This document shows, piece by piece, positions 1 through 64,000 of a stretch of DNA of 64,000 nt. The notes beneath the pieces were generated by a model. The model searched no databases. It saw only the letters and a list, made by a program, of their open reading frames with translations, and was not told the DNA's origin. The position numbers and the translations under genes are program-made. The stretch's first letter is position 1. Each line of letters begins with the position of its first letter. The DNA is from Malacoraja senta (lineage: Eukaryota), in contig CM075991.1 in NCBI GenBank assembly GCA_038087875.1, positions 1,054,001-1,118,000 on the forward strand, in the 5' to 3' direction.

Positions 1-182
1 TTGCCCTTTATCAGTTTATTTATTCATGTGTGTATATATTTATACAATGGTATATGGACACACTGATCTGTTCTGTATTCATGCCTACTATGTTCTGGTC
101 TATGTTTGGGTGCTAAAGCAAAACAAGAAATTTCATTGTCCTATCAGGGACACACGACAATAAAACTCTCTTGAACTCTTGA
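1..182 (+). mobile_element. 3' tail of a LINE (Rex1/Babar-like)
   Basis: Ends in 'gaaatttcattgtcctatcagggacacacgacaataaaactctcttgaactcttga': AATAAA followed by a short tandem tail. Family assigned by resemblance only. Confidence 0.45.
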
Positions 183-1410
183 GCAAAAGCAGCCCAGATT
201 GAGAGATCTCAAAGCTCTTTTTAAAATTACATTTCAAGATCTGGATAGGGCCCTAACTTCCTCAGGATGGTGATGGTGAGTGCTTTCTGCAGAATTCCTT
301 GAATGAACTAAAAGGTGATATCAGTTGAATGTAACCTTGCAACAGAACAGGGCTGCACTCACCAGTTTCCTAAACTTAAAAACACGGCAATACCATAGCC
401 TGCCAATACCAGACAATGGATCAAGATCAGCTAACATAGTTTTGCAGGAGAATCTAATCTTGGGCCATTGATGCAGTATTCACTGCCTTATAGTGGGTGG
501 ATCTTCACTCGTATTCTTGATCTCTTTCAGCCTTGGTCCAATAACAGTCAAGCTATTTATCAATATAATTCAGCTACAAGTTCAATACAATACCCTTAAT
601 TTTCAATACGCAGTTAGTGATTGGGCTTCCCTCTAATTAAGAGTTCCATAATGTCTTTCTGGCATCATTTGATGTTATGCAGAGCGGTGCGGTCTTGGTC
701 TGATCCAAGAGCTTATATTTCACTCATTCCATGGGCCAGTATGTAGGGAATAAATAGAAGCACAAAGGCGATAAGCCCATCACACAGAATTCCAGATTTT
801 TAGTATCAGCTGAAAAAATGCCTCTATGACTCCGACTTTTCCTTCATCTCATCAGGCACAAATGGCCCAGCATTTCCAAAGAATAAACAGGTGCTGGGAT
901 AACTTCCATTCCACTGCAGAACCAGTCTGATAGATGCTTATGATTGGAATAGTTATTGATGAGCCTGATGACATCTAGGCAGTCAGCCACTTGAGGATAA
1001 TCGTTGCTACCAACTGCTGTGCTAGCCTCTAAACTCAGCAAGTTGCTGCACGGTCCTCCCAATAATAGCAACATGAAAAGTTAAACACTTCTGGGAGAAC
1101 CTCTGATACGATACGATAGGACTTTATTTATTCCAGGAGGGAAATTGATCTGCCAACAGACATAAAAACACAAAATATACAAAACACACGAAATTAAAGT
1201 GATGAGTGAAAAGGCTTGGGGGATGTGCTAAGATTGGGATGGGGGGGGGGGGGGGGGGGTGTAGATGAACAGTATTGCTGATTTGATCCATGTTAGTTAG
1301 TTCAACTTACGACTCGGAGCCTACAGTACTCATTTTGATGGTCTCAGTATGTATTCTAATTAGAGTACGTTATGATATATAATGACTCTGTATCAATAGT
1401 ACTTTACACA

Positions 1411-1428
1411 TGGTGTCAGAAGTGGGAT
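1411..1428 (+). promoter_or_regulatory. Primer binding site complementary to tRNA-Leu 3' end
   Basis: TGGTGTCAGAAGTGGGAT directly after the LTR end. It is the reverse complement of ...AUCCCACUUCUGACACCA. Confidence 0.85.
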
Positions 1429-1830
1429 TCAGTTTTAAGTTCACTTCCCTGGCACGCTCAAGTACCTTCTTCAAATTGGCATCATGTTCTTCCATGTCTT
1501 TGCCACTAACAATGATGTCATCCTCGATAATAGCACGAGGGTATCCGTCAAACAGTTGCTCCATGGAGCGCTCATTGGCTGAACGGATACCAAACGGCAT
1601 GCGCAAAAATCTGTAGAAGCCAAAAGCAATGCAGAAAGATGGATGCATAGATGATGCATGATCCAGGGGAATCTGCCAGAAGGAGCGCTTGGCGTCTAAT
1701 ACAGAGAATACCGTTGGCTTACCCATGTGGGCAGCTACCTCCTTCACAGTATGCATGGGTGATGGGGCCTTTTGAGTGCTGTGTTCAGGTCCCTCGGATT
1801 AATACATATACGAATCTCCTGTTTATGTGT
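1429..1830 (-). pseudogene. Gypsy-type reverse transcriptase fragment, antisense to the LTRs
   Basis: Minus strand reads IRICINPRDLNTALKRPH, then (ORF 1370..1756) FSVLDAKRSFWQIPL...FGFYRFLRMPFG...IIEDDIIVSG...HDANLKKVLERAREVNLKLNP. Confidence 0.9.
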
Positions 1831-2254
1831 TTGCCCTCTGGGCAAAAGCCTAAGAAGTGGATGTAGATCAAACAGTATTGCTGATTTGATCCGTCTGGTT
1901 TTGCTGCTAACCTGATCCATAAACCATGTCAGGTTTCCACACTACCACCTGGTGGAATGCAGGCAGCCATGTTAGTTAGTTCAACTTATGACTCGGAGCC
2001 TACAGTACTCATTTCGATGGTCTCTGTATGTATTCTAATTAAAGTACGTGTTATGATATATAATCACTCTGTATCAATAGTACTTTGTACGGGGGGGGGT
2101 CAGTCTCAGTCTCTCCCACGATAGAAGGGGGAGGAATTGAGGTTTGATAGCCACAGGGAAGGATCTCCTGTGGCATTCTGTCCAGCATCTTGATGGAACC
2201 AGGTTGTTGCTGAAGGTACTCCTGATAGGGGAAACATTAGTATTCCTCATTTAT

Positions 2255-4258
2255 ATGTCCATTCGAACCTACGAACTTTTTATAGGGGGACAATCGAGAG
2301 CACATTAACCTACGGCATCACTTCCTGGTTCGGGAGCTGCAAGGCGTACGAACGGCACCAACTAGACAGGATTGTGAAGACCGCCAGCAGGATTATTGGT
2401 GCTCCACTCCCTTTCCTGCTGGACATATACAGGAAGAAACATAGAAACATAGAAAGTAGGTGCGAGAGTAGACCACCAGGCCCATCGAGCCCGCACCGCC
2501 ATTCGCTCATGGCTGAACACTAAACAGACACCCTTACCCACAAACAGTAGACACAAGACACAGAACACAAGACACTACCCTCCCCTTTATATCGCTATCA
2601 CCCCTCTCCACCCCAAGAACCGCGTGATCTCCTGGGGGAGGCAAAAAAACGGATAAAAACCCAGGTCCAATTCGGGAAAAAAATCCGGGAAATTCCTCTC
2701 CGACCCCAATCCAGGCGATCGACACTTGTCCAGATCACTCAGGTCTTACTATACTAACCATACCTAGGTCCATATCCCTGCCCTCTCCCCGTAGCCCCTT
2801 ATCCCCTTGGCAGCTAAAAAACCATCTATTTTAGACTTAAATATATTTAATGTTTCTGCTTCCACTGCTCCCTGGGGCAGTGAATTCCATAAATTAACCA
2901 CCCTCTGGGTGAAGAAGTTCTTCCTCATCTCAGTTTTAAAGAGCCCCCTCTTATTCTACAACTATGTCCCCTAGTTCTAGTTTCCCCGATCATTGGGAAC
3001 TCCTCGGTGCATCCACCCGATCAAGGCCCCTCACGATCTTATATGTTTCAATGAGATCGCCTCTCATTCTTCTAAACTCCAAAGAGTAGAGTTCCAGCCT
3101 ACTTAACCTTTCCTCATATGTCAATCCCCTCATTGCAGGAATTAATCTTGTAAACCTTCGCTGCACTGCCTCCAGGGCCAGTACATCCTTTCTTAAGTAT
3201 GGATCCCAGAACTGTACACAGTATTCCAAATGTGGTCTCACTAATACTGTGTACAGCTGCAGCAAGACCTCCGTGTTTTTATACTCAATCCCCCTAGCAA
3301 TAAAGGCCAAAACTCCATTGGCCTTCCTGATTGCTTGCTGCACCTGCATACTAACTTTTAGTGATTCATGTACTACTACCCCTAGATCCCTTTGCGTTGC
3401 ATTACAACGCAGCTCCACCTCATTTAGAAAATAACTTGCCCTATCATTTTTTTTCCCAAAGTGAATGACTTCACATTTATTAGTATTAAATTTCATCTGC
3501 CAAGTTGTTGCCCACTCACCTAGCTTATCTATATCCTTTTGCAGACTCTTCCTATCCTCCTCATCCCCTACTTTTCCTCCCATTTTTGTATCGTCCGCAA
3601 ATTTTGATATATTACACTTGGTTCCCTCCTCCAAATCATTTATATAAATTGTGAACAACTGGGGTCCCAGCACCGACCCTTGCGGAACCCCGCTAGTTAC
3701 CGGTTGCCATCCCGAATATGAACCATTTATCCCCACTCTCTGCTTCCTATTTGTTAGCCAATCCTCTACCCATGCTAATATATTACCCCTATCCCATAAT
3801 TTTTTATTTTTAGCAATAGTCTCTTATGATGTATCAGCAGAGCCATCTCCATCATCAAAGACCCCTACCACCCATCGCATCACATATTCTCCATCCTGCC
3901 ATCTGGGAAGAGGTACCGGAGCATTAGGTGCAAAACCAGCAGGATGCTCCTCAGCTTCTTCCCGCAGGTTATAAGACTGATAAACGGACTTTGTCCCCTG
4001 CCAAAGTATCGTGCACCAACCACCAACCTGGACACACTGCAGCAGAGCCACTGTCGTGCCGCTGCTGATCGGAACGCCTGTTGATGTTTAGTAGAGTAGA
4101 GTGTTAATTTGTTCATGATATATGTATTTTTGCTTCTATTTATTTTTTACTGCACACTGGAATGGACACTGGTTGAGGAACGTTTTTTTGTTTCCTCTGG
4201 GTATGCGAATACTCAGGAAATAACAATAAAGATATACAATACAATACAATACAATACA
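2255..4258 (+). mobile_element. Rex1/Babar-like LINE 3' part, split by CR1 (pieces 2255-2436 and 3828-4258)
   Basis: The pieces join as FYRGTIESTLTYGITSWFG...LDIYRK / CISRAISIIKDPYHPSHHIFSILPSGKRYRS. Ends in a (CAATA)n tail. Confidence 0.8.
2437..3827 (-). mobile_element. 5'-truncated CR1 LINE
   Basis: ORF 2990..3736 has [15 protein letters not shown] and RPHLEYCVQFW. (CATAGAAA)n tail at 2437. Confidence 0.95.
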
Positions 4259-5127
4259 TTCTCCTCAAATCTAGTCTGTTTTAACTGGTTTATCTAAACT
4301 CTTCCTCCACTGAAGTAAACAACGGCAATGGTTTTGTTTGGTCCATTTTCTATTTTCTAGAAAGAAGAAAATAGAAACTTCACCTGAAACTGTTATCTTC
4401 GAAGCTTTGTCAGACATGATAACATTTTGTAGTGTTAGCAAATGTGGGGTCCAGGAGCGATGTCAATTATTTTGTTATTTTTCATAATTCAATATAACTT
4501 ATTTTTTCTCACTTTGGCATTTACTATCCATCCCTAATTGCCCATAAATTGAGTTGGCCCTCAGAGTCAACCACAATGGTGGATCAAGACTCACATAAAC
4601 ACCAGCTGGGAAAGGATGGTTGATTCCTACCCCTGAAGGCCATCTGTTAATCAGATGATTTTAATGATAAACGTGGTTACTCCATGTCACACGGGAGGCC
4701 TGGTTCCCAACGCAAACCATTCCCCAATGCAATATTCCACCACTCACGCATAACCCCCAAATGCGCCGGCACGGCTCATTTCCCCTCATCCCCCAGCACT
4801 CCCTCCCCCTCCTCTTCACCCTCCCTCTTCTTTCCCCCTCTCTGCCTCCCTTCCCCCAATCCCACCCTCACCTCTCCTTCTCCTTTCCCCTACCCTCAGT
4901 CATCTCCCGCTCCCTCCATAACTCCTCTCCCCTCCCTACCCCCTCCTATCCCTCTATCCCCCACACCTAACCTCCCCCTATACGCCCACTATCCTTCCTG
5001 ATGCCCCCACTGCCCTTCTCTCCCTCTATTCCCCACTCCCTACCTCACCCACTCCCCCCTCCTTTCCCTATATTCCCCCTCCTTCACCACTCTCCTCACC
5101 TCCCCCACTTTCCACCTCTCCCTCCCT

Positions 5128-5460
5128 CACAGTTCAGTCACTCACGGCTGGTGGACACACAGTTCAGTCACTCAGGGCTGGTGGACTCACAGTTCAGTCC
5201 CTCACGGCTGGTGGACTCACAGTTCAGTCACTCATGGCTGGTGGACTCACAGTTCAGTCACTCACAGCTGGTGGACTCACAGTTCAGTCACTCACGGCTG
5301 GTGGACTCACAGTTCAGTCACTCCCGGTTGGTGGACTCACAGTTCAGTCACTCACGGTTGGTGGACTCATAGTTCACCCACTCACGGCTGGTGGACTCAC
5401 AGTTCACTCACTCATGGCTGGTGGACTCACAATTCACTCACTGACTGCTGGTGGACTCAT
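5128..5460. repeat. 30-bp minisatellite inside Helitron
   Basis: About 11 copies of cacagttcagtcactcacggctggtggact. The same unit recurs at ~6180-6290, 31375-31770 and 31915-32020. Confidence 0.95.
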
Positions 5461-5605
5461 CCATCACACACACACACTCTCCATCACACAGACCCTCCAT
5501 CACACACACACACACTCCATCTCACACACACACCCTCCATCTCTCACACCCTCCATATCTCACACACTCACCCTCCATCTCTCACACTCACACACAGACC
5601 CTCCA

Positions 5606-5637
<32 letters not shown>

Positions 5638-5960
5638 ACTCCATCTCACACACACACACCCTCCATCTCACACACACACGCACTCCATCTCACACCCACA
5701 CACACCCTCCATCTCACACACACACACCCTCCATCTCACACTCACATACACACAAACATGCACAAACACATTCCATCTCACACACACACACACACAGATA
5801 CACACCCTCCATCTCACACACACACCCTCCATCTCACACATACACACACACCCTCCATCTCACACACACACACCCTCCATCTCACACACACACCCTCCAT
5901 CTCACACACACACACACACACACCCTCCATCTCACACACACCCTGCATGACACACACACC
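5461..5960. repeat. CA-rich compound microsatellite (cacacaccctccatct)n
   Basis: Read directly from the sequence. Confidence 0.95.
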
Positions 5961-6029
5961 CGGGACATAAAACTCTCTTGATTATACTCATGCCCGACAT
6001 CTGGACTGAGGTCCGACTTCTGGACTCAG

Positions 6030-6172
6030 GTCCGATTTCTGGACTGAGCGCGACCTCTGGACTGAGCACGACCTCTGGACTGAGTGCGACTTCCGGAATG
6101 AGCGCGACTTCTGGAATGAGCGCGACTTCCGGAATGAGGGCGATCTCTGGACTGAGCGCGACCTCCGGACTC
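6030..6172. repeat. 18-bp tandem repeat inside Helitron
   Basis: ggactgagcgcgacttct-like units. A related array lies at ~31780-31920. Confidence 0.9.
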
Positions 6173-6617
6173 AGCCACGGCTTGAAGACTCACAGTTCAG
6201 TCACTCACGGCTTGTAGACTCACAGTTCTGTCACTAACGGCTTGTAGACTCACAGTTCACTCAGCACGGCTTGCAGACTCACAGTTCTGGACTCAACTCT
6301 CACTCACGGCTTCCGGGCTGACTGACTCACGCCCTGCCTCCGGGGATTTATTCTCCTCGCATCCAGAAGGGCCGTTACCTTCATGGTGACTGACAGGCGA
6401 GAAGACTGATCTGCTGATCTCACGATATTTTAAACCTTCATAACTTTTCTATTATTTCACCGATCGGAACAAAACTTGCTGCGCTTGGAGCGGAGGAGAA
6501 CGGTGAGTAAAGTGGTGAAAAATCCTAGCGATATAGGGTAGCGATTTTGCACAAATTTAATTACAACGCAGACCGGAAGTGGTCAAGATGAGAGTTTTAG
6601 TAATAGTATAGATAGAT

Positions 6618-7380
6618 GTGAGACCACATCAGTCATCTTATCTACAGGTCTAATCCCCATCGTGAAGGAACAAAATATTTGCTATAAAGGAAGTATAGCA
6701 AAGATTCACAAGATGGTGGGTTTGACACATGAGGAGAGATTAAGCATTCTGAACCTATTCTCTCCAGAGGATGAGAGTTGATTTCTTAATGGACTGACAA
6801 GGAACTATGGGGATTATATTTTCTCTGGCTGAAGTGTAGAATTGGGTTCATAGTTCCAAATCAAGGATCGGTCATTCAAGACTGAGATGAAAATAATGTT
6901 TTTCACCCAGGGAATGGTGAACCTTTGGAATTCTAGCCCTAAGACAGCTCAAATGCTGAGTATAATTCAAGGTTGAGGTTAACAAGTCTTTAGATACTAA
7001 TGGAATCAAGGGATATTGATTTGTGCAAGAATGCAGTGTTTATTTTAGAGATACAGGGCAGAAACAGGCCCTTCGGCCCACCGAGTCTGTGCTGACCAGC
7101 GCATTTATACTATCCTACACACACTAAGGACATACAATTATACCAAGCCAATTAACCTACAAACCTGTATGTTTTTGGAGTGTGGAAGGAAACCGGAGAA
7201 AACCTATGCAAGTCACGGGGAGGATGTACAAATTCTGTTCAGACAAGCACCCGTAGTCAGGATCGAACCCAGGTCTCTGGAGCTGAAAGGCAGCGACTCT
7301 ACTGCTGCATGACTGTGCCGCCAGTGCTGAGGTAAAACATCAGCTCTCATATTGAATGGTGGAGCCTTAATTATTCACTT
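6618..7380 (+). mobile_element. Old degenerate CR1 3' fragment (SINE inserted)
   Basis: Recognisable CR1 3' motifs ('gactgagatgaaaataatgtttttcacccag...gtgaacctttggaattct', 'atattgaatggtggagc'). Confidence 0.6.
7038..7322 (-). mobile_element. tRNA-derived V-SINE (HE1-like)
   Basis: Minus-strand A/B boxes (gggttcgatcct), V-domain-like core, CR1-like tail 'ggcctgtttctgccctgtatctctaaa'. Confidence 0.8.
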
Positions 7381-8194
7381 GCGGCTGACACTTGTGGGTT
7401 TATGATGGGCATGACCACTGGGTGGCAGTAGGCCACACAAACTAATTAACAGACAGAACAATGATAGGACAATGGGACATGCAAACTACATCAGGGAGAA
7501 CAGACCTCAAGCTCCAGAATATCTGCACAAGGCAATTTTACTGTGCAAGCCCAAAGTCTATCCAGCTGTGTTATTGCTTCTTTGAAACAGGCAAAATGTA
7601 ATTTTTCACTTGATCTATTTTGTTCTGCAATTTCATATCCACTTCTTATAAATCAATGTTTGTCTTAATATAGTTATCAAAGGGCCATATTCTATTTATC
7701 TGGGTGCGTCAGTCCCTGAATCGTGTGACTATTTATATTAAAATAAAATGTCTATTGGGTACTGTGATTTTCTCTGTTCAATCACATAATGTTTAATTAT
7801 GTCTGCTGCAATTTTCCTTTTTTAGTTAGTCAGTCTGCGTCTTGCTGTGTAATCAGTTTCTTGTTCAGACTTTTGCTCCTCTCCTCACGGACTCCATCTC
7901 TGTGCTTGGCACTCTACGCAGTCACATTGCAGTCTGCATAATTAGGTCAGACTCCAAACTCAGTCTGGAAGCATCATGTCATTGAGCAAGGTCGCGATGC
8001 CAGTGCAGCAGTAATCCTGTTTAATAAGAGATGCTCTGAAAGTGAGGACACTGAGAACATAAATAACATGCTATTTGAAATCTCAGCTGCGCACTGCTTG
8101 ATCTGCTGTCCTGGGGACTGTGATGTATAAGCTTATTTACTTTGTTGGTTGCCATTTTATTTTTTAATGGAGAGACAATGCTGATGCATAACAA

Positions 8195-8640
8195 TATAAG
8201 AAATAGAAATACTGTAGAAACAGAAATAGGCCATGTAGCCCCTTGTGCCTGATCCATCAATCGATGAGACCTTGTGAGATGTGTTCCCTCAGTTCCACAG
8301 TCCTGAACTAACCCCATATTCCCTGATTCCCTTAACATCATAAATCTGTCATAAATCTAATCAATAGCTGATTTTCCCTGGTACTTTTGTGTAGAAAATT
8401 CCAAAGATTTATTCACCTCTGGGTGAAGACATTTCTTTTCATCTCTGTCCTGAATGGCCAACCCCTTATATCATGGATCTGCGTATCCCAAGCCAGAAGC
8501 CTCAAACCTGTCGTCATGTCAGAATATTGCAAATTTCAATGCGCTCCCTCTCACTCTTGTAATCTCAAGAGAAAGTAGGCCCAGCAGTCTGCTCAACGTC
8601 TCATCTCATGACAAAGCTGCAATCCCAAGAATTAGTCTGC
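8195..8640 (-). mobile_element. Old CR1 3' fragment
   Basis: 'agaaaattccaaagatttattcacctctgggtgaagacatttcttttcatctc' matches the younger CR1 tails in this window. Confidence 0.6.
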
Positions 8641-8649
8641 TGATAGGAA

Positions 8650-8745
8650 GTCTGAAGAAGGGTCTCGATCCAAAATGTCACCCATTCCTTCTCTCCAGAG
8701 ATGCTGCCAGTACCGCTGAGTTACTCCAGCATTTTGTGTCTACCT
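8650..8745 (+). mobile_element. Penelope solo terminal-repeat fragment with hammerhead-type motif
   Basis: gtctgaagaagggtctcgatccaaaatgtcacccattccttctctccagagatgctgcc matches the end of the Penelope at 27195-27292. Confidence 0.75.
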
Positions 8746-10561
8746 GCTGATAGGAAGGATGTGATTATAACGTAGAGGTTGAAGAGCAGAGGGAGTTTGT
8801 GGGAGTGGCTATGCCTGAGACAGAGTGCAGTGATTCAGGGTAAGTGCTTGGACCTGAGAGGCTTCGGCGTGGAGGTTGAGCAGAGGGTGAAGGTATGATA
8901 AGGTAAGGTCTTATAAACGTTTGTCTGTAGTCTCAATGTGGTTGTGATGGCAAATAGGACAGCACTGTGCTCTTTCTGCAGGATGTGTTAGATCACAAAA
9001 TCTTTCAGGGTCCCCGATGACTACTCCTGTGGGAAGTGTGTCCAGCTGCAGCTCCTGACTGGACCGCATGAAGGACACACTCGGGATCATCTGGGATGCT
9101 GAGAGCATCACAGATAGATCATTTATTTAAGAAGGGAGGAATCCAAGAAATTATAGACAGGTGAGCTTCATGTCAGCGAGAGGGGGGTTATTGAAAGGGA
9201 CTCTGGATAGTATGTACTCACAGTTGAAAGAGAATGAGATAATTTGGGGGTAATTAGCAGGGCTTTGACCATGGCAGCTCATGACTTACAAACTTGACTA
9301 AATATGATTGCTGAGGTTGGGAAGTTGATGTTGTATACATGGACTTCAGTACGGCATTCGATAAAGTCTCTCACGAAATTCATGGCAACTTGGTAGTTTG
9401 GATTTAAAGTTGGCTTGCCCATAGAAGACAGAGGGCAGTGGTGAAAGGGTGTTGTTCTGTTGGTCTGTGATAGAGGTGATTTGCAGGGAGCTGTGCTGGA
9501 ACCATGTTGTTTGTGATATATATAAATAACGGATGTAAATGATAAGTTTGTTCTTAAATTTGCAGACAAAACCAAAATTGTTGGCGTTGCGGGCAGTACA
9601 AAGGCTGTCAATGGATACAACAGAATTAGATCAGTTACAGATCGAGGCAGAGAAATGACAGATGGAGTTTCAGGAGTTGTACTTTGGGAGATCGAATTTA
9701 AATGTACATTTATGGCAAAACGTTTCACAGTGTGATGTACAAAGGGATCATGTGGTCCAAGTCCATAACATCAGGAAAGTGGCATCACAGGAAGACAGAG
9801 TGGTAAAGAAGGTGTACAGTCTGCTTGTATTTATCGGTTATTGGAGGGAAATATTTAAAGGAGATGTGTGGGGCAAGTTTTTTTTTTACATAGCGTGTTA
9901 GGTGCCTGGAATGCGTTGCCAGGGATGGTGGTGGAAGCAGATATGATAATGGCATTTAAGAGAATTTTACATGGGTACAGGGAATGAAAGGATATGGATT
10001 TCATGCAGCAGAGGAGATTAATTTAATTTGGCATTATGTTTACCATGGACATAATGTGGGCCAAAGGGCTTGTTCCTACGCTGTACTGTGCTATGGTCTA
10101 AAACGGTTTTAGCACGGTGGTCACAGCTAAGGTGCAGGCGGACAGTAGCTGTGTGACCGCCAGGAGAGGTGAAGGGAGTACACAATGTGTGCAGGATTCT
10201 GCTGTGGTCATTGCCCTTGAAAACAAATATACCCTTTTGGAAACTGTTGGGGAGGGGGATGTGACCACTCAGGAGAAAGCAGCAGCAGTTGTCAGATGTG
10301 TGGCACCTGGCCTAGCTCTGTGGCAAAGCAGGAAAGTCAGATAGGGCTATAGTGATAAGAGTTGGGGGGGGGGGGGGGGGCAGAAGATACCTCTGTCCGC
10401 CTACAGAACATCGTCAAGTGGAGGTAAGCAGCCAGAAGCTGTTCTGTTGTGCACATTGGCAGAAATGACATGTAGCAAACGGGATGAGATCCTGTAGAGT
10501 GAATATAGGGAGTTAGGCAATAGGTTAAAAAGCAGGACCTCGAGGGTATTAATCACTGGAT

Positions 10562-10832
10562 GGTGGCACAGTAGCGCAGTGGTAGAGTTGCTGCATTACA
10601 GCCCCAGAGTCCGGGTTTGATCCTGATTACGGGTGACGTCTGTAGAGTTTGTACGTTCTCCCTGTGACTACATGGATTTTCTCCGGGTGCTCCGGTTTCC
10701 TCCCACACTCCAAAGTACAAGTTTGTAGGTTAATTGGCTTTGGTAGAAATGTAAATTGTCCCTAGTGTGTGTAGGAAAGGCCTGTTTCCTTGCTGTTTGT
10801 CTAAAGTCTAAAAGTCTAAAGTAAAGTCTAAA
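10562..10832 (+). mobile_element. tRNA-derived V-SINE (HE1-like)
   Basis: ggcacagtagcgcagtggtagag A box, gggtttgatcct B box, (GTCTAAA)n tail. Confidence 0.8.
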
Positions 10833-11009
10833 TTCTCAAGTAATGTGCTAATGAGGGTAGGAATAGGACTGTTCAAGAGGGATTGTTTGCACATCTATTG
10901 GAGGTAATGGTTGGTATGAGGGAGGGTTTAAACTAGATTGACTGGAGTATGGAATTCAAAGCAGTAGTGAGGCCGGTGAGAAGCTTGTCAACCAAACGGA
11001 AGTTTATGT

Positions 11010-11140
11010 GAAAGAAGGAACTGCAGATGCTGGTTTATACCAAAGAAGACACAAAAAGTTGGAGTAACTCAAGGGGACAGGCAGCATCTCTGGAGAGAAG
11101 GAATGGGTGACGTTTCGGGTCGAGGCCCTTCTTCAGACTG
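11010..11140 (-). mobile_element. Penelope solo terminal-repeat fragment with hammerhead-type motif
   Basis: gacgtttcgggtcgaggcccttcttcagac is the reverse of CTGAAGA...GAAACGTC. Confidence 0.75.
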
Positions 11141-12989
11141 GAGGTTAATGATAGCAAGTTAAGTAGACAAGACAGGCAGCGGCATGGCAGGGAGCGAGGA
11201 ATGAATGTTGGATTGATTTCTATGTCGCATTTATTTCTATGAAAAAGATCTGATGAACCCAACGCGTGGATAGGTGTATGCAAATGGGACATACAACACC
11301 CATTATATAAACTGGCTCAGGAGGGACATGGGGTCTGTCCATAACATCATGGAAATGGCAGCTTAATCTTTCAGGGTACAGGTGCTGCATGTAGGATATA
11401 TATGGAGGACAGAGAGGAGGGAGAGTTATATTTTTGTTTCAGGAGAACATCTCGCAGTAGTCCAAAACTAAATTACTGAGGGATGAGGCTATAAATGGAG
11501 CTGAGAAATAGGACGGGGGTGATCATCTAGTTAAGATTGTACTGTGGGCCCCCCAGACAGTCAACAGAAGTTAGAGGAAAGGAGATTGCAGGGTGTTGCA
11601 AGAATAATAGAGTTGTCATAAAGGGCATTATAACTTTCTTCACATAGTCTGGGATTGTCACATTGCTCATGGCTTCGACGGGAAATAATATGAATAAGGT
11701 ACTGCCAATGCTAGAATCTTGCATACAACACAAAGTGGTGGAGTAACTGAAGAAGTTTAGTTTAATATAGCTACATTCAAACCATGCACACTATAGAAAC
11801 ATAAAAAATAGGTGCAGGAGTAGGCCATTCGGCCCTTCGAGCCTGCACCGCCATTCAATATGATCATGGCTGATCATCCAACTCAGTATCCTGTACCTGC
11901 TTTCTCTCCATACCCCCTGATCCCTTTAGCCACAAGGGCCACATCTAACTCCCTCTTAAATATAGCCAATGAACAGGCCTCAACTACCTTCTGCGGCAGA
12001 GAATTCCAGAGATTCACCACTCTCTATGTGAAAAATGTTTTCCTCATCTCGGTCCTAAAAGATTTCCCCCTTATCCTTAAACCGTGACCCCTTGTTCTGG
12101 ACTTCCCCAACATCGGGAACAATCTTCCTGCATCTAGCCTGTCCATCCCCTTAAGAATTTTGTACGTTTCTATAAGATCCCCCCTCAATCTTCTAAATTC
12201 TAGCGAGTACAAACCGAGTCTATCCAGTATTTCTTCATATGAAAGTCCTGACATCCCAGGAATCAGTCTGATGAACCTTCTCTGTATTCCCTCTATGGCA
12301 AGAATGTCTTTCCTCAGATTAGGAGACCAAAACTGTACGCAATACTCCAGGTGTGGTCTCACCAAGACCCTGTACAACTGCAGTAGAACCTCCCTGCTCC
12401 TATAATCAAATCCTTTTGCTATGAATGCTAACATACCATTCGCCTTCTTCACTGCCTGCTGCACCTGCATGCCTACTTTTAATGACTGGTGTACCATGAC
12501 ACCCAGGTCTCGTTGCATCTCCCCTTTTCCTAATCGGCCACCATTCAGATAATAGTCTACTTTCCTGTTTTTGCCACCAAAGTGGATAACCTCACATTTA
12601 TCCACATTATACTGCATCTGCCATGCATTTGCCCACTTACCCAGCCTATCCAAGTCACCTTGCAGCCTCCGAGCATCCTCCTCACAGCTAACACTGCCCC
12701 CCAGCTTTGTGTCATCCGCAAACTTGGAGATGTTGCATTCAATTCCCTCGTCCAAATCATTAATATATATCGTAAATAGCTGGGGTCCCAGCACTGAGCC
12801 TTGCGGTACCCCACTAGTCACTGCCTGTCATTCTGAAAAGGACCCGTTTACTCCTACTCTTTGCTTCCTGTCTGCCAGCCAGTTCTCTATCCACATCAAT
12901 ACTGAACCCCCAATACCGTGTGCTTTAAGTTTGTATACTAATCTCTTATGTGGGACCTTGTCGAAAGCCTTCTGAAAGTCCAGATATAA

Positions 12990-14764
12990 AATTGGTCCAT
13001 TAGAGAGTCAGAGTGGACAGCTATCTGCAGAGCCAAAAGAGATGGGGGAGATATTGAACCATTTCTTTTCTTCAGTATTCACCAAGGAGAAGGATATTGA
13101 ATTATGTGAGGTAAGGGAAACAAGTAGAGTAGCTATGGAAACTATGAGATTCAAAGAAGAGGAAGTACTGACACTTTTGAGAAATATAAAAGTGGATGTC
13201 TCCAGGTCCGGACAGGATATTCCCTAGGACATTGAGGGAAGTTAGTGTAGAAATAGCAGGGGCTATGACAGAAATATTTCAAATGTCATTAGAAACGGCA
13301 ATAGAGCCGCAGGATTGGCGTACTGTGCATGTTGTTCCATTGTTTAAAAAGGGGTCTAAGAGTAAACCTAGCAATTATAGACCTGTTAGTTTGATGTCAG
13401 TGGTGGGCAAATTAATGGAAAGGATACTTAGACACAATATATATAAGCATCTGGATAAACAGGGGCTGATTAGGAACAGTCAACATGGATTTGTGCCTGG
13501 AAGGTCATGTTTGACTAATCTTCTTTAATTTTTTGAAGAGGTTACTCGGGAAATTGATGAGGGTAAAGCCGTGGATGTTGTATATATGGACTTCAGTAAG
13601 GCCTTTGACAAGGTTCCTCATGGAAGGTTGGTTAAGAAGGTTCAATGGTTGGATATTAATGGTGGAGTAGCAAGATGGATTCAACAGTGGCTGAATGGGA
13701 GATGCCAGAGAGTAATGGTGGATGGTTGTTTGTCAGGTTCGAGGCCAGTGACTAGTGGGGTGCCACAGGGATCTGTGTTGGGTCCACTGTTGTTTGTCAT
13801 GTACATCAATGATCTGGATGATGGTGTGGTAAATTGGATTAGTAAGTATGCAGATGATACTAAGATAAGTGGGGCTGTGGATAATGAAGTAGATTTTCAA
13901 AGTCTACAGAGAGATTTATGCCGGTTGGAAGAGTGGGCTGAAAGATGGCAGATGGAGTTTAATGCTGATAAGTGTGAGGTGCTACATCTTGGCAGGACAA
14001 ATCAAAATAGGAAGTACATGGTAAATGGTAGGGAATTGAAGAATGCAGGTGAACAGAGGGATCTTGGAATAACTGTGCACAGTTCCCTGAAAGTGGAATC
14101 TCATGCAGATAGGGTGGTAAAGAAAGCTTTTGGTGTGCTGGCTTTTATAAATCAGAGCATTGAGTATAGAAGTTGGGATGTAATGTTAAAATTGTACAAG
14201 GCATTGGTGAGGCCAATTCTGGAGTATGGTGTACAATTTTGGTCGCCTAATTATAGGAAGGATGTCAACAAAATAGAGAGAGTACAGAGGAGATTTACTA
14301 GAATGTTGCCTGGGTTTCAGCAACTAAGTTACAGAGAAAGGTTGAACAAGTTAGGGCTTTATTCTTTGGAGCGCAGAAGGTTAAGGGGGGACTTGATAGA
14401 TGTCTTTAAAATGATGAGAGGGATAGACAGAGTTGACGTGGATAAGCGTTTCCCACTGAGAGTAGGGAAGATTCAAACAAGGGGACATGACTTGAGAATT
14501 AAGGGACAGAAGTTTAGGGGTAACATGAGGGGGAACTTCTTTACTCAGAGAGTGGTGGCTGTGTGGAATGAGCTTCCAGTGAAGGTGGTGGAGGCAGGTT
14601 CGTTTTTATCATTTAAAAATAAATTGGATAGTTATATGGACGGGAAAGGAATGGAGGGTTATGGTCTGAGCGCAGGTATATGAGACTAGGGGAGAATACG
14701 TGTTCGGCACGGACTAGAAGGGTCGAGATGGCCTGTTTCCATGCTGTAATTTTTATATGGTTAT
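12990..14764 (+). mobile_element. 5'-truncated CR1 LINE of a second subfamily
   Basis: ORFs 13196..13528 and 13571..14683 ([24 protein letters not shown]). ATATGGTT-type tail. Confidence 0.95.
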
Positions 14765-15066
14765 CCACTCTACTAGTTACATCCTCGAAAAATTCTATGA
14801 TTCGTCAGACATGACTTACCTTTCATAAATCCATGCTGACTTTGTCCAATGATTTCACCACTTTCCAAATGTGCTGCTATCACATCTTTAATAACTGATT
14901 CTAGCAGTTTCCCCACTACCGACGTTAAACTAACTGGTCTGTAATTCCCCGTTTTCTCTCTCCCTCCCTTTTTAAAAAGTGGGGTTACATTAGCTACCCT
15001 CCAATCCTCAGGAACTACTCCAGAATCTAAAGAGTTTTGAAAAATTATCACTAATGCATCCACTAT

Positions 15067-16650
15067 TTATGGGGCTACTTCCTTAAGTACTCTGGGATGC
15101 AGCCTATCTGGCCCTGGGAATTTATCGGCCTTTAATCCATTCAATTTACCTAACACCACTTCCCGGCTAACCTGGATTTCACTCAGTTCCTCCATCTCAT
15201 TTGACCCCCGGTCCCCTGCTATTTCAGGCAGATTATTTATGTCTTCCTTAGTGAAGACAGAACCAAAGTAGTTATTCAATTGGTCTGCCATGTCCTTGTT
15301 CCCCATGATCAATTCACCTGTTTCTGACTGCAAATGACCTACATTTGTTTTAACTAATCTTTTTCTCTTCACATATCTATAAAAGCTTTTGCATTCAGTT
15401 TTTATGTTCCCTGCCAGTTTTCTTTCATAATCTATTTTCCCTTTCCTAATTAAGCCCTTTGTCCTCCTCTGCTGGACTCTGAATTTCTCCCAGTCCTCTG
15501 GTAGGCTGCTTTTTCTGACTAATTTGTACGCTTCATCTTTTGTTTTGATACTATCCCTGATTTCCCTTGTTATCCATGGATGCACTACCTTCCCTGATTT
15601 ATTTTTTTGCCAAACTGGGATGAACAATTGTTGTAGTTCATCCATGCAGTCTTTAAATGCCTTCCATTGCATATCTACCGTCAACCCATTAAGAATCAAT
15701 TGCCAGTCTATCTTGGCCAATTCACTTCTCATACCCTCAAAGTTACCTTTCTTTAAGTTCAGGACCCTTGTTTCTGAATTAACAATGTCACTCTCCATCC
15801 TAATGAAGAACTCAACCATATTATGGTCACTCTTGCCCAAGGGGCCACGCACAACAAGACTGTTAACTAACACTTCCTCATTACTCCATACCCAATCTAG
15901 AATAGCCTGCTCTCTCGTTGGTTCCTCTACATGTTGGTTTAGAAAACTATCCCGCATACATTCCAAGAAATCCTCTTCCTCAGCACCCTTGCCAATTTGA
16001 TTCACCCAATCTATATGTAGATTGAAGTCACCCATTATAACTGTTTTACCTTTGTTGCACGCATTTCTAATTTCCTGTTTGATGCCATCCCCAACTCCAC
16101 TACTACTGTTAGGTGGCCTGTACACAACTCCCACTAGCGTTTTCTGCCCCTTAGTGTTTCGCAGTTCTACCCATATCGATTCCACATCCTCCAAGCTAAT
16201 GTCCTTCCTTTCTATTGCGTTAATCTGCTCTCTAACCAGCAACGCTACCCCACCTCCTTTCCCTTTCTGTCTATCCCTCCTGAATATTAAATATCCCTGG
16301 ATGTTCAGCTCCCAGCCTTGGTTACCCTGGAGCCATGTCTCCGTGATCCCAACTATATCATAGTCATTAATAGCTATCTGCACATTCAACTCATCCACCA
16401 TATTACGAATGCTCCTTGCATTGAGACACAAAGCCTTCAGGCTTGTTTTTACAACACTCTTACCCCTTATACAATTATGTTGAAAAGTGGCCCTTTTTGA
16501 TTTTTGCCCTGGATTTGTCTGTCTGCCACTTTTACTTTTCACCTTGCTACCTATTGCTTCTACCCTCATTTTACACCCCTCTGTCTCTACGCTCACACAT
16601 TTGAGAAACCCTTTCCCTTTAACTCCATCCTCAACTATCCCATTCGACAC
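15067..16650 (-). pseudogene. CR1 ORF2 N-terminal part (AP endonuclease), premature stop
   Basis: 527-aa ORF with all APE motifs. It continues in broken frames downstream. Confidence 0.9.
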
Positions 16651-17467
16651 CCCACCCCCCTTATTCAGTTTAAAACCACCCGTGTAGCAGTGGCAAACCT
16701 GCCTGCCAGAATGCTGGTCCCCAACCTGTTAAGATGCAATCCGTCCCTTTTGTACAGTTCCCCCTTACTCCAAAACAGATCCCAGTGATCTAAGAATCTA
16801 AATCCCTGCCCCGTGCACCAGTTCCTCAGCCACACATTCAGGTCCCGTATCTCCCTGTTCCTGCTCTCGCCAGCACGAGGAACTGGAAGCAAACCGGAGA
16901 TAACAACCCTGGAGGTCCTGCTTTTCAGCATTTTTCCGAGCTCTCTAAAGTCATAGATAAAGAATAAAGAGTACAACATTTAGTGCAAGATAAAGACCGA
17001 TTAAATGTCTCCAATGAGGTAAATGAGAGGTCAGGACCACACTCTAGCAGGTGTGAGGACAGCTCACTTGCCTGATAGCAGCTGGGAAGAAACTGTTCCT
17101 GAATCTGGAGCAGGGGTGGGGAACCTTTTCATGTTGGAATGCCGCATTAAGTTAGCTGTAATCTAATAAGGCCGCATCCAGGAAACTTCAATTAGATATA
17201 CTTCAAAATGTACATTATTTTGTAAAAATCTATTTACTATGTACTAACTTCAAGAAAATGAAAACAAATTGTTAATTCTAAAGTTAATTAACCTTTTAAT
17301 GACTTTGTTGTGACTACTTTTTGTGGGAAAGCATTTGAACATTTGGTTGCAACATGGAGGTACGCAGTTTCAGCTGATCTTCTAGATGGGTGTCCGTCAT
17401 TTGTGACCTTAAGGGCGTCTTGATTTGGCTTAGGTAGGAGAACGTAGATTTGCAGCAATAAGTGGTT

Positions 17468-17609
17468 CTTCTTCTTCTTCTTTCGTGTGGCGTGCACAGC
17501 CTAAAGTTGTTGGACAACTTGTTCTATTTGATCTTCCGTTTGTGCACGTCGAGTTGATTGCATTAGTCGAAACAGGGCGGACCACGTGAAGGTTGCAATC
17601 TTCCACCCC
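17468..17609 (-). mobile_element. ~142-bp non-autonomous retroposon with ribozyme head and (GAA)n tail
   Basis: 14-15-bp TSD (c)agcaataagtggtt at 17453-17467 and 17609-17623. Minus strand ends gccacacgaaagaagaagaag. Removing the insert restores the hAT reading frame. Confidence 0.9.
17556..17609 (-). ncRNA. Predicted minimal HDV-like self-cleaving ribozyme (54 nt)
   Basis: GGGGUGG(P1) AA GAUUGCA(P2) ACC(P3) UUCACGU(L3) GGU(P3') CCGCCCU(P1') GUUUCGA C UAA UGCAAUC(P2'). All stems pair, G1-U wobble present, catalytic C in CUAA. Confidence 0.85.
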
Positions 17610-18044
17610 AGCAATAAGTGGTTGAAAAGCAAGAAAGCATTTTTCGTGCATGTTGCCGAAGACGTGGGTATTCTATTGAATTTTTCCATATTTCAATCGG
17701 ATCTTTCTTAGCGTCAAATAAGGACTTAAAAATGTCATCTTCTGAGAGCTCAATCAATTCCATCTGTAGTTCTTTTGGAGCCTTGGAGACATCAACTAGG
17801 TAAATGCTAATTTGACTGCTAAAAAATGCTAATTTTGTTGAATCTTCTTTTACTCTTTGGTATTTTAAATACATTCATTTTAAGATTAAAATAAAAATAA
17901 TAACAGATGAACAAAAACATATTAATAAAAATAAAAGGATTTGTTCTACAAAATTTGGATTAATTCGAAAGGCCGCACTTAATGGCCTAGAAGGCCGCAG
18001 GTTCCCCACCCCTGATCTGGAGGTATACAGGTTCAAACTTCTCT

Positions 18045-18168
18045 AGATAGACACAAAATACTGGAGATACTCAGCGGGACAGGCAGCAATTCTGGAGAGA
18101 AGGAATGGGTGATGTTTCAGGTCGAGACCCTTCTTCAGACCGTTTCGGGTCGAGACCCTTCTTCAGAT
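18045..18168 (-). mobile_element. Penelope terminal fragment with tandem hammerhead-type motifs
   Basis: Two adjacent copies of gtttc(a/g)ggtcgagacccttcttcaga. Confidence 0.75.
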
Positions 18169-18659
18169 TCAAACTTCAATTCAGATTCAAACGAGGATTC
18201 AAACTTCTGTACCTCTTGCCTGATGGGAGAGGGGAGAAAAGGGAGTGACTGGGGTGAGACTGGTCCTTGATTATGCTGGTGGCCTTGCTGAGACAGCGTG
18301 AAGTGTAGATGGAATCAATAGAAGAGAGGTTGGTTTGTGTGATGGTTGTACTACATTCACAACTCTCTGCAATTTCTTGAGGTCTTGGATGGAGCTGTTC
18401 CCCAACCATGCTGTGATGTATCCTGATAAAATGCTGTCTATGGCGCATCTGTAGAAGTTGGAGAGGGTTCTTGGGGACATGCAAAACTTTTTGCCAATGT
18501 GCCAAAAGCCTTTTTGACCACCTTATCTACCTGTGAAACCACCATCAAGGAATTATGTACCTGCACTCCTATATCCCTCTGCTCCACAGAGCCCTACTAT
18601 TCACTGTGTAGGCCTTGCCCATGTTAGACTTTCCAAAATGCAACACCTCACATTTCTCA

Positions 18660-19250
18660 AGTTCGTCTCTTGGCATTCCTGATGGTGTTGCAAAGATCAT
18701 AGCGGGCTTTCTTGTACCACTTTGGATTGTTTGACTTGTACGCAGTCTTGGTCTACACGTGGGAATGGACCTCGGTTCATCCATGAACCAGTCCATTACA
18801 GTCACGAAGAATGACATTGGTTTCCACAGACCAACACTGAACAATTTACTGTAATGGATCTTCCCGCTTCAGTTTTTGTTTGTCAGCGGAGTAAAAGCAC
18901 AGCTAATTGATCAGATATCCCGAAATGTGGCTGGTGAATGGAGCGGTCGGAGTTGGTATGGATGTTCTGGCTCCTGGTGGGACAAGAGACATGCTGATAG
19001 TGTTTTGGTAGTACACTCTTGAGGTTGGCTTGATTTAATTCCTCAGCTACAATGAGCAGGGCTTTGGGGTGTTTTGCCTCAAGGCTATTGGTTGTGGAGT
19101 ACAGTTCATTCAGAGCAAGCTTGGTGTAGACTACTGTCAGGATATGTGTGAATTTCGACGGCAGGTAATAGGGACTGCACTTCACAGTTACATTTCCAGG
19201 TGCGGGGAGCATGAACTTGCCAGGTCCACCACGTCTGAGCACCACAAGGT
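18660..19250 (-). mobile_element. Rex1/Babar-like LINE endonuclease-region fragment
   Basis: ORF 18883..19245: VKCSPYYLPSKFT...NQANLKSVLPKHYQHVSCPTR...HFGISD. Confidence 0.7.
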
Positions 19251-19367
19251 GTTGGTTTGGAAGCAGACCCTTTTGCCTCCAACCCTGCCCGAAGATGCCG
19301 TGCGGTCCATCTGATGAAGGGAGAAGCTCTCGGGTTGGATGCCATTTTGCTTGGGTAGTTTACACCC

Positions 19368-19600
19368 CGGCGGTATGAACATTGACTTCTCTAACTTCAG
19401 ATAGCCCTTTCTTTCTCCCTCCTTCCCCTTCCCTTCCCAGTTCTCCCATTAGTCTTACTGTCTCCACCTACAATCTATCTTTGTCCCGTCCCCTCCCCTG
19501 ACATCAGTCTGAAGAAGGGTCTCGACTCGAAACGTCGCCCATTCCTTCTCTCCAGAGATGCTGTTTCACCCGCTGAGTTACTCCAGCATTGTGTCTACAA
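19368..19600 (+). mobile_element. Penelope 3' end/terminal repeat
   Basis: 'ggtatgaacattgacttctctaacttcagatag' is the Penelope ORF end seen at 25330-25360. It is followed by ctgaagaagggtctcgactcgaaacgtc. Confidence 0.8.
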
Positions 19601-20535
19601 GAGATATTGATGTTCTGGTCAGAAGAAAGAAGGAGACATGGGTCAGATACAAGCAGCTGGGATCAAGTGAATCCCTTTAGGAGTAGGGATGCAGAAGTAT
19701 ACTTAAGAAGGACATCAGGTGGGAAAATAGGGTGGTACGAGATAGCTTTGGCAAAGAAGATCATGGAGAACCCAAAGAGATTTTATGCATATTGTGGGAA
19801 AGAGAATGCGTAGGAACAGAATATAGAAAGCAATGTGGACATCTATGTGTGGAGCCACAGGAGAGAGGCAAGATCCTCAATGAATATTTCGCCCTGTTTT
19901 TACCATGGAGAAAAACATGAAGGGTAGGGAACTCGGGAAAGTTAAATGGAAAGTTAGCCTTGGGGATAGTCTGCATGACAGTGGAGGAGGTGCTGGACAT
20001 CTTAAAATCTATGAAGGTAGATAAATCTTGAGAGCCTAATTAGAAATATTCAAGAATATTGTGAGAAGCTGGAGAGTAAATTTCAGGACCCCTGGCTGAG
20101 ATATACGGATCATCATTAGCCACAAGTGTGCTGCTGGAGGACTGAAGGGTGGTTAATGTTATGCCTTGATAAGAAGGGCTGCAGATAAACAGCAAGGAAC
20201 TATAGGCAAATAAGCCTAACATCTGTGGTATGAACACTACTGAAGGGGATTCAGGAGATAATATGCATTTGGAAAGATAGGGGTTGATTAGGGATAGTTG
20301 GAATGCTTTAGTGTGAGGGAAAGCCATGGTTTCATATCTGATTAATTTGATTCAAATTTTTGAAGAAGTAACCAAGGCAGTTGAAGAAAGCAGGGCCATA
20401 GATGCAGTCTATATGGACTTAGCAAATCCTTTGATAAGATTCCACATGGTAGTGTACCTTGGGAGGTTAGATCGCATGGAATCCAAGGAAAACTAGCTAA
20501 GTGGATACAGAATTGGCTTGATGGTGGGAAGCAGA

Positions 20536-20833
20536 TTTAGTTTAGTTTAGAGGTAAAGCGCAGAAACAGGCCCATCGGCCCACCGAGTCCGCGTCGATCA
20601 GCGATTCCAGCATACTGTCACTATCCTACACACACTAGGGACAATTTAACCAAGCCAATTAGCCTACAAACCTGCATGTCTTTGGAGTGTGGGATGAAAC
20701 TGTTGATCCTAGAGAAAACCCACGCAGGTCACGGGGAGAACATACAAACTCCGTACAGACAGCACCCGTAGTGAGGATCGAACCCGGGTCTCTGGCGCTG
20801 TAAGGCAGCAATTCTACCGTGCATAACGGTGCC
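20536..20833 (-). mobile_element. tRNA-derived V-SINE (HE1-like)
   Basis: Same family as 7038-7322. (TTTAG)n tail on the + strand. Confidence 0.85.
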
Positions 20834-20945
20834 GATGGTGATAGTGTAAGGTTACTTTTCACTCTGCAGGCCTGTGAATAGTTGTGGTACCTCAGGGATC
20901 GGTGCTGGGCTCATTGCTGTTTGTCATCCATATCAACAATTTGGA

Positions 20946-21150
20946 TGTGTAGGAAGGAACTGCGGATGCTGGTTTAAACAGAAGATAGACACAAAAAGCT
21001 GGAGTAACTCAGCGGAACAGGCAACATCACTGATAGAAAGAATGGGTGACGTTTCGGGTCGAGACTGAAGAAGGGCCTCGACCCGAAACGTCACCCCTTC
21101 CTTCTCAGCTGCCTGTCCTGCTGAGTTACTCCAGCTTTTAGTGCCCATCT
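20946..21150. mobile_element. Inverted pair of Penelope terminal fragments
   Basis: A minus-strand copy (to ~21064) is fused to a plus-strand copy starting ctgaagaagggcctcgacccgaaacgtc at 21065. Confidence 0.8.
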
Positions 21151-21249
21151 TCAACAATTTGGATAATGTACAAGGCAGTGGCTTCAGCAGCCATCTGCTG
21201 TAACCAAAATCCGTTATAAAGAGGTCCGTTAAAACGACAGTTTACTGTA

Positions 21250-22790
21250 ATCAAACTCTTGCAGTAAAGGCTTCAGCGTTTGCTTGCTGTACTTTGTGTG
21301 TTAACTTTCAATGATTCGTGTACAAAGACAATGGAAACATTTAAAAAAAAAACTTTTTCCACCAAAATAAATGACCTCACATTTTGCCACAATATATTTG
21401 AACTACATGTACTCATCCATTCACTTCATCTATCCATGTTCCCTTGAGCTCTCTCTGCATTTTTGAAGCCCAAACTGTCACCCAATTTTGTTCAAGAATT
21501 AAGACTAGCTATATTATACCTCACCCCATCATTAGAATGCAAATGTTGGTGGCACTAATATGTTCCCTACAGCAACCCCCTGTTCCAGCCTCCTAACTTG
21601 AAAATGATCCATTTATTCCTACTCTGTTTTCTGGCTTAATCCTCTTTCCATGGCAATATATTATCCCCAATACTGTATTCCTTGATTTTGTTTAATAATC
21701 TCTTGTGCGCAACCATTTCCAAGACCTAATGAAACTTCTAATATCCACATCAGGTGCTTCAGCCTGATCTGTTCTGCGAGATATGTGTAGGAAGGAACTT
21801 CAGATGCTGGTTTAAACCAAAGATGGACACAAAATGCTGGAATAACTCAACGGGACAGGCAGCATCTCTGGAGAGAAGGAGAGAGAGTGGGTGACGTTTC
21901 GGGTCGAGACCCTTCTTCAGATTGAAGAAGTACTCCAGCATTTTGTGGCTGTTCTGCTAGATACATCTGAAAAGAAACTCTAACAAAAGCAAAAGCAATT
22001 TCCTTTTCATAACTTAGTTATCGCAGTATTACTCTCCAAGTGACCACAACCACATCCTTAATAACATAGTCTAGCATTTTCCCACTCAATGATGTGACTA
22101 ACAGATCTACAGTTCCCTGTGTTCTTGTTTCCTTATTTCCAAAGTAGTGAGGTTACATTTACCTCCTTTTTGGCAGAGGTGTTCTTGGAAAATTACAACA
22201 GTGCATCCACCATCTCCATAGCCACCGCCTTCAAAATCTAAGGTTGCAGGTCACTTGGTCCTGAACTTTCAGTCCTTAACTACTTCCAGAAGACTTTCTG
22301 TGCCTGTTTCCTTGAAGACAGACACAAAATATGGATTCAATTTTCCTCTTCCCTTATACTCCACTGTAATCTCTCCCAATATAAGGGGCCCACATTAACT
22401 TTAGTTCATCTTTTCTGATTCACATTACGGTGGAAGGTTTTAAATCTGTTATTATGTTTTTGATTGTAGAGAAAAATGCTGAAGAAACTCAGCGGGTGAG
22501 GCAGCATCTATGGAGCGAAGGAAATAGGCAACGTTTCGGGTCGAAACCCTTCTTCAGATTGGTTTTTGATTGGTGCTTTTGTATCCTGGTTTCCCTTTCC
22601 TTCATCCTTTTCTGACTCTTGCTGAGGTCTGATTTTTTCCCCCCAATAGCCTAGTTGCTTTTTTTGACAACCTTATAAATCTTTACTTTTCCTTAATAGT
22701 ATCTTTAACTTCTTTCAATTCCTATTTTTGCCTTAACAGATAATTATTACGAATAAACCTCCTATTAATTCTTTAAATTCTAGCCACAGG
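21250..22790 (-). mobile_element. Very old CR1 ORF2 remnant; Penelope termini inserted at ~21785-21950 and ~22465-22560
   Basis: Collinear degenerate matches to the CR1 at 12400-15700. Confidence 0.55.
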
Positions 22791-25511
22791 AGATGGGCAA
22801 GGTATTTACCGAGGAGAAAGACAGAAGGATGGAGGAACCTGGGACAGTCAATGGAAGTGTCTTGGGAGCAGTCAGTGTTACCGTCGAGACCCAAAACGCC
22901 ATCCATTCCTTCTCTCCAGAGATGCTGCCCATCCCGTTGAGTTACTCCAGCATTTTGTGTCTATCTTTGAGACATTGGATATGTTCAGAACTGAGACTGA
23001 CAGACTTTTGAATGACTGGAGATCCAACAAATGCAGGGATAGGGCAGGAAAGATAAGTCAGGATAGAAGATGACTATAATCTTACTGAATGCCAGAGCAA
23101 CTGGCAGAGCTGCATCACTTACTACTGTCCCCATTACATTCGCTTGTGAGGGGATTAACCAATCAAGCTATCAACTGCAGGTACAGAGTCAGTTTGACTT
23201 GATTAGAATGTTTAATTTACAGCTATTTTCCTATAAACACAAATTTAAACAGCTTTTTTTGAAAAATAAACCACTGTGTACATACAAAATGTTCCCAACA
23301 ATTGAAACAATTGAACTGGCTCACTGCATAGTTTGATCAATTCTTAATTTAACTGTGGATATGCGTTAAAAATAGGAACAACAATTTAACAGGAAATAAA
23401 ATAAGGAAGCACGTAGTTACGCATACATTTCTTTTAATATATATTTAATTTTTCAACAGTGGCGTGTTACTCTTTGCAGGGAAGGCTCAAATGAGAGGAC
23501 ATGGTTGCCAGATAACTTAACAGTCACTTAAAACAATCACTTAAAGAGAAAATGTATTTTCACGGGGCACAGTGAATCTTTGAAATTCTCAACCAGATAG
23601 GATTGTGGAGCGCAGATCATTGAGGGTATTTAAAGAGGTATTTTTGAAAGATCAGGGAATTGAAGACTTTGGTAACTGGCATAAAAGAGGAGTTCAGGTG
23701 GAGGGCAGATCAACCATGATTACACTGAATGGAGTGTTGTGAGGAGTGGGTCTCCTGCTCTTTCGTTTGTGTTCTTCCCGTACAGTCATCACACAACTTT
23801 TTATGTGCATCTATTTGGGTTCTAATTAAAGAGCTCAAGCCCTCTTCTGCAATGGTTAAAAGACTTAAAGCATGGATCAAAAAGGGTTAGAGTGCGGGGC
23901 TGAGGCCAGGCGGCTTTTCCACTCGCCTTACCTACTCTAACCTCACCCCCTCTGAACGTACAGCCCTCCGCTCACTCTGCAGCAACCCCAACATTATAAT
24001 AAAACCCGCCGACAAGGGAGGTGCCATGGTAGTCTGGCGTGCTGACCTCTACCGGACTGAGGCCAGGCGACAACTCTGACACCTCCTCCTACTTATCCTT
24101 GGACCATGATCCCACATATGAGCACCAGGCTTTAAACTCACACACTATTTCTGATTTCATCACTTCTGGCTGTCTGCCTTCCACAGATCCAACCTTATCG
24201 TTTCCCAGCCCCGCACAGCCTGATTTTACCTTCTCACCAAAATCCACAAATAACTGCCCTGCCAGACCCTTACCAACTTCTCCTTTGACTCCTCCTACTT
24301 CCTCCAAGTCCACGCCATAGCTATGGTTACCCGCATGGGTCCCTGCTACGCCTGCCTCTTTGTAGGGTATGTTGAACAATCCCTGTTCCAGGCTACACTG
24401 GCCCTATCCCCAGACTCTATCTCTGTTACATTGACGACTGCATCTGTGCTACCTCATGCACCCACCACTAGCCACATTTTCCCATCTCCACCCACTCATG
24501 GACCTCATCAACTTCACCACCAATTTTCGTCCTGCACTCAAATTTACTTGGACCATCTCAGACACCTCCCTCCCCTTTCTTGATCTCACAGTCTTCATCA
24601 CAGGAAATAGACTATTGACTGACGTCTATTACAAACCCACTGACTCCCACAACTATCTCGACTACACTTCTTCCCACCCTGCTTCCTGCAAAGACTCTAT
24701 CCCCTACTTCCCTTGCTCCCCCTCCCCTAATCGCACCAGACAAAGTCCACCCTAGTCTATGTTTCTAGTCCTTACCTTCCACCTCATACAACACACAATC
24801 CTCCACAATTTCCGCCACCTCCAACGGGATCCCACCACTAGCCACATTTTCCCATCTCCACCCCTTTCCTCCTTCTGCAGAGATCTTTCCTTCCGCAACT
24901 CCCTGGTTAACTCATCCCTTCCCATCCAAACCACCCCCTCCCCAGGTACCTTCCCCTGCAACCGCAGAAAATGCAACACCTTTCCCCTATACCTCCTCCA
25001 TCAACTCTGTCCAGGGACCTCGACAGTCCTTTCAGGTTAGGCAAACGTTCACTTGCACCTCCTCCAACCTCATCTACTGTATCCGTTGTTCAAGATGCGG
25101 ACTCTTATACATCGGCGAGACCAAACGCAGACTGGGTGATCGTTTCGCGGAACACCTTCACTCAGCCTGCCTGAACCAACCTGATCTCTCGGTTGCTGGA
25201 CACTTTAATTCTCCTTCCCATTCCCACACAGACCTTTCTGTCCAAGGTCTCCTCCATTGTCAGAGTGTGCCTAAATGCAAATTGGAGGAACAGCATCTCA
25301 TATTTCGCTTGGGCAGCTTGCAGCCCAGTGGTATGAATATTGATTTCTCTCACTTCAGGTAGTCCCGGCATTCCCTCTCTTTCTCTATCCCTCCCCCACC
25401 CAAGTCGCACTAGCTTCTCATTTTCACCCAACAATGGCCTGTTCTCTTTATCATCGTAACTTTTTGCATATCTTTCATTCATTGTTCTTTATCCCTCTAC
25501 ATCACCATCTA

Positions 25512-27165
25512 CAGTGCCCTCCATAATGTTTGGGACGAAGACCCAGCATTTATTTATTTGCCTCTGTACTGCACAATTTGAGATTTGTAATTTTAAAAAA
25601 ATCACATGTGGTTAAAATGTACATTGTCAGATTTTATTAAAGGGTATTTTTATACATTTTGGTTTCACCATATGGAAATTACAGCTGTGTTTATACATGG
25701 TCCCCCCATTTCAGGGCACCATAATGTTTGGGACACATGGCTTCACAGGCGTTTGTAATTGCTCAGGTGTGTTTAATTGCCTCCTTAATGCAGGTATACG
25801 AGAGCTCTCAGTAGCTAGTCTTTCCTCCAGTCTTTCCATCATCTTTGGAAACTTTTATTGCTGTTTATCAAAAATGAGGACCAAAGTTGTGCCAATGAAA
25901 GTCAAAGAAGCCATTATGATACTGAGAAACAAGAATAAAATTGTTAGGGACATCAGCGAAACCTTAGGCTTACCAAAATTAACTGTTTGGAACATCATTA
26001 AGAAGAAAGAGAGCACTAGTGAGCTTACTAATCGCAAAGGGACTGGCAGGCCAAGAAAGACCTCCACAGCTGATGACAGAAGAAATCTCTCTATAATAAA
26101 GGAAATCCCCCAAACACCTGTCCGACAGATCAGAAACACTCTTCCGGAGTCAAGTGTGGATTTGTCAATGACCACTAACCGCAGAAGACTTCATGAACAG
26201 AAATACAGAGGCTACACTGCAAGATGCAAAACACTGGTTAGCTGCATAAATAGGATGGCCAGGTTACAGTTTGCCAAGAAGTACTTAAAAGAGCAACCAC
26301 AATTCTGGAAAAAAGGTCTTGTGGACAGATGAGACTAAGATTAACTTATATCATAGCGATGGCAAGAGCAAAATATAGAGGAGAGAAGGAACTGCCCAAG
26401 ATCCAAAGCATACCACCTCATATGTGAAACATGGTGGTGGGAGTGTTATGGCCTGGGCATGTATGGCTGCTGAAGGTACTGGCTCACTTATCTTCATTGA
26501 TACAACTGCTGATGGTAGTAGCGTAATGAATTCTGAAGTGAATAGACACATCTTATCTGCTCAAGTTCAAATAAATGCCTCTAAACTCATTGGCCAGCGG
26601 TTCATTCTACAGCAAGACAATGATCACAAACATACTGCAAAAGCAACAAAAGCGTTTTTCAAAGCTAGAAAATGTTCATTTCTTGAGTGGCCAAGTTAAT
26701 CACCCAATCTGAACCCAATTGAGCATGCCTTTTATATGCTGAAGTGAAAACCGATGGGGACCAGCCCCCAAAAACAAGCATAAGCTAAAGATGGCTGCAA
26801 TACAGGCCCGGCAGAGCATCACCAGAGAAAACACCGAGCAACTGGTGATGTCCGCGAATCGCAGACTTCAAGCAGTCATTGCATGCAAAGGATATGCAAC
26901 AAAATACTAAACATGACTACTTTCATTTACATGACATTGATGTGTCCCAAACATTATGGTGCCCTGAAATGGAGGGACTATGTATAAACACTGCTGTAAT
27001 TTCTACATGGTGAAACAAAAATGTATAAAAATGGCCTTTATTAAAATCTGACCGTGTGCACTTTAACCACATGTGATTTTTTTTGATTATAATTCTCAAA
27101 CAGTGGAGTACAGAGGCAAATAAATAAATGATGGGTCTTTGTCCCAAACAATATGGAGGGCACTG
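25512..27165 (+). mobile_element. Full-length Tc1 transposon, IR/DR type
   Basis: TA TSD (25510-11, 27166-67). ~230-bp TIRs starting CAGTGCCCTCCATA, with the internal direct repeat ccataatgtttgggac in each TIR. Confidence 0.95.
25874..26910 (+). pseudogene. Tc1 transposase, disrupted
   Basis: MRTKVVPMKVKEAI...GRPRKT (HTH region), WTDETKINL, KHGGGSVMAWACM, QQDNDHKH, NLNPIEH. Frameshift near 26310 and in-frame stops. Confidence 0.92.
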
Positions 27166-27307
27166 TATATCTCTTATTTCCCTTATCCCTAACCAGTCTG
27201 AAAAAGAGTCTCGACCCAAAACGTCATCCATTCCTTCTCTCCAGAGATGCTGCCTGTCCTGGTGAGTTACTCCTGCTTTTTATGTCTATCTTAGGTTTAG
27301 AGAGATA

Positions 27308-28415
27308 CCAGACCAAGTGGGACCTGTTGGGTCCCTGTCACGTGGGAGGCCTGGTCCCCCAACGCAACTCGTTCCTCCAACGCAATATGCCACCACTCAC
27401 CCAAAGCCCCCAACTGTGCAGGGGCGGTTCATTTCCCCTTATTCACCCTTACTCATTTTAAACAAAAAAAAATGCAATTCCACATGCTAGGGATGGCAGG
27501 ACTCAGTGTCCTGAGATTGCAACATTGTAGCGGGCAGGGCTACAATCCCATTGGGACATCATAGCTGTTAAGGCTCTGTCTTACCTGTTTGCGGTCATCG
27601 GCGGTGAAGCGCGGCGTCGCCGGTAGCGAGGACCGCGCGGCAACGGCGAGAGCGTCGAGCCTATCCACCGGAGTGTCGCACGGATGTTGCGCGGGGGCCA
27701 AGTTAATTCAAACACGGTGGGTCCCACGTGCTTGCGGTAAGTAAAAAAAGGGCGGGCCGACTGCGATGACGTCGGCCCGCCGCACGTGACTCACCAGCGG
27801 CGGCTGTGGCGGCGGCCATCCTGATCGCGGCGCTGTAGCGGTGGCTGTGCCTGCGGCCGCGCAGCAAACGTGCCTCACTGGCGGCGGCACGTGCCTCACT
27901 GGCGGCGGCTGTGGCAGAGGAGGTTTGACGCACGGCGCTCGACCCACACTGGCGGCGGCCCGTGCGAGCGGCCGTGCCGCACTTGTGCATCACTGGTGGA
28001 GGTTGTGCGGTGAGTATAGTGTTTTCGACATTGTCGGTTTTATTTTAGCACCGCGCGGTGTTGGGAACACGGCCCGGGAATTGTACGTTCTCACGAGTGC
28101 GCGGTCTATGGCGGCAGATTCTTCCCGTTTCGCCGCCAATGACCGCAGATTCGTGAGACAGGCCTTTAACTGCCAGTGCAGACGTAAGAAATATTTCTCA
28201 AAGTGGGATTTTTTAAAGTTAAAAATGAGAATAACTTGTAAAGTATAACATCAATCTGAACGAAACTTGATTAAAAACACATCACAAGACAATTGTTGAG
28301 TAAGGTGGTCCAAAAATTGTAGCGCTATCGTGTACGTTTTGGTGTAATTCAGGCCATGACACACTCACATGCGCACACATGCGCACGCAGACAAGATGGG
28401 AGTTTTAGTAATATA
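27308..28415 (-). mobile_element. Helitron unit a
   Basis: 3' end (+ strand) ccagaccaagtgggacctgttgggtccc, i.e. hairpin plus mutated CTAG. 5' end ...gagttttagtaatata. Confidence 0.85.
27571..28165. mobile_element. CpG-rich PIF/Harbinger-like MITE inside Helitron unit a
   Basis: TTA TSD (27568-70, 28166-68). ~40-bp imperfect TIRs aggc(t)ctgtct..c...gcggtcat.ggcgg.gaa. Empty site 'gctgtaactgcc' in unit b at ~28706. Confidence 0.85.
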
Positions 28416-28959
28416 CTAGACCAAGTGGGACCCATTGGGTCCCTGTCATATGGGAGGCCTGGTTTCCCAACGCAACCCGTTCCCCTAACGCAATATTCGA
28501 CCACTCACCTGTTCCCCCAACGCAATATTCCACCACTCACCCATAGCCCCCAATTGTGCAAGGGAGCCTCATTTCCCCTTATTCACCCTCCCTCATTTTA
28601 AACTTTTAAACAAATGTAATTGCACTTGCTAGGGCTGGCAGGACTCAGTGTCCTGGGATTGCAACATTGTAGTGGGCAGCGTTACAATCCTATTATGATA
28701 TCATTGCTGTAACTGCCAGTGCAGATGAAAGAAATATTTCTCAAAGTGAGATTTTATAAAGTTAAAAATGTGAATAACTTGTAAAATATAACATCAATCT
28801 GAACGAAACGTGATTAAAAAAAAACACATCACAAGACAATTGTGAGTAAGGTGGCGCAAAAATTGTACCACTATCATGTACCATTTTGGTGTAGTTCAGG
28901 GCATCTCTGAATCACTGACAGGCACTCTCACAAACATGTTAATTTATTTTAGTAATATA
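28416..28959 (-). mobile_element. Helitron unit b
   Basis: ctagaccaagtgggacccattgggtccc (CTAG plus hairpin) ... ttttagtaatata. Confidence 0.88.
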
Positions 28960-30545
28960 CTAGACTAAGTGGGACCCTTTGGGTCCCAGTCACACGGGAG
29001 GCCTGGTCCCCCAATGCACCCCATTCCCCAACGCAATATTCCACCACTCAACCCGCTCCCCCAACACAATATTCCATCACTCATCCATAGCCCCTAACTG
29101 CGCAGGCGCGGCTCTTTTCCCCTCATCCTCCAGCACTCCCTCCCCCTCCTCTTCACCCTCCCTCATCTTTCCCCTCTCCTCCCCTCCCCCAATCCTTCCC
29201 TCACCTCTCCCTCTCCTTTCCCCTACCCTACAAACGTCCTGCAGCCAGGTAGAGGGAAGGATTCAGGCGTGGGCTGTCGGGGGGGTAGCGTCCTGCAGTC
29301 GGGGGAGGGGCACGGCTTCAGGCGGGGGCTGTGGGGGGCCGGTGAGGAGGGTGCGTCCTACAGCCAGGGGAGGGGGACGGCTTCAGGCGGGGGCTGTCGG
29401 AGCCGTTGGGGGTGGGGAGAGCATCAGGCAGCTGGGAGAGGGGGATGGCTTCAGGCGGGGGCTGTCGGGGCCGGTGACGAGGGAACAGCGTCTTGCAGCA
29501 GGGGGAGGGGGATGGCTTCAGGCTGGGGGTGTCAGAGCTAGTGGGGGGGAGATCCTGCAGCTGGGGGAGGGGGACGGCTTCAGGCGGGGGCTGTCGGGGG
29601 CCCGTGGGGGAGGGTCCTGCAGCAAGAGCAGGGGGACCGCTTCAGGCGGGGGCTGTTCAGGCCAGTGGCGGGGGGCAGCATCTTGCAGCAGGAGGAGGGG
29701 GACAACTTCAGGCTGGGGTTGTCGGGGCCGGTGGGGGGGGGCGAGCTTCCTGCAGCTGGGGGAGGGGGACGGCTTCAGGCGTGGTCTGTCGGGGACCGGT
29801 GGATGAGGGGGGAGCGTCCTGCATCCAGTGCAGCGGGACGGCTTCAGGCAAGGACTGGTGGGGGGGAGGGGGATGGCCTCAGGCAGCAGCCGGTGGGGGG
29901 GAGCGGATGTGTGGCCTGCCGCTGCCGTGGCCTACCGCTGGGTGGGTGTGCGTGTGCAAGGGGAGTGGGGTGGGGGGGTGTGCGTGGGTGCGGATGTGTG
30001 GGCGCCGGTGGTGTGCCCTTCCAGCGCCCGGACCCGCCAGCGCCCGGCTCCCTCCATCCCCCCACACTCATTCCTCAGTTCCCCAGGATCTCGCGTTTGC
30101 AGCAGTCGGCCTCGCAGTCGGCCAGGCTCTGGACCGCTCCACACTCCGGGGTTCCCCCAACTCTGGGCAGCTTCCGGGCTCCCCGACTCCGCACGGCTCC
30201 CTGACTCCGCGCGGCTTCCGTGCTCACGGCTTTGGGAGGGTTTCTGGACAGCTTCTGGAATCAGCCCCACCTCCGGGGCTATATTCTCATCCCGGTGATT
30301 AACAGCGGGTGCCGGAAGAGGCTTTGCCGTCCTGGCAATCGACAGGAGAGAAGACCAATCTGCTGATTTAAACCTTCAAAACTTTTGTAATATTCCACTG
30401 ATCGGAACAAAACTTAATGCGCTTGGAGCACAGGAGAATGGTGAGTAAGGTGGCGAAAAATCCTAGCACTATCGGGTACCGTTTTGGCGCAAATGTAAAA
30501 ACAACGCAAACCGGAAGAGGACAAGATGAGAGTTTTAGTTAAGTA
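28960..30545 (-). mobile_element. Helitron unit c with G-rich ~60-bp tandem repeat (~29230-29900)
   Basis: ctagactaagtgggaccctttgggtccc ... gagttttagttaagta. Internal repeat cctgcagctgggggagggggacggcttcaggcgggggctgtcgg. Confidence 0.88.
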
Positions 30546-32343
30546 CTAGACTAAGTGGGACCCGTTGGGTCCCATTCTCACACGGGAGGCTGGTCCCCCA
30601 ATGCAATATTCCACCGCTCCATCAATTCCAATATTCCACCACTTACGCATAGCCCTCAACTGCGCAGGCGCGGCTACCGGTTCCCGTTGTGACGCCCCTG
30701 ATCCCCCCTGATCCCACCTCCTCCCTTCACCCCCCCCACTCTGCCCCTTGCCCTTCACCACCCACACACTCCATCCCCCCTTAACCCCCCCCCTCCACTC
30801 TTAGCAGCTCTCCGGCGGCGCAGCCATTCCCTCCCATTGGGTTCCCATTGTGACGCAGCACACGCAGGTATTACTGCGCAGGTGCAGCTGACGGGTATGG
30901 CAAGTGGAAAATGGATTTATTAAAGCTTAAAATGTGAATAACTCTTAAAATATTACAATTTAAACGTTAAAGAGATTTATTCAGTCCATTCTTTCTTGTT
31001 GCGCCTCTTGGCTTCAGAAGGGGACTGTCGGGGGCCAGTGGGGGGATCGTCCTGCAGCCTGGGGAGGGGGATGACTTTAGGCGGTGGCCAGTGGGGGGGG
31101 GGGCTTTCTGGAGGGCTAGTATGGGTGTTGTGGGCTGAATGGATTGGTTTCCAGAGGGCTAGTATGGACATTGTGGGCCGAATGCATTCTTGGGCTAGTC
31201 CTGCAGCTGGGGACGGGAAGGTTTCAAGCGGGGGCCGGCGGGAGCGTTCTGTAGCTGGGGGAGGGGGACGATTTCAGGAAGGGGCCGGGTGGAGGGGAGT
31301 GCTGCCGTGGCCTACCGCTGCTATGGCCTGCCGCTGAAGGGGGGAGGTGTGTGGGCGGGGGTGGTGAGTCTTCTTGACTCACAATTCACTCACTCACAGC
31401 TTGTAGACGCACAGTTCACTCAGCCACGGCTTGTGGACTCACAGTTCACTCAGCCACGGCTTGTGGTATCACAGTTCACTCAGCCACGGTTTGTGGACTC
31501 AAAGTTCACTCATCCACGTCTTGTAAACTCACAGTTCACTCAGCCACAGCTTGTGGACTCACAGTTCAGTCACTCACAGCTTGTGGACTCATAGTTCAGT
31601 CACTCACGGCTTGTGGACTCACAGTTCAGTCACTCACGGCTTGTGGACTCACAGTTCAGTCTCATGGCTTGTGGACTCACAGTTCAGTCACTCATGGCTT
31701 GTGGACTCACAGTTCAGTCACACACGGCTTATGGACTCACAGTTCAGACACTCACGGCTTGTGGACCTCTGGACTCAGGCTCGACTTCCGGACTCGGTTT
31801 GACTTCCGAACTCGGCGCGACTTCTGGACTCGGCGCGACTTCCTGATTCGGCGCGACTTCAGGACTCGGCGTGACTTCAGGACTCGGCGTGACTTCCAGA
31901 CTCGGCGCGACTTCCGGACTCACAGTTCAGTCACTCACAGCTTGTGGACTCACAGTTCACTTACTCACGACGTGTGGACTTTCAGTTCACTCACTCACGG
32001 CTTATGGACTCACAGTTCTGGACTCAACTCTCACTCACGACTTCCGGGCTGACTGACTCACACGTGGCCTCCGGGGCTTTATTCTCCTCGCCCCCGGAAG
32101 TAGCGTTACCTTCATGGTGACTGACAGGCGAGAAGACCAATCTGCTGATCTCACGATTTTTTAAACCTTCATAACCTTTCTAATATTCCACCGATCGGAA
32201 CAGAACTTGGTGCGCTTGGAGCAGAGGAGAACGGTGAGTAAGGTGGTGAAAAATCCTAGCGATATAGAGTAACATTTTTGCGCAAATTTAAAAACAAAGC
32301 AGAACGAAAGTGGTCAAGATGGGAGTTTTAGTAATAGTGTAGA
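30546..32343 (-). mobile_element. Helitron unit d with 30-bp and 18-bp minisatellites
   Basis: ctagactaagtgggacccgttgggtccc ... gagttttagtaatagtgtaga|t, i.e. an intact 5' TC end after A. Confidence 0.88.
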
Positions 32344-33118
32344 TATAGAATAGAATATAGATAGAAGATAGATAGGAGATATATAGATAGATAGAATAGA
32401 GAATAGAAATAGATAGATAGATATATAGATAGAAAATAGACGGATAGGCAGGTGGGACTAGCATAAAAGGAGCACCTTTTTGGTCTGCATGGGCAAGGTG
32501 GGACCTGGTTCTTTGTTGTATGACTCTATGACTTGAGACCACCTGGGCTACCGCCAGAGGAGCTGAGGTACAGTTCAGTAACCTCTGTAACTTTCCATCA
32601 TTATCCCAACAACACCCTCCACCCTCCAGTTGTCCTCAAAATATCCCAGAATTAAACACCTGCGAGAACCCCCCGTAAACACATGTGTGAACCCCCCGTA
32701 AACACATACTCGCCATCCTCGCTTCTACAACTGTCAACTTCCCTGCTTCTCCTTCCAACCTTTCCCATTCATCTGCTCTTCCTGTCTCTGAGGATCAGCT
32801 GTCCTTACATGCCCTTCCCTATTAATTTGACATCCCTCCTCCAGTCACTGTAACCATCTATAAGGGCTGTCCAAACGTGCTACATCCACCCCAAACCTCT
32901 ACACCACCATCATACCCCCAAACCTCAGCCTAGTCATCAAGCACTTCCAGTGTAATCTCCATGCACCACAGCACCAAAAGATTGGTGAGGAAGAGCCTAT
33001 TCTACTGCACATTGTGCTTTGAGACATGCATGCTGTTAAACCTCTGTAAATACCCTCAGGGGTGCCTCCTTTTAGTGGGCCAAATCAAGTGTTGTCATGT
33101 GCCACGAGTTAACCCTTA

Positions 33119-33334
33119 AGGTCCTGTCCCACTTTCACGACCTAATTCACGACCTCTGCCGAGTTTGCCCTTGACTCATACTCGTAGCATGGTCGTCACA
33201 AGGTCGTAGGTATGTCGTGATGCTAGTCGTAGGTACTCGTGGCATTAAGTAGGTCGGGCGTTTTTCTAGCCTGATGAAAAATGTCCACGAGTAAAAAAGG
33301 TCGTGAATTAGGTCGTGAAAGTGGGACATGCCCT
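33119..33334. mobile_element. PIF/Harbinger MITE
   Basis: TIRs agg(g)cctgtcccactttcacgacc and TTA TSD. Duplicated copy at 38670-38886. Confidence 0.88.
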
Positions 33335-34008
33335 TTAGGCCTTGGTTAGGATTTTACTGAACTACTCTGATGTAATGGAATCCACTTAGGTACAATGTCA
33401 TACATGAACTTCAAAATTCTCAAATTGCAAAACAACATGTCATACATATGCTTCAACATTTTCAATTACATTCCAAAAACAACAACTGCCAAATATGGAG
33501 ACTTGAGAAACTACAGATGAGCAATCTTGAGCAAAATACAAAGTGCTGTATAAAGTCAGTGGGTCAGGCAGCATCTGAAGACGGAATGGACAGACAAAGC
33601 TTCACTTGGGGGCTTTCTTCAGACTGCCAAATATGTAATAGTGATGTAATTTCACAATTCTTTCCTGGTTGCACAGAGCTTTTGTAGGAATAGAGGAAAT
33701 TGGAAAGGTCAGTTAACCTTATTGCTCCTGTTCTCTGATACCCAAGGCAGTTTTATATGTAAATCATTCAAGCTTCTAGATCACATTTTAACCTTTGAGT
33801 GACTGTGTCTTATATCATACGTCTGCCAAGAAGTGAAATGTGTACACATGACTAATGCATAACTAACATCCATGTGCACATATTTGAATGCACATGTGTA
33901 CATGTGTGAGATTAACCAATGCACAATTTACATTTATAATCTGGAGGCTTGCAAGATTTTTGAAAAAAGAATTGTTGTAGATCTTTGCAATAAATTTGCT
34001 TATACTGC

Positions 34009-35090
34009 CAAAGAGTAGGAGTAAACGGGTCCTTTTCAGAATGGCAGGCAGTGACTAGTGGGGTACCGCAAGGCTCAGTGCTGGGACCCCAGCTATTTAC
34101 AATATATATTAATGATTTGGACGAGGGAATTGAATGCAACACCTCCAAGTTTGCAGATGACACGAAGCTGGGGGGGCAGTGTTAGCTGTGAGGAGGATGC
34201 TAGGAGGCTGCAAGGTGACTTGGATAAGCTGGGTGAGTGGGCAAATGCATGGCAGATGCAGTATAATGTGGATAAATGTGAGGTTATCCACTTTGGTGGC
34301 AAAAACAGGAAAGTAGACTATTATCTAAATGGTGGCCGATTAGGAAAAGGGGAGATGCAACGAGACCTGGGTGTCATGGTACACCAGTCATTGAAAGTAG
34401 GCATGCAGGTGCAGCAGGCAGTGAAAAAAGCGAATGGTATGTTAGCATTCATAGCAAAAGGATTTGAGTATAGGAGCAGGGAGGTTCTACTGCAGTTGTA
34501 CAGGGTCTTGGTGAGACCACACCTGGAGTATTGCGTACAGTTTTGGTCTCCAAATCTGAGGAAAGACATTCTTGCCATAGAGGGAGTACAGAGAAGGTTC
34601 ACCTGATTGATTCCTGGGATGTCAGGACTTTCATATGAAGAAAGACTGGATAGACTCGGCTTGTACTCGCTAGAATTTAGAAGATTGAGGGGGGATCTTA
34701 TAGAAACGTACAAAATTCTTAAGGGGTTGGACAGGCTAGATGCAGGAAGATTGTTCCCGATGTTGGGGAAGTCCAGGACAAGGGGTCACAGTTTAAGGAT
34801 TAAGGGGAAATCCTTTAGGACCGAGATGAGAAAAACATTTTTCACACAGAGAGTGGTGTATCTCTGGAACTCTCTGCCACAGAAGGTAGTTGAGGCCAGT
34901 TCATTGGCTATATTTAAGAGGGAGTTAGATGTGGCCCTTGTGGCTAAAGGGATCAGGGGGTATGGAGAGAAGGCAGGTACAGGATACTGAGTTGGATGAT
35001 CAGCCATGATCATATTGAATGGCGGTGCAGGCTCGAAGGGCCGAATGGCCTATTCCTGCACCTATTTTCTATGTTTCTATGTTTCTATGT
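34009..35090 (+). mobile_element. Young 5'-truncated CR1
   Basis: RT C-terminal ORFs 34058..34606 and 34607..34990. (TTTCTATG)n tail. Nearly identical to 11794-12865. Confidence 0.95.
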
Positions 35091-35403
35091 TTATGCAGAA
35101 TTCACAGTAAGAATACTGAGATTAACCAATGCACAACTTACATTTATAATCTGGAGGCTTGCAAGATTTTGGAAAAAAGAATTGTTGTAGACCTTTGCAA
35201 TAAATTTGCTTATACTGCCTTTATATTTATGCAGAATTCACAGTAAGAATCTGACTTAAAAGAATTGGTAACATTAAAGTTTGCAAAATAGAGTGAAAGA
35301 GGGAAGTGAGCTCACATATGTTTATGCTGACGTTGGAAAGCTGAAATTTAAACAAAAATGCCGAAAACTCAGATCTACAGACAGGGAAACGTAGCTAAAG
35401 TTT

Positions 35404-35790
35404 CATAGAACATAGAAAGCTAGAAAATAGGTGCAGGAGTAGGCCATTCACCCCTTTGAGCCAGCACCACCATTCAATATGATCATGGCTGATCATGCAA
35501 AATCAGTACCCCATTTTTATTTCCCCCCCCCCATATCCCTTGATTCCTTTAGCCCTAAGAGCTAAATCTAACTCTCTCTTGAAAATATCCAGTGTATTGG
35601 CCTCCACTGCATTCTGTGGCAGAGAATTCCACAGATTCATAACTCTCCGGGTAAAAAGATTTGTTCTCATCTCAGCCCTAAATGGCCTACCCTGTATTCT
35701 TAAACTGTGACCCCTGGTACTGGACTCCCCCAACACCAGGAACATTTTTCCTGCATCTAGTCTGTCCAATCCTTTAAGAATTTTATGAGA
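35404..35790 (-). mobile_element. CR1 3' fragment
   Basis: ORF 35503..35769 (LGESSTRGHSLRI...NLWNSLP). catagaa tail. Confidence 0.9.
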
Positions 35791-36119
35791 ATCCTTTAAG
35801 AAATTTCAGGTTGACATCTCCAGTTTCCACAGTTGCTACCTGACTGCTGAATGCTTCCCACACTTACTGCTTATATTTTCAAGCTAATTATTTCATCCTA
35901 CCTTGGCTTTCTTCATCATCTTCAGACCCGCCATTTCAAAAGCAGTGGCACTCTCTGGATCAGAAGCAGTAAATGCCCATGCAGAAGGTGCTCCCTCTTG
36001 CAAATGCTCCCTTCTTTCACTTGGTAACATACCTGCAACATTAGAAACTCTGGGTTAACACAAAACACTGGGTACACATTACATATATAATTCAGCACAA
36101 ACCTTTGATGAAAAGTCAC

Positions 36120-36880
36120 TCTCGAATCAGCATCAATTGTGTGGATGTGGAAATGATTGACGCTTCAAGTTCCCTGGCGTAAATATTACCAATGATCTGT
36201 GGTGGACTAATCACATTGATGCGACAGCCAAGAAGGCACACCAACGCAACCTAGTTCCTGAGGAAATTCGGCATATCTCCAGTGACTCTTACAAATGTAT
36301 ACAGATGTACCAAAAAAAGCATGCTGTTGGGTTGCATCACCCTTGGTTGCAAGACCACAGGAAATTACAGAGAGATGTAGATGTAATCTAATCTATCACA
36401 CAGACCAGCCTACCCGCCATTGACTTCTACACTTCAAGCTGCCTCGGAAAAGCAGCCAGCATAATCAAAGACTCGTCCCATCCTGGATATTCCTTCTTCT
36501 CCCTGCTCTTGAATGACAGAAGGTACAGAAACTTGAAAGCGCACACCACCAGACTCAGCAACAGCTTCTTCCCCTCCATTATCAGGCATCCGAATACGCT
36601 AGGGTACTGTTTGATACAGCTCTAATGGATTTCAGACATCGGCCTTTGTCTAAGGAACTGATTCGCTGCAATGCTGAGAACCAAAGATACTAGAGCTCTA
36701 CGATCTTTGCTGAGAACCATGTTCTGCAGTTTGTATCTTCCCCTTTGCTCTATCTGTGTACTTGAGTTTGAACTAATTGTTTCTATGTACGGTAGATCTG
36801 ATCTGTTTGGATAACATGCAAAACAAACCTTATCACTGTGCCTCGGTAAATGTGCCAATACTAAAGCTAAAAGCTAAACT
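36120..36880 (+). mobile_element. Old Rex1/Babar-like LINE 3' fragment
   Basis: KAASIIKDSSHPGYSFFSLL...RRYRNLKAHTTRLSNSFFP remnant. (CTAAA)n-like tail. Confidence 0.7.
36674..36717. other. 28-bp TIR-only insert with 8-bp TSD (putative transposon excision footprint)
   Basis: ctgagaac-CAAAGATACTAGAGCTCTACGATCTTTG-ctgagaac. Confidence 0.85.
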
Positions 36881-36944
36881 TAATGCATTGGCTCTGACTC
36901 ATTCTACAAATGTGTTGCTTGACCGGCTGAATGTTTCCAGTAAT

Positions 36945-37887
36945 TTTATTATTTATTTAATTCTTTATTTCGAACAGAATAAAAGAATAAAAAGCAAGTG
37001 TGAAACAGCATACAAAAAACAAAACAAGAATATTTATAAAGTGTCATAAACAATATCTATAAATAAATGAAATCGTATGTGTCCGAAAAGGATCAGGAAG
37101 AAGCCAAAGCTTATTAATTCCCACCCCTTATTCAACTGCTTATAATTCTCTTATACAAATTTAGCAGCTATATGTACACCATAAGCTATATGTACACCAA
37201 ATTATTTACATTTATACACTAATCAAATATTTACAAAGCCATACAAAAAAGAGAGAAAAAAATAAAAAAGAAAAGAAAAAACCCTCATCTACTATAGTAT
37301 CTCTTATATATACAACCCATCACCCTATAATCACCCTTCCCAATACAATCAGTATAACAAATATCCCACTCACAATCACCTATCCTCATCCCAATATCCT
37401 TTTAAAAAAAAGTGTTTTTGTACATCTGTTTAAACTGAATTATGTTTGTGCTAAGTTTTATCTCCTGTTCCAGACCATTCCACAAATTCACACCACAGAT
37501 TGCTATGCACATACTTTTAAGAGTTGTTCTGACATTGAGTTTTTTAAAATTATTTTCCCCTCTCAAATTATACCCACCCTGTCTTTCCATAAACAGTTTT
37601 TGTATATTTCTTGGAAGTAAATTATTTCTTGCTTTGTACATGATTTGTGCAGTCTTAAATTTAACCAGATCGGTGAACTTCAGTGCAAAGATTATAGCTC
37701 CTCTAGTATCTTTGCTTCAGTGTATGTGTCTTTAAGAATAATAAATTGGTATGTTCAAGATATCCAACATTATTGATAATTCTTATTGCTCTTTCTTGTA
37801 ATGTGCATAACAGCTGTAGGTTGGTTTTGTAGGTATTACCCCATATCTCCACACAGTAACTCAGATATGGCAATATGAGTGTATTAT
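36945..37887 (-). mobile_element. L2/Crack-like LINE 3' fragment
   Basis: YNTLILPYLSYCVEIWGNTYKTNL..LQERAIRII..EHTNLLFL..MYKARNNLLP..GVNLWNGL. (AAAT)n tail. Cut at the inversion breakpoint. Confidence 0.8.
37678..37722. other. 29-bp TIR-only insert with 8-bp TSD (putative transposon excision footprint)
   Basis: cttcagtg-CAAAGATTATAGCTCCTCTAGTATCTTTG-cttcagtg. Removal restores the LINE frame THTLK-FTDLVKFK. Confidence 0.88.
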
Positions 37888-38669
37888 ACGTCAGCACAAA
37901 CACATGTGAGCTCACTTCCCTCTTTCACTCTATTTTGCAAACTTTAATGTTACCAATTCTTTTAAGTCAGATTCTTACTGTGAATTCTGCATAAATATAA
38001 CGTCAGTGTAAGCAAATTTATTGCAAAGGTCTACAACAATTCTTTTTTCCAAAATCTTGCAAGCCTCCAGATTATAAATGTAAGTTGTGCATTGGTTAAT
38101 CTCACACATGTGCATTCAAATATGTGCACATGGATGTTTAGTTATGCATTAGTCATGTGTACACATTGACCCTCTTGGCAGACGTATGATATAAGACACA
38201 GCCACTCAAAGGTTAAAATGTGATCTAGAAGCTTGAATGATTTACATATAAAACTGCCTTGGGTATCAGAGAACAGGAGCAATAAGGTTAACTGACCTTT
38301 CCAATTTCCTCTATTCCTACAAAAGCTCTGTGCAACCAGGAAAGAATTGTGAAATTACATCACTATTACATAGTTGGAAGTCTGAAGAAAGCCCCCAAGT
38401 GAAGCTTTGTCTGTCCATTCCGTCTTCAGATGCTGCCTGACCCACTGACTTTATACAGCACTTTGTATTTTGCTCAAGATTGCTCATCTGTAGTTCCTCA
38501 AGTCTCCATATTTGGCAGTTGTTGTTTTTGGAATACAATTGAAGATGTTGAAGCATATGTATGACATGTTGTTTTGCAATTTGAGAGTTTTGAAGTTCAT
38601 GTGTGACATTGTACCTCAGCGGATTCCATTACATCAGAGTAGTTCAGTAACATCCTAACCAAGGTCTAA

Positions 38670-38886
38670 AGGGCCTGTCCCACTTTCATGACCTAATTCA
38701 CGACCTTTTTTACTCGTGGACATTTTTCATCAGGCTAGAAAAACGCCCCGACCTACTTGATGCCACGAGTACCTACGACTAGCATCACGACCTACCTACG
38801 ACCTTGTGACGACCATGCTGCGAGTATGAGTCAAGGACAAACTCGGCAGAGGTCGTGAATTAGCTCGTGAAAGTGGGACAGGACCT
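38670..38886. mobile_element. PIF/Harbinger MITE (duplicated copy)
   Basis: agggcctgtcccact...agtgggacaggacct with TAA TSD. Confidence 0.88.
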
Positions 38887-39657
38887 TAAGGGTTAACTCG
38901 TGGCACATGACAACACTTAATTTGGCCCACTAAAAGGAGGCACCCCTGAGGGTATTTACAGAGGTTTAACAGCATGCATGTCTCAAAACACAATGTGCAG
39001 TAGAATAGGCTCTTCCTCACCAATCATTTGGTGTTGTGGTGCATGGAGATTACACGGGAAGTGCTTGATGACCAGGCTGAGGTTTGGGGGTATGATGGTG
39101 GTGTAGAGGTTTGGGGTGGATGTAGCAGGTTTGGACAGCCCTTATAGATGGTTACAGTGACTGGAGGAGGGATGTCAAATTAATAGGGAAGGGCATGCAA
39201 GGACAGCTGATCCTCAGTGACAGGAAGAGCAGATGAATGGGAAAGATTGGAAGGAGAAGCAAGGAAGTTGACGGTTGTTGAAGGGAATATGGCGAGTATG
39301 TGTTTACGGGGGGTTCACACAGGTGTTTACGGGGGGTTCTCGCAGGTGTTTAATGCTGGGATATTTTGAGGACAACTGGAGGGTGGAAGGTGTTGTTGGG
39401 ATAATGATGGAAAGTTACAGAGGTTACTGAACTGTACCTCAGCTCCCCTGGCTGTAGCCCAGGTGGTCTCAAGTCATAGAGTCATACAACAAAGAACCAG
39501 GTCCCACCTTGCCCATGCAGATCAAGGTGCCCCTTTTATGCTAGCCCCACCTGCCTACGCTTGGCCCACCTATCCATCTGTTTTCTATCTATATCTATTC
39601 TATATTCTATCTATCTATATATCTTCTATCTATCTTCTATCTATATTCTATTCTATA

Positions 39658-40546
39658 TCTATACTATTACTAAAAATCCCATCTTGACCACTTCCGTTCT
39701 GCTTTGTTTTTAAATTTGCACAAAAATGGTACCCACCCACACCCCCCCCCCCCACCCCACTCCCCTTGCACACCCACACGCACCCAGCGGTAGGCCACGG
39801 CAGCGGCAGGCCATGGTAGTGCTCCCCCCCACCGGCTGCTGCCTGAGGCCATCCCCCTCCCCCCCACCAGTCCTTGCCTGAAGCCGTCCCCCTGCCCTGG
39901 ATGCCCGACAGACCACGCCTGAAGCTGTCCTCATCCCCCAGCTGCAGGAAGCACGCCCCCCCCACCGGCCCCGACAACCCCAGCCTGAAGCTGCCCCCCT
40001 GCTCTCACTGCAGGACCCTCCCCCACGGGCCCCCGACAACCCCCGCCTGAAGCCATCCCTCTCTCCCAGCTGCCGGATGCTCCCCCCTCCCCCACCGGCT
40101 CCGACAGCCCCCGCCTGAAGCCGTGCCACTCCCCTGGCTGTAGGACGCACCCCCCCTCACCGGCGCCCCACAGCCCCCGCCTGAAGCCGTGCCCCTCCCC
40201 CGGCTGCAGGACGCTTCCACCCCCCCCGACAGCCCACGCCTGAAGCCTTCCCTCTCCGCGGATGTAGGACATTTGTAGGGTAGGGGAAAGGAGAGGGAGA
40301 GGTGAGGGAGGGATTGGGGGAGGGGAGGAGAGGGGAAGGATGAGGGAGGGTGAAGAGGAGAGGGAGGGAGTGCTGGAGGATGAGGGGAAATGAGCTGCGC
40401 CTGCGCAGTTAGGGGCTATGGATGAGTGATGGAATATTGCGTTGGGAGAACGGGTGAGTGGTGGAATATTGCGTTGGGGAATGGGGTGCATTGGGGGGAC
40501 CAGGCCTCCCGTGTGACTGGGACCCAACGGGTCCCACTTAGTCTAG
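39658..40546 (+). mobile_element. Chimeric Helitron (unit d 5' end fused to unit c) in the inverted arm
   Basis: TCTATACTATTACTAAAA ... gggacccaacgggtcccacttagtCTAG|T. Confidence 0.85.
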
Positions 40547-41637
40547 TATATTACTAAAATAAATTAACTTGTTTGTGAGTCTGCCTGTCTGTGATTCAGA
40601 GATGCCCTGAACTACACCAAAATGGTACATGATAGCGCTATAATTTTTGCGCCACCTTACTCACAATTGTCTTGTGGTGTGTTTTTTTTATCAAGTTTGG
40701 TTCAGATTGATGTTATATTTTGCAAGTTATTCACATTTTTACCTTTACAAAATCTCACTTTGAGAAATCTAACTTTATTACATGACTAGTATTGTCAGTG
40801 GGGTGATGGAGAAAGTAGCAGCTATGATCACCAAACTATTGGATTGTTATGAAAACCCATCTGGCTCACTACTGAACTTCAAGGAAAGAAGCTGTCATCT
40901 GTCAGTCTGAGAAGGGTCTCAAACCTGAAATGTCCTCAGTCCACTTCCCTCCACAGATGCTGCCTGACCCACTGAGTTTGCCTTTTGCTCAAGATTCCAA
41001 CATCTGCAGTCTTTTTGTGTACCCATACCTTGTGTGGCCTTGATGTGACTCTAGCTTCACCAAACTCTGAAATGCTGTTCAGTAGAATACAAGAGTTTAA
41101 AGCAGGAGCTGGCCATTCAGTCTCTAATTTCCGTACTGTAACTCAGTAAAATAATGTCTGATTCTCTACTCCAAATACTGTTTTCCTACCATATGCCCCA
41201 GAATTCGAACATTGAAACACCATCCACATCAGTTTTGAACGTAATGATGAATGACTGTGTCTCCACCAACCTCTGGGTAAGAGAATCACAAATATATTCA
41301 CTATGCTTTAAATTAAGAAATGGCTCTTCACTTCTGGTTTTGATACTGTATCTCCCTACCTCTGGAATCCTTTGCCTGTGAAAACATCCCTCCTGTACTT
41401 AGGCTCGTTCATGATTCACAGTGCTTTGTTTTCACCTTTTTGAAAAAGTTGGCATTACTTGTTCCTGCCTATGCTCTAAGTGTTTTGTGTATTTCCACCC
41501 CCAGATCCCTCTGATCATCTTCTCTACTGAGACATTTTTCAAGAATTGTGTAGTCCCCTTATTCTTTTAACCAAAACAAACCATCTCACGCTTTTCACCG
41601 TTTATGCTCTTTACCTGCTCATTCTACATTTTAAAAA

Positions 41638-41935
41638 GTTTTTAGAGATACAGCGCGAAACAGACCGAGTCTGCACCGACCAGCGATCCCCGCACATTAA
41701 CACTATCCTGCACACACTAGGAACAATTTACACATACACTAAGCCAATTAACCTACTTACCTGTACGTCTTTTAGTGTGAGAGGAAACCGAAGATCTCAG
41801 AGAAAACCCACTCGGTCATGGGGTGAACATACAAACTCCGTACAGATAAGCACCCATAGTCGGAATCAGACCCGTGTCTCCGGCGCTGCAAGGGCTGTAA
41901 GGCAGCAACTCTACTGCTGCACCACCGTGCCGCCC
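41638..41935 (-). mobile_element. tRNA-derived V-SINE (HE1-like)
   Basis: Same family as 7038-7322. Confidence 0.85.
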
Positions 41936-43209
41936 ACTATCTATCTATGTGCTCCTATGGCACAACTCTGAATTTAGCGTCTCTTGCAATTTTTTTTTAT
42001 TTTACTTCCAAATCCAGAGTTCAAAGCATTTGCATAGAACAGAATTTCTCATCTTTTTGCCAAACTTTGTATTTCCTATTTGTCCCTGTGTTCCGTATCA
42101 TTCTGGCCCCGATCAGAGGTACGCTCAAAATGTTTTTCAGAAATCTAAATAGATTTAGATTTAGATCTAAATCTACAGCGTGACTCTAAGCTATCCTAGC
42201 AATTACTTCTACAAAGAATTATGTACTTTTCAATGAGATCATCTCTTAATCTAGTAAACCAGACAAAAGACTTAGCCTACTCAATTCCTTCTCACATAAT
42301 GGACCCACTATTCTAGGAACAAGACTGATTAATCTTCACAGCACTCCATTTAATGCTAATATGTGTGTTTTTGGATGGAGAGACTGAAGTGCATAATTCT
42401 GTAGGTATAGTGTTACAAAGGCCCTATATTATTGTACATCACCCCTGTGACTGTGTTTTTATAATTGCAATTATGTTACAATCATTTATGACGTACAATT
42501 AATTGTTCCACATTGTCATGGATGCAGTGAATACTTAGACATACTGTAGGTGACTTTTGATCTCGTTGCTGCTTGCCTTTCATTGAGCTGCCTTTTCATC
42601 TTGCTTTGTACATTTGAAAAACTTCTACTTCCAGATGTTTCTCTACGCCCCATTCAGATTCCCATAAGCAAATGCCCCATCTAAGTCCCAATTCTGTTAA
42701 GAGTAACCTATTTGACGTCCCCAGTTCCCCAGAAATGATGCCTACATCTCACAAATCTAAAGCCCTCCTTCCTGTGCCATCCCTTCAGCTACCCATCATT
42801 TGCTCTATTCCCCCATAGCAGTTGGCACTGGGACTCATCCTGAGATTACAATCTTTATGAGGTCCTGCTTTCTGAACTGCCTAAATTCTGTTTCTGGGAC
42901 CGCATACTTCCTTCCATCTATTGTGTTGGTTACAATGCGGACAACCTTTGTTTCCTCTCTACTATACCACCAGCACTTCATTGAACCAGAAAATTAGTTC
43001 AATTGTGCGATCAAGCTAAGTACCAAATTCAGAGACAGCAAAGGTGCCCCTATTCCAATCAAACTTGCAAAGTCTTCCTCACAAACTTCTGTGGAATGGT
43101 GTATTGACACTAGTCAAGCTCCAGCCTGACAGAGTCATATTCACAGAATCACAATTTAGATTCCAGATAGTGTCAAGATGCCAGACTGCTCCATCACAAT
43201 CTGGAATGT

Positions 43210-43392
43210 GTTCTCTGCCACAGAAGGTAGTTGAGGCCAGTTCATTGGTTATATTTCAGAGGGAGTTAGATGTGGCCCTTGTGGCTAAAGGGATCAGGGG
43301 GTATGGAGAGAAGGCAGGTACAGGATACTGAGTTGGATGATCATCCATGATCATATTGAAGGGCCGAATGGCCTACTCCTATGTTTCTATGT
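43210..43392 (+). mobile_element. CR1 3' tail
   Basis: SLPQKVVEASSL..KGIRGYGEKAGTGY, then a tttctatg tail. Confidence 0.9.
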
Positions 43393-43788
43393 GTTCTACT
43401 CGGGATGGCTGCAGAGTGTGGGTTGGAGGGAGTGAAAAGCATTTGAAGTCTTAACACTGACTTTTGACTCCATGATGTCTTGTGGCATCAGGACAGACAT
43501 GGGCGATGTAACCTTTTTCAGATTGTCAGATCCTCAGCTGATGAGCAATATTTGAAAGTAACATTGAAAGCAGCGATGCCACAGGTGCACTCTTGAGTGG
43601 AAGAGTTCAAAGTCTATCATCAAAAGAACAAATGTGTTATCTTTTGAACAACATAGCTGCTAAGCTAGATCTTTCCATCGTTAGGAATGTGAATAAACAC
43701 TCTCTAATTGATAGGATCTAGCCCTGTTTACTTGGTTTTCTCTCAATACCCCTATAAATGGTTTCACCACCAGCACACCATCATTGAA

Positions 43789-44085
43789 GTTTAATTTAGT
43801 TTATTTTAGAGATACAGCGGAGAAACAGGCACTTCGGCCCACCAAGTCCCTGCCGACCTGCGATCCACACACATTAACACTATCCTACACTCACTGGGGA
43901 CAATTTACAATTTTACCGAAGCTAATTAACCGACAAATCTGTATATTATTTGGAGTATGGGAGGAAACCGAAGCACCTGGAGAAAACCCACGCAAGTCAC
44001 GGGGAGAACATCAAAACTCGGTACGGACAACACCCGTAGTCAGGATCAAATCTGGGTCTCTGGCACCGTAAGGCAATAACTCTAC
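43789..44085 (-). mobile_element. tRNA-derived V-SINE (HE1-like)
   Basis: Same family as 7038-7322. Confidence 0.85.
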
Positions 44086-44128
44086 CATCTGCAGTGTGGG
44101 TCATCCACAAAATGCATTAGAGTAGCTA

Positions 44129-44164
44129 GTCTATGCCAAAGATCCTACAGGATCTTTGGTCTAT
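44129..44164. other. 22-bp TIR-only insert (third putative footprint)
   Basis: gtctatgc-CAAAGATCCTACAGGATCTTTG-gtctat. The second TSD copy is interrupted by the 44165-45124 insertion and resumes as 'atgc' at ~45127. Confidence 0.7.
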
Positions 44165-45124
44165 AATAATAATAATAATAGATTTTATTTATGGGCGCCT
44201 ATACAAAAGTCTCAAGGACACCTTACAAAATTTAACAAAGAAACATATAATCAGAGTAAAATAAGTTATAAAGACATCATCAATACACAAATTAAAGACA
44301 GAAATTCGATCCAAAAAAAACAACAAAATTCAGAAACACAATGTGAAGAGAGAGCAGCGGCAGCCAAACCGCGCCAGCGTCCACTCTCCCTTCCAACCGC
44401 CATCTTGGACATAGACTAACATAGACACTACACACTACACACAAAATCATCCCCCCACAATGGTTACCACTGTGGGGGAAGGTACAATGTCCAGTCACCG
44501 ACCCCAGTTCTCCCCAAAGTCAGGCCTATTGAGGCCTCCACAGTTGCCTCTACGGAGGCCCGATGTTCCTGGCCATTCTCGCCGGGTGCAGTTGCCCCGG
44601 CATCGGGAGAGTCCTCGCAGCGGCTGGGACGGCCGATTTCCTACCGGAATCCGTGGCACCTGAAGCTGACAAGGCCGTGCCGATTTGGAGCTCCGAGGCT
44701 CCCGATGTTAGAGTCGGCGCCGCCGCCCGCGGCTGGCCGCTCCACAGACCCGCAGCCTGGAGGTGTTGAGCTCGGCGGTCACAGCTGACCGCCCCGTCGA
44801 CCCAGGCAAGGCATCGCCCGCTCCGCTCCGCGATAGCGCTCCAGCGCTGTGCCGCCACCGAAGCTGAAGGTGCTGGGCAGTCCCCGCCAGAAAACGCCGC
44901 TCCAGGCCCGATGGTAGGCCGCAGGGACGGGTCGACGGGGCAGCCCAGAGAAAAAGCTGCCTCACCGACCAGGTAGGGACCTAGAAAGTAGTTTCCCCCT
45001 TACCCCCCCACATGAAAAGTCAAAATTCCCCAACATAGACTAAGAAAACTAAAAACTAAGAAAGAAAAGTGAATTTAACGGACGGCTGCTGGTTAGCAGC
45101 CGTTCCCCAAGATAGCTCCTCCTC
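44165..45124 (-). mobile_element. ~960-bp GC-rich non-coding retroposon with (ATT)n tail
   Basis: (aat)n plus 'gattttattt' tail at the left. CpG-rich body, no RT homology. It splits a pre-existing TSD. Confidence 0.6.
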
Positions 45125-45954
45125 AGATGCGACCCAAACATCTCTCAAACCTAAAGAAAATCTACCACAAAGAAGGATGAGTTCATGGGCACATAGCCAC
45201 CTGTAGGTTCCCATCAATGACTAGTTAATAAATCAGCATTTATTTATGGCCACTGGATCTAAATCCCGGAGCTCCCAACAGCATTGTTGAGTCCTTCACC
45301 GGACAGACTCCAACTACTTGAGGACAATAAATGCTAGTCTGAGTCACAAAAATAATTTAAAATATATATATATTAATTTCAGCGTAAAACTCAATGTTCT
45401 AGTAAATGTTCTCAAAATCTGATAATTCAGCATCACATATGTGAAATCAATATCATTTCCGAACACTCACCCCTTCCAGTTTTAGCGTTCTTTGGCATCA
45501 TCATTTACCAGCAACAAAATATACTGCGGCACCTCCCAAACTTGTGATCTTTATCACCAAAAAGGACAAGTCAGCAAGTGTATAAATCACCATTTCCTGA
45601 AGTTCTGTTCCAACACACCCATAATTCTGACGGAAATAATTCAATACACCATCATGACTGGATCTAAATTCTTAACACCCTCCTCATTGCTGGGTGGCAC
45701 CTCAGATGAAAGCCCACAGCTGTTCAAGCCAGCGGCTATTCTCAAAGCCATTTTCTAAAGCCAATTAGGGATGGGCATGAAACGTTGTTAAAGAGATAAG
45801 ACAATCTGTAGAGGCAGTCACAACACTCACATCACATGAACGCCAAGGTCAGAACTGTGTCCATTACGTGGTGAAAAGCCTCTGCAGAAACATGGACTTT
45901 TGCAGCTCCCCGTCTGGACTGACTTTCTTCTTTAATTTGATCACAATCTTCTGG

Positions 45955-47600
45955 TCAAGTCAAGTCAAGTTTATTCGTCACACACACATACCAGATGTGC
46001 AGTGAAATGAAAAGTGGCAATGCTCGCGGACTTTGTGCAAAAAACAAACAAACAAGCAAACAAACTACAAACAGAATGGAACAGAATCACATATTCTTTT
46101 ACATATTAAATATTGTGGGCAGAAGGAAAAAGGGGAAAAAAACAGCAATTTAAAAAACCTAGTAGAATGGTACAGTAAAGTTAGTCCCTGGTGAGATAGG
46201 CGTTTACAATCCTAATGGCCTCTGGGAAAAAACTCCTTCTCAACCTCTCTGTTCTCGCAGCATGGCAACGGAGGCGTTTGCCTGACCGTAGCAGCTGGAA
46301 CAGTCCGTTGCAGGGATGGAAGGGGTCTCCCATGATCTTATTGGCTCTGGAGGTGCACCTCCTGATGTATGGGCGAGTGAAGTTCCCATAGTGCGTTCGG
46401 CCGAACGCACTACTCTCTGCAGAGCCTTCTTGTCCTGGGCAGAGCAATTCCCAAACCAGATCGTGATATTTCCGGACAAGATGCTTTCCACAGCCGCTGA
46501 GTAGAAGCACTGGAGGACCCTCAGAGACACTCTGAATTTCCTCAATTGCCTGAGGTGGTAAAGGCGCTGCGTTGCCTTACTCACGAGTGCTGCAGCGTGT
46601 GATGTCCATGTTATATCCTCAGAGATGTGGACTCCCAGGTATTTAAAACAGCTCATCCTAACCACAGTATCCCCATTTATCCTCAATGGTGTGTACGTCC
46701 TCGGATGATGTGCCCTCCTAAAGTCCACGATGAGCTCCTTCGTTTTTTTGATGTTCAAGAGGAGGCTGTTGTCCTGACACCAGAGTGCCAGATCAGCCAC
46801 CTCCTCCCAGTAAGCCTTCTCATCGTTGTCTGAGATCAGGCCCACCACCAGTGTCATCAGCAAACTTGATTATCGAGTTGGAGCTGAACCTAGCCACACA
46901 GTCATGTGTGTACAGGGAGTACAGTAGGGGGCTGAGGACGCAGCCCTGGGGGGATCCTGTGCTCAGGGTGAGGGACTTCGATGTATTCCCTCCCATCTTG
47001 ACTACCTGGGGCCTGGCGGTGAGAAAGTCCAGGGCCCAGGCACACAGGGGGGTGTTGAGCCCTAATTCCAGTAGCTTCTCGGCCAGTCTGGTGGAGACTA
47101 TCGTGTTGAAGGCTGAACTGAAGTCTATGAACAGCATCCTCACGTAGCCCCCCTTCTGGCTGTCAAGAAGAGAAAGAGCGGTGTGCAAAACCTGGGAGAC
47201 CGCATCGTCCGTGGATCTGTTCGGACGGTTTGCGAATTGTAACGGGTCCATGTTGCGAGGTAGGAAGGAGCAGATGTGTTTCTTCACCAGCCTCTCAAAG
47301 CATTTCATGACTACCGAGTTGAGGGTAGTCATTCAGACAAGCTGGGGAGGCATTTTTAGGTACCAGTACAATGATGGATTTTTTGAAGCAGGCAGGGACC
47401 ACTGACTTGTCCAGGGAGAGGTTGAATATTGTAGTGAGCACCGGAGCTAGCTGAGTAGCACAGGACTTAAGTACTCGCCCCGAGATGCCATCGGGGCCTG
47501 CAGCTTTCCTCGTGTTCACCCGTGTCAGAGCCCTCCTCACATCATGCTCAGTGAATAGAGTAGTGGGCTGGGTGGGCATGTGGGTGTTCAGGCTGTGCAA
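45955..47600 (-). mobile_element. Rex1/Babar LINE, 5'-truncated, RT pseudogene
   Basis: [73 protein letters not shown]. (ACTTG)n tail. Confidence 0.92.
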
Positions 47601-47829
47601 TGCAGCCCAAATATGTTGATTTCAAAGGGGTAAGTAGTCTCTTGGACAATGCCAGACTGAATCCACAGAATGAGCGACTACTTCAGATCCTTTCCTTCTT
47701 TCCTCCTGTTCCTGAAAGGGTGACCTATTTTAGCCTACAGTTCTGTCACTCACTGTCTCCTCTTGAGTGCAATATACTTGTGCTAGACTTGGGTATTACT
47801 GTCGGTAGTACTGTCGCCACACGTAGATC

Positions 47830-48045
47830 AAAATGCAAAGTGATGGAGGACCTCAGCGAGTCAGGCAGCATCTGTGAAGGGAATAAATAGGGGATGTTTC
47901 GGATTGATGCCCTATTTACACTGAAGAAGGATTCTAGGTAAAACATCGCCTATCCATTTCCTCCAGAGATGCTGCCTGACCACTGAATTCTTCCAACACT
48001 TTATTTGTTATTTAAGATTCCAACATCTGCAGTTCCTTATGTCAC
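47830..48045. mobile_element. Degenerate inverted Penelope terminal fragments
   Basis: ctgaagaaggattctaggtaaacatc and flanks. Similar remnants at 22883-22968, 33500-33625, 38380-38500, 40905-41020 and 49570-49680. Confidence 0.6.
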
Positions 48046-48207
48046 CATACTTAAATCGTCTGGATTCCAATTCCCATTCCAGAGACTTAAGCACAAATAT
48101 TTAATATGAAATTCCAAAGCACTCAGTGATGATAGAGTCTTTTAGGCAAGGCATTAAATTGACGACTTTAGTCAGAAAGGGAGGGACGGAAGCAGGAAAC
48201 TATGTTA

Positions 48208-48494
48208 AGGGCCTGTCCCACTGTACGAGCTAATTCAAGATTTCTCCCGAGTTTCCCCTGATTCGAACTCGGAGAATTACGGTCATAGCCGCTCGTAGGT
48301 ACTCGGGGCTCTCGTGGACATTTTTCAACATGTTGAAAAAACTTCACGAGCTTTCCCGAGTACCTGCCGTTAGCGTTAAGAGCTGCTAAGAGACGTCCCG
48401 AGCTCCGACGTACCCGCTACGTACTTACCACGAGCTCGATTTTTTAAAAACTCGTGAGAGCTCTTGGGTAAACTCGTATAGTGGGACAGGCCCT
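48208..48494. mobile_element. PIF/Harbinger MITE
   Basis: TIRs agggcctgtcccact.tacgag with TTA TSD (48205-07, 48495-97). Confidence 0.9.
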
Positions 48495-48608
48495 TTAGTT
48501 AACAATGTTTGTCAGAGAGAAGTTATTACTAACGATATTATAAGGAGGTACTTAGAAAAATTCATGGCATTTAGGCAAAGTCAACATCGTATTGTGGAAG
48601 GAAATCCA

Positions 48609-48895
48609 GGGTGACACGATGGCACAGTGGTAGAGTTGCTGCCTTACAGTGCCAGAGACTCGGGTTCAATCCTGACTATGGGTGCTGTCTGTATGGAGTT
48701 TGTATGTTCTCCCTGTGACTATGTGGGTTTTTTCCGGTGCTCCAGTTTCCTCCCACATTCCAAAGACGTGCAGGTATGTAGGTTTGTTGGCTTCTATAAT
48801 TGTCCCTAGTGTGTGTAGGATAGAACTAGTGTATAGATGATCGCGGGTCGGCTTTGAGGTGAAGAGTCTGTTTCCACGCTGCATCTCTAAACTAA
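48609..48895 (+). mobile_element. tRNA-derived V-SINE (HE1-like)
   Basis: tggcacagtggtagag A box, gggttcaatcct B box, ctaaactaaa tail. Confidence 0.85.
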
Positions 48896-51800
48896 AAATT
48901 AAAATTGTATTTGACAAATTGGAGTGCTTTGACAAATTAACATGTTCTGTGGATAAAGAGGAATTGGTGAATGATTTGACATGGTACCACAAGAATGTTT
49001 GGTGTGGAAAGCAAAAGTTCATATTGCTAAGGAAACATATCAACGCAGTTGAAAGATTGTTTGGAAAATAATAAGCACAGTAGGCAATACAGGTCTTTAT
49101 TTCTGGACGACAAGATGTTCCACATGTCGGGATCTCACAAATGTTTACAATCTATATGTAACTTAGATGAAGCCACACAAAATATGGTAGCTAGGTTTGC
49201 TGATGAGACAAGTTGGTTGAAAAGTAAATTGTGAAGTAGATATAAGGAGATTACAAAGTGATATAGATAGGATAAGTAAGTGGGCGACCATCTAGTTAAT
49301 GGAGTAGTAGGTACCAGCATCTGTAGTTCCTTGCATCATCATACTTAGATAATTTAGGTTCCAGTCCCATTCTAGAAACTTGAGCACCAAAATTTAGGAT
49401 GATACTCCAATGCATTCGATAATGTTGGTGTCTTCTGGGCGAGGCATTAAATTGAGGACTTTATTCAGAAAGGGACGGAGAATGAAAGCTGGAAACTACA
49501 GGTTAGTTATTGTTGGTCAAAGGTACTTAGAAAAAATCAAGGTAATCAGGCAGAGACAACCTTGACCTTCTAAAGAAGAGTCCCAACCTGAAATGGTGCC
49601 TATCCATGTCCTCCAGAGATGACCCACTGAGTGACAGTATTTCTTTTGAAAACCTGCACCTGCAGTTCCTTCTGTCTCCAGAATGCTATCACCTATTGCA
49701 AGCTGAATTGAATGCAAACATTAGGTCATGTTTCAGTTATATAGGGCATGAATGAGATCAGATTTGAGGTATTTGTCTCTGCTTAAGGAAGGATGATAAT
49801 GTATTATTAAGTGTTTAGAAAAAGTTTATCAGATGAATTCCTGGAAGGTGTGACCCCCCCATTCACATGAAAAAGGGTTGGGCTGGGTTTGTATCTTCTG
49901 CAGTTTATAACGGTGAGAGGTTATGTGATATATATGAAACATACAACTTCATGAGGGCTCTTGACAGGTTGGATGTGGAGAGGATGAGAGATTATACCCT
50001 GACTCTGGAACTGTTGCACTACAATGCTAAGAACAATATTCTGAACTCTGTATCTTTTCCTTCCCTCTACCTATTGGAGTTGAGTTTGGCTTGATTGTAT
50101 TTATGTACAGTATTATCTGATTTGATTGGATAGCATGCAAAACAAAGGTTTTCAATGTGTTTTGGTACGTGACAATAAGGCTAAACCTCGGTGGATTATT
50201 GATAAGCAAGCACATGAAAGACTACTACAGGGTGTTGCTGAGAATGTGGAGTTCAAGTTACAATCAGAACAGCTATAATCTTATTAAATGGCAGAGCTGG
50301 CCGAGGAGACATAAGATAAGATTTATGAGGATGTGCCAGGACTTGAGGGCCTGAGCTCTAGGGAGAGGTTGGGCAGGCTAGGACTCTATTCCTTGGAGCA
50401 CAGGAGGATGAGGGGAGATCTTAGAGAGGTGTATAAGATCATGATAGGATAGATGCACAGAGTATTTTACCCACAGTAGAGGAATCACGAACCAGAGGAC
50501 ATAGGTTCAAGGTGAAAGATTTAATAGGAATCTAAGGGGCAACTTAGAATTCATAGAATAAACTGTCAGAGAAGGTAGATATGAGAACAACATTTAAAAG
50601 ACATTTGCAAAGATACATGGAGAGGAAACTGGGAGCTGTCGGGGCAGACAACACTTCCAGTCCGAGCAGCTCCAACCCTAGCGATGAGACTCGACTGGCA
50701 AGACCGACGTCGGTCAGAGCTATAGTGGTGGATGACTCCATTGTCCGGGGGATCTGAATGTGTGGCTGGGGGGCTGGTGCAGGGAGCAAAGATTTAGATT
50801 TATAGACCACTGGGATCTCTTCTGGGGTAGGGGTGACCTGTACAAAAGGGACGGGTTACACCTTAACTGGAGGGGGACCAACGTTCTGGCAGGCAGGCTT
50901 GCTAGTGCTACACGTGTGGGAAACTAAATAGTGGGGGGGAGGGATTGACAAATTGGGAGTATAAAGATGTAGTTAAAGGGGAAGTGAGTACAGGAAAAGT
51001 TACAAAAGACTCCCGAATTATTGGGAAGGAAAGTTCGAGAAGGGATAAGAGAGTAAGGCCAGGGCCAATAATGACCGGTGTGAAAGGGGAGGTGAATACC
51101 GAAGTTAAAGTACTGTACATGAATGCGCGAAGTATAAGAAATAAAGTGGATGAGTTTGAGGCTCAGTTAGAAATTGGCAAGTATGATGTTGTGGGAATTA
51201 CAGAGACATGGCTGCAAGAGGACCAGGGCTGGGAACTGAACACTCAAGGGTATACGTCCTATCGAAAAGACAGGCAGGTGGGCAGAGGCAGTGGGGTAGC
51301 TCTGTTGGTGAGGAATGAAATTCAGTACCTTGAGAGGGGGGGCATAGAATCAGGAGATATGGAGTCAGTATGGATAGAACTGAGGAATTGTAAGGGTAAA
51401 AATACCCCAATGGGAGTTATCTACAGGCCCCCAAACAGAAGCCTGGATATAGGGTGCAAGTTGAATCAAGAGTTAAAATTGGCATGTCGCAAAGGTAATG
51501 CTACGGTTATTATGGGAGATTTCAACATGCAGGTAGACTGGGAAAATCAGGTTGGTACTGGACTCCAAGAAAGGGAGTTTGTGGAGTGCCTCCGTGATGC
51601 ATTCTTAGAGCAGCTTTTACTGGAGACAACCAGGGAGAAGGCAATTCTCCTGGATTTAGTGTTGTGTAATAAACCGGATTTGATAAGCAAACTCGAGGTA
51701 AAGGAACCATTAGGAGGTAGTGACCATAATATGATAAGTTTAATCTACAATTTGAGAGGGAGAAGCGAATATCGGAAGTATCAGTATTACAGTTGAACAA

Positions 51801-54019
51801 AGGGGACTATGGAGCTATGAGGTAGGGACTGGCCAAAGTTGACTGGAAAGATATTCTAGCAGGCATGACAGTGGAACAACAATGGCAGGTATTTCTGGAA
51901 ATAATACAGAAGGTGCAGGATCAGTTCATTTCAAAGAGGAAGAAAGGTTCCAAGGGGAGTAAGGGGCGACCATGGCTGACAAGGGAAGTCAGGGACAGTA
52001 TAAAAATAAAAGAGAAGTATAACATTGCAAAGATGAGCGGGAAGCCAGAGGATTGGGAAACTTTTAAAGAGCAACAGAAGATAACTAAAAAGGCAATACG
52101 GGGAGAATAGATGAGGTACGAAGGTAAGCTAGCCAAGAATATAAAGGAGGATAGTAAAAGCTTCTTTAGGTATGTGAAGATGAAAAAATTAGTTAAGACC
52201 AATTTGGACCCTTGAAGACTGACACAGCTGAATTTATTATGGGGAACAAGGAAATGCCAGACGAGTTGAACAAGTACTTTGGATCCGTCTTCACTGAGGA
52301 AGACACAAACAATCTTCCTGATGTACTCGTGGCCAGAGGATCTTGGGTGACGGAGGAACTGAAGAAAATTCACATTAGGCAGGAAATGGTGTTGAGCAGA
52401 CTGATGGGACTGAAGGCTGATAAATCCCCAGGGCCTGATGGTCTGCATCCCAGGGTACTTAAGGAAGTGGCTCTAGAAATCGTGGACACATTGGTGATCA
52501 TATTCCAATGTTCTATAGATTCAGGATCAGTCCCTGTAGATTGGAGGGTAGCTAATGTCATCCCACATTTTAAGAAAGGTGGGAGAGAGAAAACAGGGAA
52601 TTTTACTTCGGAGTCACGTGAGTGACTACGTGAAGAACCCCGCCAGTGCGCCTGCGCGTCATTACGTCAGACGCCTTGACGCAAACGGACGTGAGGAGCA
52701 GTGCTCCTCGAGTGGTTTGTAGTTTTTCAACTACAAGGTAAGTAAAAACTTTTTTCCAGGTTTTCCAGGTCCGTTTACTGTGGGTCTATGGCGATTTTTT
52801 CCACAGACGCCATGGGAAAAAACGGGCAGGGGGAAGAGGCGAGCGACAGCCGACAGAAAGTCGGGAGTCCGCGGTTAGAGACCAACCGCCTCTAAACCCC
52901 GGTACAGTCGCCAGCGGTGAGCATAGCGACTGTGGACCTGGGGCTGGTGAAAACACAGTCAGCGCTTGTCGGGCAAAAGACAAAGTTTAAATCCCAACGG
53001 AGGGAGTCCCAGGCAATGAAGAAGCTCCAGGGCTAGATACTGCTTTAGAGCGTATTGCCCAAATAGAAAGCCTTTTACACAGGCTGTTGGAGCAACGTTC
53101 ACTCAGGGAGGAGTGTTCTGAAAGCCAAGCTGCTGGAAACAGCTCAAACAGCTCCTGGTACAGGGCTAGATACTGCTTTTGAGCGTATTGCCCAAATAGA
53201 AGCCTTTTTCATAGGTTGTTGGAGCAAAAGTTCACTCAGGAAGGAGTGTACTGTAATCCAAGCTGCAGGAGCAGCTTAACAGCACCTGGCTCAGGGCTGA
53301 TGGAATGCACCCTCAGGAATGAGGAGCGTGCTACGGGTCATGAGATTTCAGACCCCGACTCTGACGGTGAGGCTGTACAAGGCGATGAAAGGCAGCTGCC
53401 AGATGTTCCACCCCTGGTAGTAGGATTCGCTGCCCTGTCAGGGTCAGGAGAGCCATTAGGAAGAACTGGCCTCCTTAATAAATTACTTGGTTTACCATTA
53501 GCTGGAACAGCATGAAATGGATGAGACTGCAAGAGTATCTGGAATCAGTTGCAGAGAATATTAAAGCTGCTGGGTTCTGGAATAACTGCTTTTACCAGAA
53601 TAGCAGGTAACAACCAAAAGATGACGAAGTTGCATCAGCAAGCACTGGGGTTGCTATGCAGCACCCACTTCGAGAAGTGCTATACGGTCTACTATGAATC
53701 CGAAATTCGCAGCACTCTGCAAACCAAGTAATATACAAATTACCCAACTTACTCTTTGGAGAGATCTCGGGAGACGTATTAAAGAGTTGGAAGATGAAGC
53801 GAAAACAGGATTGATGAAGACATCAATGGTTGTGAAGTCTGTAAAGAGGAAGTATCCTTTCAGACGTCATACGGATCCTGGACCAAGTCGCTCATCAACG
53901 CAGGGACGTAGTTGGCGGCCTGCAGCGGGAGCAAGAACCAGTGGGCGTGCTTCCGGGAGAACCCAGGAATTTCAGGGTACTCAAATGACTCAAGAGGTAG
54001 GTGGACCTGGTTCTCATGG

Positions 54020-55885
54020 GAACATACTAACTGGATTAAGTCCAAAAGTTGGAGGCAGGTTACATTTCTTCTATAATAATTGGAAGAAAATTACTTCAGA
54101 TGTGGTAATCCTGAATAATATACAAGGATTTCGAATTGAATTCAATCCAAATTATGATTTGCCTGTTCAGCATGTTCCTAGCCGAACTCTGCACTTTGTA
54201 CAAAAAGAAGTGATGGAGGTTCAGGTTGCAATTGAAACCCTATATTAAAAAAGGGGTTATTGAAAAATCAGCCTACCAAAGTCACCAATTTGTGTCAAAA
54301 ATATTCCCTCGATCAAAAAAGGATGGAGGATGTAGGATTCTTGTAGATTTGATAAATCTGAATCCTTTTGTGCAATTTAGACATTTTAAAATGGAAACAT
54401 TTGTGACTGCCAAACAGCTTATTTCAGAAGCATGTTATATGGCAACTATAGACTTGAAAGATGCATATTATTCAGTGTCTGTTCATTCAGAAGATAGGAA
54501 GTATCTTAAATTTAAATGGATGAACCAGTTGTGGCAGTTCAAAGCTCTGCCTAATGGGTTAATATCTGCACCCAGAATATTCACAAAAATTGTTAAAACC
54601 AATTCTGGGCTTGCTGAGTAGCCAGGGGCATGTACTAATGGCATATTTGGATGATGTCTTGATTATAGGAAAGACAAAACAGTCAACAGAAGTATCTGTT
54701 GCAGTTGTGAAATCAACTTTTGAAAAGTTGGGGTTTCTAATTCATCCACAGAAATCTAGGTTAACACCATGTACCTCTATTAATTATTTGGGGTTCACAA
54801 TTGATTCAGTCCAAATGAATATCACTTTGCCCAGGGAAAAGGGTGGATTTGATTAAAGATTGCAGTAATCTCCTAAACGAGCAAAAACCTTCAATTAGAC
54901 AGGTGGCTCGTGTACTGGGAAAATTAGTAGCAGCATTCCCAGCAGTCCAATTTGGACCATTACATTATCAACAGCTGCAGAGACTTAAAGAACAGGCACC
55001 GAGAATGCATGTTGGTCATTTTGATAGAACCATGCAACTAACAAATGCTGTTTCTGATCTGCAGTGGTGGATTCTACATGTCTCAAGCAGTTCCAGCAAA
55101 GTGCTGATTGAACAACCTTCCATGATATTACAAACTGATGCCAGTGCACCAGGATGGGGTGCAACTGACTTAACATCTAGCTGAGGAGGCAGATGGAATC
55201 AGGAAGAGTCATTGTTACTGCAGACATGGGGAATTAACTATTTGGAGCTTCTAGGATGTTTCTATGGGCTCCAAGCTTATTGTTCTAACACAACTAATAA
55301 GCATGTTCAAGTTCAAATTGATAACACAACAGTAGTTGTTTATATTAATGATATGGAATTAAGTCGGTGTCTTGTGACAAAATGGTTAATCAACTTTGGG
55401 CTTGGTGTATTGAAAAGAACATTTGGATTTCAGCTATCTATCTACCAGGTAGAATGAACGATAGCAGACACCAGGTCACGAAAAGTTCCATGATAATAAA
55501 GAATGGATGTTGAATCAAGAGGTATTCAATGATATAGTCATCAGATTTGGAATGACCGACATCGACTTGAATCATCAGCTATCGAGATATGTCTCATGGA
55601 AACCAGATCCAGGAGCAGTGGCGATTGATGCTTTCTCGCTACATTGGGGTGGTATGTTTTCATATATTTCCACCTTTCTGGCTCATAAGCCAATGTTTGC
55701 TTAAAATCAGGCAAGATGCTGCTTCAGGGGTATTGGTACTACCAGATTGGCCTACACAGCCATGGTATCCGTTGATATTAGAATTAACATCACAAATGTT
55801 GATGAAAGTCCCAAAAAAGAGTAATTTATTGCTGCTCCCTGTACAGGGGAACAACATCCATTATATGATCGTTTGGATTTGTTGA
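54020..55885 (+). pseudogene. DIRS pol: RT, RNase H and N6-adenine methyltransferase-like domains (frameshifted)
   Basis: VGGRLHFFYNNW, KKDGGCRILVDL, HFKME, IDLKDAYYSV, AYLDD, TDAS..GWG, INYLEL, IDNTT, AIDAFSLHW, FPPF, PDWPTQPWYP. Confidence 0.92.
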
Positions 55886-55899
55886 TTTGCAGGTTTTAA

Positions 55900-56864
55900 G
55901 AATGCCTTTTCTGGGACGAGGACTGTCTGAGCATACTATGGACATGCTTACGGCAGCCTGGAGGAAGAGCACTCAAAAACAGTACCTTTCTTATATTAAG
56001 AAATGGGAAAAGTTCTGGGTACAAAAGAATGTGCAATAAAGTACTGCAGATATTTCAAATGTTTAGAATTTCTGTCAAAACTTTATTATGATGAAGGTCT
56101 GAGTTGTAGTGCAATTAATTCAGCCAGAAGTGCATTGTCCTCATATTTGGTTCTGGATTCAGAAAGAAACTCAATTGGGTCACACCCAATTGTTTCCAGA
56201 CTAATGAAAGGAATCTTTAATTCCAAACCACCGAAACCTAGGTACGTGACAATCTGGGATGTAAGTGTGGTACTGAAACTACTTCGTGATGGTTATCAAG
56301 TGTGTCTTTACCTTTGGTCAAGCTCAGTATGAAAGTATTCATGTTTATGGCATGAGTGACAGCACAACGAGTGCAAACACTTGGAAAATTACAAATAGAC
56401 AGTATGGAAGTAACTGAAGACAAGGTTACATTCTATATCTATGACCTAATAAAGCAAATTAGGCCAGGTGTGACAGGATTTAAAATTATGCTGGCAGCAT
56501 ATCCAAATGATCCATGTCTTTGTATTAAGACATATTTATTACAATACATTGAGGTCACAAAGAATTTGAGAATACGGAAACTGGGTTTTTGATCACACAC
56601 AAGAAACCACACAAGAGAGTTTCAATACAGACTATTTCCAGATGGATAAAAGAAGTCTTAACAGCTGCTGGTATTAACACTTATGTTTTTACGTCTCACT
56701 CGACTAGGGCAGCAGAAATGTCGGCGGCCAGGGCAAAAGACGGCCCCGTCGACCATATCCTCGCAGCTGCCGGGTGGTCCAATGAGTTGATCTTTCAACA
56801 TTTTTACCATCGGCCTATTGTTAATGCGGGGTTGTTTGCAGAAACTATTTTAAGTTCTGTGTAA
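55900..56864 (+). pseudogene. DIRS tyrosine recombinase (disrupted)
   Basis: INSARSALS, RLMKGIFN..P..PRY..IWDV, TAQRVQTL, TISRWIK, HSTRAA, AAGWS...F..FY. Confidence 0.92.
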
Positions 56865-59370
56865 ATTCCTCTGGTTTAAAGGGGATCTGATTCATTTCAT
56901 TATTGAAATGAATTACTGCATTTGTGGTACAAATGTTATTATGAATGCATGATTGATTATTCTCGTTCCGAGTCAATCTATGCAGTGAGAAGCCGGGATT
57001 GATCCACGGCATGAAATCACAAAGCTTTAAAATCTTCACGTAGTCACTCACGTGACTCCGAAGTAAAATAGTAAGATTAAACGAGAACTTACCTAAGTTT
57101 GAAGTTTGATCTTTATTTTATGAGGAGTTACGTAGGTGATTACGTGCCCACCACGACCCTACCCTCTATCATAAAGGTCAGATGGAAGTTCTTGTCTTAC
57201 TCGTTTTAGTATGAGACTATATTACTTCGGTTGTTGTTTTTTGTGATTTCACACCGCTGCTTTGAAGATTGACGCGCAGGCGCACTGGCGGGGTTCTTCA
57301 CGTAATCACCTACGTAACTCCTCATAAAATAAAGATCAAACTTCAAACTTAGGTAAGTTCTCGTTTAATCTTACTATTATAGACCAATTAGCCTGACAGC
57401 GGTGGTGGGGAAGATGCTGGAGTCAATTATAAAAGATGAGATTGCGGCACATTTGGATAGCATGGATTCAACGTGGATTTACGAAGGGGAAATCATGCTT
57501 AACTAATCTTCTGGAATTTTTTGAGGATGTAACAAGGAAAATGGACAAGGGAGAGCCAGTGGATGTAGTGTACCTGGACTTTTAGAAAGCATTTGATAAG
57601 GTCCCACATAGGAGATTAGTGGGCAAAATTAGGGCACATGGTATTGGGGATAGGGTACTGACATGGATAGAAAATTTGTTGGCTGACAGGAAACAAAGAG
57701 TAGGGATAAACGGGGCCCTTTCAGAATGGCAGGCAGTTACTGGTGGGGCACCGCAAGGCTCGGTGCTAGGACCGCAGCTATTTACAATAGACATCAATGA
57801 CAGGATTAAAAGTAACATTAGGAAATTTGCAGATTACATAAAGCTGGGTGGCAGTGTGAACTGTGAGGAGGATGCTATGAGGATGCAGGGTGATTTGGAC
57901 AGGTTGGATGAGTGAGCAGATGCATGGCTGATGCAGTTTAATGTGGATAAATGTGAGGTTATCCACTTTGGTGGCAAAAACAGGAAGGCAGAATATTATC
58001 TGAATGGTGTCAAATTGGGAAAAGAGGAAGTACAACGAGATCTGGGGGCCCTTGTTCATCTGTCACTGAAAGTAAGCATGCAGGTATAGCAGGCAGTGAA
58101 GAAAGCGAATGGCATGTTGGCCTTCATAACAATAGTTGAGTAGAGGAGCAAAGAGGTCCTTCTGCAGTTGTACAGGGCCCTAGTGAGACCACACCTGGAG
58201 TATTGTATGCAGCTTTGGTCTCCAAATTTGAGGAAGGACATTCTTGCTATTGAGGGAGTGCAGCGTAGGTTCACGAGGTTAATTCCTGGGATGACAGGAC
58301 TGTCATATGTTGATAGAATGGAGCGGCTGGCCTTGTATACTCTGGAATTTAGAAGGATGAGAGGGAATCTTATTGAAACATATAAGATTATTAAGGGTTT
58401 GGACACGCTAGAGGCAGGAAACATGTTGCCGATGTTGGGGGAGTCCAGAACCAGGGGCCACAGATTAAGAATAAGGGGTAAGCCATTTAGAACGGAGATG
58501 AGGAAAAACTTTTTCACACAGAGGGTTATGAATCTGTGGAATTCTCTGGAGGCCAATTCTCTGGATGCTTTCAAGAGTTAGATAGAGCTCTTAAAGATGG
58601 CTGAGTCAGGGGATATGGCAAGAGGCAGGAACGGGACACTGATTGTGGATGATTAGCCATGATCATATTGAATGGCGGTGCTGGCTCGAAGGGCCAAGTG
58701 GCCTACTTCTACACCTATTGTCTATTGAAAGGTTCAGAAGGATATGGGCCAAACGTGAGCAGGTGGGACTAGTGTAGATGGGGCAGCTCAACCTGGATCC
58801 CATATGATCTAACCATCCACACCAGCCTATGATGTGAGACCTTGCCAAAAGCCTTGCTAAAGTCCACGTTGACAATATTTACCGCTCTACCCATGTCAAC
58901 TCTTTAAAAAGTTTAATCAAATTCATGAGACACAATTTCACACTATGTGACTTTCCCCAATCAGTTCTTGACTTTTTAAATGCAGATACATTTTATCCAG
59001 ACCTCAAGACCGGCAACTCCTCCTAATTTTGATATGTTTCATGACATCCCGAATACCCTAGATTCTATGACTTTCTCCACAGCAAATACAGATGAGAAGT
59101 ATTCCTTTAAGATCTCAGCCATCCCCTTTGGGTCCACGCATAAATTACCACACTGATCCTTCAGGGGACCTATTCTCTGCCTAGTTACACTTTGCTTACT
59201 TCTGTTCCTAATATGTATATTTCCATGCTAGCTCTCTCAAATAATGTAAAATATTCAATTGCATCATTTTGTAAAAAGCAAGACAGTTATCTCTAACATC
59301 TTGGCCTATATTTATTCCTCGACCAATTGCATTAAAATAAAATAGATCTTTAGCGTACATTTGGATATAG

Positions 59371-60409
59371 TAGGTATGTTACAAAACTTACCTTCAGTCG
59401 CGCTGTAATTCTGCCACTGGCCGTGTGCGCGATTTTGGCGCCTTTAAGGGGGGGGCGGGGTTAAAACGCGGGTTTCTCCCTTGTCCTGGAAATATTTTGT
59501 TGGAGTACAAAACTTCGCTGACAAAATCGTTCCTACCGGCGATTTGTGAATTTTTTTTTTAAATTAAATCGTCAATGTCAGCGCTACAGTCATTTTAAAA
59601 GCAGCTCCTGAAGCGTCAACGCCAATAACGGGGACGGATTTCACACAATGGACAGGTAAACAAAAGTGCTTTCTTTAAATGTATAAAAGTGCTTCTTAAG
59701 AAGCCTTTAATTCACATTTTGTCATGCGACACGGTGATTTTATTCCCCGAATTAACGGCAGTATTTTTCATGCCAATACGGGGTTAAATTCACCGCAAAT
59801 GAACGTTCCAAAAGATCGCGTTCCAGTAATTCTCACTCGCAAGATGAATTAAATCCCCATTAATTTACAGGTATTAAACATTCAATTCCTTCCATTTGGC
59901 CTGTAAATTCATGAAAATTAGATTTAAAAATTATGTTATATTGTGAATTATTGTGTGAATGTTATTTGGACACTTAGGCTATTTAAAAATGTTAATCTAT
60001 TCTTAAGAAATTGATAGATGTTTAGATCTAGTAATTGAATTTTGTAATTAGCTACAATTAGGTAACTAACTAATTATATGCTTTACTTTCATGTCTTCGA
60101 AGTAAGATTGTTTCATATTTGTTTCAGAATGCTTCAATCTATAATACCTGAAAATTTCTTTCAGTTACCATAATTTTTAAGAAAGTTATGGGCTTTTAAC
60201 TGTCCTCGATCACAGCTTTTGTGTTAAGTCAATGGAAAAGCAATAGGGAACTAGATGCTAATTTCTGAGTATGATAATGGCCATAACTTTTTTAATACTG
60301 AAGATATGAAAGTGAATTAAGTGTCAAATTAAACTTCTTTTTATGCTTTATCTGATGGGATAAATTGCAGACTTTATTTTTTAAATCTCAAAATTTTGTA
60401 ACATTGCTA
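59371..60409. mobile_element. Non-autonomous DNA transposon with TAG termini and 7-bp TSD (hATw-like)
   Basis: Left TAGGTATGTTACAAAA, right TTTTGTAACATTGCTA. GATATAG duplicated at 59364-59370 and 60410-60416. Confidence 0.8.
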
Positions 60410-60568
60410 GATATAGGTGACTACTGTGAGCAAAATTGGCCGCTGTGTCGCCCACAGCAATGACTATACACCCACTGTATATTAATAGCAGCAGCTTGAG
60501 ACTTTCAGACGTTATGAATATCTTTTGTCGTTTTTTCTTTCAACATAATTTCTGAAAAGATAGGAGGT

Positions 60569-63500
60569 AAATAGGAAGATTAAATGAGAACTTACCAGTT
60601 TGAAGTTTGATCTTTATTTTATGAGAAGTTACGATGAGGGATTACGTGAAGAAGCCCGCCAGCCCGCATTGCCTTCAAAGCAGCGGTGTGAAATCACAGG
60701 AAACAGTTGCTGAACTGATTATAGGAAGATTCGAGAACTAGAACTACCACATAATCTTTATGAGAAGAGGGTTGGGAGCAGAGGGCACGTAATCCCTCAT
60801 CGTAACTTCTCATAAAATAAAGATCAAACTTCAAACTGGTAAGTTCTCGTTTAATCTTCCTATTTTACTTCGAAGTCATGTGAGTGACAATGTGAAGACT
60901 TTAAAGCTCTGTGATTTCATGCCGCGAACACGAGTCCATGCAACACACTGCATTAGTTGACCAGAAATGATTGAAAAGATAATGCATTCAGACATGACAT
61001 AGCTTTAAAACATGCTGATGCTTTTAAAAAACAAATGATAATAATAATAGTGATCGCTTATAGCTGGGAAAGCAAATTATTGAATAGAACTTGAAATTGG
61101 GTTGGTGAACGAACCCGGCCTGGCAATCAGTTTATTATAAAAGGTTTGGAAAGTCCGCTCATTCGACCATCCTGCTGTCGCTAGGATGCGGTCCAGTGGA
61201 ACCTCCATGAACCTGATGTTATTGCAGCCCTGGTGGAGTGAGATTTAAAAACATCAGTGTTCACTCCTGCACAAGCCAATACATATCTAAACCATCTGGA
61301 GATGGTCTGCACTGAAAACCTCTTGTGTGATTTTTTGTGGCTAACGAACATTGCCTGCTCAGTGCCTCTAAGGTTCATTATAGCCGTAAAATATTGATGA
61401 ATATGTGTGACAACACACAATCTATGGGCCATAGGATATGCCAGAAATTCCAGCTTTAGACCCAACGGTCTGCTTTGTTTAATTAGCTCATTTACATAGA
61501 ACGTTATTTTGTTGGAAGATATAACCATTCTGTACAGCCGTAGCTTATGCAACGACTGGACGCATTGCGCTGAAACCAGCGCCATGAGCATTACTACCTT
61601 ATATGAGAGCCGGGCCAAAGATAAGGATGTAGCTGGAGCCCACCGGCGAAGTAGTGTTAACACAATGTTAACATCCCATACCGTGTACCTGGGCCTGGGA
61701 GGATTTGTGTTAAAGATATCCTTCATAAATCTGGATATCAGAGGGTGAGCCGACAGAGTGGGTCCCGATCCCAGCAGCAAATATGATGACAAGGCACTTT
61801 TGGCACAGTTAATGGCACTATAACTTAATTTCCCGTCAAAGAACCATTTGAAAGGAACTCCAAGACGTCAGTTATCCGTGCCGTATTATATGTTATATTA
61901 GAATTTAAACAAAAACACTTCCCATCTCCTGATGTAGGAAATGTACTGCTTCTTGGTGCTATCCCTCCAAGCTGCAGTGATCATGTCCACGGTTCGGTCT
62001 GACAACCCGAGCCCCAGGAACGGTCTTCGTAGAGTCTACAAATCAATAAATTGATTCTATCATGCAGAGGGTGGGCTTCCCGAGTCACGGGATGAACCAG
62101 CAAATGTTTGTGTTTAGAAACAACCATATAAGGTTCTATTATCATTCCCAACATCAGCGGGAACCATGGCTGCGTCAGGCACTACCAAAATGCCTGAAGC
62201 GGAATCTTGCTGGATTTTTTGCAAGACCCGACTGACAAGGCCAAATGGAGGAAAGGCATAAAAGAACATTCCTCCCCAGTGTAGCGAGAATGCATCTATC
62301 GCCACTGCCCCTGGGTCTGGCTCCCATGCAACATATTTTGGCAATTGGTGATTGAGCCTAGATGCAAACAAATCAATATTTGTTTGCATCTATACTGTTC
62401 CATACCGAGCAACAATGTCGTTAAATACTTTGTGATCCAACATCCATTCTGTGTTGTCATTAAATTTGCGTGACCTGGTGTCCGCCACCATGTTGAACCT
62501 ACTTGGCAACTAGGTAGCTGAAATCCAAATGCTTTTTTCCCCCCATACACCAGTGCCAAATGAGGTTAGCTAAACTATCACAGAATACTGACTTGATTCC
62601 ACCCATGTGATTAATATATGCCACCGCTGTAGTGTTATCAATTTGTGGTTGAACATGCAGATTATGCATATTCCCACAATAAGCCTTTAATCCATAGAAT
62701 GCCCCCAGCAACTCCAGGTAGTTGATACCATCTTTGAGCACTAGCATCAGTTTGTAATATAACTGAAGGTTTACTGACCAAAATGTTACTGGAGCAATGC
62801 TGAATATTGGTCGTCCACCATTGTAATTCTGATATAGCTTCAGCTGGTAATAGCATAGGTCTGTTAAAATGACCTAAATGGTACTTGAGAGCTTGCTCCT
62901 TTGCACGTTGTAAATTCTGATAATGCAAAGGCCCAAATTGTGCAGCTGGAAAAACAGCCACTATTTTGCCAATTACACTAGCCACCTGGCGAATAGAAGG
63001 CTGCTTCATAACAACAAGGTTGTTACAGGCTTCTATTGATTCTAATCTCTTGCCCCAGGGCAGAATCACAGACATATTAATAGAGTTAATGGTAAATCTC
63101 AAATAATTAATAACTCTAGTTGGTATCAACTTGGATTTAACTGGATGGATGAGAAACTCCAATTTCTCAAAAATGAGTTTCGTGGCTGAAACAGCTAATT
63201 TAGCCAATTTTAGCGTTTTCCTATGATTAGAATATCATCCAGTTAGGCCATACAATGTGTTTTTGAGCTCTAAGCAGCCCAAGCACCGGCTTTAATAATT
63301 TGGTAAATATCCTGGGGCTGGTTAACCCATTAGGCAACGCTTTAAACTGCCACAGTTGCCCCATCCAGCTAAATTTCAAATATCTCCAGTGATCCCTGTG
63401 AATGGGCACCGAATAGTATGCATCTTTGAGATCGATGCATGCCATAAAGCATCCTTTGGAAATCAGTTGTTTGGCTGTAACGAAGTTTTCCATTTAAAAA

Positions 63501-64000
63501 TGTCTATACTGCAAATGAGAGTTAAGTTATGTTAAATCAAGGATGATCCGACATCCTACATCTTTCTTTTGTCTAGAGAATATATTGGAGACGAATTGGT
63601 GATGTTCATGACTTGACTTCTCGATTACCCCTTTTGTGTATAATGTGTGAATTTCAGCTTGTATATCCAAACCTTCTTGTTTGGAGTGAACAAATGCCCG
63701 GCTTGATGTATGTTGTGTGGGTGGCAATGATTTGGGAAGAAATTCAATTTGGAACCCTTGTATACTGTGCAGTATAAACGGATCTGATGTTATACATCCC
63801 ATTTGTGCAAAAACAAGTGCAATCTACCACCAACTTGTAACTGGTCCGCACACCCCATGTTCCGGAAAGAACCAGACCCACCTACCTCCACGGTTACCGG
63901 TGGTCTTATGGAGGCCCAAAGGCCCCTGATGCGGGTTCTATTTCCGTCCTCGAGGTTTGGAGGGTAGGATTGCTAGGGTGCGTGGATTGCACATTTTCCA
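60569..64000 (-). mobile_element. Second DIRS1 element (3' part; runs off the window)
   Basis: Terminal extension and ICR at 60569-60900 are related to 57034-57378. YR 61181..61792 (HSTRAA), MT 62114..62389 (IDLFASRLN, YAFPPF), RH 62499..63207, RT 63227..63802. Confidence 0.95.

Follow-up and report, generated by a model that had tools for sequence, protein, structure and literature searches.

The locus analyzed here raises the question of what kind of event left a 29-bp insert, flanked on both sides by the identical 8-mer CTTCAGTG, in the open reading frame of a LINE in the Malacoraja senta genome. The window, i.e., the whole stretch of 64,000 nucleotides that was analyzed, carries this LINE on the minus strand (Table 1). 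With the insert the minus-strand frame is shifted, and it runs open across the site once 37 nt (the insert plus one TSD copy) are removed, as had been stated in the sequence-only reading that drew attention to the locus. P0015, another copy of the host LINE and nearly identical to it (98% over 46% of the query), runs through the insert position without a break, and this copy together with the exact 8-mer repeat confirmed the further claim of that reading that the 29 bp are a real insertion with an 8-bp TSD. The motif was found without extra residues at this position in 13 of 16 LINE relatives, the other three being missed by the search pattern. Over 58 residues upstream of the insert site, P0015 and the window copy differ at just 4, and the host LINE copy is therefore young. 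The best named relatives of a LINE endonuclease ORF in the window came from Hypanus, Cetorhinus, and Leucoraja, which points to a cartilaginous fish and probably to a ray or skate. An Rfam search of positions 37000-45000 returned 0 matches.

Table 1. Positions in the window of the 29-bp insert, its host LINE, and two related inserts.
Feature	Position	Strand	Remarks
Left copy of 8-bp TSD	37678..37685	+	exact repeat, CTTCAGTG
Fused terminal stubs, 29 bp, inferred excision scar	37686..37714	.	~12 nt + ~17 nt
Right copy of 8-bp TSD	37715..37722	+	exact repeat, CTTCAGTG
Host LINE ORF, 3' part (C-terminal to the RT domain of relatives), frameshifted by 37 extra nt	37405..37900	-	
Sibling scar, 28 bp (14+14 nt), exact 8-bp TSD	36674..36717	.	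insert = 36682-36709
Probable third scar, 22 bp	44129..44166	.	TSD 6/8; insert = 44137-44158

The 29-bp insert has relatives in the same window. Its reverse complement shares an exact 14-nt match with the insert at 36682, as had been read from the letters, and a paralogue of the repeat that hosts this second insert, near 50006-50120, is without exactly these 36 nt. At the putative third site, the right TSD copy adjoins a (TAA)n run; the 8-bp TSD is exact at two of the three sites. A search of the window with the shared 14-nt end gave 4 matches with at most 2 mismatches against 0.41 expected, a number reached in 0 of 100 shuffles. When the window was scanned for short inserts (14-60 bp, TIR of at least 6, exact 7-9-bp TSD), exactly two were found, both CAAAGAT-ended. 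The three scars all differ in sequence, and their stubs measure about 17+12, 14+14, and 11+11 nt, which departs from the roughly 15-17 nt of each TIR that had been proposed. The two ends differ at positions 8-9, so that each window insert is a join of two different ends. Between 0.23 and 0.43 of the words of the region were present in sequencing runs of related organisms, a fraction with no bearing on site alleles.

Several other repeats were recorded along the way. A 1.7-kb inverted duplication of 95% identity (32269-34007 and 38004-39732) lies to either side of the first two scars, and an additional 217-nt inverted match pairs 35117-35333 with 37888-38104. A 904-bp element at 17111-18014, with a 16-bp TIR and an exact 8-bp TSD, is presumably hAT-like by its ends, and a Tc1-type element at 25507-27170 has long TIRs and a match to HTH_Tnp_Tc3_2. 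Broken RT fragments with a tyrosine-recombinase-like ORF, which we take to be DIRS-like, lie at 52622-57047 and about 61100-63900, and one 30-bp minisatellite is found at both 5188-5420 and 31440-31970, 26 kb apart.

CA..TG termini are a feature of the P superfamily. They were present in all inserts from the window and from the loci described below, and are also common to many hAT elements. In the fly, P transposase cuts with a 17-nt stagger and generates 8-bp TSDs (PMC7776569). When the resulting tails are end-joined, the two stubs, with microhomology or filler where they meet, lie between the two TSD copies (PMC2895639). The window scars resemble such Drosophila melanogaster junctions in having both 8-bp TSDs, two truncated stubs of at most 17 nt, and CA..TG ends (PMC2895639 Table 1; PMC7776569), and, together with the related loci described below, they share with those junctions short microhomology, small or templated fillers, and one-sided stubs (PMC2895639 Table 1). 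In contrast to the fly junctions, they have another end sequence, arose in the natural germline of a cartilaginous fish, and are known from sequence alone. Terminal sequence kept at the donor site between both TSDs, with heterogeneous end-joined junctions, as observed here, is a P-type feature, and so is a 7- or 8-bp TSD, which is not exclusive to P. Excision of the hAT type leaves no terminal sequence, whereas 11-17 nt of each end were kept at the window scars, a retention that is compatible with hAT excision followed by aborted gap repair. According to PMC5499845, in excision by hAT, Transib, and MULE enzymes it is the flanking DNA that is closed into hairpins, and not retained transposon ends.

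A larger sample of junctions came from a sequence collection, searched for the shared ends separated by 0-30 unspecified bases, for a total length of 24-54 bp, a design that excludes stubs of the 22-bp type. At least 120 loci were found in metagenome contigs from 9 of 64 parts of the collection, and about 880 are estimated overall. Among the 120 loci, an exact 7-bp TSD was present at 65, a 6/7 match at 16 more, an exact 8-bp TSD at 5, and a 7/8 match at 1. The TSD threshold was passed by 87 of 119 scorable loci, and dropping 3 duplicates left 84, of which 78 have a 7-bp and 6 an 8-bp TSD. The same pattern gave 44 matches in prokaryote genomes and 6 in viral contigs, with a TSD at 0 of 44 and 0 of 6, respectively. 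Seven Nostoc and Calothrix genomes (L166, L173, L181, L184, L186, L192, and L197) contain an almost unchanged 30-bp hairpin that has this outer motif but no TSD, and in the tests made it showed no relation to the scars. The TSD-bearing contigs encode LINE RT, SUEL lectin, TBCC, and laminin exons, and the host DNA of the metagenome scars is animal. A laminin gamma-1 exon shows 54-64% identity to all named animals, fish included, which suggests an invertebrate host. The metagenome scar contigs and the window have nothing in common beyond the pattern, and the loci are concentrated in a few contig series and do not count as independent lineages.

As for the target sites, exact 7-bp TSDs showed a base bias of G1 0.43, T2 0.65, A6 0.65, and C7 0.43 (62 sites, both orientations pooled), i.e., they lean to G-T-n-n-n-A-C; the 8-bp set, consisting of 5 exact loci and 3 window sites only, matches this weakly. 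Galileo and 1360, both of the P superfamily, make 7-bp TSDs (PMC3698922), and the target consensus of Galileo is GTANTAC (PMC4168063). The 78 of 84 metagenome scars with a 7-bp TSD and a GTANTAC-like bias resemble Galileo and 1360, unlike the 8-bp scars of the window. The donor-cut geometry of Galileo and 1360 was not found in the literature searched. Further fused-end stubs with other CA..TG termini and 7- or 8-bp TSDs were seen at L054:1036-1060, L064:904-927, L065:1748-1787, and L030:10-55, and since these have different termini in the same animal contigs, several more families appear to leave scars. At L052:232-432, three stub-like inserts lie within ~200 bp, suggesting a very high local density.

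The junctions were then parsed into their two ends, the window itself supplying three scars (six stubs) and the other animals the statistics. The 84 loci held 79 distinct inserts, of 26-50 bp and none of 51-54 bp; this is not the micro-MITE of fixed sequence that the sequence-only reading had named as the finding that would speak against excision. The inserts fall into several end families. End models for four of these were taken from the longest stubs, and a strict parse, defined as a left plus a right stub with a filler of at most 3 nt, accounted for 53 of the 84 loci, the other 31 belonging to smaller families, being mutated, or having longer fillers. The inserts consist almost wholly of end sequence, with a largest unexplained middle of at most 12 nt. 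Microhomology of at least 2 nt was present at 22 of 33 gap-free junctions compared to 17% under random joining (binomial tail 3e-10, a rough figure as the end models come from the very data tested). One-sided and 20-bp stubs occurred at L022 and L052.

The total length of such inserts had been predicted to be capped near 34 bp. This was borne out in the window (3 of 3, with 22, 28, and 29 bp) and at five of the six 8-bp loci (26, 32, 32, 34, 34, and 42 bp; the ends of four are similar to those in the window, and the 42-bp L104 is ambiguous), and it failed for the 7-bp loci, of which 47 of 78 exceed 34 bp. Fly P junctions with fillers also exceed 34 bp (PMC2895639), and stub length, rather than total length, is therefore the proper test. 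All six window stubs and most of those at 8-bp-TSD loci, a small sample, are at most 17 nt, a length that was exceeded in the 7-bp-TSD families. Of the 78 7-bp loci, 55 were assigned to the four families, and their stubs pile up at 23-26 nt; no stub extended beyond about 26-27 nt, though the search left room for one of 42 nt. Stubs within 1 nt of the family maximum numbered 14 of 44, 3 of 14, 4 of 18, and 10 of 34 in the four families. This cap test is post hoc, because the data tested also supplied the end models of the families, and long palindromes may be under-represented in short-read assembly. The 23-26 nt kept per end differ from the 17 nt of D. melanogaster P, and these longer stubs could be 17-nt tails lengthened by brief gap repair. 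Hairpins at the stub tips might stall such repair, but those seen, described below, are weak and not general.

A parent element was looked for in several places. No transposase for these ends was found among the 150 of 195 window ORFs and the 150 of 295 metagenome locus ORFs that were tested, and 241 kb of metagenome loci were free of long elements bounded by such termini. Of three sequences in the loci that at first looked like long ends, L022 turned out to be a one-sided stub and L070 a repeat of the flank of the scar at that locus, and L080 led to no parent either. Four end-pattern scans of viral contigs gave 36, 1, 0, and 1 matches, none resembling an element end, and the most that two copies of one viral locus offered was a weak 482-bp pairing, with a 6/7 repeat and a TIR no longer than 6 nt. 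PF12017 matched none of 5 viral records and none of 14 control genomes either, and was thus uninformative. Longer MITEs with such termini may occur in skate assemblies.

An excision scar, as originally proposed, is well supported by the heterogeneous junctions, the microhomology, the intact TSDs of 7 or 8 bp, the CA..TG ends, and the Galileo-like target motif, and judged from its sequence the insert at 37686-37714 is probably the dead excision scar of a P-superfamily-type element. Since no long element or transposase was found, we infer the P/THAP9 assignment, which is likely, from these features. A longer element with CAAAGAT termini would once have occupied the site. By analogy with P biochemistry, a staggered cut well inside the element ends would have kept terminal sequence on the chromosome as single-stranded 3' tails, of which the longest in the window scars measures 17-18 nt. 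The junction statistics of the related families suggest that such tails would be trimmed and then joined, often at 2-4-nt microhomologies, by a route of the NHEJ or polymerase-theta type. P transposition requires subterminal transposase sites, and without them the resulting scar would be immobile.

Other accounts of the junctions have to be weighed. The one that fares best, although we consider it unlikely, is a transposase-independent loop-out, in which the TIRs of a MITE or foldback element pair, the loop is cut, and the stem is trimmed and rejoined, with the cap equal to the TIR length. Loop-out deletion yields the same cap and microhomology pattern, and a weak 4-bp hairpin was found at the stub tip in two of the four 7-bp families, but this was not significant (z -1.3 and -1.6) and no such hairpin was present in the remaining 7-bp families or the window stub; subterminal hairpins, weak and not general, were rejected as a general cause of the stub cap. 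Moreover, other window elements with 40-250-nt inverted arms show no fused-end remnants, which were seen only in CA..TG families with a 7- or 8-bp TSD.

Next in order is aborted gap repair, an improbable source in our view, whereby a non-P element, e.g., a hAT with a 7- or 8-bp TSD, would have been excised and SDSA, followed by end joining, would have restored a few terminal bases from the sister chromatid. In its favor, a T at the second TSD position also occurs outside P. CA ends and TSDs of these sizes do occur in hAT elements, as in the rice hAT TIRs that also begin with CA (PMC4423477) and the hAT families with a 7-bp TSD listed in Repbase (PMC4455052), and SDSA that is broken off and completed by end joining has been documented (PMC2895639). 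However, aborted synthesis should give broad and often asymmetric lengths, whereas no stub passed the limit described above, and the hAT-like element at 17111-18014 is without a stub counterpart in the one window analyzed. It is very doubtful that the short palindromes are mobile micro-MITEs inserted as they stand: a few identical inserts do recur at different metagenome sites (one 3 times, three twice), but a join at a 2-3-nt microhomology accounts for two of these forms, and the diversity and 26-50-bp spread of the inserts, the lack of a modal full-length form, and the three dissimilar window copies all speak against it. That the insert is a palindrome arisen by chance, or a duplication made locally in the LINE, can practically be dismissed, for although similar hairpins without TSD exist in prokaryotes (the 44 matches), two window inserts have empty-site copies, the ends are common to three sites, and 60 Markov-simulated windows gave 1 match in total (TIR of at least 7, 8-bp TSD).

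With the excision scar of a P-type element as the preferred reading, one published counterpart is BuT5, a P-associated MITE (PMC3698922), which left a natural 27-bp footprint of 12+15 nt in Drosophila mojavensis (PMC3355041), so that natural P-family footprints are already in print. The BuT5 footprint is likewise a natural fused-end remnant of the same size and from a P-family source (PMC3355041), but it is one reported instance, at an inversion breakpoint where 9-bp TSDs had been exchanged, whereas the scars here recur, both in a vertebrate and among invertebrates. The zebrafish Pdre elements/THAP9 are vertebrate, P-like, and excisable, with an 8-bp TSD (PMC10983969); they have 13-bp TIRs and are likened to the present scars by TSD and excision, not by end sequence, and the accessible part of that paper gave no donor-site junctions. 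In Anopheles, the TIRs of P elements measure 27-32 bp and the TSDs 8 bp (PMC1562414). The literature searched, with subscription papers and Repbase/Dfam largely outside its scope, nowhere described these termini, a longer stagger, or scars of this kind in cartilaginous fish; the parent element could already be classified in Repbase or Dfam.

Tentatively, and with less confidence than we attach to the scar itself, we suggest that animal genomes hold many P-superfamily scars that record cutting depth, with ~17-nt tails in 8-bp-TSD families, one of them recently mobile in a ray or skate, and a so far undescribed stagger of ~23-26 nt in Galileo/1360-like 7-bp families. By itself, the single window locus is a minor feature. 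Cutting with a 17-nt stagger is characteristic of the P transposase and, in the literature searched, has been documented for the fly enzyme alone. Should the scars be genuine excision products of P-type elements, the cleavage geometry of the whole superfamily would be readable from genome sequence, and the longer stagger of the 7-bp-TSD families would be directly testable. The window scar would date P-like mobility in a cartilaginous fish to after the young LINE copy had inserted, and it would mark a class of tiny TSD-flanked insertions that is likely missed by repeat annotation.
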